Shown: positions 1 through 64,000 of the stretch, piece by piece
Numbering within the stretch: the stretch's first letter is position 1
How the letters are laid out: every line of letters starts with the position of its first letter
NCBI GenBank assembly: GCA_964471235.1
Contig: CAYYGL010000001.1
Span: 5,315-69,314 of the forward strand
Source of the DNA: an uncultured Calditrichaceae bacterium
GTDB taxonomy: Bacteria; Calditrichota; Calditrichia; RBG-13-44-9; J075
DNA length: 64,000 nucleotides
Direction of reading: 5' to 3'
Made by a program: the position numbers and the translations under genes
Notes under the pieces: generated by a model
The model's database searches: none
What the model was told of the DNA's origin: nothing
What the model saw: only the letters and a program-made list of their open reading frames with translations

Positions 1-189
1 GAAGGCGAATTGTAAAAAACTTTTACAAAATTGAATCCAAAATTGTTGGCAGGAAGCCAAAACCATCCCCCCGAAGTTCTTCAATCTATCACTCCTCGCA
101 TGGAAGCGAATCGGTTGCTTGTTGGCAAGTACTTTGCTGTGAAAAGAATTACATGACAATCAGCAAAGAGAAACTTCGGGAAACCTAAC

Positions 190-582
190 ATGTTGGCGTT
201 GTTTATGAAAAAAATACTGGTTGCAGAAGATGACCGCAATTTAAGCCGCAGTATGGATACCTGGCTCACCCTGGAAGGGTTTGAGGTCGTTACCGTGTAT
301 AACGGCGCAGAGGCATTGAATAAGCTGCTGCATCACAAGTATGATTTGCTGATAACCGATATTGTGATGCCGCAATTGAACGGGGTGGAGTTGATCTCAC
401 AGATTCGCCGACTGAATCCGACGCTGCCGATTATGGTGGTTTCCGGAAAATTAAACGGCGAGGTCCTCACGGAGTTGCGAGGGCTGAATGTGAATCATAT
501 CCTTCCCAAACCCATAAAACCGGCTGAATTTCGTAAAATGATCGATCAGGTTTTTTTAGATGAATCTCTCACCTCAAATTAA
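190..582 (+). CDS. Stand-alone response regulator receiver (CheY-like REC) protein; alternative start at 205 (MKKILV)
   Basis: Translation shows the ILVAEDD acidic pocket, the phospho-acceptor Asp in LLITDIVMP, and a conserved Lys (VSGK). It is about 130 aa with no output domain. Confidence 0.75.
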   Translation: MLALFMKKILVAEDDRNLSRSMDTWLTLEGFEVVTVYNGAEALNKLLHHKYDLLITDIVMPQLNGVELISQIRRLNPTLPIMVVSGKLNGEVLTELRGLNVNHILPKPIKPAEFRKMIDQVFLDESLTSN

Positions 583-777
583 ATAACCCTTCATTTCCGT
601 TTTACAGGCTCCCCTTCTTTTCGACCAACAGGAAATTTTTAATCCTATCAGGCCATGTCAGGGAGTGAACCGAGTCCCTTTCCCGATTGATAAGAAAATT
701 TCTCTCGACAAACTTTCTTTTGCGGAAGGAAAGCAATGGTGATTCTTCTGGAGCAATGGAGGTGGAAACATAGCAAG

Positions 778-815
778 AAAAGCCCGGATGGTATCTCCGG
801 GCTTTTCCTGGCATA
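778..815. terminator. Bidirectional rho-independent terminator hairpin downstream of sod
   Basis: AAAAGCCCGGA-TGGTATC-TCCGGGCTTTTCC. A GC-rich 8-bp stem is flanked by an A-run on one side and a T-run on the other, immediately 3' of the minus-strand sod stop. Confidence 0.45.
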
Positions 816-832
816 TCTGTTTTCGCAACAAA

Positions 833-1438
833 CTAACCGGCAAACCGTTTGGCAATGGCATCCCAGTTTACCACATTCCACCAGTTCTCAATATATTCTG
901 CCCGGCGGTTCTGATATTTTAAATAATAGGCGTGTTCCCAGACATCAATGCCCATTAACGGGTATTTCCCTTCGGATATCGGGTTATCCTGATTGGGCGT
1001 GGAGAGCACTTCCAGGGAACCGTCACCGTTTTTCACCAGCCATGCCCAGCCGCTGCCAAAACGGGTCAGGGCAGCTTTGGAGAACGTATCCTTGAAATTC
1101 TGAAAGCTGCCAAATGTGCCGGAGATGGCGTCGCCCAGGCTTCCGGCAGGCTCGCCCCCGCCATTGGGAGACATGATCACCCAGAAAATGCTATGGTTGT
1201 AATGACCGCCACCATTGTTCCGAACCGCGGTGCGAATATCTTCCGGCACCTGGTTCAGGGATTTCAAAACCTCTTCGATATCCTTTCCCTGCCACTCGCT
1301 ATGATTTTCCAACGCTGCATTTACATTCTTCACATAACCACCATGATGCAGATCATGATGGATTTGCATGGTGCGCTGGTCAATATAGGGTTCCAGGGCA
1401 TCATATCCGTAGGGAAGGGGGGGGAGTTCGTAAGCCAT
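833..1438 (-). CDS. sod: Fe/Mn-family superoxide dismutase
   Basis: 201 aa. The N-terminus [16 protein letters not shown]...[10 protein letters not shown] and the C-terminal DVWEHAYYL metal-ligand motif are hallmarks of Fe/Mn SOD. Metal specificity cannot be determined from sequence. Confidence 0.9.
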
Positions 1439-1545
1439 GATAAAACCTCCTTTTTAATTTATGATTAATTTGGTTGATGATAAGCTAAAGACCAGGCTAA
1501 AAATAGAGGGAGTTTAGAGGGGAGTCAAGGGAAAATCAAAACGAC

Positions 1546-1574
1546 TTGACACGTTTCTTTTGGAGACGTAAAAT
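1546..1574 (+). promoter_or_regulatory. Sigma70-like promoter for tpx (TTGACA-17nt-TAAAAT)
   Basis: A perfect -35 TTGACA at 1546-1551 and -10 TAAAAT at 1569-1574, with a 17-nt spacer. It lies about 55 nt upstream of the tpx ATG, in the sod/tpx divergent intergenic region. Confidence 0.4.
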
Positions 1575-1630
1575 TGAAAACTTTATATTGACAGTAGATG
1601 CCCAAAATCCATAGCAAAAAGGAGATAAAA

Positions 1631-2143
1631 ATGAGCACTCAGGCAACCGTGACACTGCGAGGAAAACCAATGCAATTAGGTGGAAATGAGGTGAGTGTGG
1701 GGGATAAAGCACCGGACAGCACCTTGATTACCATAGATTCCCAGCCAAAGCGGTTATCCGAATTCTCCGGAAAAATTCGGATTCTCTCGGCAGTTCCTTC
1801 CCTGGATACATCCGTATGTGATGCCGAAACCCGCCGGTTTAACGAATTGGCATCCGAATTGGGTGATGATGTGGAGATTATTACCGTCAGCATGGATTTA
1901 CCCCCTGCCCAGAAACGCTGGTGCGGTGCCGCCGGTGTGGACCGGGTTACATTGCTCTCCGACCACAAAGACGCTTCTTTTGGGAAAAACTATGGGGTAT
2001 TGATTCCGGATATCCGACTTCTGGCGCGCTGTGTTTTTGTGGTGGATAAAGACGATGTGGTGCGCTATAAACAATTAGTGCCGGAAATCGGGCAGGAACC
2101 GGATTATGAGGATGTCCTGAATGCCGTGAAGGCACTGCTTTAA
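1631..2143 (+). CDS. tpx: Thiol peroxidase (atypical 2-Cys peroxiredoxin, Tpx family)
   Basis: A strong RBS AAAGGAGATAAAA precedes the ATG at 1631. The protein has a Tpx-like N-terminus TVTLRGKP..G..V.VGD.APDF, the peroxidatic Cys context SVPSLDTSVCDAETRRF, and a resolving Cys in LARCVFVVD. Confidence 0.85.
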   Translation: MSTQATVTLRGKPMQLGGNEVSVGDKAPDSTLITIDSQPKRLSEFSGKIRILSAVPSLDTSVCDAETRRFNELASELGDDVEIITVSMDLPPAQKRWCGAAGVDRVTLLSDHKDASFGKNYGVLIPDIRLLARCVFVVDKDDVVRYKQLVPEIGQEPDYEDVLNAVKALL

Positions 2144-2211
2144 ACGTTGGAATAGATAATCACTGAATCGTTGATTGGAGCAATGGTATCTTTTAAGAAA
2201 GAAGGTGACAG

Positions 2212-3330
2212 ATGATCGACCCGCGCTGGCAAAAATTAGCTGATGTTCTGGTAACGCATTCGACTAAAATTCAGTCCTCTGAGAACGTATTAATTGAAGC
2301 CTCCGATATTCCCCCGGAATTTGTTAATGTGCTGGCAAAAACGGTTACAGCACGAGGCGGACTGCCTTTCATCTGGCTTAAGCAAAACACTGTACAGCGC
2401 CGCTTGCTAATAGATGCGGTTGAGGAGCAGTTAAAGCTCCTCGGCGAGTTGGAATTGCAATGGATGAAGGAAATGCAGGTATACATCGGGGTGCGGGGCG
2501 GTTTAAATGTAAATGAGCTCTCCGATGTTCCCGGCGAAAAGATGCAGCTTTATCAAGCCCACATTCTGAAGCCGGTTCATTTTGAACAGCGCGTCAAACA
2601 TACCCGCTGGGTGGTGCTGCGCTTCCCCAGCCCTTCTTTTGCCCAACAGGCAGGAATGAGCAGTGACGCCTTTGAAGATTTCTTCTTCGATGTCTGTACC
2701 ATGGATTACCAGCGGATGGCAGAAGCCATGAAACCGCTGGAAGAACGGATGTCAACAACAGACCGGGTATTGATAACCGGACCCGATACCCGTCTGGAAT
2801 TCTCCATCAAAGATATTCCGGTAATCGGCTGTGCCGGTGAAAACAATATCCCCGATGGAGAAGTCTTCACCGCACCGGTAAAAGAATCCGTTAACGGCTT
2901 TATTCATTTTAATACCCCTACCATTTATCGGGGCATGACATTTAACGACATCTCCCTGAAATTTGAGAACGGTAAAATTGTGGATGCAACGGGAGATAAA
3001 CCCGATAAGTTGAATGAAATACTGGATACCGATCCGGGTGCCCGATACATCGGGGAATTTGCCCTGGGATTTAACCCCCATGTGACCACGCCCATGCTGG
3101 ATATCCTGTTTGATGAGAAGATGGCGGGGTCGTTCCATTTTACCCCCGGGCAGGCGTATGAGGATGCCGATAACGGGAACCGCTCTGCAGTTCACTGGGA
3201 TATGGTCATGCGGCAGACCCCGGACCTGGGCGGCGGGGAAATTTATTTTGACGGTGAGTTGATACGCAAAGACGGATTATTTGTGCCGGAGGACCTTCAG
3301 GGGCTGAATCCGGAAAATTTGTTGCAGTAA
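2212..3330 (+). CDS. M29 family aminopeptidase (AmpS/PepS-like thermophilic metalloprotease)
   Basis: 372 aa. The layout and conserved segments (NVLIEA...; VIGCAGENNIPDGEVFTAP; GEFALGFNP; HWDMV) match the aminopeptidase T/S family. Confidence 0.7.
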   Translation: MIDPRWQKLADVLVTHSTKIQSSENVLIEASDIPPEFVNVLAKTVTARGGLPFIWLKQNTVQRRLLIDAVEEQLKLLGELELQWMKEMQVYIGVRGGLNVNELSDVPGEKMQLYQAHILKPVHFEQRVKHTRWVVLRFPSPSFAQQAGMSSDAFEDFFFDVCTMDYQRMAEAMKPLEERMSTTDRVLITGPDTRLEFSIKDIPVIGCAGENNIPDGEVFTAPVKESVNGFIHFNTPTIYRGMTFNDISLKFENGKIVDATGDKPDKLNEILDTDPGARYIGEFALGFNPHVTTPMLDILFDEKMAGSFHFTPGQAYEDADNGNRSAVHWDMVMRQTPDLGGGEIYFDGELIRKDGLFVPEDLQGLNPENLLQ

Positions 3331-3459
3331 AAGCCGGCAGAGTTCTGCGTTTTCCGGGGCTAACCCGTATTGTTACAAAAAAGATTTGATTTGCCGATAA
3401 AATAATGTAATTTTTATCTTTAATTATGTACGGTAATACATAAAATAACAGAGCCACCG

Positions 3460-4185
3460 ATGCCTAAAACGGAACAACAAATTGCCCTGGTTACCGGCGC
3501 CAGCCGGGGGATTGGTCGGGCAATCGCGATAAAACTGGCAGCCAACGGCTATGCCGTTGCGTTAACCGCTCGAAGTCGGGACGGATTGGAGGAAACTGCC
3601 CGTGCCATCAAAAAAAGCGGTGGCAGTTCGGCCCTCATCGTTCCGGCGGATTTGCGAAATCCCTCCCGGGTCGAAGAAATGGCAGAACAGGTGCTCACCG
3701 AGTGGGGAAAGATAGACGTGTTGATAAATAATGCCGGGGTGATGTACAACAAACCGTTTCTGGAAATCCGCCTGGCAGAGCTTGAAGAAATGCTGGAGGT
3801 CAACTTTACCTCGGTCTTTCTTTTGACCCAGAAAGTTTTACCGGCAATGCTGGATCGCCGGGAGGGAACAATTGTCAACATCGCATCGTTAGCCGGAAAA
3901 CACGGGTTTAAACATGGCAGCGGTTATGCCGCCACCAAATTTGCCCTGCGCGGATTCGCCCAATCCCTGATGCTGGAGGTGCGAGATAAAGGGATTCGGG
4001 TCATTACGGTTTTTCCCGGCTCCGTGAATACCGCTTTAAGTGGAAGACATCCCACTTCACCCCGGGCGGAATCTATTCTACAACCCGAAGACGTTGCCCA
4101 CGCAGTATATGCCGCCATTTCGGTTGATAACCGGGCGATGATGAGCGAAATTGATTTACGTCCCAGTAACCCCCAAAAAAGTTAA
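3460..4185 (+). CDS. Short-chain dehydrogenase/reductase (SDR) family oxidoreductase
   Basis: [12 protein letters not shown] Rossmann motif, NNAG, the catalytic S...Y...K (SGYAATKFA), and 241 aa. Confidence 0.85.
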
Positions 4186-4195
4186 AGGAGGCAGT

Positions 4196-4744
4196 ATGTC
4201 TTCCGAAGGAATACAAGGGAAAAGTTTTACCACCACACGAGTAGATAAATTTCTGAATTGGGCGCGAAAAAATTCCTTATGGCCCATGCCGTTCGGCACC
4301 GCCTGCTGCGCCATCGAATTGATGGCAACACTTGCTTCGCGCTTTGACCTGGCGCGTTTCGGTGCCGAGGCAATTCGCTTTACCCCGCGGCAATGTGATC
4401 TGATGATCGTCGCCGGGCGGGTGGCAATTAAAGAACTGCCCATTCTGAAACGGATATGGGATCAGATGCCGGAACCCAAGTGGTGCATTTCTATGGGCGC
4501 CTGCGCCTGCTCGGGTGGCATATTCGATACGTATACCCTGGTGCAGGGAATCGATCGCTTTATCCCGGTGGATGTCTATATCCCCGGCTGCCCACCCCGA
4601 CCGGAAGCGGTGATTGATGCGGTGATGAAGATTCAAAAACTGGTGGAAGAAGATAGCTGGAGCGCCTATAAAAAAGAAAATCTGGAAAGAATGCGCAAAA
4701 ATAAAATTTTTACCGGACCCAATTTCCCCTGGGAGCCCCGCTAA
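4196..4744 (+). CDS. nuoB: NuoB-like [4Fe-4S] protein (NADH-quinone oxidoreductase subunit B / group-4 hydrogenase small-subunit fold), orphan
   Basis: An AGGAGG RBS precedes the ATG at 4196. All four N2-cluster cysteines are present ([21 protein letters not shown]). No other nuo genes lie within 30 kb on either side. Confidence 0.75.
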
Positions 4745-4906
4745 AATCTTTTACCGGCGCTTTCGTTTTTCCCGGATTCTCTTTGCATTGCCAATACCGA
4801 TTCCTGTTCGTGAATAATTGGAATGAGTTGTTTGATCTTTTAAAACCCATGTCAATGGTATTCCGGGCATGGGTTTTGTAATACTTAACGAAATTGAGGT
4901 GAGTCG

Positions 4907-5377
4907 TTGTTACCGGAATTTCGACTGCCGTGCATCCAGGGAGAGGAACTCACACCCGCGAAAATTTTGGAAAAACCCTCATCCTTGCTGGTCTTCTTTA
5001 AACGAACCTGTGAGACCAGCCTTCTAACCCTGAACTTCATAACAGACCTGGTCTCTCGTGAACCGGCTTTGGGAGAATATCTGTTTCTCATCTCACAGGA
5101 TAGTGCAGAGGAAACAACTCGTCTGCTTCAAGAAACCGCCATATCTCTGCCGATAGCCGTGGATCATCCGGGATACCTGCTGTCTCAGGCATTTGATTTT
5201 CAATTTGTTCCGGCATTGTTTCGGCTGGATTCTTCCGGTAAAACGGTGGAAGAAAGCCAGGGATTTCATAAAGCGGAATTTGAGAAAATTTTCCGAAACC
5301 TGATCCGGGAAAATCGTTTAACACAAATCCCCGTGTTTCAGGATTTAGCGAAGGTGCCGATAATGCGTCCTGGCTGA
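4907..5377 (+). CDS. Hypothetical protein, possibly thioredoxin-fold
   Basis: The ORF has a non-ATG start and is GC-typical with reasonable length. It has a weak redoxin-like TCETS segment and no confident family. Confidence 0.35.
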   Translation: MLPEFRLPCIQGEELTPAKILEKPSSLLVFFKRTCETSLLTLNFITDLVSREPALGEYLFLISQDSAEETTRLLQETAISLPIAVDHPGYLLSQAFDFQFVPALFRLDSSGKTVEESQGFHKAEFEKIFRNLIRENRLTQIPVFQDLAKVPIMRPG

Positions 5378-5440
5378 ATGGCAAAGCATGTGCATTTCGG
5401 GGAAATGTAATTTGAGGCGCTTAATCACGAACGTAAACTC

Positions 5441-6235
5441 ATGATTGACATTCATAACCACATTATTTACAACTTTGATGACGGACCGGCAACCAGGGCT
5501 GATGCTCTGGAAATGATTCGGATGGCTTCCGACCAGGGCATCACGGCAATTTTTGCCACCTCTCATTTCAACGAAGTGATCCAACCGGATGTTGAAGCAG
5601 ATTATTTTGCCAAGTTAAAAAAACTTCGTAAAGAGACGGCAAACAAGGGCATTCCGGTTCAATTGTATTCCGGTTCCGAGATGTTTTACCATCATTTCCT
5701 GGAAAAGACAATCAAAAAAACCAAAGTTGGCACATTGTGTGGTTTGGGATTGTATGTGCTGATGGAATTCCCTCTCTATCTGATGCCTGCCGGGATAGAG
5801 GAAACCCTGTTTAAATTAAATCTTGATGAAGTCATCCCCATAATTGCTCATCCGGAACGATATTCCGCTATTATCGAAGAACCGGAAAAAGTTGTTAACT
5901 TTCTGAAACATGGGGGATTGCTGCAAGTAAATGTGGGCAGTGTATTGGGAAAGTTCGGACGCCGGGTTCAGAAAGTTGCCATGTGGCTGCTGGAAAATCG
6001 AGCTGTCCACTTTTTGGGCTCCGATGCCCATTCTCCGAAAGGGCGCACTTTTGAACTGGCAAAGGCAGTACATTATCTCGAAAAACATCTGGAACAGGAA
6101 TACATTCAGGAACTGGTCAATATCAACCCCCAGAAAATTATTGATAATGAAAAATTGGAAAGAGCAAATTTCACCCTCTCGGAAGAACAATCCGGTTTCC
6201 TGCAGCGAATGAAGCGAAAATTGGGTCTTTCCTGA
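5441..6235 (+). CDS. CpsB/YwqE-type PHP-domain protein-tyrosine phosphatase
   Basis: N-terminal MIDIHNHIIYNFDDG, HFNE, IAHPERY and GSDAHS motifs are typical of the CpsB/CapC manganese-dependent Tyr-phosphatase family. Confidence 0.75.
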   Translation: MIDIHNHIIYNFDDGPATRADALEMIRMASDQGITAIFATSHFNEVIQPDVEADYFAKLKKLRKETANKGIPVQLYSGSEMFYHHFLEKTIKKTKVGTLCGLGLYVLMEFPLYLMPAGIEETLFKLNLDEVIPIIAHPERYSAIIEEPEKVVNFLKHGGLLQVNVGSVLGKFGRRVQKVAMWLLENRAVHFLGSDAHSPKGRTFELAKAVHYLEKHLEQEYIQELVNINPQKIIDNEKLERANFTLSEEQSGFLQRMKRKLGLS

Positions 6236-6470
6236 GTGGGCGTGTAGAAGCCTTTGAATAATTATCATTCTTCACTGCACCCATCTCATTTCATCTTCCC
6301 CTTTTATCCCGCTTATCTGATCGTCTCAGTATTAAATTCTCTTGTTTTAATCCTTCCTGTCTTCTAAATTTTATTTCGTGGTACGGATTTGCAGCAACTT
6401 CCTTATCCGCTGAAAATGCCGAGTTTATTGTTAAGCGATTATCAACCCGTCTCTTTCCAAGGAGGAACTT

Positions 6471-8501
6471 ATGAATGCGACAGCGACACTTCCCGGAAAA
6501 ATTGTTTTTACCTTGATGCTTCTCACCTCTCTGATCACCTTTATCTGGCTGATGTACCGGCGAATCCGGGTGATGACCCTGGCACAGCCGTTAAACCGAT
6601 TTAATCGCATTGGTGAACGGCTGAAAGGGGTGCTGGTTTATTTTTTAGGGCAGAAACGTATTTTGGATCGGAAACACCGGGGTGCCGGCATTATGCACGC
6701 CTTTATTTTCTGGGGTTTCCTGGCGGTCTCCATTAATTCCCTGCACCTTATCGGCCGCGCTTATTCCCCGGAGTTTCACCTCCCGCTGTTCGGTCCTCAC
6801 GATATTTTCGGTCTCCCCTACATCTTCATCCGTGATGTATTTGAAGTGCTGGTATTGATCATGGTGCTGGTCGCAGCCTACCGGCGAATTTTCATCAAAC
6901 CGGAACGCATCACCCTCTCCTGGGATGCGGCTCTCATATTGACTCTGATCGGCACCCTGATGGTCACCGATTTTATCTCTAACGGGGCTGAGACCGCGGT
7001 GCATGGTAAAACCGCCGAAGCCGCTTCTTTTATGGCATCGTTTATTGCCGGCTGGTTTCAATCGATGGGACTGTCCGCTGCTGCTCTATCCACCCTCCAT
7101 GCCGCTGCCTGGTGGATTCACATGGCGGCGCTGCTGTTTTTCCTTGCCTATCTGCCCATCTCCAAACACTTCCATGTGGTAACTGCCCTGTTTAATGTGT
7201 TCTTTCGTAATCTGGAACCCAGCGCCTTGCCGGCAATGGATTTGGAAGATGAGAACCTGGCATATTTCGGGGCCTCTCAGATTGAGCATCTGGACTGGAA
7301 GGATATCCTGGATATTTATACCTGCACGGAATGCGGGCGCTGCCAGGATGCATGCCCGGCGTATGCCACTGAAAAACCGCTTTCCCCCAAGCGCTTTAAT
7401 GAAGACCTGAGACACCATCTCTTCGATAAAACACCCTGGTTATTAAAAATGGCGGCACAAATCAATGGCGATTCTCCGGAATACGACGGTCCGGCGATGG
7501 TTGGGGAGGTGATACAGGATGCCACCATCTGGTCTTGTACCACCTGTAAAGCCTGCGAAGAAGCCTGCCCAATTTTCATCGAGTTTATTGACCGCTTTGT
7601 GGAAATGCGGCGTCATCTGGTACTGGAAGAAAGCCGGTTCCCCCAGGAACTGGTGACCATCTATAAAAACCTGGAAAACAGCGGCAACCCCTGGGGAATA
7701 GCGGCGGAAGACCGGGAGAACTGGGCGGAAGGGCTGAATGTGCCCAAAATCAGGGATAACGATGAGGAAGTAGAATACGTTTACTTTGTGGGGTGTGCCG
7801 GGGCATTTGATCAACAGGCACAGAAAACCATGCAAGCAATGGTGGAGATATTAAATGCTGCCGGGGTAAATTATGCCATTCTGGGTAAGGAAGAAACCTG
7901 CACCGGCGATCCGGCGCGGCGGTCCGGTAATGAATATCTTTACCAGATGTTAGCTGAACAAAACATCGAGACGTTGAATAGCAAAAGTTTTAAAAAGGTA
8001 ATTACCAGTTGCCCGCACTGCTATAACACCATTCGCAATGAATATCCTCAATTGGGCGGCAAATATGAAGTGGTTCATCATACCGAGCTGCTTGCAGACC
8101 TGATTGCTTCCGGGAAAATCAAACCAACTCATCCGGTTTCGGAAACCATCACCTTCCACGATTCCTGTTATTTGGGCAGGCATAACGGCATTTATGATGC
8201 TCCCCGGGAAATTTTGAAATCGATTCCGGGAATCACCCTGGAAGAGATGCCGCGCAGCCGGGAGAAGGGGTTTTGCTGCGGCGCCGGCGGCGGGCGAATG
8301 TGGCTGGATGAGGACAAACCCCGGGTGAACCAGAACCGGGTGGAAGAAGCCCACAGCCAGACCAACGCCACCTGCATCAGCACTGCCTGCCCGTTCTGTT
8401 CGATCATGATTTCCGACGGTATTAAAGAAACCGGGCATGAGGAAGCTCTTAACACCTTGGATGTGGCGCAATTGGTGGCAAAATCCATGGGGAAAGCTTA
8501 A
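6471..8501 (+). CDS. Membrane-anchored HdrD/GlpC-like Fe-S oxidoreductase. An N-terminal polytopic His-containing (cytochrome-b-like) domain is fused to a 2x[4Fe-4S] ferredoxin and two CCG domains.
   Basis: The first ~250 aa carry 5-6 hydrophobic helices with conserved His. Next come CTECGRCQDACP and CTTCKACEEACP ferredoxin motifs. Two cysteine-rich CCG-type segments follow (CPHCYN...DSCYLG; FCCGAGGG...CPFCS). Confidence 0.65.
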   Translation: MNATATLPGKIVFTLMLLTSLITFIWLMYRRIRVMTLAQPLNRFNRIGERLKGVLVYFLGQKRILDRKHRGAGIMHAFIFWGFLAVSINSLHLIGRAYSPEFHLPLFGPHDIFGLPYIFIRDVFEVLVLIMVLVAAYRRIFIKPERITLSWDAALILTLIGTLMVTDFISNGAETAVHGKTAEAASFMASFIAGWFQSMGLSAAALSTLHAAAWWIHMAALLFFLAYLPISKHFHVVTALFNVFFRNLEPSALPAMDLEDENLAYFGASQIEHLDWKDILDIYTCTECGRCQDACPAYATEKPLSPKRFNEDLRHHLFDKTPWLLKMAAQINGDSPEYDGPAMVGEVIQDATIWSCTTCKACEEACPIFIEFIDRFVEMRRHLVLEESRFPQELVTIYKNLENSGNPWGIAAEDRENWAEGLNVPKIRDNDEEVEYVYFVGCAGAFDQQAQKTMQAMVEILNAAGVNYAILGKEETCTGDPARRSGNEYLYQMLAEQNIETLNSKSFKKVITSCPHCYNTIRNEYPQLGGKYEVVHHTELLADLIASGKIKPTHPVSETITFHDSCYLGRHNGIYDAPREILKSIPGITLEEMPRSREKGFCCGAGGGRMWLDEDKPRVNQNRVEEAHSQTNATCISTACPFCSIMISDGIKETGHEEALNTLDVAQLVAKSMGKA

Positions 8502-8638
8502 AACAAACGTAACGATTTAGCTATATGCCCTGTTTTTTGTGGCGGGAGGGGGTGGGTGAGGTTAAAAAACAACCCCTTAACCACAAATAAGCTCTGAGGC
8601 ATCTCAACTTCAGCAAGCATCATGGCAATTTTTTGGGG

Positions 8639-8667
8639 TTGATTTATCAGCGACAATCGACTATATT
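8639..8667 (+). promoter_or_regulatory. Candidate promoter for the tRNA (TTGATT-17-TATATT)
   Basis: A -35-like TTGATT at 8639-8644 and -10 TATATT at 8662-8667 lie about 25 nt upstream of tRNA position 1. Confidence 0.35.
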
Positions 8668-8691
8668 CTCAACGCTTTTTACGGAGCATGT

Positions 8692-8765
8692 GCGCCCGTA
8701 GCTCAATTGGATAGAGCATCGGACTTCGGATCCGAGGGTTGGGGGTTCGACTCCCTCCGGGCGTG
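8692..8765 (+). tRNA. tRNA, anticodon read as TCG (Arg)
   Basis: The 74-nt cloverleaf has acceptor GCGCCCG/CGGGCGT, D-stem GCTC/GAGC, anticodon stem TCGGA/TCCGA with loop CTTCGGA (anticodon TCG), T-arm GGGGG-TTCGACT-CCCTC, and discriminator G. CCA is not encoded and a T-run follows. Confidence 0.8.
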
Positions 8766-8947
8766 CAATTTTTTTGTACGGCTTTGTGATGCGGTACTCA
8801 GTGGCTGAATGGGTTTGGAAAAAGATGCGGTTATCACCTTATTTACCTTTGCTTTCATCATTCCGCTCTTCCTGCCGGTGACGCCCTCACAACCCCGTCA
8901 GGTTTAATAATTCAATTATCATCTCAAGTTAACATGAAGGATTTCTC

Positions 8948-9646
8948 ATGAAAAAGTTTATGGTAGCAGTACTGTTGCTGGTATTTGCAGCCTGCCAGCA
9001 AAATAATTCAAGTGGTGGCAATGTTAGCCTTGCCAGCCAGAACGACAGCCTGAATTACAGCCTGGGTGTCGAAATCGGGAAAAACTTAAAACCGATTGCC
9101 GAAGACATTAAGGTGGAAGTGGTGATGCAGGGGATTCGGGACGGCCTGGCAGGCGGCGATTTGAAATTAACCGACCAGGAAGTGAAAAAAAGTTACCAGG
9201 CGTTGCAGCAAAAAATGAATACCAAAATGCAGGAAGAGCGCAAACAATTGGCTGAAAAAAACAAAACCGAAGGCGCTGCGTTTCTGGAAGAGAACAAAAA
9301 GAAAGAGGGCGTGGTAACCCTGCCAAGCGGTTTACAGTACAAAGTGCTCAAAGAGGGCAAAGGTCCCAAGCCCAAGGCGGATGATACCGTCATCGCCCAT
9401 TACGTTGGGAAGCTGTTGGACGGCACCCAGTTTGACAGTTCTTATGACCGCGGAAAACCGCTGACCATCCAGGTGAACCGGGTGATTCCCGGCTGGACAG
9501 AAGCCCTGCAACTCATGCCGGTGGGATCCAAATGGGAACTCTATATTCCCTCGAATTTAGCATACGGCGCCCGGGGCGGCGGCTCTGTCATTCCCCCCAA
9601 TGCCACCCTGATCTTTGATGTGGAGTTGCTGGATATTAAAAAGTAA
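8948..9646 (+). CDS. FKBP-type peptidyl-prolyl cis-trans isomerase, lipoprotein (FkpA/FklB-like)
   Basis: Lipobox LLLVFAAC. A coiled N-terminal domain is followed by a C-terminal FKBP domain (VIAHYVGKLLDGTQFDSSYDRGKP...IPGW...GSKWELYIP..LAYG). Confidence 0.85.
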   Translation: MKKFMVAVLLLVFAACQQNNSSGGNVSLASQNDSLNYSLGVEIGKNLKPIAEDIKVEVVMQGIRDGLAGGDLKLTDQEVKKSYQALQQKMNTKMQEERKQLAEKNKTEGAAFLEENKKKEGVVTLPSGLQYKVLKEGKGPKPKADDTVIAHYVGKLLDGTQFDSSYDRGKPLTIQVNRVIPGWTEALQLMPVGSKWELYIPSNLAYGARGGGSVIPPNATLIFDVELLDIKK

Positions 9647-9750
9647 ACATTGATGACACTGATATCGGCGCAGGCGTTTCCCCTGGCATCCTCCATGGGA
9701 AACACCTGTGTCTTAGAGAAGACAACCAAAGGATATGTTTCTTGACCTCG

Positions 9751-10323
9751 TCAATTGTCCCGCTGTTCAAACAGTTCCACCCGATCAAAACAGGTAAAGC
9801 CCCCCACGTTTTCTGTTCCACCGCCGGAAATCACTACCGATAAACTATCTCCTTCGTTGATCACCAGTGTATCCCGTAAGGTGTATTTTGTCCAAACAGT
9901 ATCTGTCACTATCTGTGCTGCGGTTACATCTCTTGTCTGATCTGTTTTGAGAATAAACATTGCCACTCCGTTGATAATATAGAATTTGCCATAAAATGAG
10001 AGCTCCAGAATATGCTTACCCGGTGGGAGTGGAACAAAATAAGCCGGGGAGTCCGGCAGGGGGCCAAACCATTCCGCTGGCAGGCAAATTGACCAGTTAC
10101 CACCACCGGGCGGGGTATCGTTGGAAAAGGAAATGCTATCGTCCTCCTGAACATACCAATAGGATAGGGAAGGATTGCCATTCTCCTCAAACGAGGAATT
10201 TTTAATCAGGTTTGCTGAGGTGCCGTGGGGAATCCCCAACGGAGCGGTTTTTTTTTTGCAGCCTGAGTTGCTTAGAAAAATGAATAACACCAAACCCGGG
10301 ATTAAATAGAACGATTTCATCAT
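9751..10323 (-). CDS. Hypothetical lipoprotein
   Basis: Signal peptide with lipobox (LSNSGC). 190 aa, no recognisable family. Confidence 0.45.
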   Translation of the reverse strand: MMKSFYLIPGLVLFIFLSNSGCKKKTAPLGIPHGTSANLIKNSSFEENGNPSLSYWYVQEDDSISFSNDTPPGGGNWSICLPAEWFGPLPDSPAYFVPLPPGKHILELSFYGKFYIINGVAMFILKTDQTRDVTAAQIVTDTVWTKYTLRDTLVINEGDSLSVVISGGGTENVGGFTCFDRVELFEQRDN

Positions 10324-10634
10324 TTCTCCTCCCTTTTCAGAAATCTATCCATTAAAAGAGATCATCCAACACATTTGTCACATGGTGTTAAACTCAATTC
10401 GTCCCTGATTTCATCAATACCTACTGCAACTATTAAACCATAACTAAGCATCCATAAGAATTTATCCGAACCCATGACCTCTTTTACAGGTTTCGCAATA
10501 CAAATGGGTATAGAACAGGGATGACTCGGAGGAGACGCGGTATCACTAAAATGACAATTATTTGAAAAAGTACCGAAAATCTGTACGTTCCACTTTTTAT
10601 TCTTAATGCACTGCTTATCAAGTTTTTACCTGTT

Positions 10635-11924
10635 TCAGAAACTAAACTTCACCTCCAGGAACGCCCGGGAGTAAGGTTCGTTCCTGCCAAAGGGGCTGCC
10701 TGAGGGACCGTGAAAGAGGGTCGCCCCGGCAAAAATGTTCAGCCCGTCTGCCAGACCGTAGGTGAGAATCGGCAGCAGGAAAAAATCACCATCCCTCAAA
10801 TTGACCACCCCAATTACCTGCACGTCACTGAAATCGGCAAATTGGTAATGGATTCTTCCGGAAAGCGATTGGGCATACTTCTCCGGCGGATTGGGAGATG
10901 GATTTCCCACCTGGTGCAAGCGGCGAATTTCCGCGGCCCGGTCATATTTCAGGCGGATGGTCTGGATAAACTGGGCGTTCAGGGAGATGTCATCACTGAG
11001 ATTGTAATCACTCCCCAGAACATACTGAATATGGGGATTTTCCACAAACACATCCGTTCCCCGGCGGTCGTGGGTCAAAAAATAGGCGCCCTCACCCTTT
11101 AAAGAGAACTTCCCGGCAGTGGTCACGAAATCCATCCCGAATACCTGCAAGGGAAAGTAATGAGGCTCAAACACTATCCGTACCGGGAGAAAGTTTTTAT
11201 CAAATTCCGGGGTGACCAGCACGGAGGGATTTTTATCAAAGCCGTGGTAGTAACTGAAGGAATAATCGATTTGAAATATTTGGGATGCCAGCCGGATGGC
11301 ATATTCGGAGCTCTCCAGCTCATTCCGGGGGAGAGTCGGATCCAGTAGGATTACCGGCAGATGCCCCATGGAATCGGGCGCGGTCAGGGGGATTTTATGC
11401 GGGGTAAAGCGGGGAATCCAGACGCCCTCCACTGTCCAATTATCCCCGAAGTAATAATCCGCTTTCAGGGCAGAAACGGCGATACGGTAATCCTCTATTT
11501 CGGCAGCAATGTTCTGGAAATCCCAGGGATTCAGATTATCGGTGGGATTAATCCAATCGGCGGTTCCCCAGAAGATAAACTGTTTGCCAATCCGCAGGTC
11601 CAGGTTTTTTAAAAACAGGTCAATGTAGGTTTCCACCGGGTAAATCTCCGTGGTGGCAGCCCGGGATTCATTTAACCTGCCGGTGGAACGGGTTTCTTCC
11701 ACATTGAAATCAAAGGACGCGAAGAAAGCCGCCTTGCTGCCCAGATTGCGATCCAGCGTAAGCTGCAAGCGAGATCCCAGGCGGTCGAAAGGGAAGGGGC
11801 TGTTTAAATTGGGATGGGCAAAAAATTTTAAATAGCCGGAAAGGTCGACCTGTTGTGCGGCTGTCGTTAATGAAACGCTCGGGAGAAGAAATATAAGATA
11901 TAGGAGAATATGTCGAAATTTCAT
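10635..11924 (-). CDS. Putative outer-membrane beta-barrel protein (DUF1302-like partner of RND exporter)
   Basis: N-terminal signal peptide, alternating beta-strand-like pattern, and a C-terminal aromatic (…EVKFSF) typical of OMP barrels. It sits in an operon with the LolA-like and RND genes. Confidence 0.5.
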   Translation of the reverse strand: MKFRHILLYLIFLLPSVSLTTAAQQVDLSGYLKFFAHPNLNSPFPFDRLGSRLQLTLDRNLGSKAAFFASFDFNVEETRSTGRLNESRAATTEIYPVETYIDLFLKNLDLRIGKQFIFWGTADWINPTDNLNPWDFQNIAAEIEDYRIAVSALKADYYFGDNWTVEGVWIPRFTPHKIPLTAPDSMGHLPVILLDPTLPRNELESSEYAIRLASQIFQIDYSFSYYHGFDKNPSVLVTPEFDKNFLPVRIVFEPHYFPLQVFGMDFVTTAGKFSLKGEGAYFLTHDRRGTDVFVENPHIQYVLGSDYNLSDDISLNAQFIQTIRLKYDRAAEIRRLHQVGNPSPNPPEKYAQSLSGRIHYQFADFSDVQVIGVVNLRDGDFFLLPILTYGLADGLNIFAGATLFHGPSGSPFGRNEPYSRAFLEVKFSF

Positions 11925-12021
11925 ATTGACCTTACCCGGTTAGTTGTAAGTTTCACAAATCATTTGTCTTACCTGTTTTAATTGACCCGCAACGCACAGC
12001 AAAAAAGAATACCTCCTCTCT

Positions 12022-12810
12022 TTATCTTGCCCGTTGTAAAAAACGCCGGGTAAAGAAATCCGCCGGAATCCCCCGGTTCACTTCCACATTGTAAAATTTC
12101 ATCTCACTGGAGTGCCCGGTCTGTATATCCTTCATCACCATATCGGTCTGGAACCACACCCCGGCAATATTTTCCACCATCGGCACGTCCAGCGTTTTCC
12201 ATTCCCGCAACCCCCGGTCGAAGTAAAGAGATTTCACCGTCACCAGCCGTTCCTGGTCGATCCAGCGGATAATTTTTCCATACCCGGTATCGCGGGCGAT
12301 TTGTTTATCTGCCGGGAGGGATTCGATCCGGTAACACTGCCGCCCGTTCACTGCTTCATCGGGAAGACGTTTGTACGTCCAATCATTCAATTTGGGCTTG
12401 CCGATGTCGTAATAGGTAAAATCGGAGGACATAAAATTGCCACCTTTGCCGCTGGAGGCAATTCGCTTTACCCGCCGCAGCGCCGGTAAGTATAAATATC
12501 GTTCATCATCGCTGTTTTCATGTTCCTTCAACAGAAAAGCGGTGCCTTTCACATCTGCCGGGGCAGTAAAACGCATCAGCATGTCGCTTTCGTTGGGGGT
12601 GCGCTTGCGGCTGTACATTACCATTTTCCGGACCCGACGTTCCCCCCGGGCATTGGTCAAAATCAACTCCACTTCACCCTGCATATCCTGCCAGGTGGTC
12701 TTGTTAAGGGAGCGTTTCATAATCTCGTATCCACTTAATTCCTGGGCAGAAACCGAGTAGACGACCAGAAACAGGATCATGAGAATGCCTCCCCAAAAAA
12801 ATTTTTTCAT
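12022..12810 (-). CDS. LolA-like outer-membrane lipoprotein-sorting family protein
   Basis: Signal peptide, 262 aa. Its start overlaps the RND gene stop (ATGA), and this family is typically paired with COG1033 exporters. Confidence 0.6.
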   Translation of the reverse strand: MKKFFWGGILMILFLVVYSVSAQELSGYEIMKRSLNKTTWQDMQGEVELILTNARGERRVRKMVMYSRKRTPNESDMLMRFTAPADVKGTAFLLKEHENSDDERYLYLPALRRVKRIASSGKGGNFMSSDFTYYDIGKPKLNDWTYKRLPDEAVNGRQCYRIESLPADKQIARDTGYGKIIRWIDQERLVTVKSLYFDRGLREWKTLDVPMVENIAGVWFQTDMVMKDIQTGHSSEMKFYNVEVNRGIPADFFTRRFLQRAR

Positions 12811-15170
12811 TTCTTCACCTCCGGTTGTGAGCGAAAAACACTGGGTTTCATCAACAATAAAATGACCGGCAAGATGGAAATTGCCCCGAAGCAGGAGGTT
12901 AACATGGCGATGGCAATTAACAAACCCATGTGCTGAACCCCGCCGAATGTGGAAAAGGTAAGCACCGCAAACCCCAGTCCCACGGTCAAGGCGTTGATAA
13001 CAATCGGAATTCCGGCATCTTTTAAAGCGCTGCGAACCCCCTGGGCTTCATCCTGAGTTTGCAGTTCCAGCCGGTAGCGATAAATGAAATGCACAGCGTA
13101 ATCCACTCCCACCCCAATGGCGATGGAAGAGGTGAGCATGGTGACGATATTCAGATTGATATGCGCCCAGCCCATGAAACCGAAATTAAATACCATGGCA
13201 AAGAAGAGCGGAATTACGTTCAATAAGCCGATACCTACCGAACGAAACAGAATTGAAGTTACCGCAGTAACCAGCAGCAGTGATACCAGGATGCTGTAAA
13301 ATTGCCCGGAGACCACCAGATCGTTAATGGCTAAAAATAGCTCAGAAGTGCCGGTGAGCGCCATTTTGAGATTCGGGAAATGCTCTCGGATATATTGCCG
13401 GGTTTTCCGGTCAATCTCCCGCAATACATTGCTGGATTCGGTATCAATAAAGGCGTTGATGCGGGCAATCCGGTAGTCGTAATTCACCAGGTTGGCTAAG
13501 TCTTCCGGTTTACCGGACATCTCATACAACTGCAAATATTGGGAGATTAACTCCCTTCCGGGCACCCGGAATGCCACCTCCTTTTCCACCCATTTACCGT
13601 TTACTTCCACCCAATCGATGCCCACCTCCTGAACGGTATCCGCCGGAATGCGGTCATACGCCGGATCATCGGCATGGAGTACTTTGTTCATTCGCCGGAT
13701 GTAATCCGTTAAAGAGAGGGTGGCACCCACATGGGGTAGCGATTTCAGGTAAGTCTCCAGAGAATCCATTCCCTGCAACATTGCCGGTTCTTTTATCTGG
13801 TTGGCGCTGTCACCTTCCACCATCACCGTTAAAAAGGTGGTGCCGGCAAAATGACGGTTAATGTGTTCGTAATCCACCCGCGCCGGGTGATGCCTGGGAA
13901 AATTGCTGACGGTGTTATTTTCCAGGTGTATCCGGGGGAAGCCCAGCACCGAGAAAAGGATGATCAAGATGATAAATGCCAGAACATACCACCGCCGGTT
14001 CACCACAAAGTCTCCATAAGCTGTTGCCAGACGGTAGAAGCGTCCTTCCATCCGCCGGGTGATTGCCCGCCGGGGAATTTTTAAAAGGCTTAATGTTGCC
14101 GGGATGACACTGAGGGAGAAAATCATGGCAATCATCACCCCCAGGGCGGTAAACCAGCCCAACTGCCCGATGGAACCGATATTGGAGGTATTCAGCGCCA
14201 GGAACCCGAAGGCGGTGGTTACAGAGGTAATGATGACGGGACCGTTTAATTCCCGCATCACCTCAAGCACTAATTCCGGGGCTTTCTCAAATCCCGGCGC
14301 ACGGTGGTAATAATGATTCAGGATGTGAATGCCGTCTGCCACCGCGATAGATGCCAGAAGGATGGGCAGCATGTTGGTGGAATGACTGATGGGAACCCCC
14401 AGGAGCGCCATGATGCCAATCGTCCAGACAACGCTGGCAAGCACCACCGAAAGGGGCAGCAACACCCCCCGGAAACTGCGGAAGCTGAGCCACAGAATTA
14501 AAATAATCAATAAAATGACCAACGAAAAGAGCACCCGGATGTCTCGTGCCATCCCACGCCCCAGGTAAAACGTCAGGATTGGTTTTCCGGTGAGGTAAAT
14601 GCGGGCATCCGTCTTCAGACTATCGATATATCCTTTGATCTCCCCGGCGGCATCTTCCGGTTTGACAGTGTTCTTTAAAAATACCATGATGCCCGCCATG
14701 CGGTGATCTTTGGAGATGATGTTCTCGATGGGGAGATCACTGTGATACAGAATCTGACGGTATTGCGCAATTTCCCGGGGTGTTTCCGGTGGAGCGGAAA
14801 GGATTTCCTTCACCTCCATGCCCTCTTCCGTTCCCCGGATCACCTTGATATTAGTAGGGCTCATCACTGAGTAGACATCAGGCAGATCCTGGAGGTGTGT
14901 GGTGATATCAAAAATCAGTTTCAGAATTTTGGGAGTGAAGATGGAATCGCTTTCCACGGCTATCAATACAAAATCCCGGCTGGGAAAGATCTCGTTCATC
15001 CGATCATAAATGAGTTTGGCAGGTATTTTTTGGGGAAGGGAAGAGGTGATATCCGGATCTACATGTATCAACCGGATGCTATATCCGAAAAAGAGAGTTA
15101 ATAAGAAAATCAGAATGATGGTGGAACGGGGAAAACGCACCACCAATCGAGTAAATGAAAGCATTGGCAT
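12807..15170 (-). CDS. RND-superfamily exporter (MMPL / COG1033 family)
   Basis: 787 aa, with two 6-TM bundles each preceded by a large periplasmic loop. The GxxxD-containing TM segments are typical of MMPL-type RND proteins. Confidence 0.8.
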   Translation of the reverse strand: MPMLSFTRLVVRFPRSTIILIFLLTLFFGYSIRLIHVDPDITSSLPQKIPAKLIYDRMNEIFPSRDFVLIAVESDSIFTPKILKLIFDITTHLQDLPDVYSVMSPTNIKVIRGTEEGMEVKEILSAPPETPREIAQYRQILYHSDLPIENIISKDHRMAGIMVFLKNTVKPEDAAGEIKGYIDSLKTDARIYLTGKPILTFYLGRGMARDIRVLFSLVILLIILILWLSFRSFRGVLLPLSVVLASVVWTIGIMALLGVPISHSTNMLPILLASIAVADGIHILNHYYHRAPGFEKAPELVLEVMRELNGPVIITSVTTAFGFLALNTSNIGSIGQLGWFTALGVMIAMIFSLSVIPATLSLLKIPRRAITRRMEGRFYRLATAYGDFVVNRRWYVLAFIILIILFSVLGFPRIHLENNTVSNFPRHHPARVDYEHINRHFAGTTFLTVMVEGDSANQIKEPAMLQGMDSLETYLKSLPHVGATLSLTDYIRRMNKVLHADDPAYDRIPADTVQEVGIDWVEVNGKWVEKEVAFRVPGRELISQYLQLYEMSGKPEDLANLVNYDYRIARINAFIDTESSNVLREIDRKTRQYIREHFPNLKMALTGTSELFLAINDLVVSGQFYSILVSLLLVTAVTSILFRSVGIGLLNVIPLFFAMVFNFGFMGWAHINLNIVTMLTSSIAIGVGVDYAVHFIYRYRLELQTQDEAQGVRSALKDAGIPIVINALTVGLGFAVLTFSTFGGVQHMGLLIAIAMLTSCFGAISILPVILLLMKPSVFRSQPEVKK

Positions 15171-15380
15171 CTCTCCCTTTCACATCAACCGTATACGAGG
15201 TTCTGTAAGCCTGTTAACTCATAGAACCCATAACCCATCATCAAAATGTACAGCCATTTTTCAATTCACCTCATCCCCTGGTGAAAAGGAGTAAAACATC
15301 TCTCTAAATGTAATCATTTTCCCGGAAAAATATAACTGCAATAAATTTTTCTGAGATGGAATTTTGTAACGACTCAGGTG

Positions 15381-15473
15381 GTTATACCGCAACGAACGCA
15401 ACGTTGGCAACGAACAGATGTTTATCTCTTTCATGATGCGGTCCGTCGCGTATCCGCTGCGTTCATTGCGGTA
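15381..15473. repeat. MITE/REP-like intergenic repeat, copy A (inverted relative to copy B)
   Basis: The reverse complement aligns to 24125-24210. Shared segments include TACCGCAATGA.AGCAGCGGA.ACGCGACGG, AAACATCTGTTCGTTGC.AACGTTGCG and GTATAAC. Terminal inverted repeats read TACCGCAAYGAACGCARCG. Confidence 0.6.
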
Positions 15474-15732
15474 CAGAAAAAGTTTTGATGACAAAAAACA
15501 GATTTCTAGAGCAACTCTTTCTTTTCTACCTCCTAAATAGCTACTACCTGAGTAGTTGCGTAATTTTAAACAATTTACAGAACTGCGAAAAACGGGCGGT
15601 AAATTTTGTTTGTGTCCGGGCAAGATGCTTCCAATAGATGGCATCGTCAAAAGATTACCGGGGGGCATGCCGGGTATCAACTGCAAACAGCCGGATTTTG
15701 AAAATCCGGAGTCAATTGAACATCACGAAAGT

Positions 15733-16785
15733 TTACTCTCTCCGCGCTGGCGGCAAATGCTCCCGGGCGCGGGCTTCCCGTTCCGCCATTTCCTTCACTT
15801 TCCACTGCTTTACTTTTACCTGCTCCTTTATTAACTCCAGCGATTGCAGGAAGATATCTTTGGTGATTTGATCCAGTTGAAAGTCTGCTTCTTCGGTTAA
15901 AAGCGTTTCCAGGGTGATATCGGTAAAATCGGCTATTACCGGTTTATTGTTGGCAGAGGCAAGGTCCTCGATTGCCCCGTTAATCACATTAAATACGATG
16001 TCACTGATGGCTTTTTCCAGGTTGTCGGCAATGATGGACCCGAACACCGGGATCTGGCTGATGGTGTTGATCTCGCGATTTTTATCCACCGCTTCGGCAA
16101 TGCGCCGGTCCACGTATTTTTTAATGTCTTCATGATAAGCGTGATGGGCATCGGCAGACACCTTTTGCACCCGCCGGGCAATCCATTCCACCAGAAATTC
16201 TTTCTGAGGGGAAATCACTTCCCGGAGCACCCGGTTGGTTACCGGGGTGCCGTGCCGAATTTCTTCCTGCACTCCTTCAATGATGTTCACCACTACCCGG
16301 TCGGAGATTTCTTCTACCAGAATGTTGTAGTACTTCACTCCCTTTTCAAAAAGGTAGGTTTTGGTCAAATCGATGATTTGCAGTTTATGTAGTCGAATAA
16401 TGATTGAAATAACCCGCAGAATCCGCAGAAACCGGAAGGAGAGCACCGGAACGCATCCCAACAAATCGTACCAGTGGATGAACGGGTAGAAAAACCAGCG
16501 GTGGTAGATATGGCGCCGGGCGGCGAGAACCCAGCGCAGACTGAATTCCAAAAGAAAAATGATGACAAACCCAAGATCGATAATTAAAAAATTCCGGTGG
16601 ATACGCGTTTCGTAAAAATAATAAAAATCGGGGGTATAGCGGGAAAGGAGATTCTGGAGGGTCTCAGTGATGAATAACCAGTCAAACAGGATTAATCCCA
16701 GGTTAATCATCAGCAAACCCAGCATAAATACATCCAAAATGATAATTTCCACGTTGCGATTCTTCAAAATTTTAGATAGCTTCAT
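15733..16785 (-). CDS. Voltage-sensor-domain (S1-S4) membrane protein with a ~200-aa cytoplasmic C-terminal domain and no pore domain
   Basis: Four N-terminal TM helices carry the canonical VSD signature. This includes the S2 FLLEF charge-transfer Phe/Glu, S3 YDLL, and S4 RFLRILRVISIIIRL with Arg every third residue. No hydrophobic segment follows S4. Confidence 0.55.
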   Translation of the reverse strand: MKLSKILKNRNVEIIILDVFMLGLLMINLGLILFDWLFITETLQNLLSRYTPDFYYFYETRIHRNFLIIDLGFVIIFLLEFSLRWVLAARRHIYHRWFFYPFIHWYDLLGCVPVLSFRFLRILRVISIIIRLHKLQIIDLTKTYLFEKGVKYYNILVEEISDRVVVNIIEGVQEEIRHGTPVTNRVLREVISPQKEFLVEWIARRVQKVSADAHHAYHEDIKKYVDRRIAEAVDKNREINTISQIPVFGSIIADNLEKAISDIVFNVINGAIEDLASANNKPVIADFTDITLETLLTEEADFQLDQITKDIFLQSLELIKEQVKVKQWKVKEMAEREARAREHLPPARRE

Positions 16786-16880
16786 TTTTTATCCTTGATT
16801 AGGGGGTTAAAGGGTTACATATAATTCTATCACAAGTGATAAAAGTAAGTAATCATGTTGATTTCCCTGTCTATCCAAAA

Positions 16881-18302
16881 ATGGTACGGAATATGAAAGA
16901 ATATCAAAAAGTTTTTGAAGCGCAAAAAGCTTTTTTTCAATCCACCGTGCGGCATTCGACTGCCCGGGAGCGAATCGCCAAATTGCGGCGGATAAAATCG
17001 TGGATCTTTGCTCACCAGTCAGAAATTCAGCGGGCGGTATATGAAGATTTCCGAAAAGCCGACGCCGAGGTGGATTTAACGGAGTTGAAACCGGTGCTTA
17101 CGGAAATTGCCCACGCTTCCGCTCATCTTAAGAAATGGATGCGTCCCAAAAGGGTAAAACCAAACCTGCTGTTACTTGGCACCCAATCCTATATCCTCCC
17201 TGAACCAAAAGGAGTGGTGTTAATTTTGGCTCCCTGGAATTTTCCGTTCATGCTAACGGTGGGTCCGTTGGTTTCTGCTATTGCCGCCGGTAATTGTGCA
17301 ATCCTGAAGCCATCGGAGATGACGCCACATACCGCTGAACTTATCAGGAAGATGGTTAGCGATTTATTTGCCCCACAGGAAGTGACCACGTTCTTAGGCG
17401 ACCATCTTGTGGCTCAATCCCTACTAAATTTACCTTTTGATCACATCTTTTTTACCGGCAGCCCGGAAGTGGGTAAGAAAGTGATGAAAGCCGCTGCAAA
17501 CCATTTAAGCTCCGTCACCCTGGAATTAGGCGGGCAAAACCCTACCATCGTGGATGAAAGCGCCGATTTAAAAGATACTGCGGAAAAATTGGTATGGGGA
17601 AAATATTTTAATTGCGGGCAATCCTGTATGGCACCCAATTACACTTTCGTACACGAGAAGGTGCATGACCCTTTACTGGAAGAATTGCGGAAGGCATTTT
17701 CCCGGTTGTATCCGGAAAATAGTAAAAGCATACGGGAAAATGCGGATTTTGCCCGGGTGGTTAACGATCGCCACTTTCGGCGCTTAAGAAAACTAATCAA
17801 TCGTTCGGTAAAAAAAGGCGCAGCCGTCATCATGGGTGGGGAAATGGCAGAAGAAGATTGCTTTATCGCCCCGACCATCCTGGATGATGTGCCCCTGGAT
17901 GCCCCGGTAATGCAGGAAGAAATCTTCGGACCGGTGCTGCCCATCCGAACGTATCAAAATATCGATGAGGTGTTGGAGTTTATCAATCGCGGGGAGAAGC
18001 CGCTGGCACTTTACATTTTTAGCCGGAATCGGAAAAATATTCGCAGAATCGTGAACAGCACCTCCTCCGGAACTGTATGCATCAACGATACCACGGTTCC
18101 CTTTGTGCATCCCAATTTGCCTTTTGGTGGGACAAATTACAGCGGCATCGGGAAAGCGCACGGATATTATGGGTTTATGGCATTCTCCAATGAAAAAGCG
18201 GTGGTGAAACAAAAACGGGGGTTTACCAGCTTAAAATTGGTTTATCCGCCCTATACCAGAACCGTTAAGCGAATGATTCATTGGGTATTAAAATACTTTT
18301 AG
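16881..18302 (+). CDS. Aldehyde dehydrogenase (ALDH3-like, NAD(P)+)
   Basis: APWNFPF, catalytic ELGGQNP and CGQSCMAPNY Cys motif, and GTNYSGIGKAHG. The exact start is uncertain (16836, 16881 or 16896). Confidence 0.85.
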   Translation: MVRNMKEYQKVFEAQKAFFQSTVRHSTARERIAKLRRIKSWIFAHQSEIQRAVYEDFRKADAEVDLTELKPVLTEIAHASAHLKKWMRPKRVKPNLLLLGTQSYILPEPKGVVLILAPWNFPFMLTVGPLVSAIAAGNCAILKPSEMTPHTAELIRKMVSDLFAPQEVTTFLGDHLVAQSLLNLPFDHIFFTGSPEVGKKVMKAAANHLSSVTLELGGQNPTIVDESADLKDTAEKLVWGKYFNCGQSCMAPNYTFVHEKVHDPLLEELRKAFSRLYPENSKSIRENADFARVVNDRHFRRLRKLINRSVKKGAAVIMGGEMAEEDCFIAPTILDDVPLDAPVMQEEIFGPVLPIRTYQNIDEVLEFINRGEKPLALYIFSRNRKNIRRIVNSTSSGTVCINDTTVPFVHPNLPFGGTNYSGIGKAHGYYGFMAFSNEKAVVKQKRGFTSLKLVYPPYTRTVKRMIHWVLKYF

Positions 18303-18311
18303 GAGAAAGAG

Positions 18312-19262
18312 ATGAAATTGGTTGATAATCATACCCGGAACCGGCTGGGCTGTCTCCTGCTGTTCCTGTTGGTTGCTATCGGAATCATCGGTTGTGAACA
18401 TGGACAGAGCAGCGAGAACCATAATACCCCGGCAGATAATGATGCGTTTAAGGACTATTGGTATGCCGGGCTGGCGGAGTTAAATCATTATTCCCTGGAG
18501 CAGGCACGCTACGGTGAAATTCACAAGGGGGATGCCGTGCTGATTTTTGTGACCGAGGACTTTTTGCCGGACCAGCAGGTGAAGTATGAGCATGGTCCAA
18601 AACCGGGCAACACCGAATCGGTCTTAAAATTGAATTTTGTCCGCAAATTTTTCACCGGTATCTACCCATACTCTATGATGAGCTCCATCTTTACCCCGAT
18701 CTCCTCCGCGAATCCCACTCTGAAAGTCAGCACCTCCAGCCAGGAATGGTGCGGGCATACGTACCTGCAATTGAATTACAAAGAACAGCGGTATCAAGGA
18801 TTTCTCCACTCGTATTTTCAGGATGAGGTGTACCGGGAGTATTCGCTGGATGCCGTGGTGTTAGAAGATGCGCTGTGGAATAAAATCCGGATCAATCCCG
18901 GCAGATTGCCGGAAGGGGAGATTCCACTGATTCCCGCCACTCAATTTTTGCGTTTCCGCCATCTGCCTGCAAAAGTTCACCCGGCAATGGCGGTACTAAA
19001 GACCGCTGTTCGGAAAGATATCTCAAGCGATTCCCTCTTTGCCTATCATGTCCGCTATTCGGATATTCAACGGGAGTTGACCATCTACTTCACCCGGGAA
19101 TTTCCGTATGAAATTCTGGGATGGGAAGAAACCTACCCGAGCGGTTTCCGCAACCCCAAATTATTAACCACCCGTGCGGTTCGCACCCACGTGATGCGGC
19201 TGGATTACTGGCGTCGACACTCGGTGGCGGATTCTACCTATCGGAAAGAATTTGGCTTTTGA
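18312..19262 (+). CDS. Hypothetical lipoprotein
   Basis: Signal peptide with lipobox (IIGC), 316 aa. It is tightly linked to the ALDH gene (10-nt gap) and has no recognisable family. Confidence 0.45.
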   Translation: MKLVDNHTRNRLGCLLLFLLVAIGIIGCEHGQSSENHNTPADNDAFKDYWYAGLAELNHYSLEQARYGEIHKGDAVLIFVTEDFLPDQQVKYEHGPKPGNTESVLKLNFVRKFFTGIYPYSMMSSIFTPISSANPTLKVSTSSQEWCGHTYLQLNYKEQRYQGFLHSYFQDEVYREYSLDAVVLEDALWNKIRINPGRLPEGEIPLIPATQFLRFRHLPAKVHPAMAVLKTAVRKDISSDSLFAYHVRYSDIQRELTIYFTREFPYEILGWEETYPSGFRNPKLLTTRAVRTHVMRLDYWRRHSVADSTYRKEFGF

Positions 19263-19396
19263 AGCTGGATGAGACGTAATGTACATAAGCGGATGGAATG
19301 ACGGAAGTTTGAGCAGCAGCATATCTACAGAGGTTCATTCTAAGTATCCGAACAAATAAAAAGGAATTTTACACCCCAATTCCAATTTTGTAAAGT

Positions 19397-19431
19397 GGGG
19401 TTGACAAAAATGTTCATATTTTGTCAACCCC
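19397..19431. repeat. Perfect 13-bp inverted repeat GGGGTTGACAAAA-9nt-TTTTGTCAACCCC between convergent genes (candidate bidirectional terminator or operator)
   Basis: The sequence was read directly. It is nested within a longer imperfect palindrome (ACACCCCA...TGGGGT). Confidence 0.5.
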
Positions 19432-19645
19432 ACCTTACACTTTTTCAGTAGAGAACGCTTTTCGGAATTTACATCAGTCGGTTGCGTTTCAATTTCATGT
19501 AAAATTGTAAGCCCAATCTGTCATGTCGGTTTGTGCTGCTATCAGGCAGGCGATACTGTCACAGAGTGGCTCCGTTGGAGGCTTCTCATTCCGGAGATTC
19601 TTCCAATTTACACAGATTTTCTGATTTTGAGGAAAAGGGAGAAAA

Positions 19646-20335
19646 TTAGGCAACCCCCAGCAGCTCCGGCAATTCCGTCAGCGTGCGAATTTCCGCATCG
19701 GCGTGATAAGGGAGTTGTTCCGGGCGCTGCTGAAAGCGGTTCACCCAGACGACTTTTAACCCGTAGGCTTTTGCCCCGGCAACATCCCAGGCATTGCTGG
19801 AAAGAAACACAATGTCCCGTTTAAATACCTCAAATTCGTCTTCCGCCAGTTGATATACCCTGGGATGGGGTTTAAACACCCGCACTTTTTCCACGGAGAT
19901 AATGGCATCCAGCAGGCTGAACAACTGGCTGTTCTTTACTGCCGCTTCCAGCATTTTCGGGGAGCCGTTGGAGAGAATGGCGGTTTTGATATTCTTTTCT
20001 TTTAAACGCAGCAGTGCTTCCCGTACATCCGAATAACAGGTTAATTTCATGTATGCCTCCATCAACCGGTCAAACAGCTCCGGATTGGATAACCCGACCG
20101 CTCCAAAGGCATATTCCAGTGCTTCTTTGGTGACCTGCCAGAAATCGGCATGCCGCTGCATCAGGCTGCGCAGCCAGGTATATTCCAGTTGTTTGGTACG
20201 CCAGAGTACGGAGACCTGTTCAGCGGCTTCCCCCAGTTGTTCTTTATAGGGCGCCACGGCAGAGTGTACATCAAACAGGGTGCCGTAAGCGTCGAAGACA
20301 CAATATCGGATTCCGAGTAATGTTTTTTGGCTCAC
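19646..20335 (-). CDS. HAD-superfamily hydrolase, type II haloacid dehalogenase-like
   Basis: N-terminal motif I VFDAYGTLFDV, SNG, and a K...D motif, in 229 aa. Confidence 0.7.
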   Translation of the reverse strand: MSQKTLLGIRYCVFDAYGTLFDVHSAVAPYKEQLGEAAEQVSVLWRTKQLEYTWLRSLMQRHADFWQVTKEALEYAFGAVGLSNPELFDRLMEAYMKLTCYSDVREALLRLKEKNIKTAILSNGSPKMLEAAVKNSQLFSLLDAIISVEKVRVFKPHPRVYQLAEDEFEVFKRDIVFLSSNAWDVAGAKAYGLKVVWVNRFQQRPEQLPYHADAEIRTLTELPELLGVA

Positions 20336-20366
20336 AACTCTCTCCTGTGTTTAAAACAATGAAACG

Positions 20367-20849
20367 TTAACCCTGCCAGATGCCCAGGGCACGGCGCAGG
20401 GTAATCAACTGACCGACATGGTAGGCGTTGTGGTCAATCACCAGCAACATCTCCCGTAAATAGGTATACCCTTTGGCGTGGGGTAACTCGGACATGAGGT
20501 CAATTTTCGGATTGGCGGCAATTTCCTGGATCACCTGTAAATCCGAGCGTATTTGCTCGATGGTGGCATTCCAGGCAGCCTGGTCCGCTTCCTGACCCGG
20601 TTTTGGCCAGTAATCGCGGGGCCAGTCCGGAGTGACATAATCAGGATTGCGCATGAAATCGAGAATATCCCACTGGGCAAGGCGGATGTGTTCCAGGAGC
20701 TCCCAGGCAGTGTAGGGAATGCTCTTCACCCGGGCATTATAAAAGTCAGACGGAAAGTCGGCGATAGCCTGCTCAAAGGTCGCGTGGGCATTGGCATCTT
20801 TTAAAAAACTAACCAGAAGATTTCGGAGCACCTGATCGCTTTGTGACAT
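20367..20849 (-). CDS. DinB/YfiT-like (DinB_2/DUF1572-type) four-helix-bundle protein
   Basis: The MSQSD start at 20849 sits directly downstream of uvrA. The C-terminal HNAYHVGQLITLRR resembles the DinB-family His-triad segment. A paralogue lies at 31204-31752. Confidence 0.55.
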   Translation of the reverse strand: MSQSDQVLRNLLVSFLKDANAHATFEQAIADFPSDFYNARVKSIPYTAWELLEHIRLAQWDILDFMRNPDYVTPDWPRDYWPKPGQEADQAAWNATIEQIRSDLQVIQEIAANPKIDLMSELPHAKGYTYLREMLLVIDHNAYHVGQLITLRRALGIWQG

Positions 20850-20946
20850 CCAAATTTCTCCTTTTTTAAATTTTACTCGGATTTTCTTCCCGCTTTTGTG
20901 AAATCCCGGCACCTTTGAGATGTAGCCGCACTCTTTCGGAAACGCA

Positions 20947-23814
20947 TTATGAGGCTTCCTCCAGATCATGGGTTGCCTGATAGGTTAGCCAGTGGTCCAG
21001 TTCCTGTTTGAGAAATTTTCCGGTATAAGAGGTCGGGTGAGCTGCCACTTCCTCGGGCGTTCCTTCCGCCACAATTCGCCCGCCATCGTCACCGCCTTCC
21101 GGTCCCAGGTCAATAATCCAATCTGCCGTCTTGATCACATCCAGGTTGTGCTCAATAACAATCACCGTGTTGCCCTTTTCCACCAGGCGGTTCAGCACCT
21201 CCAGCAGCATCTTGATGTCATCAAAATGCAGCCCGGTGGTCGGTTCATCCAGAATATAAACCGTACGCCCGGTACCCACCAGGGAGAGTTCGGTCGCTAA
21301 CTTTACCCGCTGTGCTTCTCCGCCGCTCAGGGTGGTTGCCCGCTGACCGAGGTGGATGTAGCCCAGGCCCACATCGTGCAGGGTTTGCAATTTCCGCTTA
21401 ATGCTGGGGATTTTATCAAAAAACTCCAGGGCTTCATTGACGGTCATTTCCAGCACATCGGAAATGTTTTTTCCCCGGTATTTGATTTCCAGGGTTTCCC
21501 GGTTGTAGCGTAATCCGTGACACACCTCGCAGGTAATATAGACATCCGGCAGAAAGTGCATCTCGATTTTCTTCACCCCGTCGCCGTCGCAGGCATCGCA
21601 CCGCCCGCCCTTCACATTAAAACTGAACCGCCCCGGTTTGTAACCCCTGATTTTCGATTCCGGCAGCCGGGCAAACAGGTCGCGGATAAAGGTAAACACC
21701 CCGGTATAAGTCGCCGGATTGGAACGGGGCGTACGCCCGATGGGGGATTGATCAATGGCGATAATTTTGTCAACGTATTCCAATCCCTCTACTTTCCTAT
21801 ATTCCAGGGGGATTTTTTTGCTGTTATGTAGATAGGATGCCAGCAGGGGATAGAGGGTGTAATTCACCAGGGTGCTTTTACCGGAACCGGAGACGCCGGT
21901 AATGCAAATGAATTTTCCGAGTGGAAACTTCACCGTGATGTTTTTCAGATTGTTACCCCGGGCACCCTTCAGGGTTAAGAATTGACCGTTCCCTTCCCGC
22001 CGAAAGGGCGGCACCGGGATGTATTTTTTATAAGATAGATATTGCCCGGTGATGGAGCGGGGATTACGGGCAATCTGGCGGGGAGTGCCCTCCGCCACCA
22101 CTTCGCCGCCGTGTTTTCCGGCACCAGGTCCCAAATCGATCACATAATCCGCCGTCTCAATGGTCTCCCGGTCATGTTCCACCACTAAAACGGTGTTGCC
22201 AAGGTCTCGCAATTGCAGGAGTGTGTTGATCAGGCGGGTATTATCCCGCTGGTGTAAACCAATCGAGGGTTCATCCAAAACGTAGAGCACCCCCACCAAC
22301 TGGCTGCCGATCTGGGTTGCCAGGCGTATTCGCTGCGCTTCTCCACCGGATAAGCTGCCGGCAGTGCGATCCAGGGTGAGATATTCCAGACCGACGTTTA
22401 GCAAAAATTTTAACCGGGCTTTAATTTCTTTTAGAATTTGATGAGCAATGGTTTTTTCCTGGCGACTCAACTTTAAGGAATCAAAAAATTCAAAGGCGTT
22501 TTTGATATTTTTCGCGGTCACTTCTGCGATGTTCAAACCGGCAACTTTTACCCCTAATGCCTCTTTTCGCAGCCGGGCGCCGTGGCATTCCGGGCAGGGG
22601 ATTTCGTTCATGAATCCTTCTATCCAGGTACGGATATGTTGAGAAGCGGTCTGCCGATACCGCCGGTAAAGATTGTTGATGACCCCTTCAAAATTGGATG
22701 AAAATTCGAATTTGGAGCGTTCCCGTTGAAACCGAAAGGTAATTTTTTTACTACCCGTACCATACAGGATGATCTTTTTGATTTCTTCCGGTAATTTTTT
22801 CCAGGGAGTATTCAGGCTGAAGCCGAATTCTCGCGAGAGAGCCTCGATCATCTCGAAATACCAACTGGCGCGCTGAACCCCCACCGGTTGGATGGCGCCC
22901 TGATTGATGCTGAGATTGGGGTTGGGCACCACAAGCCGGGGATCTATTTCCAGCTTGAAACCCAGCCCGTCGCAGTTGGGGCAGGCGCCGTAAGGGCTGT
23001 TAAAGGAAAACATGCGCGGCTCCATCTCCTCATAACTGATATTGCAGCGCTGGCAGGAAAAGTGTTCGCTGAATAACTGTTCCTCGGCTGCGTCAATGTT
23101 ATCCAGAATCACCAGTCCGCTGCTCATCTTCAGGGCAATTTCTATCGATTCATTGAGCCGCTGACGAATTTTCGGGTGAATCTTCAAACGGTCAACAACC
23201 ACTTCAATGTTATGTTTGATTTTTTTGTTAAGCCGGATGTCATCCTCGATGCTGAACAATTTGCCGTCCACCCGCACCCGCACAAAACCTTCTCGTTTTA
23301 TCTCCTCGAACAAATCCCGGTATTCCCCCTTACGCCCCCGAACCACCGGGGCTAAAATTTGCACCCGGGTGTCTTCCGGAAGCTGCAAAATGGTATCGAC
23401 AATTTGTTGAGGAGTCTGGCGAGAAATGGGGTTTCCGCAATTGTAGCAATGGGGTTTTCCGATGCGGGCATATAGCAAGCGCAGGTAGTCATAGATTTCC
23501 GTAACCGTTGCCACCGTGGACCGGGGATTTCGATGGGTGGTTTTTTGCTCAATGGAGATTGCCGGGGACAGCCCATCAATGTAATCCACATCCGGTTTTT
23601 CCATTAATCCTAAAAATTGGCGGGCATAGGCGCTTAACGATTCCACATAACGGCGCTGTCCTTCCGCATAAATGGTATCAAACGCCAGACTGGATTTGCC
23701 CGACCCCGACAGACCGGTAATCACCACAAACTTCTGCCGGGGTATCCGAACGTCGATATTCTTTAAGTTATGTTCTCTCGCCCCTTTGACGATTAAAAAT
23801 TCTTTCTTACCCAT
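20947..23814 (-). CDS. uvrA: Excinuclease ABC subunit A
   Basis: 955 aa with two ABC ATPase modules ([12 protein letters not shown] and [11 protein letters not shown] Walker A; LSGGEAQR signatures twice) and zinc-finger CxxC pairs. Confidence 0.97.
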
Positions 23815-24124
23815 ACTGCCTTTCCATGAGTGTTATCACTTCATTTAAAAATGGACCGGGAGGATGTCACCATCTCTCGCCATCAATTTACCTCCCTCAA
23901 TTAAAGCGCTATTTGTGTGTGCCTATCGGCACCAGCACATGTGCTGCCTTAGTGAACATTGATGCACGCCAAATATAGAGGATTAATGGGAAAACAGCAA
24001 CCGCAATTTGAATGAAGATTTTGAGAATCCGACCCCATTTCGGAAAAACCTGTGGTAACTATTCAGAAGGCAGACCATAAAGAGTTCCTGTATAAAGATG
24101 CATCTGTAATCAACAGTGTCTTTT

Positions 24125-24210
24125 TACCGCAATGATAGCAGCGGAGACGCGACGGCGGCCGCAACGGGAAAGAGACAAACATCTGTTCGTTGCGAACGTT
24201 GCGGTATAAC
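24125..24210. repeat. MITE/REP-like intergenic repeat, copy B
   Basis: See copy A. It lies in the uvrA–methyltransferase intergenic region. Confidence 0.6.
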
Positions 24211-24342
24211 ACCCTGAATCCCTACAACTTGTGAAAAGGGGAGAAGGGTTCCGGTTGGTGCCCATTTTGGGTTCCGGATTAATTTTCTTTTCGATTTTTG
24301 ATAGCATCTGCTTAACTTGCTCGCAAGGCATGATGTTATCGA

Positions 24343-24987
24343 ATGACTACAGTGGATATTGAGATGACAATTCAGGATGCCTACGACAGGTGGTCAATTA
24401 CGTACGACAGCGATAGAAACCGCACCCGCGACCTGGATGGCGAGGTTACCCGGAAGGTTTTGGGAAAGATGCGCTTCGAGCGGATTCTGGAAATTGGCTG
24501 CGGCACCGGAAAAAACACTGCTTTTCTATCCGGGATCAGCACATCGGTGCTGGCGTTGGATTTTTCGGAGAAAATGCTGAAGAAGGCAAAGCAGAAGAAA
24601 TTTGCCGGTGAGGTCACATTTGCCAGGGCAGACATTACCCAACCGTGGCAGATAGCGCAAAATATGTTCGATTTGATCTCCTGCAACCTGGTACTGGAAC
24701 ACATCGAAGACCTCACGTTTATCTTCTCCGAGGCAGCCCGGGTTTTAAAAGCCCCGGGATATTTCTTTATTTCCGAATTACATCCATTCCGGCAATACCA
24801 GGGCACCCAGGCAAATTTTAAAAACACCCAAGAAACGGTTGTGATACCGGCGTTCGTTCATCATATCTCGGAATTTTTAGGAGCTGCCATCCATGCCGGC
24901 TTTACCCTGATCGACTTACAGGAATGGTGGCATGAAGAAGATGCCGGCAAACCGCCCCGACTGTTGACCCTTTTGTTTGATAAATGA
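24343..24987 (+). CDS. Class I SAM-dependent methyltransferase
   Basis: ILEIGCGTGKNT motif I and an acidic motif II (ALDFSE), in 214 aa. Confidence 0.75.
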   Translation: MTTVDIEMTIQDAYDRWSITYDSDRNRTRDLDGEVTRKVLGKMRFERILEIGCGTGKNTAFLSGISTSVLALDFSEKMLKKAKQKKFAGEVTFARADITQPWQIAQNMFDLISCNLVLEHIEDLTFIFSEAARVLKAPGYFFISELHPFRQYQGTQANFKNTQETVVIPAFVHHISEFLGAAIHAGFTLIDLQEWWHEEDAGKPPRLLTLLFDK

Positions 24988-25010
24988 TATTCCAAATACT
25001 CTCCCCCTGT

Positions 25011-25130
25011 CCCACTGTCTCCCTGTCTTACTGTTCCACTGCCTTACTGCCCCACTGTCTTACTGTCTCCCTGTCGCACTGCCTTACTGCCTCACTGTCT
25101 TACTGTCCCACCGCCTCACTATCCCTCTCC
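25011..25130. repeat. Imperfect 40-bp tandem repeat x3 within a ~200-bp pyrimidine-rich, G-poor tract upstream of hpnC-like gene
   Basis: Units CCCACTGTCTCCCTGTCTTACTGTTCCACTGCCTTACTGC, CCCACTGTCTTACTGTCTCCCTGTCGCACTGCCTTACTGC and CTCACTGTCTTACTGTCCCACCGCCTCACTATCCCTCTCC. There are about 17 G in 200 nt. Confidence 0.6.
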
Positions 25131-25240
25131 CAAATCCCAATTTCACCATTTCCTCCCATCCCCCAATAATCATCCCAACTCCACCGCTTTATCTTCTATA
25201 ATTCACCTTTGAGAAGATAAAAAATCGAAGTATCTTTAAT

Positions 25241-26134
25241 TTGATGGAAGATATTAAGGAATTTGAAATGCTTTCGGTAAATACCGGGGCTGATATAGAA
25301 GCGGCGTACCGGGCATGCCGGAGGATTACCGAGACGCATTATGAGAATTTTCCGGTGGCGTCCCGATTGTTACCGGCGGGGGTACGGAAGCACATCTACC
25401 CGATTTATGCGTTTGCCCGCTATGCAGATGACCTGGCAGATGAGTACCGGGATGAAGAAGGGTTATTGCACTGGCGGGAAAAGCTGTATCGCTGTGTGAA
25501 TGAACCGGTTGACCACCCGATTTTCCTTGCCCTCGCTGACACCATTCACAAGAAAAATATTCCGGTGGCGTTGCTGGATGACCTTCTGTCGGCGTTTCTC
25601 CAGGATTTAACCAAAAACCGCTATCAGGATCTCACCGAGTTGCTTCACTACTGCCGGTTTTCCGCCAACCCGGTGGGACGGATTATTTTGCTGCTTCATG
25701 GCTATGGGGATGAATCCCTGATGCAACTCTCCGATATCATTTGCTCTGCCCTGCAACTGACCAATTTCTGGCAGGATATCAGCATTGATATTCACAAAGA
25801 TCGCTTATATATCCCCCTGAGCTATCTGGACAAATATGGGATAACGGAAGGTGAAATTTTTTCCGGGCGAACATCACACAATTTTCGACGTTTAATGTCC
25901 GAACTGGTCAGGGAAACCCGGCAAATGTATCGGAAGGGTTCCGGATTGTTGACTCATATCCGGGGAAGGCTGCGCTGGGAGTTGTATTTTACCATTGCCG
26001 GCGGGAAGCGGGTACTGGATAAAATTCAGCGGATAGATTACAATGTGTTGGATCAGCGGGTAAAATTGACGAAAAGAGACTGGCTCGTTCTCCTGATCCG
26101 TGGAGCGATTAAAAAAAAGAGGCGTTATGAATGA
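25241..26134 (+). CDS. hpnC: Squalene/phytoene synthase family enzyme, HpnC-like (first of two tandem paralogues)
   Basis: YENFPVAS, YAFARYADDLADE (first Asp-rich motif) and a second Asp-rich region. The assignment to hpnC rather than hpnD is by gene order and is uncertain. Confidence 0.7.
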   Translation: MMEDIKEFEMLSVNTGADIEAAYRACRRITETHYENFPVASRLLPAGVRKHIYPIYAFARYADDLADEYRDEEGLLHWREKLYRCVNEPVDHPIFLALADTIHKKNIPVALLDDLLSAFLQDLTKNRYQDLTELLHYCRFSANPVGRIILLLHGYGDESLMQLSDIICSALQLTNFWQDISIDIHKDRLYIPLSYLDKYGITEGEIFSGRTSHNFRRLMSELVRETRQMYRKGSGLLTHIRGRLRWELYFTIAGGKRVLDKIQRIDYNVLDQRVKLTKRDWLVLLIRGAIKKKRRYE

Positions 26135-26990
26135 AACAGTTTTAGACCCGGCGCTTACCCGGGAGAGCAAAAGTAGCTTTTTGTACTCCTTTTTTCTGTT
26201 ACCCAAAGAGAAACGTCGGGCAATCTACACACTTTATGCGTTTTGTCGTCAAACCGATGATATTGTTGACAACAACAACAGTCCCCTGGAAAAACGGCTC
26301 TGGTTGTTGAACCGCTGGGAAAAAGAGCTAAAGCGATGCTTTCTGAATCAGGTTTCCAACTACTTCGATTCCCTGCATCAGGTTGCCGAAGTTTTTAAAA
26401 TCCCATTTGAGTATTTTCTGGAGTTAATCGCCGGGGTACGGATGGATTTGACCGAAATCGGCTTTCGGTCTTTTGAAGACCTGAAACTGTATTGTTACCG
26501 GGTGGCTTCCATTGTTGGTTTAATGAGTATTGAAATTTTCGGTTACCGGGACCCCCAGATTAAACAATATGCGGAGAACCTGGGAATTGCCCTGCAGTTG
26601 ACCAATATCATCCGGGATGTCGGGGCGGATGCCCGGTTGGGGCGAATCTATATTCCCGAGGAAGACCTGGAACGATTTGCAGTGACAAAAGCCGAGATCA
26701 TGAATAAACGCTATAGCGACCGGTTTTATCAACTGATGAGTTTTCAATCCCGGCGGGCACGCAAGTATTACCAACTGGCAGAAGCGTATCTGCCCGGTTC
26801 GGAAAAGCTGAACATGCTGGTTTCCGAAATCATGAAAAACATTTACTGGCGCTTGTTAAACAAAATTGAAGCGGAACAATACAAAGTGCTGGATAGACGA
26901 CTATCGGTCTCCACCACTTCAAAAGTCTGGATTACCCTCCGCACGGTTTCCAAAATTAAGTTGGATAAAATGTTAGGAGAAGTCAGCTAA
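26100..26990 (+). CDS. hpnD: Squalene/phytoene synthase family enzyme, HpnD/CrtB-like (second tandem paralogue)
   Basis: YAFCRQTDDIVD and NIIRDVGADARLGRIYIPEED Asp-rich motifs. Its start overlaps the upstream paralogue by 35 nt. Confidence 0.7.
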   Translation: MERLKKRGVMNETVLDPALTRESKSSFLYSFFLLPKEKRRAIYTLYAFCRQTDDIVDNNNSPLEKRLWLLNRWEKELKRCFLNQVSNYFDSLHQVAEVFKIPFEYFLELIAGVRMDLTEIGFRSFEDLKLYCYRVASIVGLMSIEIFGYRDPQIKQYAENLGIALQLTNIIRDVGADARLGRIYIPEEDLERFAVTKAEIMNKRYSDRFYQLMSFQSRRARKYYQLAEAYLPGSEKLNMLVSEIMKNIYWRLLNKIEAEQYKVLDRRLSVSTTSKVWITLRTVSKIKLDKMLGEVS

Positions 26991-26991
26991 G

Positions 26992-28326
26992 ATGGCATCC
27001 GGTCGGGTGTTAATAGTCGGGGGAGGCGTTGCCGGCATCAGTGCCGCGGTTGCCGCCATCCGGAAAGGGCTGCAGCCGGTGTTGGTGGAAAAGAATCGTA
27101 CCCTGGGCGGCAGAGCCCGTTCCCTGTACGCCCGGGATATCCGCCGCACCATTGACAATGGGCAGCATGCCCTCTCCTACAATTATCAGCACACCCGCTG
27201 GTTATTGGCCACTCTGAATTCTCTTGAACGGATCCATTTTCAAAAGCGGCTGGAAATCCGTTTTTACCTGTCGCATCACCGTCGAATCCACTTTCGGGTC
27301 TGGAATTTACCGGTACCGTTTCATCTGCTCCTTCCGCTGTTTCTTCTTCTCCCCCTGACCCCGGCAGACCGAAAATTTTTGGTGCGCTGGGGGTGGATGA
27401 ACCGAAATCTGTCTGAATATCAACTGAAATCCATGACGGCAAGGGAATGGCTATACCAGGCAGGAGATGCCCCGGTGTTGGAACAAGTATTCTGGACGCC
27501 CCTGACGCTGGCAGCGCTGAACACGCCAATCGAAAACGCCAGCGCCCTTCTGCTGTACCGTGCGTTGCGGCAGGGATTTTTAAGCGGAGCTGCCCGGAGC
27601 GGTTTGGGGTTGCCGACAGATATGCTTGGTGAAATTTTTGCCAACCCTGCCGCACAGTTTATCCGCTCCCGGGGCGGATAGGTATTAACCGGCACTGCGA
27701 TAAAAAAAATAAATTCCGCCAACGGCAGAGTGGTTAGCGCCACAACCGGGCAGGGGAAAGTGCTAAACGCCAGGCACTTCGTTCTGGCAACCTCCCCCTC
27801 CGCCCTGGTAAAAATTCTTCACCGGAGTGAGACAGGGGAGGAAAAATGGTGGAAACCGTTTTCTAAATTCCAATATTCCCCGATTATTACCATAAATTTT
27901 TGGACCCGGGAGCCGCTTCCCGCCGGACCCCCCATTGCCCTGGTAAATTCGCCATTGCAGTGGATATTTCCAATACCCAACCACGATAAACCCGGAGAAG
28001 GATATGGCTATACCGGGGTTATCAGCGCCGCATTCCGTGAAGTAGATTGGGGAAGAGAAACACTATTGGAGATGATAGACCGGGAGTTTGTTCGGTTTTT
28101 TAAACGAAGCCTGGTAACGGATTTCCACCTGATCGAGAGCAAAATTATCAAAGAAAAAACCGCCACCATCCTGCAAACACCGGATTCGCTACGATTGCGC
28201 CCCGGCGGAGTCACGCCTTATCCCAATCTGGTATTGGCAGGAGATTGGCTGGATACCGGTCTGCCGGCAACTATCGAAAGTGCGGTGCAAAGCGGCAGAG
28301 AGGCAATTGATAAATTAACCGCATGA
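26992..28326 (+). pseudogene. hpnE: HpnE-like FAD-dependent amine-oxidase family oxidoreductase (hydroxysqualene dehydroxylase-like) interrupted by a single in-frame TAG at 27679-27681
   Basis: N-terminal dinucleotide fold VLIVGGGVAGISAA...VEKNRTLGGRARS. The reading frame continues unchanged through the TAG (…FIRSRGG*VLTGTAIKKINSANGRVVSATTGQ…) to 28326. Combined length is ~445 aa, as expected for HpnE. Confidence 0.7.
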
Positions 28327-28361
28327 TGGATACACCGGATCAAACACAAAAGGGGCACTTG

Positions 28362-29405
28362 ATGCCAATGGTTCAACTTAACATTCGCCTGTATGTCTAT
28401 TTTATGCTGATGCTGCCTGTTCTTGCGGCATGTGGCAAGGAGCCTCCGGCGGAGACTGTTCCGCTACCGGAAGGGAAACACTACTACCTGGGCGTAATCG
28501 CAAAGAATCTTGCCATTCAGATGGAATTATCATTTACCGATTCCACCGTTACCGGTAGTTACTATTATGAAAAGAATGGGACCGCAATACCCTTAACCGG
28601 CAAAATTGCAAAAGATGGAACGATTTTGTTGAAAGAATACGGCAAGGCTGACCAAATCACCGGGGAATTTAAGGGCAAGCCGGATGTAGCAACCAGGAAA
28701 ATTCGCGGTGCCTGGACCGGGAAAGAGAACGGAAAACGGCTAAGGTTTCAGTTAACGGAAGTAGCCGGTTATGTTTCGAGTGAAATGAAAGAGGACAACA
28801 TCACCGTCACAGCTAGTTATCCCCGGTTTCATTCCACTGCCGAATCCTTTCAACAACTGAACCGTCTGCTGCGAGATTCCGTTTCCCGGGAACAGCAGGA
28901 TTTTATCAACACCGGAAAAGAATATCTACAGCCGGAAGACCCGATGTATGAGATAGGGTGGCAGAAAGAGATTGATTATTCCATTAAGTATTACTCGGAG
29001 ACGCTGGTCAGCATATTGGAAACGGTTTCGGAATATACCGGCGGTGCTCATGGAAATTTAACCTATCGGTCTTTCAATTATCACATAACGCAAGATAAAC
29101 CGGTGCCGGTGAAGTTAACCGATTTGATTGTGCCGGAAGAACGTGGTATGGCGGTATTGTCGGAGAACTGTTTGCAGCAATTGCGAAAAAAAGGAGCCAG
29201 TGAAGTTACCGGTGGCAGGATACGGCAATTCAGGCCGGAGGACTTAAGCGCATTTACTTTAAATCCCGCCGGGATCACCATTTATTTTGCCCCTTATTCG
29301 GTGGCGTCTTATGCCGAGGGCACCTTTACAGTGCTGATACCTTATCAGGAGCTCAAAGATATCATTAAAACGAAGAGTCCGGTGGATGCTTTTATCAAAC
29401 GGTGA
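28362..29405 (+). CDS. DUF3298/DUF4163-family lipoprotein (RsiV/PdaC C-terminal-domain-like)
   Basis: Lipobox LAAC. The EYTGGAHGN segment matches the conserved GGAHG motif of DUF3298. The start is uncertain (28323-28368). Confidence 0.55.
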   Translation: MPMVQLNIRLYVYFMLMLPVLAACGKEPPAETVPLPEGKHYYLGVIAKNLAIQMELSFTDSTVTGSYYYEKNGTAIPLTGKIAKDGTILLKEYGKADQITGEFKGKPDVATRKIRGAWTGKENGKRLRFQLTEVAGYVSSEMKEDNITVTASYPRFHSTAESFQQLNRLLRDSVSREQQDFINTGKEYLQPEDPMYEIGWQKEIDYSIKYYSETLVSILETVSEYTGGAHGNLTYRSFNYHITQDKPVPVKLTDLIVPEERGMAVLSENCLQQLRKKGASEVTGGRIRQFRPEDLSAFTLNPAGITIYFAPYSVASYAEGTFTVLIPYQELKDIIKTKSPVDAFIKR

Positions 29406-29414
29406 GTGCGGCCG

Positions 29415-29747
29415 CTATTCGTTAAAATGTTGCAGCAGCATTATCGAACATTCCGGTTGAAAAATATTTAACGGGGTAAAAAGGATGATGTCGGATTTAC
29501 GTTTCACGGTTTTACGTCGCTCTAACAACGCATTGTAACGTGGGTCCAAAATTATCATTCGCCAGGCATGTTCAACGGCGGTCAGGTTGATGATGATGTT
29601 GTTTTTCAGATAGTCTTCGTAGCGTCTGCCCACTAACCGACGACGTTCCATTTGCGATCTCCTGACATCCTTGATAGCTTTGTTTAACATCCGATTCCGT
29701 TCGGATTTGCGGTGGTTAAGTTGTGTCGATACTGCTGAGTGTAACAA
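29415..29747 (-). CDS. Small basic hypothetical protein (110 aa)
   Basis: It is the only non-overlapping ORF in the 460-bp gap between two plus-strand genes. It is Arg/Lys rich with no recognised family. Confidence 0.25.
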   Translation of the reverse strand: MLHSAVSTQLNHRKSERNRMLNKAIKDVRRSQMERRRLVGRRYEDYLKNNIIINLTAVEHAWRMIILDPRYNALLERRKTVKRKSDIILFTPLNIFQPECSIMLLQHFNE

Positions 29748-29868
29748 ATGGTCCTCCCATATAGTTTAGAAATGCCCGACCCCCTAATAAACAATATTTC
29801 GGCAGCAAAGAGGTGTTCAATATCAATTTCGGAAGATAAAAATACAAAAAATTGGGGAGAAAAAGAAG

Positions 29869-31056
29869 ATGCCTGACAAGAAAATAACCGATTTTCCATT
29901 ACAGGAGACTTGTAAGACGGTTTTCCCGAAGGTGTTGCATTTCCGGGAAATGCTGCATCGCTACCCGGAATTGGGCTGGCAGGAGTATGAGACCACCCGG
30001 AGAATCCGGGAAATATTGCATGATCACGGCATCGAATCTTTTTCCACTCCCATGGAGACCGGTGGGGTGGTGGACTTTCAATTTCATGAAAACCGACCCT
30101 ACCTGTTGTTACGAGCGGATATTGATGCCTTGCCGATAACCGATGAGAAACGTGTTTCTTACCAATCGCAGAATTCGGGGGTGTGCCATGCCTGCGGGCA
30201 TGATGTGCATACCGCGGTTGTCGTTGGGGTTGCCCTGTGTTTGCAGGAGCTGTCGGAAAAACCGCCGTTGAATGTTCGGCTGGTATTCCAGCCGGCGGAA
30301 GAACCGATTCCCAGCGGGGCACCGAAAATGGTGGAAGCAGGGGTGCTAAAAAACGTGAAATACGCCCTGGGGATGCATGTGGACCCACGGTTTCCGGTGG
30401 GAACAATCGTTTTAACCCCGGGGTGGGTAAATATGCAGAGCATCCGGTTGGATCTGACCCTGAAGGGACCGGGTGGGCACTCGTCACGCCCCCAGGATAC
30501 CGCCGATTTGCTCTGGATTGCCAGCCGGATTATACAAGATGGATACCAATTGGTATATCGCACCGTCAACCTGCTGGATTCCGATGTAATCCTTACTTTC
30601 ACGGAAATTGAAGCTCGTCAGGGGTATAACGTCATCCCGCGATGGTTAACCATGTCCGGCACCTTGCGCCTGGCGGATGCCGAAAAGAAACAACGGTTTC
30701 TGGATAAATTCCGACGCTACCTTCATTTTTTGGCGGAAGAATCCGGCTGTCAAATTCACCTGAAAATCCAGGAGGGTGCACCAGCGATTTATAATGATCC
30801 CAACTTAACCGAAATGCTGCAAAAGAACCTCTCCCGAAATTTCGAGATTCCGGTAACCCTAAATACTACCTACCGTACACCGGGCGCCGATGATTTCAGT
30901 TATTACAGCCAGGCTGTTCCCGGTGTTATGGTTCGTTTCGGCACCTCCGGTGAGGAACCGGCTCCCGGTCTGCATGAGGGATTATTTGACGTACCGCAGG
31001 AGGTCATTAGAATTGCCATGATGTTTTTTTTACACCAGGTTTATCACCTCAGGTAA
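29869..31056 (+). CDS. M20D-family amidohydrolase (N-acyl-amino-acid amidohydrolase / hippuricase-like)
   Basis: VCHACGHDVH metal-binding motif and QPAEE, in 395 aa. Confidence 0.8.
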   Translation: MPDKKITDFPLQETCKTVFPKVLHFREMLHRYPELGWQEYETTRRIREILHDHGIESFSTPMETGGVVDFQFHENRPYLLLRADIDALPITDEKRVSYQSQNSGVCHACGHDVHTAVVVGVALCLQELSEKPPLNVRLVFQPAEEPIPSGAPKMVEAGVLKNVKYALGMHVDPRFPVGTIVLTPGWVNMQSIRLDLTLKGPGGHSSRPQDTADLLWIASRIIQDGYQLVYRTVNLLDSDVILTFTEIEARQGYNVIPRWLTMSGTLRLADAEKKQRFLDKFRRYLHFLAEESGCQIHLKIQEGAPAIYNDPNLTEMLQKNLSRNFEIPVTLNTTYRTPGADDFSYYSQAVPGVMVRFGTSGEEPAPGLHEGLFDVPQEVIRIAMMFFLHQVYHLR

Positions 31057-31203
31057 GGGAAGAATGGTGGGAAAGTGATTGAGTGCATTTCACAATGTGT
31101 CTGCATTGCAACTGTCTCACCGAACACCCTCCCACTGAATGCTGCATTACTGATCACTGATTATCACACCATGCAATCATTGCAGTTTGGTTACGGAACT
31201 CAC

Positions 31204-31752
31204 CTATTCCTCACTTTCGTCTAAATATTTTCCCGGGTTGCGATTAAAATCCTCGGATTTGCCTTTTGGAATACTCAACGACTCCCAGGCGTCGCCGGTA
31301 AAGTGTTTCGCCAGGAAAACGATTTGTCCCACATGGTAAGCATAGTGAGAGAGCTGTCGAAGCAGCGCCTGGCTAACCAACAGCGGCTCCCCGCGAATGG
31401 TGATGGTACGGCTTAAATCCGCTGGCGTCAATGTTTCCAGGGTATTGGTTAGAATTTGCCATCCGGTTTCCCATTGCTTATGGAGGTTGTTAAAATCATC
31501 ATCTTGGGTAATTTCAAACTCCATATCCCGGTGACGATCCGGCTTCTCACCGTCGGTAGTAAGAAAATCGCGCCAGCGGGATCGCATATTGCCGGCAAGG
31601 TGTTTCATGATCACCGCAATCGAATTGGATACCTCCTCATTCAGGGAGTCGAACATCTCTTCAGTGTTTACCTGGGATATCGCTCCATCTGCCAGTTGAC
31701 GCAGCCGGGAAAATTCCCGACGAATATCGGTTAAGAATTGCTCCAGATTCAT
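31204..31752 (-). CDS. DinB-like/DUF1572 family protein, translationally coupled to the upstream helicase
   Basis: HYAYHVGQIVFL C-terminal motif, as in the 20367 paralogue. Its ATG overlaps the helicase TGA (ATGA) at 31749-31752. Confidence 0.55.
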   Translation of the reverse strand: MNLEQFLTDIRREFSRLRQLADGAISQVNTEEMFDSLNEEVSNSIAVIMKHLAGNMRSRWRDFLTTDGEKPDRHRDMEFEITQDDDFNNLHKQWETGWQILTNTLETLTPADLSRTITIRGEPLLVSQALLRQLSHYAYHVGQIVFLAKHFTGDAWESLSIPKGKSEDFNRNPGKYLDESEE

Positions 31753-34121
31753 ATTTTACCTCCGGTTGGTTTGTCGATAACGGGCAGGGATTTCCGTTTG
31801 TGCAGGGGCACTCCCTGCGAGTGAAATATCGTTATCTGTTGTGTATTGAATTCCAGCAAATAGTGTTGAATGATTAATTCCGCAAGATGTTGAATTCTTT
31901 CCACATCGGAAAAAGTGTTGATAGTCAACTGTTCCGGTAGGGCATAAATTTTTTGCCCGTCGGCTTTTAATATTTTTGGCAAAATCTCCGGATGGATAAT
32001 GAGATGATACAACTGCTGGGCAGATTTAAAGCGCAGTGTTTCCAGGTAAAGGCGATCCCAATCCACCACATCCCAGATATCTTTGTTGACAGCGACCGGT
32101 TTTGCACGGGATACTCCGGAGTTTCCTACTCCCTCTGATGTGATTTGTGAAAAAACCGGACGGATATCAACCCGGAGCTTTTTCAGGATGTTATTGTTCA
32201 CGGAAACTTCTACTGCCGGTGCGTTCCCGTTTTCTGAAGAAACAGGTGGTGTTATTGCCGGCTCCAAAGCAGGTGTGGAGGATGTGCCGGGTCGATCCGT
32301 TCGCTTATCTCTTCCGTTTGTCTGAATCCCTTCTTTGACAATGGCGTTCAAAAAGGCGTTCATATAATCTGCGTTCAGTCCGTAAATATAAAGTGTTTGT
32401 AAGCAGGCGATTTCCGGGCGGGCAGTGGCTTCTCTCCTCAGAGAAAAATCTTTTCCTTTCAGGCGAACCCCTCTACCGAATAGCTGAATAATCTGGGGAC
32501 CTTCTCCTTTTCCCATGTTCATCAATACCATGGTCGAGACCCGCCAGCTATTCCACCCTTCGATAAATTTTTTTGCACCGATAAGCAGGTTGATGGGAGA
32601 ACGGGCAGTATTGATATCCTCAAACAGGGAGGCGGAAAAGTAATCCGGTTTCACCTCGATTCCATTGCTTGCCAGCAGTTTTTTGAGCGGCGCAACATTT
32701 CCAACATGGATAATGCCGAAATAATTCCCGGCTCCGTTGGTTTTCAATCCTAATTCTCCATCGCCATGTAAAATTTCGTAAACTTCAAGTTCCCCGCTCC
32801 CATGAAATACCAGCCGGAATAACTTCTCCTGTTGTGCCTGCCGATCATCCGCTGGGGAATTAAGCAAGTCACCCACAGGGAGATTTGCCGGTATCGCCGA
32901 TAGAATCCATTGGATGTGTTCCCATAATCGCCCCGGATCATGAAGAATTTTTTTCGGGGACATCGTGATTGAGAGGATGTCGGAATCCTGCTTTTTTCCC
33001 GCCACCCGGCTGCCCACAAACACCCAGAGAGGTTTCTCAAGCTGGTAAGTGTTTATATCGATTTCTCCGGACTGAAAAAGGGAAAGCTGCCGGTAAAAGG
33101 TTGACAGTGCCCCGGACAGCACCCCCTGTTGCACTTCCGGTGTGTAGTGATCTTTATGAAGGTTCACCGCCTGGAACGCCTTGCCATACCTGTCTTCATA
33201 GAAAAAACGGTAAGAAAAATCAAAAATAATGGATTTGGCATATTCCGAGAGTAGAAAGCTATTCTTGCCGATTACCTGGGCAAAAGTAGCACTGTATTCG
33301 ATAATTATGCCCTGGGTTGCCAGTTTTTCCCGCAGGGTCTTCCAGCGTTTTTCCTCGGATTTCTGCCCCTTATGCCCCTCATCGATGAAAATGAGGTTTT
33401 TCCCTTCAAAAGCCGCGACATCCACCCTTACCCCGCCGGAAAGTTTTTGGTCCATCAACTTGTGAATGTCGATGACCAATACCTCATTTCGGCGGGTATA
33501 AAGGTTGTCCGGGTTGCCGTCATATAACTTTGCTGGTATGCCGCTCAGTTGATACTCCTGCCAGTGTTGACGGGACATACCTTCGTTTGGGGTGATCAGC
33601 AAAATATTATCCCAGGTGAAAGGGGTATAGTGCAGCACCTGCCAGTAGTTGATGTGCATAATCAAAGTTTTACCGCTGCCGGTTGCCATCCAGTAGGCAA
33701 TTTTGTGTAGGTCCGGTTCATGAAATGGCGGAATTGACTGCGAATGACGTCGATTAAATTCTTCTAAAAACAAATTTAAGTCGGATAAAAAGCCGGAGAC
33801 ATCGGTAAACAACCGGTCAAAATAGATTTCGCTGAACAGGGCTGCCAACTGCTGGAAGTATTTCAATCGGAATTGGGGTTGTTGACGATTGGCGCGCAGA
33901 CGGGATTGGTAGGAGTCAATCGATTGTTGGTAGTTGAATAATTTTTCCGGTGATAGTTTAGAACGCCCGCTTTGTTGTAAAGCATCCCAGAACGTATCAT
34001 GGAACTTAACGGATGAAACAGGGGAGGGGAGAGGGAGTATTGCTCTCAGGCGAGCAAACTCATCCACCCCGAGTAAATCCAGGAAAAAATGAAACAGGAC
34101 CAGGTGTTTTTGTAATTTCAT
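31749..34121 (-). CDS. SF2 helicase, ResIII-type (type III restriction Res-subunit-like) with DEGH box
   Basis: Motif I WMATGSGKT, motif II IFIDEGH, motif III YSATF, and motif VI QLFGRGVRL. It has a ~145-aa N-terminal and ~240-aa C-terminal extension without an obvious PD-(D/E)xK motif. Confidence 0.75.
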   Translation of the reverse strand: MKLQKHLVLFHFFLDLLGVDEFARLRAILPLPSPVSSVKFHDTFWDALQQSGRSKLSPEKLFNYQQSIDSYQSRLRANRQQPQFRLKYFQQLAALFSEIYFDRLFTDVSGFLSDLNLFLEEFNRRHSQSIPPFHEPDLHKIAYWMATGSGKTLIMHINYWQVLHYTPFTWDNILLITPNEGMSRQHWQEYQLSGIPAKLYDGNPDNLYTRRNEVLVIDIHKLMDQKLSGGVRVDVAAFEGKNLIFIDEGHKGQKSEEKRWKTLREKLATQGIIIEYSATFAQVIGKNSFLLSEYAKSIIFDFSYRFFYEDRYGKAFQAVNLHKDHYTPEVQQGVLSGALSTFYRQLSLFQSGEIDINTYQLEKPLWVFVGSRVAGKKQDSDILSITMSPKKILHDPGRLWEHIQWILSAIPANLPVGDLLNSPADDRQAQQEKLFRLVFHGSGELEVYEILHGDGELGLKTNGAGNYFGIIHVGNVAPLKKLLASNGIEVKPDYFSASLFEDINTARSPINLLIGAKKFIEGWNSWRVSTMVLMNMGKGEGPQIIQLFGRGVRLKGKDFSLRREATARPEIACLQTLYIYGLNADYMNAFLNAIVKEGIQTNGRDKRTDRPGTSSTPALEPAITPPVSSENGNAPAVEVSVNNNILKKLRVDIRPVFSQITSEGVGNSGVSRAKPVAVNKDIWDVVDWDRLYLETLRFKSAQQLYHLIIHPEILPKILKADGQKIYALPEQLTINTFSDVERIQHLAELIIQHYLLEFNTQQITIFHSQGVPLHKRKSLPVIDKPTGGKI

Positions 34122-34289
34122 CGCAAGCTTATATCATCATTCGGATAATTATAACTTTATGTCAATTCGATATAAAAAAATAGAACGCGGATGGACCCGG
34201 ATGACCCGGATTTTCGCAGATTTTTTTGATATGATAACCAATCATCCATGTAAATCATCATTTGGGTTCTATGTCAAGTTACGTCGAAC

Positions 34290-35111
34290 TCACGTTAACT
34301 TATTTAAAAGCCAATCGCCCAGGAATTTGTCAAGTGTCATTTTGTGCATCTCATTATATCCAAACAAAATTCTCTGTTCCTTGCGATGGGGGTCGAAGAA
34401 TGCCGGCGAGCGCACCGCTAACTTTCTCTCCTGCATAAAATTGTAAATATAGCAGGTGGTTGTGTCCTGTTCCGGTAAAAACATCAGGTAAAAGCGAAAA
34501 TTTTTCAGCATCTCCGGGTTAACAATATCCGTAACAATTTCCCGAAACGAAAGATATTGCCCATGCCCGATGCTGCCGCCTCCCTGAGTATAGAGCTTTT
34601 CTTCCAGCAATGTCAACCGATTATCGGCTTCGTGAAAAATCAGAAAATCAATGTCAGTGCTGGCAACCCTGCCGTACATATTCAGGCGTAAAAATTTGCT
34701 TAATGACGATACCCGGGCACTTTCCCTGATCGTTGCGGTGCTGGGTTGCCACTCTTCTTTGCCATCACACTTTAAGACTTGTAATAAAAATTTTGCCAGA
34801 TGGTCCGGATTCTCAAATGACTTTTGGGTGGCGGCTTTTAAGCTTCGGATATGGATTCGGTCCTCTTCCCAGAAGATGTTTCCCAGTCGCAATCCAGCGG
34901 TAAAAAATGGTGCTATCTGCAGTAAGGCATTGTCCTCAAACTCCCTCTCACTCTTACATTCTTTCAGCAAAATATATCGGGAAGCCGGATTCGGATTAAT
35001 CCGATGGAGGCAGGTGGCAAAGAACAAATTGCGAAAAATCCGAAAGTCAAAAATTGCATTCAAACGACTGGGACGGGTGCCATAAATTTCATCTTTTACC
35101 GGTTTTGCCAT
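34290..35111 (-). CDS. Hypothetical protein (273 aa), first gene of the AT-rich block
   Basis: A long ORF co-directional with its neighbours. It is AT-rich with no recognised motifs. Confidence 0.45.
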   Translation of the reverse strand: MAKPVKDEIYGTRPSRLNAIFDFRIFRNLFFATCLHRINPNPASRYILLKECKSEREFEDNALLQIAPFFTAGLRLGNIFWEEDRIHIRSLKAATQKSFENPDHLAKFLLQVLKCDGKEEWQPSTATIRESARVSSLSKFLRLNMYGRVASTDIDFLIFHEADNRLTLLEEKLYTQGGGSIGHGQYLSFREIVTDIVNPEMLKNFRFYLMFLPEQDTTTCYIYNFMQERKLAVRSPAFFDPHRKEQRILFGYNEMHKMTLDKFLGDWLLNKLT

Positions 35112-35175
35112 GTATTAAGTTGCGTTTGTTGCTGTTAAATAGATTTTGAACACTACATTACTTATGTAAAAATTT

Positions 35176-35709
35176 TTAAGTTAAATTGGGTACCCAAACT
35201 GAAAAATATTTTAGCCTAAAGTCAATATCCATTTTTATTCCGGCATCCACAAGGCAGTTAATACCTAATATGGGGCGCGCTTCTTTCCATTCATTACGGT
35301 AAGAATGATTGAAAATAGCTGCTCCACCATTCACATCAATGCGATAAGGATAGTTAGCAAAATTAGGCAAATTACTGCACAACCAGAGCGTTAAATCACG
35401 CGTGGGTTTTCGAGTCATGCTGCCATCCGAAAGTTCTACATCCACGAGACCGCCGATAGGACCACTGAGTGAAATACCTACTTTCGAAAGAGTCTCCTTT
35501 GTTATAATGGCATGGCTACAACCGGTATCGATCATAAATTCTATTGCCGGGGCTCCCATGGGAGGTGTATCAACAAATGGTTCGGAAATGAGCATCAAAA
35601 CCCGAATTTCGTTAAAAGATTTAAGGGATTGGTCACTGGATCTGAATTTAGCAAATGGCATTTTATGAATAAACAAGTTCATGATCTTATCCCTCCTGGG
35701 TGACAACAT
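35176..35709 (-). CDS. Retropepsin-like aspartic protease (clan AA, single-lobe, presumably dimeric)
   Basis: The catalytic FMIDTGCSHAII (hydrophobic-hydrophobic-D-T-G-S) and the downstream ILGINCLV match the retroviral-protease ILGxDxL flap/closing motif. 177 aa. Confidence 0.6.
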   Translation of the reverse strand: MLSPRRDKIMNLFIHKMPFAKFRSSDQSLKSFNEIRVLMLISEPFVDTPPMGAPAIEFMIDTGCSHAIITKETLSKVGISLSGPIGGLVDVELSDGSMTRKPTRDLTLWLCSNLPNFANYPYRIDVNGGAAIFNHSYRNEWKEARPILGINCLVDAGIKMDIDFRLKYFSVWVPNLT

Positions 35710-36382
35710 TTATGTATCTCCGTAAGTCAAGAGGAGGAGGTAATGGTTCAATTCGTCTTACCAAAATTTCATTCAAATTATAATTTTCTTTTTTTAAGAC
35801 TTTATATATTTCTTTTTTTGACGGTTCAATAGCTATTCGAGATTCTCCTCGGTAGGCTACCCATTTACCGGGTGCGGTTTCCATAAGCAATGGAAGTTCT
35901 TGTTGAAATTTTTCCCATCCGATTGATTGGAATTCAGATAGTAACAACGTATCGAACCGTTTTGTGATACGTTCTATCGTAAAATCGATGAGTCGATCTA
36001 TCTCCCGGGTTTGAAAAGGGGGAGATTCTTTAACTTGTTTTAATAAGTTCAAATCTTCAACTTCACCACATTCACACATCCACCACAGCGAAGCAATGAA
36101 ATCTTCTTCTGTTGCCGGAGAAACTAAATCTAACCGGCGAGTGAGCTTCTCATAAGTGAAGGGAATAATATGCCATTCTTTTTCAATTTTTTGCCATTCG
36201 TTATTGCTGCAATGTTTGGCGCTGTGAATTATGCCTGAAAGGCAACTTCCGATTAATGTGGCGACCTGGCGTTCGAAGTCCAATTCTTTTTCCGGAAGGA
36301 TATATTTTTCGCTTACTTGGATTGCCTGATGAAGATTGCTAAAGAGTTCCTGAACTCCCGGGGGGTTATGAAGTGAGATCAT
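35687..36382 (-). CDS. Hypothetical protein (231 aa) overlapping the retropepsin-like gene start by 23 nt
   Basis: The ORF shows operon-style overlaps on both sides. It has a Cys-containing segment WWMCECGEVED and no recognised family. Confidence 0.45.
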   Translation of the reverse strand: MISLHNPPGVQELFSNLHQAIQVSEKYILPEKELDFERQVATLIGSCLSGIIHSAKHCSNNEWQKIEKEWHIIPFTYEKLTRRLDLVSPATEEDFIASLWWMCECGEVEDLNLLKQVKESPPFQTREIDRLIDFTIERITKRFDTLLLSEFQSIGWEKFQQELPLLMETAPGKWVAYRGESRIAIEPSKKEIYKVLKKENYNLNEILVRRIEPLPPPLDLRRYINVVTQEG

Positions 36383-36384
36383 TT

Positions 36385-36804
36385 TTATCTTTTTCCCTTC
36401 TCATTTTTGTTTAATATGTTGTTAATCTCTTCAACCAACTCAAACTCTAATAAGTTTATTTTTCTGAAGAACCAACAATTTTTTTCTGTATAAAATTTCT
36501 CAGCGATGTTCGGATCAGCTACATGGGTAAAAATAATCACCGGAAGAGTTTTATTAACCTCCCTGATTTTTTCATAAAAACGAATTCCGGTACGAAATCC
36601 CATCTGTGTGTCATCCAGGTTAAAGCTCTTTCCTGGCGGCATCATAATATCCAAAATTATTAACTCAATTCTTTTAGAATGTTCTGTAAGAAAATAAAGA
36701 GCATCATCCACATCCGTGCATAATTTAACTGAATAACCGGACTCTTCCAATTCCATAATATAGTTCTCCATTCTTCTTTTTTCGTCATCAACGAAAAGTA
36801 TCAT
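36385..36804 (-). CDS. Stand-alone response-regulator receiver (REC) protein
   Basis: ILFVDDE and LIILDIMMP (phospho-acceptor Asp) and a conserved T and K further on. 139 aa, no output domain. Its start overlaps the kinase stop by 17 nt. Confidence 0.75.
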   Translation of the reverse strand: MILFVDDEKRRMENYIMELEESGYSVKLCTDVDDALYFLTEHSKRIELIILDIMMPPGKSFNLDDTQMGFRTGIRFYEKIREVNKTLPVIIFTHVADPNIAEKFYTEKNCWFFRKINLLEFELVEEINNILNKNEKGKR

Positions 36805-39800
36805 GGGGGAACTCCTTTAATCTTTTGGGAATTAAAACATGAAATTCGGTTGGCTTATACCGGTTTTTTAAAATTAAATCCCCCCCCAACTCCTGCATTG
36901 TTTTTTTAGCGATTGGTAATCCCAATCCAGTGCCTGCCACATCTTTATTTATCGCTTCCGGCGTGCGATAACCTTCTTCAAAAATTTTTTCTTCATAACT
37001 CTTACGAATCCCAATACCCCAATCTTTAAACTTGATAATATAATACTCCCGGTCTTCATCTAAATCAATTCGGATCGCAAATTTTTCAGGGTCATCTTCT
37101 GCGTATTTTATCGCATTTGTCAATAGGTTGTGAACAACAGAATTCAATTTGGAACGATTTACGTAAATTTTTATTTTATGGGCATCTTTTACGTTAAAAT
37201 AAATTTTTTTGTAATCAAGCCCCTTACCCACTACCAACGGATTGAACTGCTTAATTGACTTGATGATAATATCACGGTAAACAATGGTGCGTTCCTTTTT
37301 AGAACTCGGCGATTCACCGCCCAGTAAATGTTGTATCTCCTCTATTTTCAATTTTAATATTTCACAATCTGTCAGTATATCATCAAGCTTGGCTTTATAA
37401 AGGTGAGATGGGAGGTTCGGCAACCTTCGTTTTAAGAAAGATGTGTTGCTTCTGATGCCACCAAGTGCAGAATTAAATTCATGTTGAATTTTTTCCAATA
37501 ATAGTTGTCTGTGTTGCTCCAGTGCTTTTACACTATATTCCACTAATCCTTTTAAGATTTGAACATCTCGTTCATAAATATATTTACGATAACCTTTTTG
37601 ATAGCCTGCTTCTACCGTTCCCATGACCTGGTTCTTTTTTGCGGTTGCAATCATCGGAATATAGACTCGTAACAAGCGATCATGATGGAACCGCTTATAA
37701 ATATGAGTATCATATCTTTTGTCATCACTCCCCGGTGCCTCAATTTGTCTATTCCTGACCACATCTGCCTGGATATCGTTACTGTTCAAGGAGTGAATTG
37801 CTAATTGTTTGAAGATTTCTTTTTCTTCATCCGGGATCCCAACCACATATTCAGTTTGAATCCTATTTAGCTCTGGAATGACAAACGAAATGTTTACATA
37901 TTCATATCCCAACGTTTCGGTAATGGCTTTTGAAACAATTTGAACAATTTCAGTTCGGTCACTGGTGCCAACAATCTCCTTCTCAAATTGTGCCATCTGG
38001 GTTAATTTCTGGTCGAAATCTAATTTCTCGAACATAATAGCAGCATGACGGGCTAAAGACCACAAAATCACCTCATCGGATTTGGAAAATGCATTGAGGG
38101 CAGGGCTTTCAATATTCAACACACCAATCGGTTTTGACCCCCATCGAATTTCTTTTCCCACCCGAACTTCAGCATTGGAAATCACTATCGGAACTGCTAA
38201 TTCGGAACGGGTATCATCCCAACATTTAACGTAAATATCCTTCCACTCACTGCTATGGACATTTCCCACTCGGATAGGTCGTTCGGCGGACAAAGCCTTC
38301 CCGGTAATTCCCCGACCTAATTTAAGAGAATGTTTTCGGGGAGGTGAGCCACTGTATTCAACCAGATGTAATAAGCCGGTTTTAAAATCCAGCCGACTCA
38401 CCCAACCTCTTTCCGAGTCTACCAATTTTAATCCTTCATCCAAAACCAACCTCAACAGTTCGTTGACATCTCGTGTTTCTGCCATTTGTTTAATAACTTT
38501 ATTAAGCTTTTGAAACCGGCGTCTGCTGTTTAAATTTTCAATGGCAACCGAGGTCTGTAAAGCCAGGGTTTTGAAAATGTTTTTATGCCATTTGGTAAAA
38601 TGACGTTCATGTTGGAACGAATATACTTCAATAATGCCAATTACTTTTTTTCCATAGGATAATGGCATTGCCAGCATGGATTTCCAACCTAAATTTTTAA
38701 CTAATCTGTAATAAGGATGAGTCTCTATGACACTGGCATCTTCCAGATAGTAAGGTTTGTTTTTCAGTAAAAAGCGGGTTAAACATTTACTATCATTTCG
38801 TAGTACCAAATCCTTAAGGGGGGCTCCCTGCCCTTCCGGGATACTGTATTCTGAAACTACGAAACCATCTTTATTCTTATCATGTAGCCACACAATACAG
38901 ATTGGTTCGCTCATCAAATCTTGGGTTAAATTCACCACCTTTTTTAATAATACATCCAATGATTCTAAATGAGTCATCAATTCCGGTAGCTGGAGCAATA
39001 TATCGTTTAGCATGGCTTGCTCAATCGCCAGAGCTACTTTCTGAAGCACTTTTAGTAGGGATGGAAAATCATCCGAGTTAAAAGCATCCGGTTTACTTTT
39101 TCCTACACTCACCGTAGCAATAACAGCATCTCCTGACTTGATAGGAGCACAATAAATTGAATCACCAATATTAAACCCGCCATATTTGGGGTCAGTGGAA
39201 GCATTGCGACAGTAATAAGGTTTTTTAGTTTTTGCAACATATCCTGCAATACCCTTTTCTATAGGAAACGAATGTTGAATTTGAGTGCCAATCCGGGGAT
39301 ATATGGCTTTAAGTTCCAGTCGATTGGTGGCTTTATTCCAAATTCTCAAACAACACGAATCGGCGTTGGTTATTTTTGCACAAGTTTCGACAATTCGGCT
39401 CAGCTTTTGCTGAAATTCCCCGGCATCTACATTTTCATAAGAGATTTCAGCGGAAGTATCTAACAATTGAGATTGGTATCGTAAAATTTGACTTTCGCGC
39501 ATTAATTCGGCTTTCTGGATTGAGAATGCAGCGTGATTGGCAAAAATACCGAATAATTCCTTTTCCCAAACTTTAAAATGGCGTTTGGTTTTGGTATATA
39601 AATTAAGCATGCCAATTAACTTCTCTTCTCCAAACCACATTGGGGCACTCAAAAGCGATATCCAACCTCTCTGTTTTGCTTCGCGAGGATGACTATACAT
39701 AGAGTTCGGTTTGGTAACGTCTTCAAGATACCCAACTTTTTTACCGGTTAAATGTTGTTGAATCCCTGGAAAATGAATATCCAATTCCAGTTGTTTATAT

Positions 39801-40540
39801 TCTTCGTCCACTTCTCCAGTGGTTGCAACAATCTTCAATTTGGTTAAGCTGGCATCCAACATCCAAATGATACAGATTGGAACGGAAAGTAATTCGGAGG
39901 CTTTTTCAGAAACTATTTGTAAAAATTCATGAGGTGTTAAATTCTGCAATTCACGGGATAATGAATACAATATGCTTAGAGTTCTTTCCAACATTCGTAG
40001 ATAATCAAACCTTTCAATAGTCAACACAGCATGTCTAGCAAAAGATTCGAGAAGATGAATTTCATCCGGGGGAAATTTCTGTAGTGTGTTGGAAAAATGA
40101 TTAAAATAGCCGATGAGATGATTGTCACTTTTTAAAGGGTATGATAAAACTGATTGTAAATCATACCTTACGGCTATTTTGGGATTAGCTACACCTTGAC
40201 CAGATTTTTGTAGATTATACTTCTCTATAATTTCTCCGGAAGCGAATAAATTATAATCAAGAGAAGTCGATTTACCTGATGAACTGTTTGTTCTGGTATT
40301 CCTGAACGTGTAATATGCATATTTTTTAAAATGATTATCAAAACCGGCACAGGCGGCAAGTTTCAAAGTCTTGGTTTCTTGATCAATAAGAATGAGTGTG
40401 CAGGCGTGGGAATGAAGGGCTTTTTTACCCAATTCTGTTAGTCGATTCAGTGCCGACGCTTTATCTTTATATAGAATCGGTACTTTACTTAACTCATTTA
40501 TGAGATCTACAAAATCGATTTGTTGAGTAGAGGTCCCCAT
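36788..40540 (-). CDS. Sensor histidine kinase with multiple tandem GAF domains (about five) and C-terminal HisKA + HATPase_c
   Basis: 1250 aa with repeated GAF-like modules. It carries an H-box (…QHEFNSALGGI…), N-box NLLTNAIKYA, G1 DWGIGI and G2 GTGLGLPI. There is no TM segment, so it is cytoplasmic. Confidence 0.85.
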   Translation of the reverse strand: MGTSTQQIDFVDLINELSKVPILYKDKASALNRLTELGKKALHSHACTLILIDQETKTLKLAACAGFDNHFKKYAYYTFRNTRTNSSSGKSTSLDYNLFASGEIIEKYNLQKSGQGVANPKIAVRYDLQSVLSYPLKSDNHLIGYFNHFSNTLQKFPPDEIHLLESFARHAVLTIERFDYLRMLERTLSILYSLSRELQNLTPHEFLQIVSEKASELLSVPICIIWMLDASLTKLKIVATTGEVDEEYKQLELDIHFPGIQQHLTGKKVGYLEDVTKPNSMYSHPREAKQRGWISLLSAPMWFGEEKLIGMLNLYTKTKRHFKVWEKELFGIFANHAAFSIQKAELMRESQILRYQSQLLDTSAEISYENVDAGEFQQKLSRIVETCAKITNADSCCLRIWNKATNRLELKAIYPRIGTQIQHSFPIEKGIAGYVAKTKKPYYCRNASTDPKYGGFNIGDSIYCAPIKSGDAVIATVSVGKSKPDAFNSDDFPSLLKVLQKVALAIEQAMLNDILLQLPELMTHLESLDVLLKKVVNLTQDLMSEPICIVWLHDKNKDGFVVSEYSIPEGQGAPLKDLVLRNDSKCLTRFLLKNKPYYLEDASVIETHPYYRLVKNLGWKSMLAMPLSYGKKVIGIIEVYSFQHERHFTKWHKNIFKTLALQTSVAIENLNSRRRFQKLNKVIKQMAETRDVNELLRLVLDEGLKLVDSERGWVSRLDFKTGLLHLVEYSGSPPRKHSLKLGRGITGKALSAERPIRVGNVHSSEWKDIYVKCWDDTRSELAVPIVISNAEVRVGKEIRWGSKPIGVLNIESPALNAFSKSDEVILWSLARHAAIMFEKLDFDQKLTQMAQFEKEIVGTSDRTEIVQIVSKAITETLGYEYVNISFVIPELNRIQTEYVVGIPDEEKEIFKQLAIHSLNSNDIQADVVRNRQIEAPGSDDKRYDTHIYKRFHHDRLLRVYIPMIATAKKNQVMGTVEAGYQKGYRKYIYERDVQILKGLVEYSVKALEQHRQLLLEKIQHEFNSALGGIRSNTSFLKRRLPNLPSHLYKAKLDDILTDCEILKLKIEEIQHLLGGESPSSKKERTIVYRDIIIKSIKQFNPLVVGKGLDYKKIYFNVKDAHKIKIYVNRSKLNSVVHNLLTNAIKYAEDDPEKFAIRIDLDEDREYYIIKFKDWGIGIRKSYEEKIFEEGYRTPEAINKDVAGTGLGLPIAKKTMQELGGDLILKNRYKPTEFHVLIPKRLKEFPHDTFR

Positions 40541-40617
40541 GCTAGAATCCTCCTTCGGACTGGGGAATAGCTCAAATAAAAAAGTAGTAAAACTGCATTT
40601 TCCCCATATCCGACCTA

Positions 40618-41397
40618 TCAGTTACCAGGGAAAATTAAAGGTAGTTCAACATTAAGTTGGTTTGTAGTTGTTGAAAACGTACCAACTTTTATCTTAAGCG
40701 AATCAAATTCAAAAAAGACACTTAATCCTTCAGAATCGGTTCCCGTTAAATTCTGATTTGGTATTAATAGATGAAGGGTTAACTTACCCTTTTCGTCAAT
40801 GGAAAATCGTACAATTTGAAAGTGGATGTCACAGTGTGTAATTTCCGTCACGACACGTACTTTGATATGATGGGGAATAAAACATCTATCATCTAAAATT
40901 TTTTCTTTCTGCAAATGATAAATCCTGGCACTTGCTACACGCATTACCGGAAAAGGGGTTGGTTCTACATCAGAGATTGGTTCTACATCAGAGAATAGAG
41001 AGCTTGTAGTAGATTCGCATACTAACCATTTATAAACTTCATGTAATATTTCCCTGGCAGATGTGTCATTTTGTTTTGCGCGGTTTATCAAATCGATTAG
41101 ACTACTTTTTCTTGCTTCGTTTAGTTTTTCAGCCATTTCAATTTGTTCAACTGTTTTTTCCGCAAGTGATTCAATTTCCCTTTGCGAGAAAGTCGGTTCT
41201 TTTTCAGATTTAAATGGCTCAAATAATAACTCGCCTGCAACTTCCGTTTGAATCGCCTTTGCAATCTGTTTTCGAAGTTTCGGATACCTACCAAAATAAT
41301 AATCAATGTTTTTAGATCCACCAGAACGTTTTGCCCTGATGTATTCATCGACGATTTTAGTAATCTTATCAGGTTTATAGACACTATTCCGGCTCAT
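40618..41397 (-). CDS. Hypothetical protein overlapping the sigma-factor stop (candidate anti-sigma / partner protein)
   Basis: The 14-nt overlap with the sigma-like gene is typical of sigma/anti-sigma pairs. It contains a perfect 18-bp tandem duplication (40959-40994, SDVEP repeat) and no recognised domain. Confidence 0.4.
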   Translation of the reverse strand: MSRNSVYKPDKITKIVDEYIRAKRSGGSKNIDYYFGRYPKLRKQIAKAIQTEVAGELLFEPFKSEKEPTFSQREIESLAEKTVEQIEMAEKLNEARKSSLIDLINRAKQNDTSAREILHEVYKWLVCESTTSSLFSDVEPISDVEPTPFPVMRVASARIYHLQKEKILDDRCFIPHHIKVRVVTEITHCDIHFQIVRFSIDEKGKLTLHLLIPNQNLTGTDSEGLSVFFEFDSLKIKVGTFSTTTNQLNVELPLIFPGN

Positions 41398-42388
41398 GTT
41401 TGTCCTGCTTATTATTTCCGATAATAACTTCCTTCTCTAAAAAATTATAAATTTTACGACGAACTAGATGAGCATTTTTCGTATCCCCGGCTATTTGGGC
41501 ATACGTCTTCAAATGTAGGAAATGTTGGGTTGCTTTAGCGGAGGCAGAATTCGTTGAGACCGAGGTAAAAGAAATTACAATTTTTCTATTTGAATATGCA
41601 GAAAACCATTTTTTTTCAAATTCCAGCGCGTTTTTTAATGCTTGGTGGTTCCCGTCTATTACTGGGAATAAGTCTTTCAAATCATTCATCGACAGAATTT
41701 TAGCAGTTCGTAAGGATTGGCAATATTCATCAAGAATATCGGTAATTATAATATCTTGTAATTTTTTTTGAGCTCTCTGTGTCCTTTTGCGAATCGTCGC
41801 TGGGTTGATATCTTGAAACACATAAGCGATTTCTTCATAGGTAAATTCTTCACAAAATCGAAGCAATAACAAACTCCTGTCCTGATGAGGAAGACGTTTC
41901 AGAAAATTATTTAATTGGATTTTTTTTCTATCTTGTAAATCATTATGTACAGTATATGCAAGGGGTTGATTTTCTAACTCCCCCTCAACCATTTCTTTTT
42001 CAATATCCCGATCACGAAAGTTGGGATTATCTAAAGATATTACGATCAGATGTGGTTTTCTTTTTCGGGCGGTAAGGATTTGTTTATTACAAATCCAATA
42101 CAACCATTTCTTAAAATTAGTACCCAACTCAGTTTCGTCTATATCTTCAGGTATAGTAAAAACCTCACGTGCTTTCCATGCCTGAAGAAAAGTCGCCTGT
42201 AATATTTTACTGGTATCAAACTTATCAAATCCTGATCTGGTAATAAAATTCTCCAATTCTGCACCGTATTTTTTAAACAGATAAGCAAAGCACTGTTTGT
42301 CACCTTCCTTAAAGCCCCTAATTATCTCAATTAAGGACATAGGCGTTCTCCAATGTTGTATTTTGATCCACTTGCCTGAACCCCACAT
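41384..42388 (-). CDS. ECF-type sigma-70 family factor with ~130-aa C-terminal extension
   Basis: Region-2-like FLQAWKAREVF and region-4 HTH LLLLRFCEEFTYEEIAYVFQDINPATIRKRTQRAQKKL. The start is possibly at an internal Met. Confidence 0.6.
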   Translation of the reverse strand: MWGSGKWIKIQHWRTPMSLIEIIRGFKEGDKQCFAYLFKKYGAELENFITRSGFDKFDTSKILQATFLQAWKAREVFTIPEDIDETELGTNFKKWLYWICNKQILTARKRKPHLIVISLDNPNFRDRDIEKEMVEGELENQPLAYTVHNDLQDRKKIQLNNFLKRLPHQDRSLLLLRFCEEFTYEEIAYVFQDINPATIRKRTQRAQKKLQDIIITDILDEYCQSLRTAKILSMNDLKDLFPVIDGNHQALKNALEFEKKWFSAYSNRKIVISFTSVSTNSASAKATQHFLHLKTYAQIAGDTKNAHLVRRKIYNFLEKEVIIGNNKQDKHEPE

Positions 42389-42710
42389 CCCTATACCGGG
42401 AAGGCTGTAAATACGTTATTCCTTCCGTGGAGAGTTATGTTTAAAACTCGGTCTGGAAATTACTCATGAAGTATAATGTTATTGTTTTTTTAAAATACAC
42501 TCTTCCCAAAGAAAGAAAAAGAAAAAATACTTTTTACAACTACTTTATAACTATCAACTACTTTTTATTATGTGTGACATATTTTGTAGTATTATTTTTT
42601 TATTTTCCCTTATTCATCTAATCTTAATCCATTTCTGTGGGAATCAGTCCCATCCGTGAAAAATAAGACTATAATTAATATAGAGTATGTAAAATGGGGA
42701 AGGAGCGTAT

Positions 42711-42971
42711 ATGTTCTTAGAAGGTTCATTCAGAAGTTTTTTGGCAGGAAATATTTTTGGGTTGCTTTGGGGCTTCTCCGGTGTTATCGGGAGACGACTT
42801 TTGCAGATTTTTTTTGCTGTCTGTGTAATTGTGGTTATTGTTTTTATTGTTTTTGAGGGAATGGATGATGTCGTAAGTCTTTTCGAGTGGATGTTTGACC
42901 AATTACTAAATTATGTATACTTTGCCATGGGCGTAGTGAATGGTATGTTGATCTCCTATCGGCGCACATGA
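42711..42971 (+). CDS. Possible small hydrophobic protein (86 aa) in the AT-rich leader region, opposite strand
   Basis: Two predicted TM helices. It lies inside a ~700-bp AT-rich non-coding stretch and could be spurious. Confidence 0.2.
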   Translation: MFLEGSFRSFLAGNIFGLLWGFSGVIGRRLLQIFFAVCVIVVIVFIVFEGMDDVVSLFEWMFDQLLNYVYFAMGVVNGMLISYRRT

Positions 42972-43094
42972 AAGTTTGTTAGTTCTAGGTGTTATACTGG
43001 AGTGTGATGGAAGTGTTTTTGCTATCGTAACCTCTTTTGAAATACAATTTTTTCCATTGAGAAATTCCAGAGTTCCAGTCAACAGTATCGCTGT

Positions 43095-45806
43095 TCAAAA
43101 CACAGGCTGACTGCTTTCTTTCATCACTCCTTCAATACTCTCCACACCCGCTAAAGCACAATCGCCATTGATAAAAACACGCCTGTCGGAATATTCCCGG
43201 AGAATGTCGGTAAGAAACTGTTTCTCTGCCTCATAATCCAGGTTGTCTGCCACACGCCAGATTGTGACAACCGGCTGTTCTTGCAGTTTCCCGGTTACAA
43301 ATAAATATCGACGGTTCTGATGGGGGCGAGCAAACACCTGTTCCACCTCTATCCCCAGCCAATTTACAAATGTTTGCACCAGGTCGATTGTGGCGGTTGA
43401 GGAACCCCCGGCGCGGAACAAATTCAACTTGTATTCAAACGGATTGCGCATTCGGTTGATATTCAAAAACGTTGGGCTTTGCCGGGTCTCGCTGGAGAGC
43501 ATATACCGGACGGTGTAGTCCGGCAACTCAGTTAACATGTTCGAAGAATTGCCAAATGTTATGTTTTCAAGCGCATCTTCAAATTGTTCCAATCCCTGGT
43601 AACAGAAAAACCCGCCGCCTTCCCATCCTAAATCCCGGGAAATTTTTCCCGGATCGCCATGCAGCACTTTTTTCATTCGCGGTAAGATGACCGAGTAAAA
43701 ATGCTCTCCCATCTCCACCCCCACCCATTTTCGTTTCATTTTCTGCGCTACGGCAATCGTAGTGCCGGAACCCAGGAAGAAATCCATCACCCATTCCCCG
43801 GGCATGGTGGAAGATTCTATCACACGTTGCAGTAAGGCTTCGGCATTTTCGGTGGCAAAATGATGCCGTTGGGCATACCCGGGAATGTCCAACCACTCAT
43901 TGCCGACCATCTCGCTATCATATAACAACTCCGGCACTCCTTTTATCGTATTCCCGAAGCAATCCACATAACTTTTTTCCGGGTTGATACGCACTTTATT
44001 GCGGGCGATCAGCCGGTCGATTCGCTGCTGAGAAAGCGCCCAGCGGCGGTTCCGCGGGGGATAATAGGTTCTTCCCAGTATTTTCCGGGGACGCTCATCC
44101 TTGCGGGGAAAATGGAGCAGAGGGTACCAGCGCGGGGGGGTCGGGCGTTCCACCGGGTTCGGCTTAAACCGGGGGGATTTGGCATATAAAAACAGAGTCT
44201 CGGTTTTCACGGTAAACTGGGTATCCACCTGCTGTTTTGCCAGGGTGCGATTCACGATAATCTCATTGCGGAAATTATCTTTCCCGAAAAGACGGTCCAA
44301 CATCAAACGGGCATACATGGTTCCATTGTAGTCGCAACGCAGAAACAAGCAGCCATCGGACCGCAGTGATGAATGAGCCAGACTTACCCGGTTCTCCAAC
44401 ATGGTTATCCAGGTGGAATCTTTATACCCCACTTTATACAGGTAATCCGCTTCCTGTTCTTTATTAAAGGGGGGATCAATATAGATGCATTTGATTTTCT
44501 CTTTCAAAAGCGGTGAAATGGTATTTAAGGCAGTCCAGTTTTCACTGTTCCATACGTAACCATCAATGATGTCGGCTAACCGATGGTTTGCTGATAGTCC
44601 TTCCAAAAGCTTTACCTTAAACGACTCATCGAAGAAACGGGTATCAATCGGAAGGTGCTGCCATGTTGGTTGATATAGCAACATTTCCAGTGTTTCCCGT
44701 ACCTCGCTGTCGAAGTGAAAACCGAATAAATCCCGCCATTCCCTTAATTGTGCTGTATTATCGGCAAGCTGTTCTACCACCCACCCCCACAGGTCATTGC
44801 CAGCATAGTGTTGAATGTGGCTGAGGCTGATGACATAATCTGTGCTGAGCACGAAACTTCTTTTCTCCCAGACCTGTTTTTGAAAATCCTCGATTTGCCC
44901 CAGCATTTCAATGACTTTAGCAGCAATGGTATGTACGATCGTTGCCAGATGAAGTTGATAGCGAAGATTGCTCTCGGTCAGAGTGGGGAAATTGTCAAAA
45001 TTGAAAATCTCGGATTTGATATAAAAATCCAATTCGGTTATCAGAAAATTTGCCAGATCCTTGTGGATGAAATAATCCTGTTCATTTTTTCGGGTAAAAC
45101 GGGATAAGTGCTCCGCCAATGTTCTCAGGAAATCATCCGCTACATTGCCGGGTAGGGGGAGTTGGGGGAGTGAGTTTCGAAAAGCTTCCAGAACAGAGGC
45201 ATTGATGTGTTTCTGGGTGATTTTTCCGAAATGCTCCCTCTCCGCTTCTTTCGGGGATCGAAATTCAAAGTAAAAATGAAGTTGGTTTTCCTGAATTTCC
45301 CATGCCGGCCGGGAAAGGAAAAAATATTGTTTATGAGTGCTTTTTATGTTCCCATGAAAAGCCTCTGCCTGCACGATCCGAAATGAGATTTCCCATCCAT
45401 CGTGGGTAAAGCGGTAGCTCTGGAAAAACGGGCTGGATTTAATAAAATACTGATCGTGATTGATCCAGTAGAAGGCAATTTCTTCCCCGTTATAAGGCAG
45501 GATGTACTTATGTTTTTTGCCATAACGCCGTTGGGGAATAAAATCTCCCCCATGATAATAGCGAGAGAAAAAACGAATGAGGTGATTGTAGACCTCGCCC
45601 TCCGGTTCAGCAGCTTTCGGGGCGTCCCGGGTGAGTTTCGGTAAATGCTCCTGAATAAATCCAACCAGATCCTGATTGATAAAGCGCAGAATTTCTTCCC
45701 GCCGATAGCGGATGATTCGATAGATTCCGAAATCCAGATCCGGTTCATTCAGATAGAAAAGGGATTGCAACAGGTTCAAAAATTGTTCTCGGAGAGGTTC
45801 GCTCAT
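43095..45806 (-). CDS. Beta-class N6-adenine/N4-cytosine DNA methyltransferase (type III Mod-like) with 440-aa N-terminal extension of unknown function
   Basis: Motif IV IYIDPPF precedes motif I WVMDFFLGSGTT (beta permutation), with ~240 aa between them as a putative TRD. The N-terminal 440 aa have no recognised motif. 903 aa. Confidence 0.8.
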   Translation of the reverse strand: MSEPLREQFLNLLQSLFYLNEPDLDFGIYRIIRYRREEILRFINQDLVGFIQEHLPKLTRDAPKAAEPEGEVYNHLIRFFSRYYHGGDFIPQRRYGKKHKYILPYNGEEIAFYWINHDQYFIKSSPFFQSYRFTHDGWEISFRIVQAEAFHGNIKSTHKQYFFLSRPAWEIQENQLHFYFEFRSPKEAEREHFGKITQKHINASVLEAFRNSLPQLPLPGNVADDFLRTLAEHLSRFTRKNEQDYFIHKDLANFLITELDFYIKSEIFNFDNFPTLTESNLRYQLHLATIVHTIAAKVIEMLGQIEDFQKQVWEKRSFVLSTDYVISLSHIQHYAGNDLWGWVVEQLADNTAQLREWRDLFGFHFDSEVRETLEMLLYQPTWQHLPIDTRFFDESFKVKLLEGLSANHRLADIIDGYVWNSENWTALNTISPLLKEKIKCIYIDPPFNKEQEADYLYKVGYKDSTWITMLENRVSLAHSSLRSDGCLFLRCDYNGTMYARLMLDRLFGKDNFRNEIIVNRTLAKQQVDTQFTVKTETLFLYAKSPRFKPNPVERPTPPRWYPLLHFPRKDERPRKILGRTYYPPRNRRWALSQQRIDRLIARNKVRINPEKSYVDCFGNTIKGVPELLYDSEMVGNEWLDIPGYAQRHHFATENAEALLQRVIESSTMPGEWVMDFFLGSGTTIAVAQKMKRKWVGVEMGEHFYSVILPRMKKVLHGDPGKISRDLGWEGGGFFCYQGLEQFEDALENITFGNSSNMLTELPDYTVRYMLSSETRQSPTFLNINRMRNPFEYKLNLFRAGGSSTATIDLVQTFVNWLGIEVEQVFARPHQNRRYLFVTGKLQEQPVVTIWRVADNLDYEAEKQFLTDILREYSDRRVFINGDCALAGVESIEGVMKESSQPVF

Positions 45807-45892
45807 ACCGGGTCAAGTTTATAGAGTTAACGTAGTTAAAATGCACAAAGGGAAGCCGATGGTGCTAAAACCCAGCGTTATGCCGTAGAATT

Positions 45893-46693
45893 TTACTCGG
45901 AATCGGATGACGTATCAACCAAATTGTTATCCGAATGCCGGTTTTCCGGGGTAACACGCCGTACCGACAGGGATTCCATATTCCCAATTACAATGTGGAA
46001 AACACCTTGTTCCTGTAATGCCCTTGCCAGTTGGATAGCCCGATTTTCCAGACGAATGTTCTCTACACCGGCAATAAAGAGCACCGTTTGCCAGTTCTGC
46101 CGGAACATTCTGCCCATCCCCCATGCCGTATTGGTAAAATATTCTACCAAAATTTCCTGAGAAAGGGTGCGGGCGTCCGGGAATTTTTTCCGGATTGCCT
46201 GAATAACATTTGGGGTAAATCCTTCAAGGGGTTGATCAACATGCAGGATATTGAAATAATAAACCAGTTGATGCCAGGGAGCGTGTTTTATCCAAGTCGT
46301 GATCTGATTTTTGTCACAAAATATTCGATTGCTTCCATTGGAAACATCATACAGTAGATAGTAATGCTCCGGTAGGCGCTTTTTCAAGTCTGCTACATCG
46401 GAAAAATTAAATCCGATAATCGAATCCCTCTGTACCGCTTTTCCGGCATGAATGACAGGATGCCGGGCAAATTCCTTCCGAAGTTGAGATAATAGAAGGG
46501 AGTTATCCTTACCGATAATCAATTCACCGATGATGGAAAGTTTACGAAATTCAGGGGAGGAAATGATCACCCGTTTTTGCATTCGGGAAATTTCTTCACT
46601 CAACCGATGAATAAGAGATAACCGCTTCTTTTCTCCACAAAAGGCAATGATCCGGCTGTCAGAGTTCACTAAAATACTTCGGTAAAAAAGCAT
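45893..46693 (-). CDS. Hypothetical protein (266 aa) immediately upstream of the methyltransferase
   Basis: A co-directional ORF 86 nt upstream of the MTase with no recognised motifs. Its position is compatible with a divergent restriction-enzyme-like or specificity partner, but unsupported. Confidence 0.45.
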   Translation of the reverse strand: MLFYRSILVNSDSRIIAFCGEKKRLSLIHRLSEEISRMQKRVIISSPEFRKLSIIGELIIGKDNSLLLSQLRKEFARHPVIHAGKAVQRDSIIGFNFSDVADLKKRLPEHYYLLYDVSNGSNRIFCDKNQITTWIKHAPWHQLVYYFNILHVDQPLEGFTPNVIQAIRKKFPDARTLSQEILVEYFTNTAWGMGRMFRQNWQTVLFIAGVENIRLENRAIQLARALQEQGVFHIVIGNMESLSVRRVTPENRHSDNNLVDTSSDSE

Positions 46694-46786
46694 ATTTGAG
46701 TAGTTCCTGTTAACTTACATTAACCTGTCCTGCGGGTGTAAAACCAAACTTTTCCGCCTGATGTTTCCTGACGAGAGGTAACCGTT

Positions 46787-47212
46787 TTAAGCATGCCTTC
46801 CTGGCAGCACTTTTAATCCCAGTTCCTGAAAAGAGGCTTTGGTCGTGAATATGTTCCGGATTCGGCGCCGATTCATGAACATATAAGCCGCGTAATCATA
46901 GAGGTTCAAATCCAACTCCGGATGCTTTCTCATCAGTCTCACCGCTTCCCGCTGGGTTTTTCTACCTACCCACAGGATATGTAGGTGTGTTCCGGTATAC
47001 GCTTCTTCAATAGTTTCGTAAAATTTAAAAGCCACCGACAGATTCAGATTGTTTTTCAGGGTGTCAAACGCCATCCCGATAGAAATATTATGGGTAAAAA
47101 AACTGTCACCCTGGTTTAGCATTTGTTGAAATGCTTCTTCAAATACATCATGGTGCTCTGCGGCCGGATTTATCAATTGAACCCAGCCGGTGTCGTCAAT
47201 AAATATCTTCAT
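46787..47212 (-). CDS. vapC: PIN-domain toxin (VapC-like)
   Basis: N-terminal MKIFIDDTG acidic start, ~140 aa. Its ATG overlaps the stop of the upstream AbrB-type gene (ATGA). Confidence 0.55.
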   Translation of the reverse strand: MKIFIDDTGWVQLINPAAEHHDVFEEAFQQMLNQGDSFFTHNISIGMAFDTLKNNLNLSVAFKFYETIEEAYTGTHLHILWVGRKTQREAVRLMRKHPELDLNLYDYAAYMFMNRRRIRNIFTTKASFQELGLKVLPGRHA

Positions 47213-47424
47213 TCCGATTCTGATTTTTGGAGTTTTCCAGCCAGACCAATTAATTGATAAAGGGGATTTTCCGAGAGGATTAAATCCAGGCGCCCGGATT
47301 TAATCTTTTTTATTGACACCTCCACCCGATCCCCCGATTCTAATCGTAATTTTTGCCGCACTTCCTGAGGCAGTATAATGCTTTTATCTTCCTGAATCTG
47401 GGTTACAAACGTTGCAAATTTCAT
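47209..47424 (-). CDS. vapB: AbrB/SpoVT-type antitoxin (VapB-like)
   Basis: A 71-aa product starts at MKFATF with the RBS GAAGGGGA. The swapped-hairpin-like ILPQEVRQKLRLESGDRVEV is typical of AbrB/MazE-fold antitoxins. Confidence 0.55.
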   Translation of the reverse strand: MKFATFVTQIQEDKSIILPQEVRQKLRLESGDRVEVSIKKIKSGRLDLILSENPLYQLIGLAGKLQKSESE

Positions 47425-47823
47425 AAATTCCCCTTCAGTGTATCCACATGTTCCCCTGATCTGAACATCAGGAGATCTCTCCCTGTCCTGACTTATGAAC
47501 ATTCTGAAAAACAAAAAAAATTAGCAATCTTTACTTCCGGTTACAAGACATTTCTATACTTGCAGTTGAATACCTTGTGGGTTCTCATTCGGAACTCAAC
47601 CATTCCATGTCCACACGCAAGAAGGTTGTCCTGGTTAATAAATGCAAAAAAGGAGAGATATTTGAGAAATATATCAACAACCTTACTTTGGATTTGTGAA
47701 CGAGACCAACATACCCCCAGTTGAAAAATGCCTTGGGAATTCATACCAACCGAAGTATCTTCGATAATTAGAAAACAACCACGAGTTTTCCTTGTTTACT
47801 CGGAGTGAGAGGAGAGTAATGAG

Positions 47824-48753
47824 TTGAAAAAAATGTTAAATTCAAAAACAATCCCCGTTCGGGTAGCCATACTGGATTTATATAACAATGAACCGAACCA
47901 GGGAATGCGTTGCCTGAAAGAGATCGTCCGCAGCATGGATAAAGCTGTTCATGATATTCCGGTGACATTTTCCGTATATGAAACCCGATACAAGGGAGAA
48001 ATACCATCGTCTGAGTATGATATCTATATCTCCTCCGGTGGGCCGGGCAGCCCGTTTGATGGAAAGGGAAAGCCGTGGGAAGAAAAATATTTCAGATTTA
48101 TTGACCGCCTCTGGAATTTCAACCAGCACCCCACCAACGAAAAAAAATATGTCTTTTTCATTTGCCATTCTTTCCAATTGATGGCGCGCTTATTTCAGAT
48201 AGCCGTTATCCGGAAGCGAGTTCGGCGTTCGTTCGGAATCGTGCCGGTGTACAACACACCGTGCGCCGAATCCGATCCCCTCTTCTCCCGATTGCCGAAA
48301 AAATTTTTTGCGGCGGATTTCCGGCAATATGAGGTAATTGAGCCGGATATCAAGCGATTGCACGAATTAGGGGGTAGGGTGCTCTCAATCGAAAGGGAAC
48401 GCAATGACCCGGGAACGGAGCGGGCAGTGATGGCGATCCGGCTGTCAGAAGAAATGATCGGCACCCAGTTCCATCCCGAGGCAGACCCGAAAAGTATGCT
48501 CTACCATTTTCAGCAGCCGGACCGAAAGAAACAGGTAGTAGAAGAATACGGTGAACAGAAATATTACGAGATGATCGCTCGATTGGAGGAGCCGGAGAAT
48601 ATCCTCCTAACGCGCCGAACGGTCCTCCCCGGGTTCCTGAGGAACGCTATCGAGAAATTACGCCTGGGCGAGCGTTCCGGGAGTGAAAAGCAAGTGCCTC
48701 CCCAAATTCCTGCTGTAACAGAGAAGAACGATACTTCCAAAATCGTTTGTTAA
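47824..48753 (+). CDS. Class I glutamine amidotransferase-like domain protein
   Basis: The nucleophile-elbow-like FICHSFQLM with the following His (TQFHPE) resembles the GATase1 catalytic triad. 309 aa. Confidence 0.55.
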   Translation: MKKMLNSKTIPVRVAILDLYNNEPNQGMRCLKEIVRSMDKAVHDIPVTFSVYETRYKGEIPSSEYDIYISSGGPGSPFDGKGKPWEEKYFRFIDRLWNFNQHPTNEKKYVFFICHSFQLMARLFQIAVIRKRVRRSFGIVPVYNTPCAESDPLFSRLPKKFFAADFRQYEVIEPDIKRLHELGGRVLSIERERNDPGTERAVMAIRLSEEMIGTQFHPEADPKSMLYHFQQPDRKKQVVEEYGEQKYYEMIARLEEPENILLTRRTVLPGFLRNAIEKLRLGERSGSEKQVPPQIPAVTEKNDTSKIVC

Positions 48754-49254
48754 GGGCTTTCGCCCGTTTCCTGTACCCATAAAAGCCGGTATGTTTCGAT
48801 CCGTAAAGTTTGTACCGTTTTATAGGTCAACCTTTGTTAGGAGCAACGCTTGAGGGATAATTTTCCGGTCTCAGGAACTCATCCCTCAAAACCCTTTACA
48901 CGGCGGTACTTTGCGTTCTGCCAAATCCGGCAGGACATATTCCCACAGCGTTTTGAACTTTGCCACCCGGGAAAACATGCCCCGTGGCGGACACCACCGA
49001 TGTTACATTTCAACCGCTCATTTCCCGATGACAAAGCCATAAAGGTTTCGGGCATGCTCATAAAAAGAATGAATTATTCTTTTGTTATTTAAATTGCAAT
49101 TTGTAATTTCATTGCGTTGGCAAAAAGATATCTCAATTACATCAAATTGATCGGAAAAATTGCATTCTCCTGAGATGAAGTAGATAGGAAATTGTTGTTT
49201 GAGTTAAATAGATATGGCTAAACTTGTCGTTTCATTGGTGTGAGAGGTGAAAAA

Positions 49255-50706
49255 ATGAAGAGAGCGCATTTTCGGAACAAAGGGAAGTTTATCGGTTTAC
49301 TCCTGATCATCTATGCTTTCGTTTCCTGTGCAGTGAATCCGGTAACCGGCAAGCGAGAACTGATGTTGTTATCAGAAGCGGATGAGATAAAGCTGGGGCA
49401 GCAATCCGATCCGGAAATTATCAAAATGTATGGGTTGTATGATAACCCGGCACTCTCTCAATACATCACGAAGCTGGGAACCCGAATGGCAAAAATTTCT
49501 CATCGCCCGAATTTGCAATATCAATTTCGCTTGTTGGATACCCCGGTGATCAATGCGTTTGCCGTGCCGGGGGGATATGTCTATATCACCCGGGGAATTT
49601 TAGCTTACCTGAACAACGAGGCGGAATTAGCCGGGGTGATGGGGCATGAGATAGGGCACATCGCTGCCCGACATTCTGCCAAACAATACAGTAAAGCCCA
49701 ACTGGCTCAGGTTGGATTGGGATTAGGGACAATTCTTTCCCGGGATTTTGCCCGTTTTGCCGGGATAGCCCAAACCGGGATGGCGTTATTGTTTTTGAAG
49801 TTCAGCCGGGATGCGGAACGGCAGGCGGATCAATTGGGAGTGGAATATTCCACAAAAGTTGGCTACGATGCCCGGGAGATGGCAAATTTCTTCGAAACCC
49901 TGGAACGGATGCAGCCATCCGAAGGCGGTGGGCTGCCAGGCTGGCTATCCACCCACCCCAATCCGGCAGACCGGGTGGTTGCAGTCCGGAAACTGGCTGC
50001 CGAATGGCGCCAGAAAGTTGGAAACATCCAATTTAAAGTCAACCGAAATTCTTATCTAAAACGTCTGGAAGGACTGGTTTTCGGAGATGATCCCCGGCAG
50101 GGATATGTGGAGAACAACACTTTTTATCATCCCGAATTAACGTTTCGCTTCCCGGTTCCCGCTGGCTGGAAGGTGCAAAACACGCCGTCCCAGGTACAAA
50201 TGATTAGCCGTAAGGAGGATGCCGCCATCTTATTTACCTTATCCTCCCAGGCGTCTCCGGCAGGGGCAGCCAATTCCTTTGTCTCCGAATCCAAAGCCAG
50301 GGTGATTGAGGCCACTGCGGTCAAAGTCAATGGTCTGAATGCCCGCCGAATGATTTCCGATATTACCACCCGGCAGGACGTCCTGCGGGTGTTGTCCTAT
50401 TTTATTCAGTACGGCGGTAACGTGTATGAATTTCACGGCTACAGCAGCCAAAACGATTTTGCTTCACATAAGGCAGTTCTGGAGCAAACCATGAGCGGAT
50501 TTCGGAAGTTGACCAACCCGGCAAAAATTAATGTAAAGCCGAACCGTGTTCATATCAAAACGGTCTCCCGAACAACTACGGTTCGCAACGCATTAAAATC
50601 ATTTCATGTAGCGGATGATAAATTGGAGGCGATTGCCCTGTTAAACGGGTTGCACTTAACGGATAAGGTTCGCCAAAATACCCTTTTAAAAGTTATTGGA
50701 AAATAA
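49255..50706 (+). CDS. M48-family zinc metalloprotease lipoprotein (BepA/YfgC-like)
   Basis: A GAGGTG RBS precedes the ATG at 49255. Lipobox FVSC, HEIGH zinc motif (MGHEIGHIAARH), and a downstream E for the third ligand. Confidence 0.8.
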   Translation: MKRAHFRNKGKFIGLLLIIYAFVSCAVNPVTGKRELMLLSEADEIKLGQQSDPEIIKMYGLYDNPALSQYITKLGTRMAKISHRPNLQYQFRLLDTPVINAFAVPGGYVYITRGILAYLNNEAELAGVMGHEIGHIAARHSAKQYSKAQLAQVGLGLGTILSRDFARFAGIAQTGMALLFLKFSRDAERQADQLGVEYSTKVGYDAREMANFFETLERMQPSEGGGLPGWLSTHPNPADRVVAVRKLAAEWRQKVGNIQFKVNRNSYLKRLEGLVFGDDPRQGYVENNTFYHPELTFRFPVPAGWKVQNTPSQVQMISRKEDAAILFTLSSQASPAGAANSFVSESKARVIEATAVKVNGLNARRMISDITTRQDVLRVLSYFIQYGGNVYEFHGYSSQNDFASHKAVLEQTMSGFRKLTNPAKINVKPNRVHIKTVSRTTTVRNALKSFHVADDKLEAIALLNGLHLTDKVRQNTLLKVIGK

Positions 50707-50717
50707 GAGGAAAACGA

Positions 50718-51356
50718 ATGAGCTGCCAGCAATGCCGGGGCATCGAAGCGGAATTTGACCGGAAATATGCCCGGCGATCATTGAAAAGATACCGGAAAAA
50801 AGGTCCGGCTAAAACGACCCGGCTGCTGTTACACGCCATCAAAGCACAGGGTGTGGAAGGTGCTTCGTTGATGGATATTGGCGGGGGAGTGGGAACCATC
50901 CAACATGAATTACTAAACGCCGGGGTTCGGGAAGTGGTGAATGTGGAAGCCTCACCGGCATTTTCCGAAACCGCCCGGGAGGAGGCACGCCGCCAGGGGC
51001 ATGAGCAGGCAATCAAATTTTACCTCGGGAATTTTGTGGAGTTGGCTGAGCAACTTCCCGCAAGCGATATCGTTACCCTGGACAGGGTCATTTGCTGTTT
51101 CGATGATATGGAAGAGCTGGTGGGCAAATCTTCTCATCTGGCAAAAAAAGTATACGGTGTGGTTTTTCCACAGGATACCTGGTGGGTTCGGATTGGGTTT
51201 TATGCTCTTAATTTCTTTTTGAAAATCCTGCGACGTGAATTTCGAACTTTTCTTCATTCCACCCAAAAGGTCGATGAACTCATCCGCAAAGCCGGATTAA
51301 GCCCAGCTTATTATCAAACTGCCGGTATCTGGCAGGTTCGGGTGTATTCCCGGTAA
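50718..51356 (+). CDS. Class I SAM-dependent methyltransferase
   Basis: LMDIGGGVGT motif I, 212 aa. It is separated from the M48 gene by 11 nt. Confidence 0.7.
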   Translation: MSCQQCRGIEAEFDRKYARRSLKRYRKKGPAKTTRLLLHAIKAQGVEGASLMDIGGGVGTIQHELLNAGVREVVNVEASPAFSETAREEARRQGHEQAIKFYLGNFVELAEQLPASDIVTLDRVICCFDDMEELVGKSSHLAKKVYGVVFPQDTWWVRIGFYALNFFLKILRREFRTFLHSTQKVDELIRKAGLSPAYYQTAGIWQVRVYSR

Positions 51357-51464
51357 GCGTGTACGGCATCTTCCGGTAAATATTTTGTTGTATGGACTTC
51401 CGTAGAGTAAAATTTCCAGTCTTTAGCCATTGCCTGAACCTCAATAAACCACGATGTTGCATTC

Positions 51465-52649
51465 ATGAAACCCCAACCTGCGGAACAGACAACTCTTAAT
51501 CACCCCACCAACATCCGGGGAAATGTGTTTTTCCTGGGGCTGGTCAGTTTATTTAATGATATCGCTTCGGAGATGGTGTACCCCATTGTACCATTATTTT
51601 TAACCGGTGTGTTGGGGGCGCCGGTCTCCGTGGTGGGTATTATTGAGGGTATTGCCGAAGCTACTGCCAGTGTGCTTAAGGCATTTTCCGGTTGGCTATC
51701 GGACCGATTGCGGAGACGGAAATGGTTTGTTGTAGCGGGGTATTCGTTTTCCACTTTATCCCGCATCGGATTGGCGCTTTCCACCCGCTGGCTGCACGTG
51801 CTGGCTGCCCGATTTGTTGACCGGTTTGGGAAAGGCACCCGCACCTCTGCCCGGGATGCCCTGATTGCGGATTCCACTGATGCGACTCAGCGCGGCGCTG
51901 CCTTCGGGTTCCATCGCGCCATGGACACCGTGGGAGCCATTATCGGGCCCCTGCTGGCAATTTTATTTCTAAAACTCCTACACGAACAATATTCCCTCTT
52001 CTTCTGGCTGGCAGCCATTCCCTCGGCAATTGGGGTGCTCATTTTAGTGGCATTTGTTCGGGAACCGGTGCGGCGTTCTACGGTGGTGCAAGCACTGCCA
52101 AAATTTTCCCTGTCTCAATTCAATCGCCCCTTCAAACTCTTTTTGGCAGTCAATGTTATCTTTGCCCTGGGCAACAGTTCCGACGCTTTTTTAATCCTGC
52201 GCGCCCGAGATAGCGGTTTTTCGGTGATAGGCACGGTAATGCTTTATGTACTATTTAACATTGTATACGCCCTGTTTGCTTTTCCGCTGGGAAAATTAGC
52301 GGATCGCTGGGGTGCCAAACCGGTGTTGCTGCTCTCGTTTTTGATGTTCTCGGTGATTTACGCCGGGGTGGGAGTTGCATCCGGCCCGTTTTTATGGGGA
52401 TGGTTTGCTCTCTACGGGGTATTTATGGCAATGAGTGAAGGAATCGGCAAAGCCTATATTTCGGTGCTGGTGCCCGCGGCGCTTCGGGCGACTGCACTGG
52501 GAATATTTTATGCCGTCACCGGAATTGTGATGTTCTTTGCCAGTGTGATTGCCGGGGCACTGTGGGAATTGGTGGGTTCCGGCGCCCCGTTTTTCTACGG
52601 GGCTGGGCTATCTCTGCTTGCCGGGATTCTTTTCTGGAGAATGGATTGA
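51465..52649 (+). CDS. MFS transporter
   Basis: 12 predicted TM helices, a GWLSDRLRRRK motif-A-like loop after TM2, and 394 aa. Confidence 0.8.
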   Translation: MKPQPAEQTTLNHPTNIRGNVFFLGLVSLFNDIASEMVYPIVPLFLTGVLGAPVSVVGIIEGIAEATASVLKAFSGWLSDRLRRRKWFVVAGYSFSTLSRIGLALSTRWLHVLAARFVDRFGKGTRTSARDALIADSTDATQRGAAFGFHRAMDTVGAIIGPLLAILFLKLLHEQYSLFFWLAAIPSAIGVLILVAFVREPVRRSTVVQALPKFSLSQFNRPFKLFLAVNVIFALGNSSDAFLILRARDSGFSVIGTVMLYVLFNIVYALFAFPLGKLADRWGAKPVLLLSFLMFSVIYAGVGVASGPFLWGWFALYGVFMAMSEGIGKAYISVLVPAALRATALGIFYAVTGIVMFFASVIAGALWELVGSGAPFFYGAGLSLLAGILFWRMD

Positions 52650-52751
52650 CAAGAGAAGATACGATAGTGGGGCGGAGATTAACTTTTGAAGGGTCTTTAA
52701 CGCTGGGTGTTCAAACGCTACCATATTTTTATAGCCTGATACCAATAAGTT

Positions 52752-53156
52752 CTATAGCTTATCATACAGCTTCTTAGGAAAAAGCGGAAGTAATATTTTG
52801 CGAAGTTTTTTTAAGGTTTTTAATGCCAGACGAGATTCCTCAATTGAAGTATCATCGCCGGGATAGCGAAATTGAACCGAATAGGGATTGAGTATTTCCA
52901 ACCATTCACGATAAAATACAAGTGAAGGAAAATTTTTCTCCAACAAAGTGAGCAGCACCAACAAATCATGTGTTTTGGGGAATGAAATTTCTTGCTGAAT
53001 AAGTAAAGCTTTCAGGTATTTTTCTGCTGACTGTTGACAATGAAAACAAACCAGATCGGGTAATGGCTTTTTTCTTCGACGCGAGAGATCAATAGCTCCC
53101 TGGTAATCGTTTTCCGCTTTTTTTAACCAGGCGATTATTTCATCCGGATCTCGCAT
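52752..53156 (-). CDS. HEPN-domain protein (toxin partner of the adjacent nucleotidyltransferase)
   Basis: FHCQQSAEKYLKALL helix typical of HEPN. Its start overlaps the upstream MNT gene by 17 nt. Confidence 0.65.
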   Translation of the reverse strand: MRDPDEIIAWLKKAENDYQGAIDLSRRRKKPLPDLVCFHCQQSAEKYLKALLIQQEISFPKTHDLLVLLTLLEKNFPSLVFYREWLEILNPYSVQFRYPGDDTSIEESRLALKTLKKLRKILLPLFPKKLYDKL

Positions 53157-53499
53157 ATACTACCATCCCTTCCGATAAAACGGCATGCATAAAGGGGTCT
53201 ACCCGTTTTTCTGCTGCCCTCACCTCCCCAGGTGTTTTTACAATGATGTCAAGAGGGATTTTCCGTGGATATAATCGGCGGGAAATCATTCTTTGGCGCT
53301 CTGCCGGTGCTAAGGTAGTCTCCATAATTACCAACAGGTCCAGGTCGCTATCTTTGCTCTGTTTTCGGGTAGCATACGAACCAAATAAAATAATTTTTTC
53401 CGGTTCAAAATCATTGATAATCGTCTGAATAACCTGTATAATAAAAGTTGGGAGTCGCCGGTGAATGGAATTCGTCAATTTTATAGTATTTTCAGCCAT
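53140..53499 (-). CDS. Minimal nucleotidyltransferase (MNT) domain protein
   Basis: LFGSYATRKQSKDSDLDLLVI is the GS…D.D polymerase-beta-like NTase motif. 119 aa. Confidence 0.7.
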   Translation of the reverse strand: MAENTIKLTNSIHRRLPTFIIQVIQTIINDFEPEKIILFGSYATRKQSKDSDLDLLVIMETTLAPAERQRMISRRLYPRKIPLDIIVKTPGEVRAAEKRVDPFMHAVLSEGMVVYARSG

Positions 53500-53637
53500 T
53501 GGTTGTACCTGATGAGATGTTTTGTAACCCCACTAAAAAAACATAACAAAATGAAATGGGATTTTCAAGTCATTCTTGATATGCGGAGAAATGCGAATGT
53601 CAATCTATTGACTTTCCTTTGATTCCGAAATGTGCCG

Positions 53638-53735
53638 TATTACCGTGACATTCCCCACCACGGCAGGGTCGCGGTCGCAAAGATAGAGCCTCTTCAAAAA
53701 CGTTGCGCACGTTGCGTTTGCTTTGCGTTCGTTAC
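53638..53735. repeat. Possible degenerate third copy of the MITE/REP-like repeat
   Basis: It shares TACCG…, GCGGTCGCAAAGATAGAGCC (cf. GCGGCCGCAACGGGAAAGAGAC) and CGTTGCGCACGTTGCG (cf. CGTTGCGAACGTTGCG), and is intergenic. Confidence 0.3.
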
Positions 53736-53906
53736 AGTTAAGCAAACCGCTGTAAGCCATTGCTCGGGTATCTAAACAACCAGAGTCGTTACAGTTATCC
53801 CAACCGATGACAATACCGGAAGGTCCAAACAATCAACCCGGTTTATCAATGGGAGTTTCAGTAAGCAGCGGTATGGGATTTCAAAACAAGTTTTGACGCT
53901 CCAATC

Positions 53907-55943
53907 TTACAACAAATCCAGTGCCGCTTCAGCTACTTTTTCCGCTGTTAAACCGAAGCCGTCGTAGATATCCTGGTAGGGGGCGGAAGCGCCGAAATGG
54001 TCTAATCCCACGATTTTCCCCTTTCTGCCCACATATTTATACCATCCCAACGAGACGCCTGCTTCTATTGCCACCCGGGCTTTTACCGAGGATGGGAGCA
54101 CCTGCTCGCGGTACTCTTCCGGCTGTTGGTCGAACAGCTTCCAGCAGGGGAGGGAAACAACCTGGGCGGCAACCTGTTCTTCTTCCAGCAGTTGCTGGGC
54201 TTTCAGGGCGATATGCACTTCGGAGCCGGTTGCCAGAAGCAGCACATCAGGAGTGCTTTGCCGGAGAAGGGCATACCCCCCATGGAGCGCTTCCGAAACC
54301 GGGGCATATTCTAATTTCTCCCGTTCCAAGATCGGCAGTTTTTGGCGGGTTAAAATCAAGGCGGTCGGTCCGTTTCGATGCTCCAGAGCAATTTTCCAGG
54401 CAATTGCGGTTTCGTTGGCATCTGCCGGACGTACCACCCACAAGTCCGGTATGGCACGCAATGCGGTGAGTTGTTCCACCGGCTGGTGGGTGGGTCCATC
54501 TTCTCCCAGACCGATGGAGTCATGCGTGAACACAAAAATCACCGGGAGCTTCATCAATGCAGCCAGGCGAATGCTGGGACGCATGTAATCGGAAAACACC
54601 AGAAAGGTGCCGCCATAGGGAATCACCCCACCATGAAGCGCCATCCCGTTTAACATCGCTGCCATCCCATGTTCTCGCACCCCGAAATGGATATACCGCC
54701 CGCTGAAATCCTCTGGGGTAATGTCGGTTTCCCCGGCAGGCCGGGTGTTGTTGGAAGGAGTTAAATCTGCCGAGCCACCAATGAACTGGGGGATACGTTT
54801 CGAGATGACATTGATGACTGCGCCCGAAGCGGCCCGGGTTGCCAGCGGCTTTTCGTTGGTAAAAACCGAGAGGTCTTTTTCCCATCCCTTCGGCAGCTCC
54901 CGTTGAAGGGCAACCGAGAGTTCCTCACTGACTTCGGGAAACTTTTCCCGGTATTCCCGATATTCCTTTTCCCACTCTTCCTGGGCTTGGGCTCCCTGCA
55001 CCATCGCCTGCCGCATATATTTGAGAACATCTTCCGGTATATAAAACGGTTTATCAACCGGTAATCCCAACTGTTGTTTGGTTAATTTCACCTCTTCCTC
55101 TCCCAGGGGCTCCCCGTGTGCTTTGGAAGTACCGGCGCGATGTGGGCTGCCATAACCGATGGTGGTTCGGCAGGCGATAATCGACGGTTGATCGGTAACG
55201 GTCCTGGCAAGAGCGATTGCCTGAAAAACTGCCTGCGGATCATGACCATCGACCCGTTGGATATGCCAGCCGTAAGCCTGAAAACGCTTTAATACATCCT
55301 CGTTGAAGGCTAAATCAGTGGAACCATCAATGCTGATATGATTATCGTCATAAAGCACGATCAATTTTCCAAGCTTTAGATGCCCTGCCAGGGCGCAACT
55401 TTCATGGGAAACGCCTTCCATCAGGTCACCATCGCTGGCAATGGTATAGGTGAAGTGATCAATTACCGGGTAATCGGGGCGGTTATAGCGGTTCGCCAGC
55501 CATTTTTCGGTAAATGCCATTCCCACGGCGTTGGAGATTCCCTGTCCCAGGGGACCGGTGGTGGTTTCCACCCCGGGGGTCAATCCGTATTCCGGATGCC
55601 CGGGGGTTTTGCTCTGCCATTGACGGAATCTCTTTAATTCCGAGAGCGGGAGGTCGTAACCGGTTAAATGCAGCAATGAATACAGCAGCATGCTGCCATG
55701 CCCGGCGGAAAGCACAAACCGATCCCGGTTTGCCCAGTGGGGGTCGGAAGGATTGTGCGTCAGAAATTGGGTCCACAACACTGCCGCCACATCTGCCATC
55801 CCCATGGGCATCCCGGGGTGCCCGGAATTCGCTTTCTGCACGGCATCCATGGCTAAGCCGCGAATGATGTTTGCACACCGTTGTAGAAGCGCCTGGGTCT
55901 CTTTGTTTAGCCCGGTCCTATTGTTCAGGTCTTTGGTTGCCAT
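53907..55943 (-). CDS. tkt: Transketolase
   Basis: 678 aa with a ThDP-binding GDG…N motif ([14 protein letters not shown]), [11 protein letters not shown], and a full three-domain layout. Confidence 0.95.
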
Positions 55944-56100
55944 TCTTTTTCTCCTGAGTTAAAATGTTGGTTCTCGTTTTTTCAGTAATTCTGTGTTCAG
56001 TGTTCCGTTGTAAGCGCAAGGTGATGAAGTTATGTTCATCAGAGGTTCTTGCGCTATAGAAGTGGGGGGACAGAAGGTTGCCCATCTGTTCCTGGGAAGC

Positions 56101-56772
56101 TTAAACAAACAACGCTTTCAACTCCCCGGCTTCCCGGATATAAAAATCAGCCTTCAATTTTCTCAGAACTTCTGATGGTCTGAAGCCGTATTCCACCGCA
56201 CAGGTGATGACTCCGGCAGCTTTCCCGGCAAGAATATCGGTATCCCCATCACCAATAATGACGGCTTTTTCCGCCGGAACCGTTAGTTGTTGCAAAATGT
56301 GGAGGATGCCATCCGGTTCCGGTTTTAAAGCAATCCCGGAATGTCCACCGATAATCAGATCAAAAAAATGATCCAGGTTCAGTTGTTTTAAAATCGGTTC
56401 ACTGTATTCAATCGGTTTATTGGTTAGAACGGCTTTCGTTTTTCCGGAGAAATATGCTAACACCTCCGGAATGCCCGGGTAGGGGCGGGTGTGATCCGTC
56501 AGATGATCAGCATAATACAGGCGAAACAGGCTTTTTGCTTCCTGCAGTTCTCCATCGGAAGGATTTTGAAGGGCGTATTGGAGGAATTTATTTAACCCTT
56601 CTCCCACATACCTCCGTACCTGCGGCAGGGTTAACGTTGGTCTGTTTAACTGCTGTAAAGCAAAATTGACGGCATTGGCAAGGTCCTCAAGGGTATCTAC
56701 CAGGGTGCCGTCCAGATCGAAAATCAATAATTTGACCGGTATGGGAACAGGCATCGGGGATAGAGCATCCAT
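56101..56772 (-). CDS. HAD-family phosphatase (phosphoglycolate-phosphatase-like)
   Basis: LLIFDLDGTLVDT motif I, TNK motif, and GDGDTD motif IV. Confidence 0.8.
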   Translation of the reverse strand: MDALSPMPVPIPVKLLIFDLDGTLVDTLEDLANAVNFALQQLNRPTLTLPQVRRYVGEGLNKFLQYALQNPSDGELQEAKSLFRLYYADHLTDHTRPYPGIPEVLAYFSGKTKAVLTNKPIEYSEPILKQLNLDHFFDLIIGGHSGIALKPEPDGILHILQQLTVPAEKAVIIGDGDTDILAGKAAGVITCAVEYGFRPSEVLRKLKADFYIREAGELKALFV

Positions 56773-56837
56773 ATATTCTCCTTACATAAGAACAAAAAGC
56801 ATCGAAAAAGGTGAAGCAGTTAACAGACATCGATCTC

Positions 56838-58619
56838 TCACAGGTAAAAATAATAAATTAAAACAATCGCAACAACCCCGGTTATAAACTGTAAGGGAAC
56901 TCCTATTTTCAGAAAATCTTTGAAGCGATACCCACCGGCGCCGTAGACCATTAAGTTGGTCTGGTAGCTGATGGGGGTGGCAAAACTGGCAGCTGCGGCA
57001 ATCACCACGGTAATGGCGAAGGCATGGGGGTCGGCACCAACGGTTTTAGCTGCCGAGTAGGCAATGGGGAAGAGGAGGGCAGCCGTGGCATTGCTGGTAA
57101 TCACCACATTGTAGAAGCTGGTCAGGATGTAAATGCCAATCACCACCCCCAGAATACCGGTGCCGGCGCTCATCTCCACTATCAGTCCGGCAAATTCCCG
57201 GGCTAAGCCGGATTTTTCCACCGCCCGGGCAATTCCCAGGGAAAGGGCAATGATAATCAGTACTCGCCAATCCACCGTGCTGCGCGCTTCGGAAGGTGTG
57301 ACGGTTCGGGTGGTGATTAACACCACCACGCCGGCACCAATGGCAGCCAGCAGGGGAAGTACTTTCAGTATTGCCAATGTTAGACTAAGCAGGAACACTC
57401 CCAGGGACAAATAGGCTTGCCAGACCGGTTTGGAAGGAATGGATTCTGCGCCGGCAATCAGGTAAAAGTCATTGGAATGATACCAGCGGTTCCGGAAGGA
57501 TTTATCCGCCAAAACCAGCAGAGTATCTCCGGCTTTTAATACAATATCACCCACTTTCTGTTGAATCCGTTCCCCATGACGGTGAATGGCAATTATCACT
57601 GCTTCATATTTTTTACGGAAGTTGCTATCCCGCACCGTTTTCCCCACCAATGGAGAACCGGGTGAGATGACGCATTCAAAGGTCTTGATCTTGGAAGAAT
57701 CATACTGTTTGAGATCGAAATGAGAATCTTTGGTTAAACGAAGACCGGGGGTTTTCTGCAATTCCAGGATGGTTTCCGGCACTCCGGTAAAAAATAGTCG
57801 GTCTCCCAGTCGTATTTCTTCATCCGGGCTGGCTGGAGCAATGATATGCCCGTTGCGTTCAATCTGGAACAAAAATAACCCCTTTAAGTGACGCAATCCG
57901 GCTTGTTGGATTGTTTTTCCGATTTGTTCATATTTGGATGTCACTTTCAATTCGATCACAAATTCCCGGGTCTGTTCTCCCAACTCCACCAGGTGTTCCT
58001 TCTTCTCCGGCAGCAAACGATATCCAATGAAACTGATAAACAGAATACCGACAATTGCTACCGGAATACCGACTTTGGAAATTTCAAAGAGACTCATCCC
58101 TTCCATGCCGTATTCAATCATCAGCCCGTGAACGATCAACGTCGTGCTGGTACCGATCAGGGTACAAACACCGCCTAAAATCGCTGCATAAGAGATGGGA
58201 ATCAGGTATTTGGACGGGGCATGATTATTTTTGATAGACCAGGAACGGATTGCCGGAATCAACATTGCCACCACCGGCGTGTTGTTCATAAAAGCAGAGA
58301 TAGCCGAAACCGGGAAAAGAATCCGCAGTAATTTTCGGGAAACGGAGGAATTGTTGGTGCCAAACAGGGCGGAGGTGAGGTTCTTCAGGATACCGGAATT
58401 GTGCAGTGCTCCGGCAAAAATAAATAAAAGTGCAATGGTCAACATCCCCGGATTCGAGAAACCGGAGAATGCTTCCTGAACCGTGATGACATTGCCAATT
58501 ACCAACAGCAGCAGAGTTGAGAACACCACAATTTCAATCTCCAGCCATTCCTTGATTAAAAAAATGCTCATCAACACCAATAATGCTGCTGTAAACCAGA
58601 GGTCAAAGTTTGCTGTCAT
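56838..58619 (-). CDS. SLC13/DASS-family anion permease with two central TrkA-C domains (putative sulfate transporter)
   Basis: Two TM bundles flank two TrkA_C-like soluble repeats. It is located at the end of the sat-cysC locus. Confidence 0.75.
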   Translation of the reverse strand: MTANFDLWFTAALLVLMSIFLIKEWLEIEIVVFSTLLLLVIGNVITVQEAFSGFSNPGMLTIALLFIFAGALHNSGILKNLTSALFGTNNSSVSRKLLRILFPVSAISAFMNNTPVVAMLIPAIRSWSIKNNHAPSKYLIPISYAAILGGVCTLIGTSTTLIVHGLMIEYGMEGMSLFEISKVGIPVAIVGILFISFIGYRLLPEKKEHLVELGEQTREFVIELKVTSKYEQIGKTIQQAGLRHLKGLFLFQIERNGHIIAPASPDEEIRLGDRLFFTGVPETILELQKTPGLRLTKDSHFDLKQYDSSKIKTFECVISPGSPLVGKTVRDSNFRKKYEAVIIAIHRHGERIQQKVGDIVLKAGDTLLVLADKSFRNRWYHSNDFYLIAGAESIPSKPVWQAYLSLGVFLLSLTLAILKVLPLLAAIGAGVVVLITTRTVTPSEARSTVDWRVLIIIALSLGIARAVEKSGLAREFAGLIVEMSAGTGILGVVIGIYILTSFYNVVITSNATAALLFPIAYSAAKTVGADPHAFAITVVIAAAASFATPISYQTNLMVYGAGGYRFKDFLKIGVPLQFITGVVAIVLIYYFYL

Positions 58620-58842
58620 TGCATTGGAAGACCGTTCGTAGTGGTGACGTTGACGTTAGAAAAGCATAGGGGGAGGTAGGGGATAAGGGAAAGTCGGAAT
58701 GCCTGATTTGATATCCCGAATTCCCTTTTTTCAGATATTCAACACTCCACCATTAGGGACTTCTATAGATTCATCCCCGAATCCCTTCTTATGAATTCCC
58801 TATACCCTTATACCTGATCCCCATATACTTCCCCCCCCCTCT

Positions 58843-59996
58843 TTATGCCCGGTTTTTCATGGCTTCCATCAAAATTTTGGCTACTTCCGGGCGGGTGAAT
58901 TCTTTCGGAGGCAATTCCCCGCGGCGGAGCATTTCCCGCACCTTGGTGCCGCTCAGAAACACATGGGAGCTGCTGTCATGGGGGCAGGTTTTGGCGCTTG
59001 CCATGTTGCCGCAGGTAGTGCAAAAAAAGGCATGTTCAAAGAAGAGGGGAGTAATATCCAATTCTTCCCGGGTAAACTCTTTGAAAATGTGCTGCGCATC
59101 GTAGGTGCCGTAATAGCTCCCCACACCGGCATGATCCCGTCCGATAATAATATGGGTGCAACCGTAATTTTTACGCACCAGAGCATGGAAAATAGCTTCC
59201 CGGGGACCGGCATAGCGCATGGCAGCCGGAAATACCGATAACATATAACGCCCTTCCGGGTAATAATGCTTGAGCAATTCCAGGTAGCTTTGCATTCGGA
59301 TTTCCGCCGGGATATCATCGGATTTGGTTCTGCCACCAGCGGGTGAATTAATAAACCGTCCACTATCTCCAGGGCGCATTTCTGAAGGTACTCATGGGCA
59401 CGATGAATGGGATTGCGGGTTTGAAAGGCAACGATGGTTTCCCAGCCTTTCTTCTCAAATGCTTTCCGGGTAGCTGCCGGCTCCAATCGATAATCCAAAA
59501 AATCCTCATGTGCCGGACGATTGAGCATGGTGATTTCCCCGCCTACCAGGTGCTCACCTTGCGAATATACATAAGCGACGCCGGGATGATTTTCATCTGT
59601 CGTTCGGTAGACCTTCTCCGCTTCATGTTCTTTGTTGTAAGTGTAGATATCTTCTACCTGCATTGTTGCCAGAATATTCCCCGCCGCATCCTTCAGGGCA
59701 ATTTCTTCCCGGTTTTGGATGGATTCTTTTGCCGCATCATCAATCGCCAGGGTGATAGGAATGCTCCATGCCAGACCGTTTTTCAGGTGCATGGTATCTA
59801 CTACCGATTGATAATCATCCTGCTTCATAAAGCCGGTCAGGGGGCTCATTGCGCCGCTGGCAATCATCTCCAGATCGGAGATGTTTTTGTCATCTAACTG
59901 CAATGCGGGCAATTGGGATGCTTTCTCCAAAAGCGATTGCCGCTCCGATTCCGCAGCATATTGATTAATTAATGTTCCGCCATGTGGTAATATCAC
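58843..59996 (-). pseudogene. sat: Sulfate adenylyltransferase (single-chain ATP sulfurylase) with a -1 frameshift near 59331-59340
   Basis: Frame A gives the N-terminal 225 aa, including [11 protein letters not shown] and …LLIHPLV. Frame B continues with [14 protein letters not shown]…GRDHAGVG… to the stop at 58843. The junction CTGGTGGCAGAACC is consistent with loss of one G from a G-run. Confidence 0.8.
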
Positions 59997-60026
59997 AATA
60001 TTTCTCCTTTCAAATTTAAAGTAACC

Positions 60027-60890
60027 CTATGCTGTTAATGTTTGTTTTCGCTCTAAAAGGTTTCGGTAAATTGTATCGGGTACATTGAACTTCCGGTGCT
60101 TCCCATATCCAAGTTGAATGTCGGGTTTAACCGTCCCGTGGAAATCGGTTCCGCCGGAAATCACCAGGTCCGCTTCATGTGCCAACTCAATCAGTGCGGT
60201 ATGAAACTCAGCAGGCATCTCCGGGTAAAATGCCTCCACCCCATCTAATCCCATCTCTTTTAGTTGCAAAATCTTTTTGCGTGTATCGGCAAAGGTGGCA
60301 AAGTTCATATAATGGGGATGCGCCAGAATTGCCAGTCCTTCCGCAGAATGGATCAATTGAATCGTTTCCGCCTCACTAAGCTTTACCTTCTCTATATACG
60401 CCGGTTTTCCTTTGCTGAGAAACCGATCAAAGGCTTCCTGTACCGAATTGACGACGCGGTGTTTCATTAAGACCCGGGCGACATGAGGTCTTCCAATCGA
60501 TCCTTCCCCGACTTCTGCCATCAATTCTGACAGGGTTACCGGAATTCCCAGCGAATTCAGGGCATCTACCATCTTGCGCGCCCGTTCACTGCGATGTTTC
60601 ACCAGAAATGCCAGCTTCTCATTCAGTTCCCGACTCCGGTGATTGATGAATAAACCCAGGATATGAATATGACCATTCCCGGGGAGTTTGCTATCAACAC
60701 TAATTTCCACTCCGGGAACCGTGGGTACCTGCATCTCCTTTCCGTAACGGATAAACTCATCCAGCCCCCCGGTGGTATCATGGTCAGTAAGGGCGATAGC
60801 GCTTAAACCGATTTGAGCCGCGGCTTGAATCAGTTGTAAGGGGCTAAAGGTACCGTCTGAGTATGAACTATGAGTGTGCAGGTCGACCAT
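60027..60890 (-). CDS. PHP-domain phosphoesterase (putative 3'-phosphoadenosine-5'-phosphate phosphatase)
   Basis: MVDLHTHSSYSDG PHP N-terminal motif, 287 aa. It is positioned between sat and cysC. Confidence 0.7.
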   Translation of the reverse strand: MVDLHTHSSYSDGTFSPLQLIQAAAQIGLSAIALTDHDTTGGLDEFIRYGKEMQVPTVPGVEISVDSKLPGNGHIHILGLFINHRSRELNEKLAFLVKHRSERARKMVDALNSLGIPVTLSELMAEVGEGSIGRPHVARVLMKHRVVNSVQEAFDRFLSKGKPAYIEKVKLSEAETIQLIHSAEGLAILAHPHYMNFATFADTRKKILQLKEMGLDGVEAFYPEMPAEFHTALIELAHEADLVISGGTDFHGTVKPDIQLGYGKHRKFNVPDTIYRNLLERKQTLTA

Positions 60891-60951
60891 TCTTTAATCC
60901 AGGTAGTGATGTCAAGGAACAGAAAAGTGATTTTTTAACGGACCGGAAAGG

Positions 60952-61608
60952 TTATACGTTGACTGTGGTTGGTTCCGATTCGTTCTTGCTAATGTTCAAA
61001 TAACCATGCGATAACAGATAATCCACCACTTTACGAGCATTTTCCCGGGCATCGGTATTCACACCGGTGTTGATTACCAACTCCGGATTGTTCGGGGCTT
61101 CATACGGGGCGGATATGCCGGTAAACTCCGGAATTTCACCGGCACGGGCTTTTTTATACAATCCCTTGGGATCGCGCTGTTCACAAACTTCCAGATCACA
61201 TTCCACATAAACCTCAATAAATTGACCGTCATCCAGCAATTCCCGAACCTTATCCCGGTCTTTCCGGTAGGGAGAAATGAATGCCGTCATTACGATCATT
61301 CCGGCATCTACAAACAGTTTGGCAACTTCCCCAATCCGCCGAATGTTCTCTTCTCGATCTTCCGGGGAAAATCCCAGGTCTTTATTCAATCCATGCCGGA
61401 TATTATCACCATCCAGCACGTAGGTATGTGCGCCCATTTCATAAAGGATATTTTGAGCTTCTACTGCCAGGGTGGATTTGCCGCTGCCGGATAACCCGGT
61501 AAACCAGATGCACACCCCACGGTGCTTGTTGAGACGTTCCCGGTCTTCCCGTTTAATATCGCCTTCGTGCCAGTGAATATTGGTTGCCTTCTGTTTCATC
61601 AGTCTCAT
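60952..61608 (-). CDS. cysC: Adenylyl-sulfate (APS) kinase
   Basis: [17 protein letters not shown]-loop and the APS kinase fold, in 218 aa. Confidence 0.9.
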
Positions 61609-61714
61609 TTCCTTTGTTTGATAAGTGTCTGTTGGATTTAATTTCTAAATCATTGTGAGTTAGGGTTATTTTTTCGTGTCAAGCTTGATAGTTAATGAGA
61701 GTCGTGCCCGGGCG

Positions 61715-62659
61715 TTATGGGGTGATTTGATATTTCTGTCGATACCATTCAATGGTTTTCTTCAATCCTTCTTCAAAAAATACTTTCGGTTGATATCCCA
61801 GGGTGGTTTTGAGTCGTTCGATATCGGCAAAAGAATGTTTGATATCGCCCGGGCGCGGATCGGTATAAACCGGTTGAATATTTTTGCCAACAATTTCGTT
61901 AATCAGTTTCACCAATTGATTCAGATTGATGCGTTGGTGCACCGCACAATTCATTACAATGCCCGGGGGGCAATCCACTTCGGTTGCCAGGATGTTCGCT
62001 TCGATGGTGTTGTCCACATACGTAAAATCCCGGCTCTGTTCGCCGTCTCCGTAGATCACCGGTGATTGATCCAGCAAAATGGCTTTGATGAATTTGGGTA
62101 TCACTGCGGAATATTGGGAATTGGGATTCTGGCGAGGACCAAATACATTGAAATAACGCAAAGCGATTGTATGAAGTCCATAGATATTGGCAAAAACCTG
62201 GGCATATTTTTCTCCGGCGAGCTTGGAAACAGCATAAGGGGAGAGAGGATTAACCGGCATATCTTCTTGTTTCGGTAATTTGGGGCTGTCACCGTAAACC
62301 GATGAAGAAGATGCAATGACGACCCGTTTGATACCGGCATCCCTGGCAGCATACAGCACATTCAGGGTACCGGAAACGTTTACTTCATTCGAGGAGATCG
62401 GATCTTGAATAGAGCGGGGCACAGAAGGCAGCGCCGCCTGATGAAGCACAAAATCCATTCCCTCGGATGCTTCCCGCACATTATGGTAATTTCTTAAATC
62501 TCCTTCGATAATTTCAATTCGATCGGCAATTTCTGCCAAATTCTCCCGGCTGCCAGTGGAAAAATTATCCAATACTCGAACCGTATGACCTCGCTTCAAT
62601 AATTCAATACAGATGTTGGATCCAATGAACCCCGCACCTCCCGTTACTAAATATTTCAT
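61715..62659 (-). CDS. NAD-dependent sugar-nucleotide epimerase/dehydratase (UDP-glucuronate/UDP-glucose 4-epimerase-like)
   Basis: VTGGAGFIGSN and the YxxxK catalytic motif (YAVSKLAGE), in 314 aa. Confidence 0.85.
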   Translation of the reverse strand: MKYLVTGGAGFIGSNICIELLKRGHTVRVLDNFSTGSRENLAEIADRIEIIEGDLRNYHNVREASEGMDFVLHQAALPSVPRSIQDPISSNEVNVSGTLNVLYAARDAGIKRVVIASSSSVYGDSPKLPKQEDMPVNPLSPYAVSKLAGEKYAQVFANIYGLHTIALRYFNVFGPRQNPNSQYSAVIPKFIKAILLDQSPVIYGDGEQSRDFTYVDNTIEANILATEVDCPPGIVMNCAVHQRINLNQLVKLINEIVGKNIQPVYTDPRPGDIKHSFADIERLKTTLGYQPKVFFEEGLKKTIEWYRQKYQITP

Positions 62660-62693
62660 GGATTCACTCCGTGCTCAAATTTAACCATTTCAT

Positions 62694-63206
62694 TCACAGT
62701 TCCGCTACGGTTGCTTCGGCTTCAATTTTCTTAACAAAGTATTTATCGACCACAAAGCTGGCAGATTGATAAATTCCATCGATTAAAATAGCTATGCGGG
62801 ATTCTCCCCGTTTCTCTCTCAGGTATCCCCGTACTCCCTTTAATGGTCCTTCCACCACTTCTACATAATCACCAACCTTCAAATACTCTTCCGGTTGTAT
62901 CGACGTGCCTTCCTGCAAAATTTTATTTAGCTGCTCAATTTGCCAGTCCGGAATGACGGCCGGAACGCCCCCAAAACTGACCATTCTCACCACTCCATGG
63001 GTCTGCAATGCCTGCAGGCGATCCTTCAAATCAATATTGACAAATACATAACCGGAAAACAGAGGCATTTCCACCCATTTTTTACGGTCTTTCCATTTCC
63101 GGAGCTGTTTGGTTAATGGCAAAAAGGATTCGACTCGTTTTTCCACTAATTGCTGGTAAACTGTCTTCTCGTGGCGCGGTCGAACATATAAAGCATACCA
63201 TGCCAT
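62694..63206 (-). CDS. NusG-paralogue transcription antiterminator (UpxY/LoaP-like; NGN + KOW)
   Basis: WYALYVRPRHEK NGN start and a KOW-like GDYVEVVEGPLKGVRG, in 170 aa. It is the first gene of the epimerase–cysC–PHP–sat–permease operon, preceded by a ~430-bp leader. Confidence 0.7.
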   Translation of the reverse strand: MAWYALYVRPRHEKTVYQQLVEKRVESFLPLTKQLRKWKDRKKWVEMPLFSGYVFVNIDLKDRLQALQTHGVVRMVSFGGVPAVIPDWQIEQLNKILQEGTSIQPEEYLKVGDYVEVVEGPLKGVRGYLREKRGESRIAILIDGIYQSASFVVDKYFVKKIEAEATVAEL

Positions 63207-63608
63207 ATTGTTCCCCTCATGCTAATTGGTTTAGTACATTTTTCGTTTAACAATATATCGGTCATTTTAACCCGGAATCAACCAAAATGATTGAGTTTGA
63301 GCAGAGTTTGTTCCATCGGGTGAGCGACAGCTCCTTTATCACCGGCTGTTGTTTGGAGAAACATCCGGGTAAAAATCTCTCCCCTGAAATCCCTCATCCT
63401 AAATTAAAAGACCATTCTCACATTAAAGAACACTTAATTTAAGCACAGATTTTCTGAAATCCGTGATAATTAACAAATTTTTGCAAGGAGTAAGTTTTAA
63501 CCGATTGTCGTTCTACATTTTTTTTACCACAAGCTTTACCAGTTTCAGGTTGCCAGGTGAGAAAATGTTGAAAAAATGACTTGCTATGGAAGCCGTTTTT
63601 CTATATAC

Positions 63609-63624
63609 TTGAACAGTTGTTCAA
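63609..63624. promoter_or_regulatory. Perfect 7-2-7 palindrome TTGAACA-GT-TGTTCAA ~20 nt upstream of the ArsR-family gene (candidate autoregulatory operator overlapping a TATATA -10-like element)
   Basis: The sequence was read directly. ArsR/SmtB repressors typically bind inverted repeats overlapping their own promoter. Confidence 0.4.
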
Positions 63625-63642
63625 ATGTTAAAGTGAGAAAAC

Positions 63643-64000
63643 ATGGCAAGTAAAACAAACGACGTCTGTTCGGTAACCGCCGTCAATTACGAAAAAGTGA
63701 ATGCGGTTCGGAAACAACTTCCGCAAAGTAGCGAAATTCAAGCTCTCTCGGACACATTCAAAGTGTTGGGCGATCCCACTCGCCTGAAGATTGTGCTGGC
63801 ACTGGCAAAGGAAGAATTATGCGTGTGTGATCTGGCAACGCTGATTGGTCTTTCCGTTTCGGCCATCTCCCATCAACTGCGGTTGCTGCGCAATATGCGG
63901 CTGGTGAGATTTCGCAAGGAAGGAAAGATGGTTTATTACGCCCTGGATGATCAACATATTGAGACCATCATCGGGGAAGCTCAAACGCACGTGAGAGAGT
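63643..64000 (+). CDS. ArsR/SmtB-family transcriptional regulator (3' end beyond window)
   Basis: FKVLGDPTRLKIVLAL…ELCVCDLATLIGLSVSAISHQLRLLR is a canonical ArsR wHTH with the Cys pair. Confidence 0.8.
   Translation, partial: MASKTNDVCSVTAVNYEKVNAVRKQLPQSSEIQALSDTFKVLGDPTRLKIVLALAKEELCVCDLATLIGLSVSAISHQLRLLRNMRLVRFRKEGKMVYYALDDQHIETIIGEAQTHVRE

Follow-up and report, generated by a model that had tools for sequence, protein, structure and literature searches.

A low-GC islet within a Type III-like restriction-modification operon encodes a putative kinase-receiver-scaffold-protease module

Receiver proteins are known to gate proteolysis, as RssB and CpdR both do with ClpXP, and the aspartic protease SpoIIGA is linked to sigma-factor activation. 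ECF sigma factors that are regulated by an extension usually have no anti-sigma factor. In the Type I EcoprrI locus, the PrrC gene is nested inside a restriction-modification (R-M) system. Here we describe a locus that resembles each of these in some respects and differs in others, found in a 64,000-nucleotide stretch of DNA from an uncultured Calditrichaceae bacterium (the whole stretch is referred to as the window). In the reading that we consider probable, a ~7.95-kb islet was acquired horizontally and inserted into a Type III-like R-M operon, and it carries a kinase-receiver-scaffold-protease relay that would lead to regulated cytoplasmic proteolysis. The features of the locus are as follows.

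31749 to 34121, minus strand: res, Type III-like SF2 helicase/ATPase subunit, 790 aa (PADLOC REase_III, Pfam ResIII)
34122 to 34289, no strand: X-res spacer, 168 nt
34290 to 35111, minus strand: X, PD-(D/E)xK nuclease gene of the R-M operon, 273 aa, outside the islet
35137 to 43089, no strand: low-GC foreign islet, ~7.95 kb, between mod and X
35176 to 35709, minus strand: retropepsin-like aspartic protease with invariant DTG; probable true start at 35682 (168 aa)
35687 to 36382, minus strand: 231-aa putative scaffold protein with a HEAT/ARM-like N-domain, a DUF5678 C-domain, and a tail
36385 to 36804, minus strand: stand-alone receiver, 139 aa (Pfam Response_reg, E = 1e-13)
36788 to 40540, minus strand: cytoplasmic histidine kinase, 1250 aa, five GAF domains, DHp, and HATPase (Pfam, NCBIfam)
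40618 to 41397, minus strand: 259-aa partner gene, 14-nt overlap with the sigma gene; candidate anti-sigma factor or regulator
41384 to 42388, minus strand: ECF-type sigma factor, 334 aa (318 aa by the gene caller; NCBIfam TIGR02937)
42389 to 42710, no strand: very AT-rich divergent intergenic region, 322 bp, presumably containing the promoter of the islet operon
42711 to 42971, plus strand: possible 86-aa membrane protein gene (hydrophobic sequence), divergent from the sigma gene
43095 to 45806, minus strand: mod, Type III-like DNA methyltransferase, 903 aa (PADLOC MTase_III, Pfam N6_N4_Mtase)
45893 to 46693, minus strand: orf266, first gene of the ancestral R-M unit

Windowed GC content fell from ~0.48 to 0.35 to 0.40 between 35 and 43 kb. 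Over the islet as a whole it was 0.370, compared with ~0.48 outside (z = -13.7 against all non-overlapping 8-kb windows); in the same comparison, tetranucleotide usage deviated with z = 34, and dinucleotide relative abundance was 0.060 for the islet and 0.020 ± 0.005 (maximum, 0.029) for the windows. The six genes between 35176 and 42388 had GC3 values of 0.27 to 0.38, compared with 0.53 ± 0.06 in 49 other ORFs (Mann-Whitney p ~1e-4 to 1e-6 for a test set of all seven ORFs in 34.2 to 43 kb). The composition of the islet is foreign, and the step is sharp at both edges. These measurements bear out the GC drop reported in a first-pass annotation, which had also correctly placed seven co-directional minus-strand ORFs in this block. 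That annotation gave the cassette a span of 34122 to 43094; however, its 273-aa ORF (X) has a host-like GC3 of 0.50, as do mod (0.53) and res (0.51), and the low-GC block is therefore ~35137 to 43089.

The genes on either side, previously taken as a helicase and a methyltransferase that happened to be neighbors, are by homology and gene order Res and Mod of one Type III-like operon, orf266-mod-X-res, split by the islet. Mod matched PADLOC MTase_III over the whole model (E = 9e-143) and Pfam N6_N4_Mtase (E = 1e-31), and it had PDB sequence matches to H. pylori Mod and EcoP15I Mod. Res matched PADLOC REase_III (E = 1e-97) and Pfam ResIII and aligned from residue 1 to 759-781 with Res of four related loci (L005, L006, L008, and L014), indicating that it is full length; all of the R-M ORFs in the window are intact and full length. 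No Pfam family matched orf266. The gene immediately before mod is a homologue of it in both L013 (48% identity, E = 3e-85) and L003 (32%, E = 3e-30). The R-M proteins are 54 to 61% identical to those from Calditrichaeota metagenome-assembled genomes (MAGs), which is the basis for regarding the host genome as Calditrichota-like; L013 is the closest relative (Mod 61% and X 60% identical). The genes mod, X, and res are contiguous in L006, L007, and L008, as are the orf266-like gene, mod, and X in L013, with a mod-X spacing of 5 to 15 bp across these four relatives. By this comparison, the insertion site of the islet is between mod and X. The X-res spacer of the window is far longer than those of relatives (an overlap or a 32-nt gap) and contains a duplicated TTGACATA...AATGATGAT along with sigma-70-like hexamers, with promoter-like sites at 34176-34148 and 34165-34136. 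At the islet, we found no integrase, transposase, or tRNA, in agreement with the first-pass annotation, no inverted repeats, significant terminal repeats, or significant target duplication that would account for its arrival, and no recognizable mobility gene within it. The hexamer AACAGC occurs at either edge (43095-43090 and 35136-35131), a coincidence that did not reach significance (P ~0.11). No plasmid, phage, or viral-contig matches were found.

The islet is composite, consisting of a four-gene signaling module and a unit made up of the sigma gene, its partner, and the membrane ORF. In the module, the five GAF domains and HATPase of the kinase and the receiver domain were called as first annotated. 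The kinase DHp domain has the H-box HEFNSAL, and collinear homologues were found in L018 (41% identity over the full length) and L009 (44 to 48%). Receiver residues D6, D7, D52 (the phospho-acceptor), T93, and K115 are invariant in four homologues, and similarity to CpdR is that of receivers in general (E = 2e-4). The order kinase-receiver-231-protease is conserved wholly or partly at four other metagenomic loci with GC contents of 0.33 to 0.60, as the suggested neighborhood search revealed. L018 has the same order (kinase 41%, receiver 49%, 231-like protein 28%, and protease-like protein 34%); GC content there is 60% throughout, the upstream neighbors are sugar-binding and oxidoreductase genes, and a phage-integrase-family fragment adjoins the module. 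L015, L016, and L017 carry a 231-like gene followed by a protease-like gene, and in L015, L016, and L018 the gene immediately preceding the 231-like one encodes a receiver homologue. A fifth locus, L009, encodes the kinase, the receiver, and a protein in which the 231 N-domain occurs twice. Because the kinase-receiver pair is followed by other genes in L009 and L010 (encoding a TPR protein or a second kinase), the protease is a nonobligatory output of the pair. No published description of the four-gene set was found, and it appears to be undescribed so far.

The last two genes of the module encode the 231-aa protein and the protease. The former consists of an N-domain (~aa 10 to 145), DUF5678 (~aa 148 to 225), and a conserved RRIxPLxPP tail, and its structural model (pLDDT 93) is a HEAT-like solenoid with a small DUF5678 domain. 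In one case a DUF5678 protein stands alone, with no adjoining protease. The protease had been called retropepsin-like. Its Pfam matches (Asp_protease_2 and gag-asp_proteas) all fell below the curated cut-offs, but the identification is reinforced by five syntenic homologues, in which F-x-x-D61-T62-G63 with the catalytic DTG, the flap-like G86-G87 pair, and LLGxNxLxxAG are invariant, and by a PDB profile search in which 12 of 12 matches were retroviral-type proteases; the best single-sequence PDB match was ApRick. All homologues begin at the equivalent of M10, the probable true start, and the gene caller likewise gives 168 aa. Of the spacings first reported, the 14-nt and 17-nt overlaps and a 2-nt gap held, while the 23-nt overlap of the protease ORF is probably an artifact of choosing the first ATG.

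The sigma factor, its 259-aa partner, and the divergent 86-aa ORF form a second, lineage-specific regulatory unit. The sigma factor scored 61.6 bits against TIGR02937 (sigma70-ECF; cut-off, 42.9), and in Pfam its region 4 (Sigma70_r4_2) was above the cut-off and region 2 below it, in keeping with the earlier r2/r4 call. The linker between regions 2 and 4 is long, and ~120 aa extend the protein at its C terminus. No significant relative was found among 5.8 billion proteins, making assignment to an ECF group impossible. The 259-aa partner had no match in Pfam, NCBIfam, PHROGs, PADLOC, or PDB and no counterpart in L009 or L018, and in none of the other loci examined did the sigma/partner pair lie beside the four-gene module. 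The 86-aa ORF matched DUF5056 weakly (E = 0.0055, below the cut-off). It lies inside what had been described as a 700-bp noncoding region, which reduces the divergent intergenic stretch to 322 bp. This intergenic region contains tandem copies of AAAGTAGTTG (42555-42564 and 42537-42546); it had no Rfam match, and a promoter scan gave results at chance level.

The module most likely works as a phosphorelay whose output is regulated proteolysis in the cytoplasm. The 5xGAF kinase would sense an intracellular ligand, autophosphorylate, and pass the phosphate to D52 of the receiver. Having no output domain, the receiver must act by binding another protein, and the protein encoded by the next gene is the strongest candidate for that partner; because the HEAT-like N-domain is a generic scaffold, adjacency is the one argument for this choice. 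The scaffold may in turn control the presumably dimeric protease or present substrate to it. The sigma factor, its partner, and the 86-aa ORF probably act on the islet operon, either driving its transcription or tuning it. The transfer of phosphate, the contacts among receiver, scaffold, and protease, the nature of the substrate, and any link between the two units or from either to restriction are inferences. The original proposal of a single novel seven-gene system does not hold, since the 273-aa gene belongs to the R-M operon and the sigma/259-aa pair is absent from the other module loci examined. The kinase/receiver/231-aa/protease combination is nonetheless conserved and apparently undescribed. 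As the GC content of the block differs from that of its flanks and the gene set did not prove to be a conserved core operon with an assigned housekeeping role, the finding stands in corrected form.

A defense role for the islet is possible though unsupported, as is control of restriction. In the first case, the module or the whole islet would be an anti-phage or abortive-infection system in an R-M defense hotspot, with the kinase as infection sensor and the protease as effector. The islet does sit inside a defense operon, is foreign, fast evolving, and patchily distributed, and has small toxin-antitoxin-like pairs nearby. The earlier VapBC call is only weakly supported (a MazE/AbrB match below the cut-off and no PIN match). 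Fusions of the 231 N-domain to subtilases occur occasionally, and one joins it to a TIR domain, but they carry little weight for a generic HEAT-like domain. A 24-residue stretch of the protease weakly matched the PADLOC candidate PDC-M08B (E = 0.0015); however, PADLOC returned no system-level match, only generic REC and HATPase hits. The integrase-family fragment in L018 also favors defense, whereas the host-like composition of that module and its upstream neighbors do not. The outer flanks of the locus in the window are housekeeping genes, the R-M association is a single case, and a literature search found no link between retropepsins and anti-phage activity. We therefore regard this explanation as unlikely, and the earlier suggestion of a defense island has no direct support.

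Slightly less likely still is co-option of the islet as a cassette that regulates the R-M system, in which X, and perhaps res, would be read through from the islet, making restriction but not methylation conditional on the ECF sigma factor and the two-component signal. All genes are co-directional, the stop codon of the protease gene is only 64 nt from the start of X with no terminator predicted in between, and every R-M ORF is intact, although recent insertion alone could explain the latter. Type III mod and res genes have separate promoters with limited read-through (PMC12707154), and MAG J075, where mod and X-res are both intact despite being unlinked, shows that separate control is tolerated. 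In contrast, no ECF-type promoter or motif was found that the sigma upstream region shares with those of X or res; res has its own 168-nt upstream region with sigma-70-like hexamers; and the module occurs elsewhere without nearby R-M genes. Very improbable is a chimera of assembly or binning, with DNA of an AT-rich organism mis-joined: the step is sharp at both edges, the source is a metagenome-assembled contig, and the mod-islet junction is present in one assembly only, the window itself, but the islet-X-res junction recurs at 99.96 to 100% identity in two assemblies made independently from separate samples (ENA ERZ27262647 and Logan SRR7968113), which span the kinase to X and in one case reach 1.1 kb into res, and the operon halves flank the islet in the correct order and orientation.

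We return, then, to an acquired signaling islet within an R-M operon. Like the Type III systems EcoP15I and EcoP1I, the host operon has mod before res, a Type III-class N6/N4 Mod, and a ResIII SF2 ATPase in Res. In contrast to those systems, the nuclease seems to be a protein of its own, the ~270-aa PD-(D/E)xK protein X, whose gene lies between mod and res; another conserved gene, orf266, comes before mod; and in the window 8 kb of foreign DNA interrupts the operon. As in PrrC/EcoprrI, unrelated genes are nested between R-M subunit genes, but here the host operon is Type III-like, the cargo is a signaling one with no known defense role, and the insertion is lineage specific judging by relatives.

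In RssB-ClpXP (acting on sigma S) and CpdR-ClpXP, the phosphorylation state of a receiver controls substrate delivery to a cytoplasmic protease, as we infer for the islet; its protease, however, is a small retropepsin-like aspartic enzyme rather than an AAA+ machine, and a HEAT-like/DUF5678 protein would stand between receiver and protease. With Rickettsia APRc/ApRick, Caulobacter PerP, Pseudomonas aeruginosa Rlo (PMC12239564), and Bacillus subtilis SpoIIGA, the islet protease shares a DTG site and a single, presumably dimeric lobe. Those enzymes are membrane bound, periplasmic, or secreted, whereas the islet protease has no visible signal peptide or membrane segment, belongs to a family with a conserved ~45-aa N-terminal extension, and is encoded in a two-component operon. 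Finally, the islet sigma factor resembles ECF sigma factors with C-terminal extensions, such as groups ECF41 and ECF42, in having regions 2 and 4 plus an extension of ~120 aa, but differs in its overlapping partner gene and in not being assignable to a group.

Between 35 and 43 kb of the window, GC content measured in 1-kb windows drops from 0.45-0.55 to 0.35-0.40, and the six ORFs at 35176-42388 have GC3 values of 0.27-0.38 against 0.53 ± 0.06 in the 49 other window ORFs (with all seven ORFs in 34.2-43 kb included, Mann-Whitney p about 1e-4 to 1e-6). Compared with every non-overlapping 8-kb window, the block stands out in GC (z = -13.7) and in tetranucleotide distance, a measure not dependent on GC alone (z = 34), and its dinucleotide relative abundance (delta*) of 0.060 is three times the background of 0.020 ± 0.005. 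By GC, tetranucleotide, delta* and GC3 alike, the block (here referred to as the islet) therefore has the atypical composition of a genomic island. The first-pass annotation had reported this GC drop, which the 1-kb windows, the GC3 values and the 8-kb outlier tests bear out, and had placed seven minus-strand ORFs in a single AT-rich cassette at 34122-43094. All seven ORFs are present as it gave them. The 273-aa ORF at the 3' end (34290-35111, here referred to as X) does not belong to the AT-rich block, since its GC3 of 0.50 is host-like. Most of the operon-style overlaps stand as well, but the 23-nt one is probably a start-codon artefact, as all homologues of the protease begin at the equivalent of M10. 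The 700-bp leader described as noncoding contains an ORF, leaving 322 bp of divergent intergenic DNA:

42711-42971, plus strand: hydrophobic 86-aa ORF with a weak DUF5056 match

The methyltransferase and helicase genes beside the islet had been regarded as neighbors; they are the mod and res genes of one Type III-like restriction-modification (R-M) operon. The mod product (gene at 43095-45806) matches the PADLOC MTase_III model over positions 6-793 of 816 (E = 9e-143) and also Pfam N6_N4_Mtase, and its PDB matches are the EcoP15I and Helicobacter pylori Mod subunits, indicating that it is a Type III Mod subunit. Res (31749-34121) contains a ResIII ATPase and matches REase_III, the PADLOC model for Type III restriction enzymes (E = 1e-97). 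Because both flanks match one Type III system, the low-GC block sits between the mod and res genes of that system. Window Res can be aligned with its relatives from residue 1, so it is not truncated. The only nuclease identified in the window R-M system is the separate protein X, whose family comprises just 14 clusters, one of them from a Calditrichaeota metagenome-assembled genome (MAG). Three independent contigs (L006, L007, and L008) carry the order mod-X-res with 5- to 33-bp gaps or overlaps, and the closest relative (L013; Mod 61% and X 60% identical) has the order orf266-like-mod-X with a 12-bp mod-X spacer. In relatives, X alone lies between mod and res; in the window the two are ~9 kb apart and thus not adjacent in a single operon. 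A Type III-like arrangement in which the nuclease would be a subunit of its own (mod-X-res) appears to be new.

Comparison of the junctions with these relatives gives approximate limits of 35137-43089 (7.95 kb) for the foreign DNA, with one edge directly after the mod stop codon and the other 25 nt upstream of the X start. The mod-X distance is only 5-15 bp in L006, L007, L008, and L013, which are distant relatives (X 42-60% identical), and the insert is absent from all four. The mod-side junction is present in one assembly, that of the window. In the Calditrichaeota MAG J075, mod lies on one contig (L003, RFIL01000181.1) ahead of LapA/LapB and further housekeeping genes, and X-res on another (L014, RFIL01000029.1) with a divergent glycosyltransferase upstream; the neighbors are unrelated. 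The mod-X junction has therefore been broken there independently of the window insertion, again with the reading frames kept. Separate promoters with limited read-through have been reported for Type III mod and res genes (PMC12707154), and the J075 split is consistent with that arrangement. We ruled out L003 as an empty insertion site, as mod stands at the start of the contig and housekeeping genes follow.

Several further features of these R-M loci were observed. The X-res spacer (34122-34289) is 168 nt long in the window, compared to an overlap or 32 nt in relatives. Within it are two copies of a TTGACATA...AATGATGAT unit, a GC-rich segment resembling a hairpin with a T-run after it, and sigma-70-like hexamers. 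The spacer may serve as a separate promoter or operator for res. A DUF1572/DinB-family gene (31204-31752) has a 4-nt overlap with the res stop codon that would be compatible with translational coupling. L014 is the one relative with contig sequence beyond res, and it lacks the gene at that place. Res in L006 (3870-7337) and L007 (3087-6554) is 1155 aa long and ends in a GGACT/AIG2 (gamma-glutamyl cyclotransferase-like) domain; such a fusion is unusual in restriction subunits. In L005 (3152-10810; 28.5% GC), X and mod are divergently oriented, the place between mod and res is taken by a 47-aa ORF, and a UvrD/PD-(D/E)xK (Cas4-like) helicase-nuclease gene adjoins the R-M locus.

The earlier observation that no integrase, transposase, or tRNA flanks the block held up: the scanned islet ORFs encode no recombinase domain, no tRNA or known RNA family lies near the islet (the single window tRNA is at 8.7 kb), and a search for terminal direct or inverted repeats found none that were convincing. 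The hexamer AACAGC is present at both islet edges and also in the L008 spacer; a shared 6-mer is expected by chance in ~11% of cases for windows of this size (P about 0.11), and we dropped it as a target-site duplication. The outer flanks consist of ordinary chromosomal genes and small toxin-antitoxin-like pairs; the setting is a lone R-M operon and not a large defence island. The pair at 46787-47514 annotated as VapBC is weakly supported, with a subthreshold MazE/AbrB match for the 101-aa protein and no PIN match for the 141-aa protein. A HEPN/nucleotidyltransferase (MNT-type) toxin-antitoxin-like pair at 52752-53499 has a GC3 of 0.34-0.41 and may be a second small foreign insertion. On the other side, an amine-oxidase/FAD-oxidoreductase gene (26992-28326) adjoining two tandem squalene/phytoene synthase genes appears split into ORFs 26992-27681 and 27730-28326, which could reflect a frameshift, a pseudogene, or a sequencing error.

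Four of the islet genes encode a histidine kinase, a stand-alone receiver, a 231-aa protein, and a retropepsin-like protease. The kinase (1,250 aa) has five GAF domains, an H-box that we read directly as HEFNSAL, and a HATPase_c domain (E = 5e-16), with an NCBIfam PhoR-type alignment from residue 1003; no membrane segment was seen. Its gene overlaps by 17 nt that of the receiver (139 aa), in which D6, D7, D52, T93, and K115 are invariant in four homologues. An H-box and HATPase kinase thus adjoins a receiver with a phospho-acceptor Asp, as in a two-component system. The protease is 177 aa long (probably 168) and has the motifs F-x-x-D-T-G, a GG pair, and LLGxNxLxxAG, which are kept in five homologues of 162-178 aa with an invariant D61-T62-G63, consistent with a single-lobe DTG enzyme. 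In retroviral proteases, their counterparts would be the active site, the flap, and the C-terminal GRN segment. The match to Asp_protease_2 (20.1 bits) is below the 24.3 cutoff, as are those to gag-asp_proteas and TIGR02281, while the family profile has 12 weak PDB matches (E of 0.035 or worse), every one of them a retroviral or retropepsin-like protease. To our knowledge, bacterial cytoplasmic retropepsin-like proteases are almost unstudied.

A word-indexed homology search with the 231-aa protein returned only the protein itself, while an exhaustive HMMER search recovered 217 representative relatives; islet genes may thus look like "orphans" simply because a search was word-indexed. HEAT-repeat proteins, four subtilases, and one TIR protein also carry the N-domain of the 231-aa protein (approximately aa 10-145) at their N terminus. 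Its C-domain (approximately aa 148-225) is DUF5678, which is also found by itself in 75-110 aa proteins and as the last domain of a 3xGAF protein. In the AlphaFold model (pLDDT 93), six helices are followed by a small beta-beta-alpha-beta domain, and Foldseek found no significant PDB match. The closest relatives all share the C-terminal tail RRIxPLxPP without change. The one stand-alone DUF5678 locus examined did not support the idea that DUF5678 and the protease form a universal minimal pair.

The combination of cassette genes recurs in other genomes in part. A GenBank MAG contig of uniformly ~60% GC (L018) carries the full set in the same order (kinase 41% identical over its full length, REC 49%, 231-like 28%, and protease-like 34%). 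On contigs cut upstream, L015 (GC 0.55) and L016 (GC 0.33) carry REC-231-like-protease-like, and L017 (GC 0.53) carries 231-like-protease-like followed by a HEAT protein; the protease is the next gene in 5/5 loci examined that encode an N+C-type 231-like protein. In L009, the kinase and REC precede a 603-aa protein in which the 231 N-domain is present twice, and a TPR protein comes next; these genes again lie in a low-GC stretch beside housekeeping genes of ~50% GC. Two rhizosphere contigs (L010, positions 1-3034, and L011) contain kinase-REC-kinase tandems of the same kinase family without scaffold or protease. A 145-aa phage-integrase-family fragment follows the four genes directly on the opposite strand in L018 (11293-11730) and is the only mobility-related gene seen beside any module copy.

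The sigma factor and its overlapping 259-aa partner do not travel with this set: no relative of either was found at the module or kinase loci compared, and the genes that precede the kinase in L009 and L018 were ruled out as homologues. Since the four-gene module is conserved without them, the islet is composite, consisting of a conserved module and a lineage-specific sigma unit. The sigma factor is an ECF protein, scoring 61.6 bits against the ECF superfamily model TIGR02937 (cutoff, 42.9) and above the cutoff for Sigma70_r4_2, and a word-indexed search of 5.8 billion proteins returned no significant relative, only the self-match. The 259-aa protein had no match and no detectable anti-sigma domain in Pfam, NCBIfam, PHROGs, PADLOC, or PDB. 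A similarity between the sigma C-terminal extension and the 259-aa N terminus was ruled out (15 residues, E about 2). Scans for sigma-70 promoters and terminators were at or below chance, and no ECF-type or common promoter motif was found between upstream regions. Two tandem AAAGTAGTTG decamers (42537-42564; 18 nt start to start) lie upstream of the sigma gene, within the AT-rich divergent region, and are a possible operator site.

The module contains all the parts of a phosphorelay: sensor, H-box, ATPase, and acceptor Asp. Having no output domain, the receiver must act by binding another protein, and in the module loci the one gene that always comes after it encodes the HEAT-like/DUF5678 scaffold. 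The gene order (receiver, scaffold, protease) points to that protein as its likely partner and to the protease as the output. The most economical reading, which we infer from domain content and gene order, is a three-step relay. Ligand binding to the GAF array would set the phosphorylation state of the receiver, the receiver would then bind or release the scaffold, and the scaffold would gate the protease as an adaptor, inhibitor, or substrate. RssB and CpdR, which act with ClpXP, are known cases of receiver-gated proteolysis, and SpoIIGA is an aspartic protease that activates a sigma factor. Within the window, candidate protease targets are the sigma extension and the 259-aa partner; the presence of the module elsewhere without either gene argues that neither is the primary substrate.

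A defence role for the islet is suggested by its location inside an R-M operon, its patchy distribution, and the occasional effector-type fusions of the 231 N-domain. Profile searches assigned domains to the cassette proteins but retrieved no described or candidate defence system: there was no system-level match in PADLOC-DB v2, where the matches were limited to generic REC and HATPase domains and 24 residues around the DTG, and PHROGs gave generic receiver and sigma matches only. Nor is there a viral or plasmid link (islet DNA had no match in plasmid and phage collections, and viral contigs held no relatives of the protease family, the kinase, or the 231-aa family), the L018 context is not a defence island, and we found no supporting literature. 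The co-oriented genes and the 64-nt gap without a terminator are compatible with regulatory co-option of X-res by the islet, against which stand the lack of a common promoter motif and the long upstream region that res has of its own. Chimeric assembly is unlikely, since two assemblies made independently from different samples contain the right junction, kinase through X, at 99.96-100% identity, and one of them extends into res. A more far-reaching proposal, that the four genes define a previously unrecognised bacterial signaling class with phosphorylation-gated cytoplasmic retropepsin cleavage, perhaps serving here as a conflict module that also controls the Type III-like restriction half, is in our view rather improbable.

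If the relay is correct, a conserved operon wiring a retropepsin-like protease to a two-component phosphorelay by way of a DUF5678 protein would provide the first testable context for DUF5678 and for this protease family, and the islet offers a promising entry point to an uncharacterized domain and a neglected group of enzymes. The locus would likewise be a clean natural case of foreign regulatory DNA inside an R-M operon with no reading frame destroyed, and the insertion and the mod-X-res layout would be relevant to the regulation and rearrangement of R-M systems. Genomic islets, two-component systems, ECF sigma factors, and Type III R-M systems are all known kinds; what appears new is the conserved kinase-receiver-HEAT/DUF5678-retropepsin operon and the clean interruption of a Type III-like operon by foreign regulatory genes.

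Follow-up and report, generated by a model that had tools for sequence, protein, structure and literature searches.

Two adjacent genes on the minus strand of the window (the whole stretch of 64,000 nucleotides analyzed, from an uncultured Calditrichaceae bacterium) encode a small protein with a predicted retropepsin fold and a partner carrying a DUF5678-like domain, and the pair is best explained, with confidence slightly above even, as a cytoplasmic protease under two-component control together with its regulator. The 168-residue protein is predicted to adopt the single-lobe retropepsin (clan AA) fold, an assignment made solid by the modeled fold and the invariance of the aspartate. The association of this protein with a dedicated partner, and in the window's branch with a histidine kinase and a receiver, suggests a signal-controlled protease that is so far unstudied. 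The features concerned are listed in Table 1.

Table 1. Positions in the window of the retropepsin-fold gene, its partner and the signaling genes upstream
Feature	Position	Strand	Remarks
Retropepsin-fold gene, 168 aa	35176..35682	-	Corrected start at ATG 35682
177-aa ORF	35176..35709	-	From ATG 35709; upstream extension of the 168-aa gene
Shine-Dalgarno AGGAGG	35692..35697	-	9 nt before ATG 35682, within the final partner codons; read from the sequence
Codons of D52-T53-G54	35521..35529	-	Putative catalytic motif; D52 is D61 in 177-aa numbering
Codons of I138-L139-G140	35263..35271	-	Hydrophobic-hydrophobic-Gly motif of clan AA
Partner gene, 231 aa	35687..36382	-	Helical N-terminal domain and C-terminal DUF5678-like domain
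DUF5678-like domain, residues ~156-215	35738..35917	-	Followed by a conserved tail, consensus EPLxPPLDLRR
Stand-alone receiver (REC), 139 aa	36385..36804	-	Pfam Response_reg, E 1.1e-13; stop 2 nt before partner start
Soluble histidine kinase, 1250 aa, five GAF	36788..40540	-	Pfam GAF (five) and HATPase_c; overlaps receiver gene by 17 nt

Both open reading frames on which an earlier, sequence-only reading was built, of 177 and 231 amino acids, are present where it placed them, and both genes are real, with homologues at 34 to 52% identity in other metagenomes. That reading took the first ATG (35709) as the start of the DTG gene and therefore described a 23-nt overlap with the upstream gene, which disappears with the corrected start. 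Gene callers give a protein of 168 amino acids, and an N terminus of the form M-x-L-F-I is found at the residue matching M10 of the longer frame in 36 of 36 aligned homologues. The TAA stop of the partner gene (35689-35687) is followed by a gap of 4 nt and then by the ATG at 35682. Neighboring genes of the cassette overlap or lie 2 to 4 nt apart, and promoter and terminator scans gave background-level results. Neither a membrane segment nor a signal peptide was predicted in any of the seven cassette proteins, and the 168-residue protein is cytoplasmic.

The AlphaFold model of the 168-residue protein (pLDDT 91.2, pTM 0.87) shows the single-lobe beta-barrel of retropepsins, and the best 50 matches of a Foldseek search with this model against the PDB and BFVD were almost exclusively aspartic proteases. 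The putative catalytic triplet follows two hydrophobic residues (M-I-D52-T-G), D52 aligns with D25 of HIV protease (hhalign E 0.057), and I138-L139-G140 is followed in the model by a helix (residues 141 to 146). These DTG and ILG motifs align with DTGA and LLGM of the rickettsial enzyme APRc. In the 177-residue product the two segments read F-M-I-D-T-G-C-S and P-I-L-G-I-N-C-L; the downstream ILGxxxL motif reported earlier is thus found, and the first motif, given as DTG-S, is in fact DTG-C-S. The model also has a hairpin (strands 79 to 83 and 89 to 101, with D-G-S at its tip) in the place of the flap, as judged from chain order only.

No curated Pfam or NCBIfam profile reaches threshold for the DTG protein. 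The scores are 20.1 bits for Asp_protease_2 (PF13650; cutoff, 24.3), 17.9 bits for gag-asp_proteas (PF13975; cutoff, 28.2) and 16.4 bits for TIGR02281 (cutoff, 57.95); these subthreshold matches span only residues 55 to 83 of the 177-aa frame, and at an E value of ≤0.01 just two or three of the 36 family members match these protease models. A bare DTG is weak evidence for a protease assignment. No profile points to a nonprotease family, and the aspartate is invariant, so that the retropepsin call of the sequence-only reading stands.

Conservation was followed in a broad sample of 36 sequences and in a distant clade of 66 sequences, two alignments that overlap. D52 is invariant in each (36/36 and 66/66), which amounts to 102 of 102 rows from overlapping sets that hold fewer distinct sequences. 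G140 is invariant in the broad sample and kept in 65 of the 66 distant-clade sequences, the single exception being truncated. The Gly of the DTG motif, in contrast to the Asp, drifts: the broad sample has Gly in 29/36 sequences and a replacement in the other seven, and in the distant clade it is kept in 37/66 and replaced in 44%, by Arg (16/66) or Ala (13/66). Across the family, the substitutes are Ala, Ser or Arg. Even among the nine closest homologues aligned, three have Ala or Ser at this position, while the window protein keeps the canonical DTG. Substitutions at the catalytic-motif Gly of aspartic proteases accompany inactivity in Bla g 2 and in some pregnancy-associated glycoproteins. 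Since this Gly is replaced in many members, part of the family may consist of proteins that are not proteases, and its drift to Ala or Arg beside an invariant Asp provides a natural experiment on the tolerance of the retropepsin active site.

Such replacements would also fit a family that is noncatalytic throughout, in which the Asp and the fold would provide a binding site for the DUF5678 partner or another ligand and the complex would act as a signaling scaffold rather than as a protease. The absence of a curated protease profile at threshold is in line with this reading, as is the invariance of W100, P112, G120, the N-terminal LFIDRLP and the C-terminal SVWxP, all of which lie away from the classic catalytic motifs. 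Pseudo-enzymes, however, usually lose the catalytic residue itself, which here is retained in every row of both overlapping alignments, and the window protein combines canonical DTG and ILG motifs with a predicted hairpin in the flap position. A noncatalytic role is therefore considered quite improbable. The conserved terminal strands that carry LFIDRLP and SVWxP are compatible with a terminal-strand dimer interface, without demonstrating one.

The DTG family is rare and unannotated in bacteria. A word-indexed homology search returned only the query proteins for both genes, and relatives were obtained by an exhaustive HMMER scan. A profile search of genome contigs with the close-clade alignment gave no match, and a scan of metagenomes matched just five short contigs. 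Pfam, NCBIfam, PADLOC and PHROGs hold no model that captures the family, and nothing indicates a broad physiological role.

Few bacterial clan AA peptidases have been characterized, namely, APRc, RimB, the Rlo enzymes, SpoIIGA and a few others (PMC12239564), and none of these combines a soluble, cytoplasmic enzyme with a partner protein dedicated to it. RimB and RloA of Pseudomonas (PDB 9g58 and 9g59) are structurally much more distant from the window protein than are APRc or the retroviral proteases. They are partnered by an ATP-grasp ligase and a transglutaminase-like protein, rather than by a DUF5678 protein, and their substrates are poly-glutamate tails, whereas nothing suggests such substrates for the window protein; moreover, the Rlo enzymes are secreted, and the window protein is cytoplasmic. 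APRc (RC1339) of Rickettsia conorii (PDB 5c9b, 5c9d and 5c9f) is retropepsin-like and is 14 to 18% identical to the window protein, which at 168 residues is about 40 longer than the matched APRc chain (126 residues) and, in the model, carries additional N-terminal strands ahead of the DTG strand. To our knowledge, APRc has neither a DUF5678 partner nor a kinase-receiver operon. It is a membrane-anchored enzyme that works at the cell surface (PMC4140852), unlike the window protein with its lack of a membrane segment or signal peptide. The retroviral proteases (HIV-1, FIV, EIAV, RSV and XMRV) and the RVP domain of Ddi1 are parts of polyproteins or of UBL/UBA proteins, whereas the window protein is a stand-alone bacterial gene product with a separate partner gene and has no detectable sequence similarity to retroviral proteases beyond the DTG segment.

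The upstream gene had been proposed to be functionally tied to the DTG gene, and this link proved stronger than could be seen from the window. Related loci encode partner homologues with 34 to 52% identity directly upstream of the DTG gene, and a hidden Markov model (HMM) of the partner domain matches the open reading frame in this position in all 13 of the related loci for which DNA was at hand. In all 13, the DUF5678-like domain of ~60 amino acids forms the C-terminal end of the upstream protein, and where the gap between the two genes could be read, it is 4 to 37 nt. An identical layout is found in two further loci, for which DNA is lacking. In the distant clade, the pair consists of an upstream gene of 86 to 123 amino acids and a downstream gene of ~190 amino acids and is located in unrelated chromosomal neighborhoods, where it stands alone among housekeeping genes and without a kinase. 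Comparison of these loci indicates that the DTG gene has an obligate, co-conserved partner in the DUF5678-type gene. In addition, locus L093 encodes a conventional DTG domain fused to a DUF5678-like domain, and a second retropepsin-like gene is located downstream of the pair in L094, L100 and L101, which together show that DUF5678 and the retropepsin fold are repeatedly associated.

Assignment of the partner domain to DUF5678 (PF18929) depends on its relatives. The domain of the window protein scores 12.9 bits (E 0.099), below the cutoff of 23.2 bits, but PF18929 is matched by 9 of 11 partner domains (best E 2.5e-5), and the 352-residue homologue in L094, at 33.1 bits, exceeds the cutoff. The window domain matches the partner-domain HMM at an E value of 2e-34, being itself among the 11 sequences from which the HMM was built, and it matches the 103-residue upstream protein of a distant locus in a BLASTP search (E 4e-11). 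By sequence comparison, the window domain is clearly homologous to these partner domains. A single-sequence model of the partner (low confidence; pLDDT 50) is helical over residues 10 to 169 and continues as beta-beta-alpha-beta, and the helical N-terminal domain of ~150 amino acids appears to have been gained in the window's branch. Domain and profile searches recognized no DNA-binding domain in the partner, and profile searches of the PDB with the domain and with the full-length protein gave only chance-level matches (apolipoprotein E, an iron-binding protein and a helix-turn-helix [HTH] protein at E 0.39). The WWMCECGE segment, read earlier as a Cys cluster, is present in the 231-residue product; its counterparts are RWMTEQGE, RWMIERGV, WWMSERGV and WWIAERGG, in which only W, E and G are invariant and the two Cys align with T, I, S or A and with Q or R. 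The idea of a zinc-binding Cys cluster was ruled out by this lack of conservation. No function is known for DUF5678, and a literature search gave no relevant paper; the invariant pairing offers a concrete, testable function for this domain.

The proposed link to a two-component system was borne out by gene order. A multi-GAF kinase and a receiver lie directly upstream of the pair in five of five informative loci (the window, the P0003 locus, L093, L094 and L100). The kinase of the window has an H box (HEFNSALGGI, at H1020) and no membrane segment; its C terminus is 64% identical to that of the L094 kinase, and similar kinases occur at the P0003 locus and in L100. The receiver shares 43% identity with its positional counterpart in L094. 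The C terminus of the L093 receiver looked DUF5678-like by eye but was matched by neither Pfam nor the partner HMM. As distant-clade pairs lack the kinase, two-component control is regarded as an addition specific to this branch. Gene order, conserved from the kinase through receiver and partner to the protease, suggests a two-component pathway with proteolysis rather than transcription as its output.

A mechanism can be proposed on this basis. By analogy with all retropepsins, the 168-residue protein would act as a homodimer to which each subunit contributes one catalytic Asp. We infer that the partner makes direct contact with the protease and regulates it, most likely either keeping it inactive or bringing substrates to it. 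In the window's branch, the pair would make up the final two genes of an operon headed by the soluble multi-GAF kinase and the stand-alone receiver. An intracellular ligand would be sensed by the GAF domains, the kinase would phosphorylate the receiver, and the receiver, which has no output domain, would contact the partner-protease complex and switch proteolysis on or off. A bolder reading, rated doubtful, takes the DUF5678 domain to be a specialized regulator, whether inhibitor or adaptor, of proteases with the retropepsin fold. On this view, the pair would represent a bacterial proteolytic switch of a kind not recognized before. In the window's branch it would serve as a two-component output, with phosphorylation of the stand-alone receiver freeing or activating a cytoplasmic HIV-type protease, and in other lineages it would work as a free-standing toxin-antitoxin- or defense-like module. 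DUF5678 would thereby acquire its first function, and this would be the first two-component pathway with an aspartic protease as output.

The layout of the distant-clade pairs, with a small upstream gene tightly coupled to a downstream gene in unrelated neighborhoods, resembles that of type II toxin-antitoxin systems. The pair could accordingly be a toxin-antitoxin-like or antiphage module, with a retropepsin-fold toxic effector and a DUF5678 neutralizer, that fires on infection or stress, here through the kinase and receiver. The genomic setting of the cassette is suggestive in this respect: it is a low-GC island of ~9 kb (GC, 0.34 to 0.42, versus ~0.43 to 0.53 in the flanks), bounded precisely by a type III-like Res gene on one side and a DNA methylase gene on the other. 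No direct or inverted repeats flank the island. A gene of the Mrr_cat-NACHT type follows the cassette in L095, and small retropepsin proteins have been reported beside type III CRISPR loci in Sulfolobales (PMC3973734). The DTG segment also has a weak match to the PADLOC candidate PDC-M08B (E 1.5e-3), but this spans only 24 residues, and no PADLOC model matches the partner. Furthermore, no relatives were found on plasmids or phages, no PHROG matches, most neighbors in the distant clade are housekeeping rather than defense genes, and the partner lacks a recognizable DNA-binding domain, such as the neutralizer of a type II system would carry. A toxin-antitoxin-like or antiphage role is rated unlikely, and control of a cytoplasmic protease by its partner remains the preferred explanation.

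The sequence-only reading had instead envisaged regulated proteolysis of an anti-sigma-like partner, with the protease cleaving either the 231-residue protein, as a pro-protein or substrate provided in trans, or the 259-residue protein and so freeing the extracytoplasmic function (ECF) sigma factor encoded in the cassette. This would follow the logic of SpoIIGA of Bacillus, an integral membrane aspartic protease that processes pro-sigma-E, and the likeness lies in a signal-activated aspartic protease adjoining a sigma factor gene. The sigma, 259-aa, kinase, receiver, partner and DTG genes do all run in one direction, separated by short gaps or overlapping; an extension of ~120 amino acids at the C terminus of the sigma factor is unusual, and the EPLxPPLDLRR tail of the partner is a possible cleavage or docking site. 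Against this, the window protein is soluble, the tail is confined to the close clade, and the sigma factor, the 259-residue protein and the 273-residue protein encoded downstream have no counterpart in any related locus; at the P0003 locus, an HTH/NTP-transferase gene takes the place of the sigma and 259-aa genes. The 259-residue protein lacks a membrane segment and found no match among Pfam or NCBIfam families, including anti-sigma families. The idea of a sigma or anti-sigma target carries low weight because these genes are not conserved beside the family, and sigma release as the function of the protease is very improbable. The 273-residue protein has no family or PDB relative, and, judged by eye only, a D...EEK motif in it gives the impression of a PD-(D/E)xK-like site.

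The gene immediately upstream of the DTG gene, which encodes the 168-aa retropepsin-fold protein with putative catalytic residues D52-T53-G54, specifies a 231-aa protein with a C-terminal DUF5678-like domain. This upstream gene is an obligate partner of the DTG gene, and this pairing is the main new finding. An HMM made of the ~60-aa partner domain (consensus F..LP.LL....GKWVAY.G...VA....K.E.Y..L......VVRRIEP) was searched against all ORFs of each related locus with DNA. In 13 of 13 distinct loci it matched a single ORF, always the direct 5' neighbor of the DTG gene, with 4 to 37 nt between the two genes wherever gene coordinates were readable. Two further loci, known from gene order without DNA, have the same layout. 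Nine of 11 partner domains matched Pfam DUF5678, one homologue above the cut-off (33.1 bits), while the domain of the window partner itself is a weak match (12.9 bits). The closest homologue of the DTG protein (P0003, 42% identity) is preceded by the gene for a 360-aa protein that matches DUF5678 faintly, and the distant homologue P0066 by that for a 103-aa protein that matches residues 159 to 213 of the window partner (E 4e-11). A literature search returned no relevant paper on DUF5678, and the pairing provides a testable function for this DUF.

The association of DUF5678 with the retropepsin fold extends past mere adjacency, as indicated by three features of related loci. In L093, the gene directly 5' of the family DTG gene encodes a conventional DTG domain (FVIDTGTD...ALGLDAL) naturally fused to a DUF5678-like domain. 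The partners in L094 and L100 carry an extra insert between their helical and C-terminal domains, and Pfam recognizes two DUF5678 stretches in that of L094. In L094, L100, and L101, the pair is followed by a gene for a second retropepsin-like protein (~160 aa, ALLDTGN...WLGQDIL), the copies being 55 to 65% identical to one another; this gene is absent from the window, and the P0003 locus has a 176-aa gene at the corresponding place that could be a further copy.

Coordinates of the gene pair, its neighbors, and features of related loci
Feature	Position	Strand	Remarks
Type III-like Res gene	31749-34121		PADLOC REase_III, E 1e-97
273-aa orphan ORF	34290-35111	-	Just downstream of DTG gene
DTG gene	35176-35682	-	168 aa
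Partner gene	35687-36382	-	231 aa
259-aa soluble orphan gene	40618-41397	-	Overlaps stop of sigma gene by 14 nt
ECF-type sigma factor gene	41384-42388	-	334 aa; extra C-terminal extension of about 120 aa
86-aa ORF	42711-42971	+	Hydrophobic-rich; opposite strand, in 700-nt methylase-sigma gap
N6/N4 DNA methylase gene	43095-45806
DTG-DUF5678 fusion	L093:1633-2466		Upstream protein
Mrr_cat-NACHT gene	L095:994-2292		Just downstream of cassette; soil metagenome contig
Second retropepsin-like gene	L094:2351-2878		After pair
Second retropepsin-like gene	L100:5221-5697		After pair
Second retropepsin-like gene	L101:1010-1501		After pair

Both ORFs of the sequence-only reading (177 aa, 35176..35709, and 231 aa, 35687..36382, minus strand) are present, with F-M-I-D-T-G-C-S and P-I-L-G-I-N-C-L both encoded by the former. 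The 23-nt overlap between them arose because the first in-frame ATG was taken as the start and gives way to a 4-base gap: the partner TAA (35689-35687) is followed by four bases and the true DTG-gene start, the ATG at 35682. In all 36 aligned homologues of a broad sample, the first residue corresponds to M10 and opens a highly conserved M-x-L-F-I-D-R-x-P N terminus; AGGAGG lies 9 nt 5' of this ATG (35697-35692), and in three other assemblies the gene was independently called at the same length of 168 aa. The WWMCECGE segment described for the 231-aa product does occur, but it is no conserved Cys cluster, as its homologues read RWMTEQGE, RWMIERGV, WWMSERGV, WWIAERGG, and MWMAERGE.

Curated profiles matched the DTG protein only under their cut-offs (Asp_protease_2, 20.1 bits against 24.3; gag-asp_proteas, 17.9 against 28.2; TIGR02281, 16.4 against 57.95), and all three matches are confined to ~28 residues around DTG. 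The protein nevertheless agrees with retropepsins in fold and motifs. The AlphaFold model built from 66 family members is confident (pLDDT 91.2, pTM 0.87), Foldseek searches of the PDB and of predicted viral structures gave concordant folds, and the family profile places the DTG and LLG segments against DTGA and LLGM of APRc and pairs D52 with D25 of HIV protease. On this predicted structure and these alignments, the retropepsin fold assignment is secure. Neither ground for rejecting the earlier protease call applies: no profile indicates a family other than proteases, and all aligned homologues retain the Asp, 36/36 in the broad sample and 66/66 in a distant clade. The family is rare. A word-indexed search of 5.8 billion proteins matched only the query itself. 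When 1.84 billion representatives were scanned exhaustively with HMMER, 56 proteins reached E <= 1e-3, almost all of them 150 to 200 aa long and spanning most of the query. A profile search added 70 members, all named "hypothetical" and none with a Pfam domain of retropepsin type. W100, P112, G120, G140, and both termini are invariant or nearly so and define the family. Three longer proteins (P0054, P0055, and P0056; 640, 1180, and 1318 aa) gave weak matches to the query (E about 1e-4), each over 5 to 8 short segments, and may be repeat proteins sharing an LWL-type strand motif.

The Gly of the motif is nearly immutable in active aspartic proteases, and its replacement marks inactive homologues. 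Here only 29/36 broad-sample sequences and 37/66 from the distant clade keep Gly as the third residue. Within the latter, one subclade of 16 sequences (including P0066, P0068, and P0093) has D-T-R-F, in the context D-T-R-F-T-G-E-A-Y-A-W-R-H-H-L, and 13 others have D-T-A; DTS or DTA is found even among close relatives. The family as a whole may therefore include non-catalytic members, and the Asp, invariant even where Gly is replaced by Arg or Ala, might serve in binding. A role as a non-catalytic scaffold is unlikely. The window protein retains the canonical DTG, which makes its putative proteolytic activity plausible.

The pair is organized in one of two ways. In the GC-rich distant clade, a small partner (86 to 123 aa) and a ~190-aa protein form a module amid unrelated housekeeping genes. 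In the window clade, the partner gains a conserved, predicted helical N-terminal domain (230 to 360 aa in total), and the pair lies directly downstream of a stand-alone receiver, itself preceded by a multi-GAF histidine kinase. This order recurs in all five loci that extend far enough upstream (the window, the P0003 locus, L093, L094, and L100). Just after the receiver, no gene set other than the pair is conserved. Identity between L094 and the window is 64% for the kinase C terminus, 43% for the receiver, about 40% for the partner, and 35% for the DTG protein. The four window genes overlap or lie 2 to 4 nt apart, and the kinase H-box is at H1020. No membrane segment or signal peptide was found in any window cassette protein (sigma gene to 273-aa gene), so the whole pathway is cytoplasmic.

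The best supported of the interpretations weighed, and on balance somewhat probable, is that the DTG protein acts as a homodimeric cytoplasmic aspartic protease governed by the DUF5678 partner, the complex being the output of the GAF-kinase/receiver pathway in this branch. The partner would bind the protease directly and control cleavage of a putative substrate; the receiver, because it lacks an output domain, would have to act by protein contacts. The linkage suggests a possible proteolytic output of a two-component system.

The nearest characterized proteins are APRc, which is membrane anchored and acts at the cell surface (PMC4140852), RimB and RloA, whose partners are others and whose substrate is poly-glutamate (PMC12239564), and the retroviral and Ddi1 proteases; SpoIIGA is near by logic only. 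By analogy, the DTG protein would work like a retropepsin, but it differs from every characterized case in location, partner, and operon. New here are an unannotated clan AA family, its obligate DUF5678 partner, and two-component wiring in one branch.

Regulated cleavage of an anti-sigma-like protein, as the cassette had first suggested, gains no comparative support, as no related locus carries an equivalent of the sigma gene, the 259-aa gene, or the 273-aa gene; cleavage of such a protein, or of the partner, by the DTG protease is quite improbable. None of the three proteins matched a known anti-sigma or nuclease family, and the 273-aa protein had no match in Pfam, NCBIfam, PADLOC, PHROG, or PDB. 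By eye, the latter shows D-x-D...E-E-K (TDIDFLIF...LLEEK), reminiscent of PD-(D/E)xK nucleases. Within the 259-aa gene, 18 nt are duplicated in tandem (40954-40989).

The window UvrA shares 77 to 80% identity with UvrA of Calditrichia MAGs, which places the organism in the Calditrichota. The cassette forms a ~9-kb low-GC block (about 34.2 to 43.2 kb; GC 0.34 to 0.42, against about 0.43 to 0.53 in the flanks) exactly between the start of the Res gene and the end of the methylase gene. Type III-like Res and DNA methylase genes are normally adjacent, and the block resembles an insertion that has separated mod from res, or cargo of a defence island; a search for repeats flanking it was negative. 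This placement, together with the Mrr_cat-NACHT gene adjoining the L095 cassette, which we take to be NLR-like and of defence type, keeps alive the alternative that the pair is a toxin-antitoxin-like or defence module. That alternative is a minor but appreciable possibility, against which the pair had no plasmid, phage, or PHROG match and, in PADLOC, only a weak PDC-M08B hit over 24 residues of the DTG segment. The 86-aa ORF could encode a small membrane protein or could be spurious.

Follow-up and report, generated by a model that had tools for sequence, protein, structure and literature searches.

A candidate signal-gated toxin module: a GAF-array histidine kinase and its stand-alone receiver linked to a HEAT-like adaptor and a putative retropepsin-like protease

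Detocs (DtcA/DtcB/DtcC), a defensive two-component system (Rousset et al., bioRxiv 10.1101/2023.01.24.525353), is the sole defensive two-component family found in our literature search and uses receiver-effector fusions. A cytoplasmic histidine kinase operon, a stand-alone receiver and modular, swappable effectors make up this system; the proposed trigger of killing is phosphotransfer. DtcC joins the effector, mostly a PNP ATP nucleosidase, to a receiver of its own, the stand-alone DtcB is a proposed buffer, and the kinase sensor of the V. alginolyticus system has TPRs. Xre-RES toxin-antitoxin systems (COG5654-Xre, described as a gene pair in PMC2701414; MbcTA, ParST) combine an N-terminal Xre HTH with a MbcA/ParS C-terminal toxin-binding domain in the antitoxin, followed by a RES toxin. 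A further comparison is offered by NTPase-centred conflict systems with adaptors and swappable effectors (Kaur et al. 2020 and 2021, PMC7159879 and PMC8195603), which are over-represented in bacteria that are multicellular or complex. These are built on STAND or MoxR-vWA NTPases and follow a logic in which a conserved sensing core acts through adaptors on interchangeable TIR, peptidase and repeat-domain effectors. RES toxins degrade NAD+ or modify Prs, and single-domain receivers such as CheY, DivK and CpdR, a ClpXP adaptor, act via protein partners.

The locus described here lies in a window of 64,000 nucleotides, the whole stretch of DNA that was analysed. We compared the gene neighbourhoods of 12 independent loci, namely the window and 11 sister loci, out of a wider set with about 200 other adaptor relatives. 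As judged from this comparison, the kinase and the receiver (REC) of the window do not form a stand-alone two-component system and appear instead as the first two genes of a four-gene module, all on the minus strand, that continues with an adaptor and a putative protease.

The kinase gene (36788..40540), whose ATG is preceded by a strong ribosome-binding site (AAGGAGG), encodes a protein of 1250 aa with no convincing transmembrane segment (maximal 19-residue Kyte-Doolittle score 1.62, within a GAF strand). A Pfam scan detected five GAF stretches and HATPase_c (E=5e-16), and NCBIfam kinase models cover residues 1003-1238. When the protein was cut into seven segments and each was scanned separately, GAF matches were significant in segments 1-5, no domain was matched in residues 840-1010, and HisKA was matched weakly (E=0.028) N-terminal to HATPase_c. 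Profile-profile comparison related modules 1-5 to one another as GAFs (94-99.9% probability) and showed module 6 (855-1003) to be weakly GAF-like when compared to GAF3 (65%, E=6e-5). The resulting order is GAF1-5, the divergent GAF-like module 6, DHp with H1020, and HATPase_c. An earlier note on this DNA, made without database searches, had described a cytoplasmic 1250-aa kinase without transmembrane segments and with about five GAF modules; the ORF coordinates, the hydropathy profile and the domain scan agree with it and add the sixth, divergent module. Residues H1020, N1138/N1142, DxGxG (1173-1177), F1187 and GxGxG (1203-1207) are invariant in 47 family members, and the catalytic motifs, comprising a HisKA-type His and the boxes N, G1, F and G2, are intact. 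The family is small and sharply bounded. It comprises about 49 clusters among 5.8 billion, at 34-56% identity before matches fall below 90 bits, with members scoring 951-1625 bits vs at most 137 bits for other kinases. Family kinases span 760-1280 aa and include a Nostoc member.

The REC gene (36385..36804) overlaps the kinase ORF by 17 nt and encodes a 139-aa protein with a receiver as its sole domain (Pfam Response_reg, E=1e-13, 51.7 bits vs a cutoff of 30.2). All 13 orthologues share D6, D7, D52, T93 and K115, D52 being the phospho-acceptor, and a family-specific conserved insertion (F61, T66, G69, G73) follows beta3. With a profile HMM of this REC subfamily, every family locus yields a score of 175-221 bits, and the remaining receivers in 2.3 Mb reach at most 33 bits. 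The NCBIfam matches of REC, to the CpdR and DivK families, are weak. Because of their strict co-conservation and the 17-nt overlap, we argue that the kinase and REC are cognate partners, with phosphotransfer between them predicted. The output-less receiver overlapping the kinase had also been recognised earlier, together with the idea that it signals by protein-protein interaction; its dedicated, receiver-only nature supports that idea, and a REC of this kind must signal via protein-protein contacts.

The likely recipient of this signal is encoded by the next gene (35687..36382), a 231-aa adaptor that was overlooked in the earlier note and that, on comparative evidence, is the actual conserved partner of the kinase-REC pair. 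Its helical, HEAT-like N-module (residues ~10-169, conserved core ~60-145) is interpreted as a protein-binding scaffold and is joined to a small beta/alpha C-module of putative DUF5678 type (~148-225). The window adaptor itself gave no DUF5678 (PF18929) match at E<=0.01. However, its closest homologue, L175_255 of sister locus L175, scores 24.7 bits vs the 23.2 cutoff and aligns with the window adaptor through the C-module; DUF5678 was matched in 21 of the 112 adaptor family members. Pfam searches of the window adaptor found neither an Xre HTH nor a MbcA/ParS C-terminal toxin-binding domain. The kinase and REC are followed by the adaptor in 12/12 independent loci of the kinase family, and the N-module was not found at about 160 unrelated kinase loci. 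These counts show, at the level of gene content, strict co-conservation of the kinase, REC and adaptor N-module.

In contrast to this constant trio, the adaptor C-terminus and the next gene change as matched pairs across loci. A MbcA/ParS-type toxin-binding domain is paired with RES or TIR-RES, and DUF5678 is paired with a retropepsin-like DTG protease; the window carries the second version, and no RES match was found in its cassette with Pfam. For instance, in sister loci L001, L004 and L168 the adaptor ends in a Xre_MbcA_ParS_C domain and is followed by a RES-domain toxin, as in Xre-RES systems, except that these adaptors have no HTH and place the HEAT-like N-module in its stead, under presumed kinase-REC control. 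Other adaptors end in a fused subtilase or in HEAT repeats, and fused TIR adaptors were found in a wider census. No effector carries a REC domain at any of the 12 loci. Neighbours of the sister loci include SIR2, TIR and reverse-transcriptase defence genes as well as integrases, while several loci have purely housekeeping neighbours, e.g. L004 next to dnaA/dnaN. The module family is rare and appears mobile and horizontally transferred.

The fourth gene of the window module (35176..35682) encodes a putative retropepsin-like aspartic protease of 168 aa, counted from Met10; the ORF reaches 35709 (177 aa), and an AGGAGGG ribosome-binding site precedes Met10. Its identity is putative and is based on motifs and sub-threshold profile matches. 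Like clan AA retropepsins, this mostly-beta protein of ~170 aa carries in order a catalytic D61-T62-G63 (in the hydrophobic context FMIDTGCS, residues 58-65), a flap-like GPIGG, which fits the GxxGG pattern, and a C-terminal hydrophobic-Gly motif, ILGIN. Pfam Asp_protease_2 was matched with E=1.1e-3 and 20.1 bits, under the cutoff of 24.3. L175 encodes a full-length homologue in the same position (E=2e-30, 33.5% identical), and a profile of the two sequences retrieved retropepsins in 7/8 PDB matches, with a best E-value of 0.035. The best PDB sequence matches were ApRick (Rickettsia APRc, PDB 5c9b) and the HIV-1 and HTLV proteases, the HIV-1 alignment covering DTGAD and the flap. Four sister loci have a 163-aa DTG family, which matches the RSV protease (E=2e-4) and was aligned with the window protein by hhalign at 60% probability (E=8.5e-5); D61-T62-G63 is invariant across both DTG families. 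A single-sequence AF2 model was unusable (pLDDT 33). The window protein differs from known retropepsins by its scores under curated thresholds, by the lack of a membrane anchor or polyprotein context, and by a DUF5678-type partner in a signalling operon. A link from the kinase-REC pair to this protease had been suggested previously, and it gains substance from the adaptor and DTG protease that follow REC both here and in L175.

The module lies in a low-GC cassette between the two genes of a Type III R-M system, all of the following genes being on the minus strand. The methyltransferase Mod (43095..45806, PADLOC MTase_III, E=9e-143) is on the upstream flank and the Res helicase subunit (31749..34121, REase_III, E=1e-97) on the downstream flank. 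Mod and Res are co-oriented and 8.97 kb apart, compared to 2-6 nt in the homologues examined; Mod aligns full-length to homologues, and Res is without ~250 C-terminal residues found in its homologues. Upstream of the kinase are genes for an ECF-type sigma factor extended by ~120 aa at its C-terminus (41384..42388, TIGR02937, 61.6 bits, cutoff 42.9) and for a 259-aa protein (40618..41397, 14-nt overlap with the sigma gene) with no match in Pfam, NCBIfam, PADLOC, PHROGs or PDB. A 273-aa protein without family or PDB matches is encoded between the protease and Res (34290..35111). GC3 is 0.53 for Mod, 0.51 for Res and 0.50 for the 273-aa gene, and 0.32 and 0.27 for the sigma and 259-aa genes, respectively. 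Because of its host-like GC3, the 273-aa gene is suggested to be part of the R-M locus rather than of the cassette. The 11 sister loci have no homologue of these three additional genes. The sigma and 259-aa genes share the low-GC cassette, yet are outside the conserved module, and the ECF sigma pathway once proposed as a target of the kinase-REC pair finds no comparative support. The window copy of the module probably came by horizontal transfer in this cassette.

When compared to the described systems, the module shares with Detocs the general design and differs in architecture; the earlier remark that its architecture departs from that of a known REC-based defence system holds against Detocs. 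Its effectors carry no REC, and its stand-alone REC is the only receiver in the operon and for that reason cannot be a mere buffer for another receiver. Moreover, the kinase sensor is a tandem GAF array rather than TPRs, a separate HEAT-like adaptor is present, and RES, TIR, subtilase and retropepsin-like proteins serve as effectors. Against the defence models of PADLOC-DB 2.0.0 the module gave no match to a Detocs-named model, in a database that may hold no Detocs models, and just partial, generic HATPase (PDC-M43B) and REC (SduA, PDC-M60) domain matches. The window copy departs from Xre-RES by having the DUF5678/DTG-protease pair instead of MbcA/ParS_C and RES, and from the NTPase-centred systems, whose adaptor-based logic with interchangeable effectors the module shares, by a genuine kinase-receiver pair at its core. 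REC resembles CpdR in being receiver-only with a protein-interaction output, which in CpdR controls a protease. Unlike CheY, DivK and CpdR, it has the post-beta3 insertion, a strict linkage to kinase and adaptor, and toxin-type rather than housekeeping effectors.

On balance, we consider it rather probable that the kinase-REC pair is the signalling half of an operon in a family of signal-gated toxin modules, which would work as follows. The cytoplasmic GAF array would sense an intracellular cue, for instance a small molecule or a signal derived from an invader, upon which the kinase would autophosphorylate at H1020 and pass the phosphate to D52 of REC. The phosphorylation state of REC would shift its binding to the adaptor N-module, and the DUF5678 C-module, otherwise keeping the protease inactive, would then free or activate it; the released activity would arrest or kill the cell by proteolysis. 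Both signs are allowed, as phospho-REC could either release or restrain the effector. From the MbcA/ParS_C-RES pairs of the sister loci we infer by analogy both the REC-adaptor binding and the binding and inhibition of the protease by DUF5678. The module is probably an abortive-infection or toxin-antitoxin-like conflict system. We propose tentatively that such modules may form a class, not described before, of immune or suicide systems gated by a phosphorelay, in which kinase and REC act through a HEAT-like adaptor on interchangeable toxins, with DUF5678 and the retropepsin-like protease as a new antitoxin-toxin-type pair.

Other explanations account for parts of these data. The operon could be an ordinary physiological pathway, with the GAF kinase as metabolite sensor and a CheY/DivK/CpdR-like REC that, through a scaffold, directs regulated proteolysis or a switch in development, and with no conflict or toxicity. 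Single-domain receivers acting by protein binding are well established, and the CpdR/DivK matches, the housekeeping-only neighbours at some sister loci and the HEAT-only adaptors all fit this explanation. Nevertheless, we regard it as unlikely: an output slot that holds interchangeable toxins (RES, TIR-RES) with a cognate antitoxin-type domain, or fused TIR or subtilase, is the pattern of a conflict system, and the family is rare, patchy, low-GC here and often found by integrases and defence genes. It is also quite unlikely that the module is an addiction-type toxin-antitoxin system serving to maintain the mobile cassette, with kinase-REC tuning the antitoxin to host physiology and no anti-phage role. 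The pairing shared with Xre-RES systems, the associated mobile-element genes and the low-GC cassette would be expected of such a system, but a multi-sensor kinase of 760-1280 aa is an unusual investment, adaptors fused to TIR or subtilase have no separable antitoxin, and bona fide defence genes are among the neighbours. This explanation differs from the preferred signal-gated module in biological role alone, the mechanism being the same.

That REC is a DtcB-like phosphate sink or a phosphorelay intermediate, with the true output in a response regulator or Hpt elsewhere, seems improbable. A buffer receiver is known in Detocs (bioRxiv 10.1101/2023.01.24.525353), and extra copies do occur, as two REC genes in L168 and two kinase-REC pairs in both L005 and L166. 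Against this, across the 12 loci no further conserved gene encodes a REC domain or an Hpt-like protein, the adaptor has no invariant His or Asp, and REC belongs to a subfamily that has its own insertion, co-evolves tightly and is translationally coupled; the sole other REC of the window (190-582) is 36 kb off and of an unrelated subfamily. Least of all do we expect that the cassette is a regulatory insert controlling the flanking R-M system, e.g. by gating Res expression or activity. Its co-oriented placement precisely between the two R-M genes, and its sigma factor, could be so read; however, 0/11 sister loci adjoin an R-M system, the GC3 of the cassette is foreign to the R-M genes, and promoter-like sites lie directly upstream of Res, though the 33 such sites in the scanned region are no excess over shuffled sequence (28.4 +/- 5.1).

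If the signal-gated toxin module is true, conflict systems have taken up phosphotransfer signalling on more than one occasion, in this second, architecturally different family as well as in Detocs, a free receiver can control toxins via a dedicated adaptor, and bacterial retropepsins gain a role as cell-killing effectors. The module also places the sensing of a signal upstream of the Xre-RES toxin-antitoxin pair and yields testable hypotheses for three uncharacterised domains, namely the HEAT-like N-module, DUF5678 and the small bacterial DTG proteases. With four genes, the operon is tractable for asking what cue the tandem GAF array reads in infection or stress. The cassette within the Type III R-M operon is, in addition, a clear example of nested defence genes.

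The kinase gene (1250 aa, 36788..40540, minus strand) and that of the small receiver (139 aa, 36385..36804, minus strand) were both recovered as open reading frames with Pfam matches and overlap by 17 nt, as the earlier note had described. Pfam assigns five GAF stretches and HATPase_c to the kinase and Response_reg alone to the 139-aa protein, in line with a partner made of a REC domain only. When the kinase was cut into seven segments and each was scanned, segments 1-5 gave significant GAF matches, in agreement with the estimate of about five such domains; residues 840-1010 gave no domain match, and HisKA was weakly matched (E=0.028) N-terminal of HATPase_c. Profile-profile comparison of sub-alignments identified modules 1-5 as mutually related GAFs (94-99.9% probability) and a sixth module (855-1003), the best-conserved part of the sensor region, as weakly GAF-like (65%, E=6e-5). 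No TM segment is evident in the kinase; the 19-residue hydropathy peak of 1.62 lies within a GAF strand, which agrees with the cytoplasmic location proposed before. The phosphotransfer residues are intact in both proteins: H1020 and the N, G1, F and G2 boxes of the kinase are invariant across 47 family members, and D6, D7, D52, T93 and K115 of the receiver across 13 orthologues, which have in common a family-specific insertion C-terminal to beta3.

The kinase family is rare and sharply bounded. A search among 5.8 billion clusters placed about 49 in the family, at 34-56% identity, and scores at its edge fall from ~700 bits to below 90 bits. Its members form three length classes of ~1250, ~925 and ~765 aa. 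Scans of genome and metagenome contigs with the kinase alignment were dominated by generic HATPase motifs and are therefore uninformative on the rarity of the family; the only true member among the contig-scan matches listed was L006 (Nostoc).

Twelve independent loci were compared, namely the window and 11 further loci that were retrieved. One gene order recurs in all 11 sister loci: kinase, overlapping ~140-aa receiver from the same subfamily, then an adaptor-type gene, which has a conserved module in common with the 231-aa adaptor of the window (35687..36382, minus strand). The HMM of this N-module matched directly 3' of the receiver in 12/12 loci; two loci left out of its building were matched at E=1e-13 and 1e-25, and the negative controls, ~160 unrelated kinase loci (~2 Mb) from earlier contig scans, gave no match. 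With the receiver-subfamily HMM, family loci scored 175-221 bits and no other receiver exceeded 33 bits; the kinase HMM gave 951-1625 bits within the family versus at most 137 bits outside. Without exception, the kinase, the receiver and the adaptor N-module are conserved together. Some sister loci carry additional copies: two kinase-REC pairs in L005 (10001-17447), a full-length and a 306-aa GAF-less kinase with a separate REC for each in L166 (10001-14598), and a tandem pair of REC genes in L168 (10176-11028). Another stand-alone CheY-like receiver is encoded in the window (130 aa, 190-582, plus strand), at a distance of 36 kb from the cassette. It falls into another REC subfamily, scoring 26.7 bits on the family HMM where the cassette REC scores 217 bits.

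The adaptor is a HEAT-like scaffold, and its reading as an Hpt or phospho-acceptor domain was rejected because it has no invariant His or Asp and a HEAT-like fold. Its N-module alignment recovered only the window's own proteins in the homologous-protein search, and Foldseek gave no significant match in the PDB. Among 112 N-module proteins, the region C-terminal to this module comprises DUF5678 in 21, an Xre/MbcA/ParS C-terminal toxin-binding domain in 12, HEAT repeats in 9, a fused TIR domain in seven and a fused subtilase in four. Across the 12 loci, a change of adaptor C-terminus goes along with a change of the gene that follows. Adaptors with an MbcA/ParS_C-type C-terminus precede a RES or TIR-RES toxin gene (L001, L004 and L168), while those of the DUF5678 type precede a gene for either a 163-176-aa protein with an invariant DTG (L002, L005, L167 and L169) or a 177-188-aa DTG protein (the window and L175). 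Peptidase_S8 is fused to the adaptor in L006 (Nostoc) and L174, leaving no separate next gene, and the HEAT-repeat adaptor of L166 has no next gene identified. Binding domain and toxin are exchanged as matched pairs. HEAT-repeat and ADP_PFK_GK-like (ADP-dependent kinase fold) genes lie 3' of the module in L175 (7682-10317), and in the 963-aa N-module protein P0113 the same domains are fused to the N-module, which suggests a further output type besides the listed toxins.

The window DTG protein (motif FMIDTGCS) is a putative retropepsin-like protease. The homologous-protein search returned only the window's own proteins, so that it seemed orphan-like at first; L175 encodes a full-length homologue at the equivalent place (33.5% identical across 167 residues, E=2e-30), which supports the link to a protease that had been suggested. 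Its Pfam and NCBIfam matches to clan AA families are all sub-threshold, and its top PDB match is ApRick. With a two-sequence profile, retropepsins accounted for 7/8 PDB matches, and the HIV-1 protease alignment covers DTGAD and the flap GGIGG. This profile matched the 163-aa DTG family by hhalign at 60% probability (E=8.5e-5), compared to 12.7% for the single window sequence; the 163-aa family itself matches RSV protease at E=2e-4. As the alignment of the window protease with that family is confined to the active-site segment, the two were rejected as full-length homologues. The AF2 model of the protease, from a single sequence without alignment, has a pLDDT of 33, too low to confirm the fold.

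The module lies inside a Type III R-M locus whose Mod (43095-45806, PADLOC E=9e-143) and Res (31749-34121, PADLOC E=1e-97) genes share a strand and are separated by 8.97 kb; in two annotated relatives (33-36% identity), 2-6 nt lie between the gene for the methyltransferase and that for the Res-like helicase. The window Res (790 aa) is without ~250 C-terminal residues present in those homologues. From the sigma factor through the protease, six genes have a GC3 of 0.27-0.38, versus 0.50-0.53 in Mod, Res and the 273-aa gene W_273, a contrast that points to a foreign cassette of ~7.9 kb between Mod and Res. No convincing terminal repeats were found at the cassette ends. An imperfect 19-nt direct repeat (17/19; 34209-34227 and 42796-42814) around W_273 plus the cassette could be a remnant of the insertion site, or equally a chance match in AT-rich DNA. 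W_273 (34290-35111), just upstream of Res and host-like in GC3 (0.50), has a D..EEK-type motif (DIDFLIF..LLEEK) and could be a detached nuclease; blastp gave no sequence support for its being a nuclease domain split off from Res (E=2.3), and that assignment was dropped.

The ECF-type sigma factor gene sigma334, assigned by TIGR02937, has low GC in common with the 259-aa gene W_259. Neither has a homologue in any of the 11 sister loci; both were therefore rejected as conserved parts and travel with the module in the window, so that the proposed tie to an ECF sigma pathway gained no comparative support. Within W_259 there is a perfect 18-nt tandem duplication (40959-40994; peptide repeat SDVEPI/SDVEPT). 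The 706 bp that separate Mod from the sigma gene (42389-43094) are AT-rich (GC 0.34) and include, on the opposite strand, a strongly hydrophobic 86-aa ORF (42711-42971, plus strand) with no family matches. The remainder of the window is housekeeping, including UvrA, an MMPL transporter and transketolase.

Neighbours of the sister loci include a SIR2 protein resembling ThsA/Dsr1, TIR effectors, a defence-type reverse transcriptase, and CHAT and NACHT-like genes; four of these loci have integrases or transposases at their flanks. A ~415-aa XRE-type HTH and NTP_transferase gene adjoins the module in 5/11 sister loci (L002:8652-9959, L005:4563-5807, L166:8515-9699, L167:1790-3040 and L169:9405-10664), with 43% identity between the L002 and L005 proteins and an HTH resembling PADLOC capH/control-protein models. 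It is missing from the window, where the ECF-type sigma and 259-aa genes hold the upstream position. Between this gene and the kinase, two loci have a gene pair (L005:5867-9882 and L167:3270-7241) for a G6PD-like protein (515/529 aa) and a NACHT/STAND-like NTPase (812/784 aa). The pair might form a conflict system of its own or serve the module as an accessory.

We infer the function of the module throughout from comparative genomics. The GAF array would sense an intracellular cue, H1020 would be autophosphorylated and the phosphate then passed to receiver D52. The phosphorylation state of the receiver would alter its engagement of the adaptor N-module, and the C-module (DUF5678 in the window, MbcA/ParS_C elsewhere) would free or activate the cognate effector. 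Such a chain from cue through kinase, receiver and adaptor to effector, with either switch direction, seems to us fairly probable. The earlier interpretation of the kinase-receiver pair, signalling by protein interaction or phosphorelay, was partly right; the actual finding is larger, a four-part module with interchangeable toxins. A normal physiological pathway that involves regulated proteolysis is unlikely. A TA module of the addiction type that the kinase tunes is quite unlikely. The Xre-RES TA pair (PMC2701414) is embedded in sister loci, with the N-module in place of its HTH; from the window copy, both RES and the MbcA/ParS domain are missing.

The nearest described system is Detocs, which consists of a kinase, a stand-alone receiver proposed to be a buffer and a receiver-effector fusion (bioRxiv 10.1101/2023.01.24.525353). 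That defining fusion is missing from the window module, as expected from the note's remark on a differing architecture, and PADLOC gave only generic domain matches; the module is therefore not a Detocs member. It is very improbable that the receiver serves just as a phosphate sink or as an intermediate in a relay, and hardly credible that the module regulates the flanking R-M system. In open-access full text, neither what DUF5678 does nor a kinase-RES/TIR (defence) system was found described, although such descriptions may exist elsewhere. Judging from the genomic comparisons, the kinase-receiver-adaptor-effector module is rare and mobile, with predicted interchangeable toxins, and is probably best classed as a new form of defensive or toxin-controlling two-component signalling.

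No Rfam RNA families were found in 31-47.5 kb, and promoter and terminator scans gave counts no higher than the shuffled expectation. A strong RBS precedes the kinase ATG, and the adaptor ATG lies 2 nt past the receiver stop. The adaptor 3' end contains AGGAGGG 5' of protease Met10; the protease is therefore most likely 168 aa, with its start at 35682, which is also called by other pipelines.

Follow-up and report, generated by a model that had tools for sequence, protein, structure and literature searches.

Near one end of the window, the 64,000-nt stretch of DNA analysed here, a six-gene block concerned with PAPS supply is headed by a specialised NusG paralogue, which raises the question of what its product is for. 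A preliminary description favoured sulfation of a glycan or lipid over cysteine synthesis. To answer this, we examined the block itself and a comparison set of about 120 related loci with flanks of ±10 kb. With moderate confidence, we view the block as a Calditrichota polysaccharide-associated PAPS-supply operon under a locus-linked UpxY-family NusG paralogue. The context in relatives speaks strongly for the sulfation proposal; the present locus is detached from glycan genes and its sat is broken.

Gene content and surroundings of the block

Profile searches with Pfam and NCBIfam annotation of the window recovered all six genes, bearing out the gene set first described.

Table 1. Features of the block and its upstream region, in window coordinates.
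Feature	Position	Strand	Evidence or remark
DASS/SLC13-type (CitMHS) anion permease, two cytoplasmic TrkA_C, putative sulfate importer	56838..58619	-	
sat-permease spacer, G-rich then C-rich arm	58620..58842	-	imperfect long hairpin possible
sat, homo-oligomeric ATP sulfurylase, split by 1-nt deletion	58843..59996	-	PF01747, NF003166, TIGR00339
PHP-family phosphoesterase, probable pAp phosphatase, CysQ analogue	60027..60890	-	PF02811, context
cysC, adenylyl-sulfate (APS) kinase	60952..61608	-	PF01583, NF003013, TIGR00455
WbpP/WbgU/TviC-like UDP-HexNAc(A) C4-epimerase, SDR, 314 aa	61715..62659	-	Pfam, NCBIfam and PDB matches
upxY, UpxY-family specialised NusG paralogue, 170 aa	62694..63206	-	NGN domain and KOW beta-barrel
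Divergent intergenic region upxY/arsR (earlier "leader")	63207..63642	.	
Candidate sigma70-type promoter TTGATT-N18-TATATT	63252..63281	-	promoter scan, conservation in L125
Perfect palindrome TTGAACAACTGTTCAA, probable ArsR/SmtB operator	63609..63624	.	read from sequence
arsR, ArsR/SmtB metalloregulator, runs past window end	63643..64000	+	NF033788

CysC scored 246 bits to PF01583, 307 to NF003013 (cutoff 163) and 282 to TIGR00455 (cutoff 139). The epimerase matched Pfam Epimerase at 219 bits; its best NCBIfam match was TviC (300 bits, under the equivalog cutoff) and its top PDB matches were WbpP (1sb8, 8e-85) and WbgU (3e-81). The permease matched CitMHS (214 bits), TrkA_C twice and TIGR00785 DASS (131 bits, under cutoff), with VcINDY and the human Na/sulfate transporter SLC13A1 as PDB matches. 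Sixteen loci link an orthologue of the permease to sat or UpxY, and the orthologue in L092 also matched PF00939 Na_sulph_symp. Import of sulfate is its putative role.

The PHP protein shares a COG0613-type PHP domain with Cv1693 (3',5'-bisphosphonucleotidase, 2yb1) and RNase AM/YciV (7ug9), and 3e0f and 9etk are further PDB relatives. Unlike those enzymes, its pAp activity is a prediction: the top NCBIfam match, NF041577 (3',5'-nucleoside bisphosphate phosphatase), scored 181 bits where its equivalog cutoff is 400; RNase RNM, at 165 bits, was likewise under cutoff. In the window and in L008-L010, L014, L015, L023, L026, L027 and L030, the gene is flanked by cysC and sat; other contigs have it after cysC but stop short of sat. 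This position fits a CysQ-like role, suggesting that the protein is probably a 3'-phosphoadenosine-5'-phosphate (pAp) phosphatase.

All six genes showed dN/dS of 0.01-0.09 against their nearest relatives and are under strong purifying selection. The sat-permease spacer contains inverted repeats and has an MFE of -66.5 kcal/mol with a z-score of -0.35; its G-rich-then-C-rich layout recurs in L007.

To characterize the surroundings, we inspected the translation of each window ORF of at least 120 aa and ran about 30 of them against Pfam. As first described, cysH, cysDN and sir were not seen in the window, and cysK was not recognised there either. Past its end, where a glycosyltransferase cluster had been envisaged, the 5.6 kb examined contained arsR, a gene for a heavy-metal P-type ATPase and a PIN toxin module instead. 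Genes for sulfotransferases, glycosyltransferases or Wzx/Wzy/Wzc were found neither in the window nor in these 5.6 kb; glycan genes are absent within 57 kb on one side of the block and 5.6 kb on the other. The arsR product scored 99 bits to NF033788 (cutoff 55), and in the gene tables of L001 and L125 arsR is followed by the gene for an HMA P-type ATPase; arsR is not part of the sulfate module. Elsewhere in the window, hpnE was disrupted by an in-frame TAG.

Linkage to polysaccharide genes in related loci

Many contigs in the comparison set end early, and locus counts are therefore lower bounds. The order UpxY-Epim-CysC-PHP-Sat(-DASS) or Epim-UpxY-CysC-PHP-Sat recurred in L008-L010, L012-L015, L017, L020, L023-L028, L030, L036 and L125. 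Because the same order is found in many Calditrichota genomes, the association of these genes goes far beyond chance. Where UpxY was at least 60% identical, an epimerase orthologue (≥60% identity) was present in at least 34 of 37 fetched flanks, directly beside upxY in the mapped loci, and at least one sulfate gene in at least 22 of the 37. At 48-60% UpxY identity, sulfate genes were found in at least 20 of 26 loci and Wzc or UGDH in at least 13. L016, L018 and L019 keep UpxY-Epim-PHP without cysC or sat.

In relatives, the block lies within or just before Wzc, CpsB, UGDH, WbpB/D-like and DegT genes, and is often embedded in polysaccharide loci of the Wzc/CpsB/UGDH/WbpB-D-E type. In L091 and L092, a WbpB/D-like fusion and then DegT follow the block on the same strand; more distant loci read LolA-CpsB-Wzc-UGDH-UGDH-PHP-PF01663-UpxY-[DASS / APSK-like-CysD-CysN-CysC]-GFO-Hexapep. 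In its slot, the ATP sulfurylase takes the form of Sat at 71-80% identity, Sat at 34-39% identity, or CysD/CysN. Since non-orthologous enzymes occupy this slot, it is its function that has been retained, and the position of the block inside capsule/exopolysaccharide loci suggests that it probably feeds polysaccharide sulfation.

A sulfotransferase, absent from the window, was found once within ±10 kb across the about 120 loci: a Sulfotransfer_3 enzyme at L039:15481-16485 with motifs GLPRSGTTL and KRDILDSAIS, encoded on the strand of UpxY-DASS and 5 kb downstream of it. PF13469 and PF00685 are both matched by the full-length form of the enzyme, and an orthologue lies among sugar-modification genes, between PIG-L, WbqC and DegT, on the Calditrichota contig L126.

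The module could instead be the front half of PAPS-dependent assimilation to cysteine, with cysH and sulfite reductase elsewhere and the adjacency of upxY and the epimerase incidental. The same permease, sat, cysC and pAp phosphatase would serve that route, assimilatory operons (sat/cysDN-cysC-cysH) have the initial two enzymes and a sulfate transporter in common with the block, and the window copy lacks nearby polysaccharide genes. However, a non-exhaustive screen of the about 120 loci, in which flank ORFs were clustered by BLAST and the recurrent clusters plus a sample of the rest were annotated with Pfam/NCBIfam, recognised neither cysH nor sir nor cysK beside the block. The sole PAPS_reduct-domain family in the flanks was CysD (NF003587, 356 bits, cutoff 195), not CysH. 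The linkage to UpxY, the WbpP-like epimerase, Wzc, CpsB, UGDH and DegT, and the recruitment of differing ATP sulfurylases to one polysaccharide-locus slot, also argue against assimilation, which we consider improbable.

Rhizobial NodPQ/NodH are comparable extra PAPS-synthesis genes, and we know of no sulfated product from Calditrichota. A CPS cluster that combines PAPS genes with sulfotransferases has been described as a hallmark of the synthesis of sulfated polysaccharides (PMC11641403). As in the CPS locus of Vibrio sp. KMM 8419 (cysNDC plus sulfotransferases, same source), a dedicated activation set without reductive genes occurs in or beside glycan loci; the Calditrichota block differs in its additional permease and predicted PHP-type pAp phosphatase, in its position under a NusG paralogue and, in the window, in lacking a sulfotransferase.

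If the block does supply PAPS for glycan sulfation, transcription would start at the sigma70-type promoter upstream of upxY, and the UpxY-like protein would bind elongating RNA polymerase and keep it processive across the downstream genes, after the Bacteroides UpxY model. The DASS permease would bring sulfate in, Sat would form APS and CysC would convert it to PAPS. A PAPS-dependent sulfotransferase encoded elsewhere would then sulfate a glycan, probably one with GalNAc or GalNAcA from the WbpP-like epimerase, while the PHP enzyme would clear the inhibitory by-product pAp. Counting against this reading are the frameshifted sat, the rarity of sulfotransferases among the related loci, the lack of glycan genes near the window block, the orphan state of the closest UpxY orthologues, and the absence of UpxZ, opsX/ops and predicted internal terminators.

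The UpxY-family protein and the region upstream of its gene

That a UpxY-like NusG paralogue heads the block was confirmed by its score to NCBIfam NF033644 (148 bits, cutoff 100); Pfam NusG gave 73 bits, and the NCBIfam models for RfaH, LoaP and NusG gave 88, 63 and 42 bits. The AlphaFold model (pLDDT 86.5) predicts an NGN domain and a beta-barrel KOW, matching NusG and RNAP-bound RfaH. RfaH shares the NGN and KOW plan and was the best PDB match by sequence (E 4e-11); like RfaH, the window factor is presumably present once in each genome, and some relatives encode it away from any target. In contrast to RfaH, the window protein falls under the RfaH cutoff (144.5), its upstream region carries no ops, and its KOW is modelled as a beta-barrel rather than the autoinhibitory alpha-hairpin. 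At the positions of the ops-contacting residues of RfaH, which we take to be K10, H20, R23, Q24 and R73, the aligned window protein has R, Q, E, K and H, respectively.

The action of UpxY is described in PMC11685472 and PMC7819879, and the Bacteroides UpxY/UpxZ capsule operons in Chatzidaki-Livanis 2009, as cited in PMC7819879. As in Bacteroides (PMC11685472), the paralogue exceeds the UpxY HMM cutoff and is encoded beside presumed targets that are polysaccharide-related, with large capsule/EPS loci in relatives. Whereas Bacteroides has many divergent paralogues, the UpxY of Calditrichota, a different phylum from Bacteroidota, is seemingly single-copy and 60-75% identical phylum-wide. Its immediate cargo is a PAPS-supply module; no UpxZ-like second gene was found at the locus, no opsX (pause hairpin plus YGCGNAGCR) was detected, nor was an invertible promoter evident. 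Within the operon, an antiterminator would have no predicted intrinsic terminators to act on. The closest, species-level UpxY orthologues, in L011 and L004, are orphans among unrelated neighbours, suggesting that the factor may act in trans.

The preliminary description assigned upxY a leader of about 430 bp with a recruitment element. This stretch is the entire gap between two divergent genes, and it is an ordinary shared divergent promoter region. Its upstream third belongs to the arsR promoter/operator, with the palindrome 19 nt upstream of arsR and conserved in L125 except at one position. A sigma70-like promoter lies about 45-75 bp upstream of upxY, overlapped by an imperfect inverted repeat (TCAATC-N5-GGTTGA). 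It is identical base for base in L125, where UpxY is 92% identical, and the flanks diverge. Of 83 relatives, 30 have a TTGNNN-N16-18-TAnnWT pattern within 150 nt of the UpxY start, where 10 would be expected.

Control of the operon by a long structured 5' leader, whether a riboswitch or an ops-type recruitment element, is very unlikely. A second conserved block, with an extended -10-like TGCTTAAATT at 63445-63436, would allow for a leader of about 230 nt, and Bacteroides UpxY proteins do require leader elements (PMC11685472). However, 63207-63642 had no Rfam match at E≤1 and folded no better than shuffles (z-score +0.74); GGCGGTAGnnTG does not occur on its sense strand and GCGNAGC does not occur, so the ops-like motif looked for there is missing. 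Indels between the window and L125 total about 50 nt, part of the region serves arsR, and the 83 orthologous upstream regions had only promoter-like hexamers in common with 63207-63642.

Disruption of sat

In the window, sat is divided between two ORFs, 58953-59996 and 58843-59379, which overlap but are read in different frames and match the N- and C-terminal halves of its three profiles. One base is missing at about 59333-59335, and the N-terminal frame stops at 58953. Adding one base restored a 384-aa Sat protein, the length of the intact orthologue P0126 (96% identity); in the alignment with L007-L010, the base that is lacking is the wobble base of a Val codon. With sat frameshifted, the operon in its sequenced form cannot yield APS, unless another ATP sulfurylase is encoded elsewhere. 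The PAPS-supply module of the preliminary description stands, but APS formation by this copy does not.

The lesion could be a minor variant, or an artefact of sequencing or assembly, the operon being fully functional. It adjoins a short G run (GGTGG), and downstream of it the protein sequence of sat matches that of the L007 orthologue at 98.8% identity (dN/dS 0.012). However, assembly L001 carries the identical deletion; it comes from a different pipeline, with a common sample possible, and differs from the window by two substitutions over the 8.8 kb compared, with no gaps between the two. We consider an artefact unlikely. The shared lesion, the lack of glycan genes nearby and the disrupted hpnE are also what would be expected of a functionless, decaying relic, parted from its polysaccharide locus and with sat inactivated. 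The other five genes are, however, intact with dN/dS of 0.04-0.09, the sat segment past the lesion remains constrained, and L125 and L007 (92-96% identity) are likewise detached with genes intact where visible; a relic is possible but somewhat doubtful. Under the PAPS-supply reading that we prefer, the module in the present strain is detached from any glycan cluster and may be inactive, and the five intact genes with low dN/dS indicate that any inactivation was very recent.

Gene content of the UpxY-headed block

Six co-directional ORFs run along the minus strand from 63206 to 56838. The spacers between them, from upxY to the permease, measure 34, 105, 61, 30 and 223 nt, and no terminator-like site was predicted on the minus strand in any of them. 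Profile searches confirmed the gene content given in the preliminary description, namely sulfate-activation genes and an epimerase headed by a UpxY-like NusG paralogue. A HAD phosphatase and a transketolase follow the permease on the same strand, outside the block that is conserved in relatives. UpxY homologues assign the organism to Calditrichota.

Coordinates and matches of the block genes, the upstream footprints and other features of the window
Feature	Coordinates	Strand	Match or remark
UpxY-family NusG paralogue	62694-63206	-	NF033644 148.3 bits (cutoff 100), residues 3-157; PF02357 73 bits
Extended-SDR epimerase	61715-62659	-	Top solved relatives WbpP, WbgU (UDP-GlcNAc/GalNAc 4-epimerases)
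CysC, APS kinase	60952-61608	-	NF003013 307.4 bits (cutoff 163); TIGR00455 281.7 bits (cutoff 138.7)
PHP-domain phosphoesterase	60027-60890	-	NF041577 181.4 bits (cutoff 400); RNase RNM 165 bits (cutoff 375)
Sat, ATP sulfurylase, two frames	58843-59996	-	Fragments 291 and 273 bits (NF003166 cutoff 387)
sat-permease spacer	58620-58842	-	G-rich arm and C-rich arm
DASS/CitMHS permease, two TrkA_C domains	56838-58619	-	CitMHS 213.6 bits (cutoff 31.9); TIGR00785 130.9 bits (cutoff 198.6)
Footprint 1, perfect 16-bp palindrome TTGAACAACTGTTCAA	63609-63624		19 nt upstream of arsR start
Footprint 2, block around TGCTTAAATT	63445-63436
Footprint 3, block nearly identical in window and L125	63290-63245		Holds TTGATT-N18-TATATT (63281-63252)
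Imperfect inverted repeat TCAATC-N5-GGTTGA	63276-63292	-	Identical in L125
ArsR/SmtB regulator	63643-64000	+
CpsB/CapC-type PHP tyrosine phosphatase	5441-6235	+	196 bits
676-aa 4Fe-4S fusion protein	6471-8501	+	Two CCG (HdrD/DsrK-like) domains
MMPL/RND-type exporter (787 aa), LolA_like protein, DUF1302 protein	10635-15170	-
Two squalene/phytoene-synthase genes	25241-26990		Intact
hpnE-like FAD amine oxidase	26992-28326	+	In-frame TAG at 27679-27681
ResIII-domain helicase/nuclease and N6/N4 DNA methylase	31749-34121 and 43095-45806	-	Type III-like restriction-modification

CysC passed its NCBIfam equivalog and subfamily models well above cutoff, and the epimerase scored 299.6 bits against the TviC model (cutoff 760). 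The PHP protein, whose PDB relatives include Cv1693 (2yb1) and RNase AM (7ug9), is a family-level relative only of the 3',5'-nucleoside bisphosphate (pAp) phosphatases, missing the equivalog cutoff of NF041577. The position of the PHP gene between cysC and sat suggests a pAp-phosphatase role, in line with the proposed recycling of PAP. The permease had distant PDB matches to VcINDY and SLC13A1, and its linkage to sat points to sulfate as the putative substrate.

The head gene was confirmed as a specialised NusG paralogue. Its product scored above the UpxY cutoff and shows NGN + KOW architecture; the RfaH, LoaP and NusG models scored lower than UpxY and all below their own cutoffs, with the RfaH equivalog TIGR01955 at 88 bits against a cutoff of 144.5. 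RfaH is the closest solved structure, and an AlphaFold model (pLDDT 86.5, pTM 0.80) with an NGN domain and a beta-barrel KOW matched NusG and RNAP-bound RfaH. Members of the family bind elongating RNAP and suppress pausing and termination (PMC7819879, PMC11685472), and by family membership the window protein would have a similar antitermination or anti-pausing activity. No intrinsic terminator was predicted inside the operon. Bacteroides UpxY loci carry the UpxZ inhibitor as second gene, whereas in the window the epimerase lies downstream of upxY instead. No UpxZ-like small ORF was found between upxY and the epimerase in the window or in the group A loci described below.

The arms of the sat-permease spacer could form a long imperfect hairpin (-66.5 kcal/mol), and the same layout occurs in a 96%-identical relative (L007, 1322-1482). 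The spacer contains no T-tract, and its folding was not significant against shuffles (z -0.35). Possible roles are processing, stability or weak attenuation.

A frameshift in sat

The sat gene is divided between two overlapping frames, 58953-59996 and 58843-59379, one product aligning with the N-terminal half of the family models and the other with the C-terminal half; no single intact ORF spanning the PUA-like and ATP-sulfurylase domains was found in the window. In the three-frame translation the reading LIHPLV|AEPNPMI gives way to one in another frame, and one added base yields a 384-aa Sat with all usual motifs. DNA alignment of the window with four orthologues revealed that one Val codon lacks its third base, at approximately 59333-59335 (CTGGT-GGCAGA in the window, CTGGTTGGCAGA in the close relative L007). 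The nearest orthologue, P0126 on L007, is intact at 384 aa and 96% identical to the repaired window Sat. A second assembly of the region from ENA (L001) was 99.98% identical to the window over 8.8 kb, with 2 substitutions and no gaps, and has the same 347-aa truncated sat ORF with one residue differing.

To restore the frame, the ribosome would need a -1 shift at CTG GTG GCA, where there is no slippery heptamer, and the gene of the relatives is plainly in frame; programmed ribosomal frameshifting is therefore unlikely. Measured against the nearest relatives, dN/dS was 0.04-0.09 for UpxY, the epimerase, CysC, PHP and DASS, and 0.078 and 0.012 for the two sat segments. These low values place the block under strong purifying selection, with a sat lesion that is either very recent or an artefact. 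As sequenced, with sat frameshifted, the operon could not make APS as proposed, and a working sulfate-activation pathway should be ascribed to it only after a check of the reads.

A second disrupted gene in the window, encoding the hpnE-like FAD amine oxidase, has an in-frame TAG between RSRGG and VLTGT that leaves two separate ORFs. The two pieces cover positions 1-179 and 235-438 of the Pfam profile, and the two squalene/phytoene-synthase genes lie upstream.

The region upstream of upxY

The preliminary description had treated the approximately 430 bp upstream of upxY as a leader that probably holds a recruitment element. This region, 63207-63642, extends to the start codon of the ArsR/SmtB regulator. 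In L001 and in the close relative L125, the genes after the regulator encode an HMA P-type ATPase and a PIN toxin module, so no glycosyltransferase cluster continues past the window end. The arsR/P-type ATPase genes (L001 2390-5166) look like a metal-efflux unit in their own right, oriented away from the sulfate operon.

In a metagenome scan for close relatives, the matches besides the window's own contig were all at ≤72% identity, and footprinting was therefore carried out with one relative, L125 (UpxY 92% identical, same synteny). Alignment showed three shared footprints, between which the window and L125 differ by indels totalling about 50 nt. The palindrome nearest arsR resembles an ArsR-type operator. 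The promoter-like sequence in the third footprint was also picked by a promoter scan, and transcription from the predicted start site near 63245 would leave about 38 nt of 5'UTR, including a GAGGGG Shine-Dalgarno sequence. Similar elements (TTGNNN-N16-18-TAnnWT, ≤150 nt from the start codon) were seen in 30 of 83 orthologous loci, compared to 10 expected and a maximum of 18. Several of those 30 have TAAATT 35-46 nt upstream of the start; the longer TAAATTYWCCG element is common to 5 loci only and absent in the window. The imperfect inverted repeat overlaps the candidate -35 box and may be a regulator binding site. A 51-aa ORF called at 63287-63442 (+) was rejected, as the window and L125 differ by indels across it.

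Searches for a recruitment element were negative. The ops sequence (GGCGGTAGnnTG) was absent from the operon sense strand of the upstream region, where the only match was antisense with 2 mismatches and at chance frequency; the E. coli ops core was at chance level in the 83 orthologous upstream regions. The opsX element consists of a pause hairpin followed by an ntDNA hairpin, YGCGNAGCR (PMC11685472). Its core, GCGNAGC, was absent from the sense strand of 63150-63660 even with one mismatch, and the exact core occurred in 5 of the 83 regions, compared to 2.6 expected and a maximum of 7, which is chance level. Class-2 opsX lacks the YGCGNAGCR hairpin, so the absence in the window leaves room for a different element. 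An Rfam scan of 56000-64000 at E≤1 returned nothing, a k-mer search across relatives recovered only AT-rich low-complexity words, and the region showed no excess folding against shuffles (z +0.74). Together these results leave the leader idea unsupported, and the long upstream region should not be labelled leader RNA. A recruitment site, if it exists, would be short or of unknown type.

Related loci and the sulfation reading

A genome scan with the UpxY alignment identified 80 loci, nearly all in Calditrichota and apparently one per genome, and a metagenome scan added 32. Mapping the window proteins onto these loci and clustering all flank ORFs resolved two layouts. Group A (UpxY ≥60% identical) has the order UpxY-Epim-CysC-PHP-Sat(-DASS) or Epim-UpxY-CysC-PHP-Sat. 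The epimerase was present in 34 of 37 loci and at least one sulfate gene in 22 of 37, although contig ends cut some loci. In group B (UpxY approximately 45-58% identical), LolA-CpsB-Wzc-UGDH-UGDH-PHP-PF01663 protein precedes UpxY. DASS and/or an APS-kinase-like protein, CysD, CysN and CysC, or else a convergent CysC-Sat pair, come after it, and GFO/Hexapep/DegT-type sugar genes lie further on.

The window upxY heads an operon of one nucleotide-sugar gene and the PAPS genes. Among relatives, upxY comes first in L091 and L092, where genes for a WbpB/WbpD-like fusion and a DegT aminotransferase extend the block on the same strand; in others it lies in the interior of large Wzc/UGDH...GFO/DegT loci. 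Exceptions were loci with UpxY-Epim only (L005, L022), orphan UpxY (L004, L011) and UpxY-Epim-PHP without cysC and sat (L016, L018, L019; about 10000-12600). Judging from the last of these, the PHP gene is linked less tightly to the sulfate enzymes than to UpxY and the epimerase, and its product may do something other than hydrolyse pAp.

The PAPS_reduct-domain genes of relatives were considered as cysH. NCBIfam identified them as CysD (356 bits, cutoff 195) and also confirmed CysN (352 bits, cutoff 336), so they are not cysH. The ATP-sulfurylase slot is occupied either by a Sat, 71-80% identical in some loci and 34-39% identical in others (L014, L026, L069, L070), or by CysDN, which argues that the sulfurylase function itself is what stays beside UpxY.

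Two further proteins were seen in these loci. In 27 Calditrichota loci (for example L037:8481-9812, L046:8644-9936, L039:8352-9990), the place after the PHP gene and immediately before upxY is taken by a protein of about 430 aa from the alkaline-phosphatase superfamily (PF01663 Phosphodiest, no equivalog); it is sometimes duplicated and is absent in the window. Directly after upxY in some loci, a 240-aa protein combines an N-terminal hydrophobic segment, a putative membrane anchor, with a P-loop domain that resembles APS kinase (120 bits for apsK, under its cutoff; for example L057:3572-4294, L043:10806-11528, L071:10061-10786). Next come CysD, a CysN whose C-terminal kinase domain is degenerate, and canonical CysC, which makes the 240-aa protein an unusual second kinase-like protein in these loci.

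No sulfotransferase or glycosyltransferase genes were found in the 64-kb window. A motif search of stop-to-stop ORFs in all related loci gave one clear sulfotransferase, L039:15481-16485, with the motifs GLPRSGTTL (5'-PSB) and KRDILDSAIS (3'-PB). Its Pfam matches were weak when truncated; the full-length database form has PF13469 and PF00685. Some 5 kb separate the gene from UpxY-DASS, which is upstream of it on the same strand; the locus starts LolA-CpsB-Wzc-UGDH. Orthologues are common in Calditrichota MAGs, and on a contig labelled Caldithrix abyssi one lies between a PIG-L deacetylase, WbqC and DegT. These contexts indicate that PAPS-dependent sulfotransferases in a polysaccharide setting exist in the phylum.

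Sulfated-polysaccharide clusters have been defined by PAPS-synthesis, sulfotransferase and glycosyltransferase genes in one locus (PMC11641403). The window, with neither transferase, falls outside this definition, which applies only in relatives such as L039, where the sulfotransferase accompanies Wzc, UGDH, UpxY and DASS. UpxY-led polysaccharide operons have precedent, as do PAPS genes in CPS clusters (PMC11641403). On comparative grounds, PAPS supply for sulfation rather than cysteine synthesis, as had been proposed, is the best-supported reading, still an inferred one. In the window's strain the PAPS module is detached from any glycan cluster and may be inactive. If the sulfation reading is right, Calditrichota would be added to the small number of bacterial groups whose genomes point to sulfated polysaccharides, which are relevant to the sediment organic sulfur pool and of biotechnological interest. 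The locus would also offer a simpler system for operon choice by specialised NusG factors, with one paralogue and no UpxZ. A literature search brought up no paper on NusG paralogues in Calditrichota, nor any on sulfotransferases in Calditrichaeota.

A broader model is tentative, and we consider it rather doubtful. Throughout Calditrichota, an abundant marine-sediment phylum, one NusG paralogue might serve solely a regulon for sulfated envelope or exopolysaccharide. As a processive antiterminator, this factor would tie glycan assembly to the supply of the sulfate donor (permease, ATP sulfurylase, APS kinase, pAp phosphatase) and of UDP-GalNAc(A), and its recruitment element would resemble neither ops nor opsX. 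Two companions seen in relatives, the PF01663 protein encoded upstream of upxY and the membrane-anchored APS-kinase-like protein encoded downstream, would be uncharacterised sulfation parts.

Elsewhere in the window, the CpsB/CapC-type phosphatase is an orphan with no Wzc-type kinase nearby, and the 676-aa fusion joins a membrane-like N-terminal region to a 4Fe-4S dicluster and its CCG domains. The MMPL/LolA_like/DUF1302 cluster, whose DUF1302 protein is possibly in the outer membrane, is some 10 kb away from the squalene (hpnCDE-like) genes and may serve lipid (hopanoid?) export. Between the ResIII and methylase genes are a 1250-aa protein (by eye resembling a multi-GAF histidine kinase), a sigma-70-family-like protein and several ORFs without Pfam match; this block may be an inserted defence or regulatory island.
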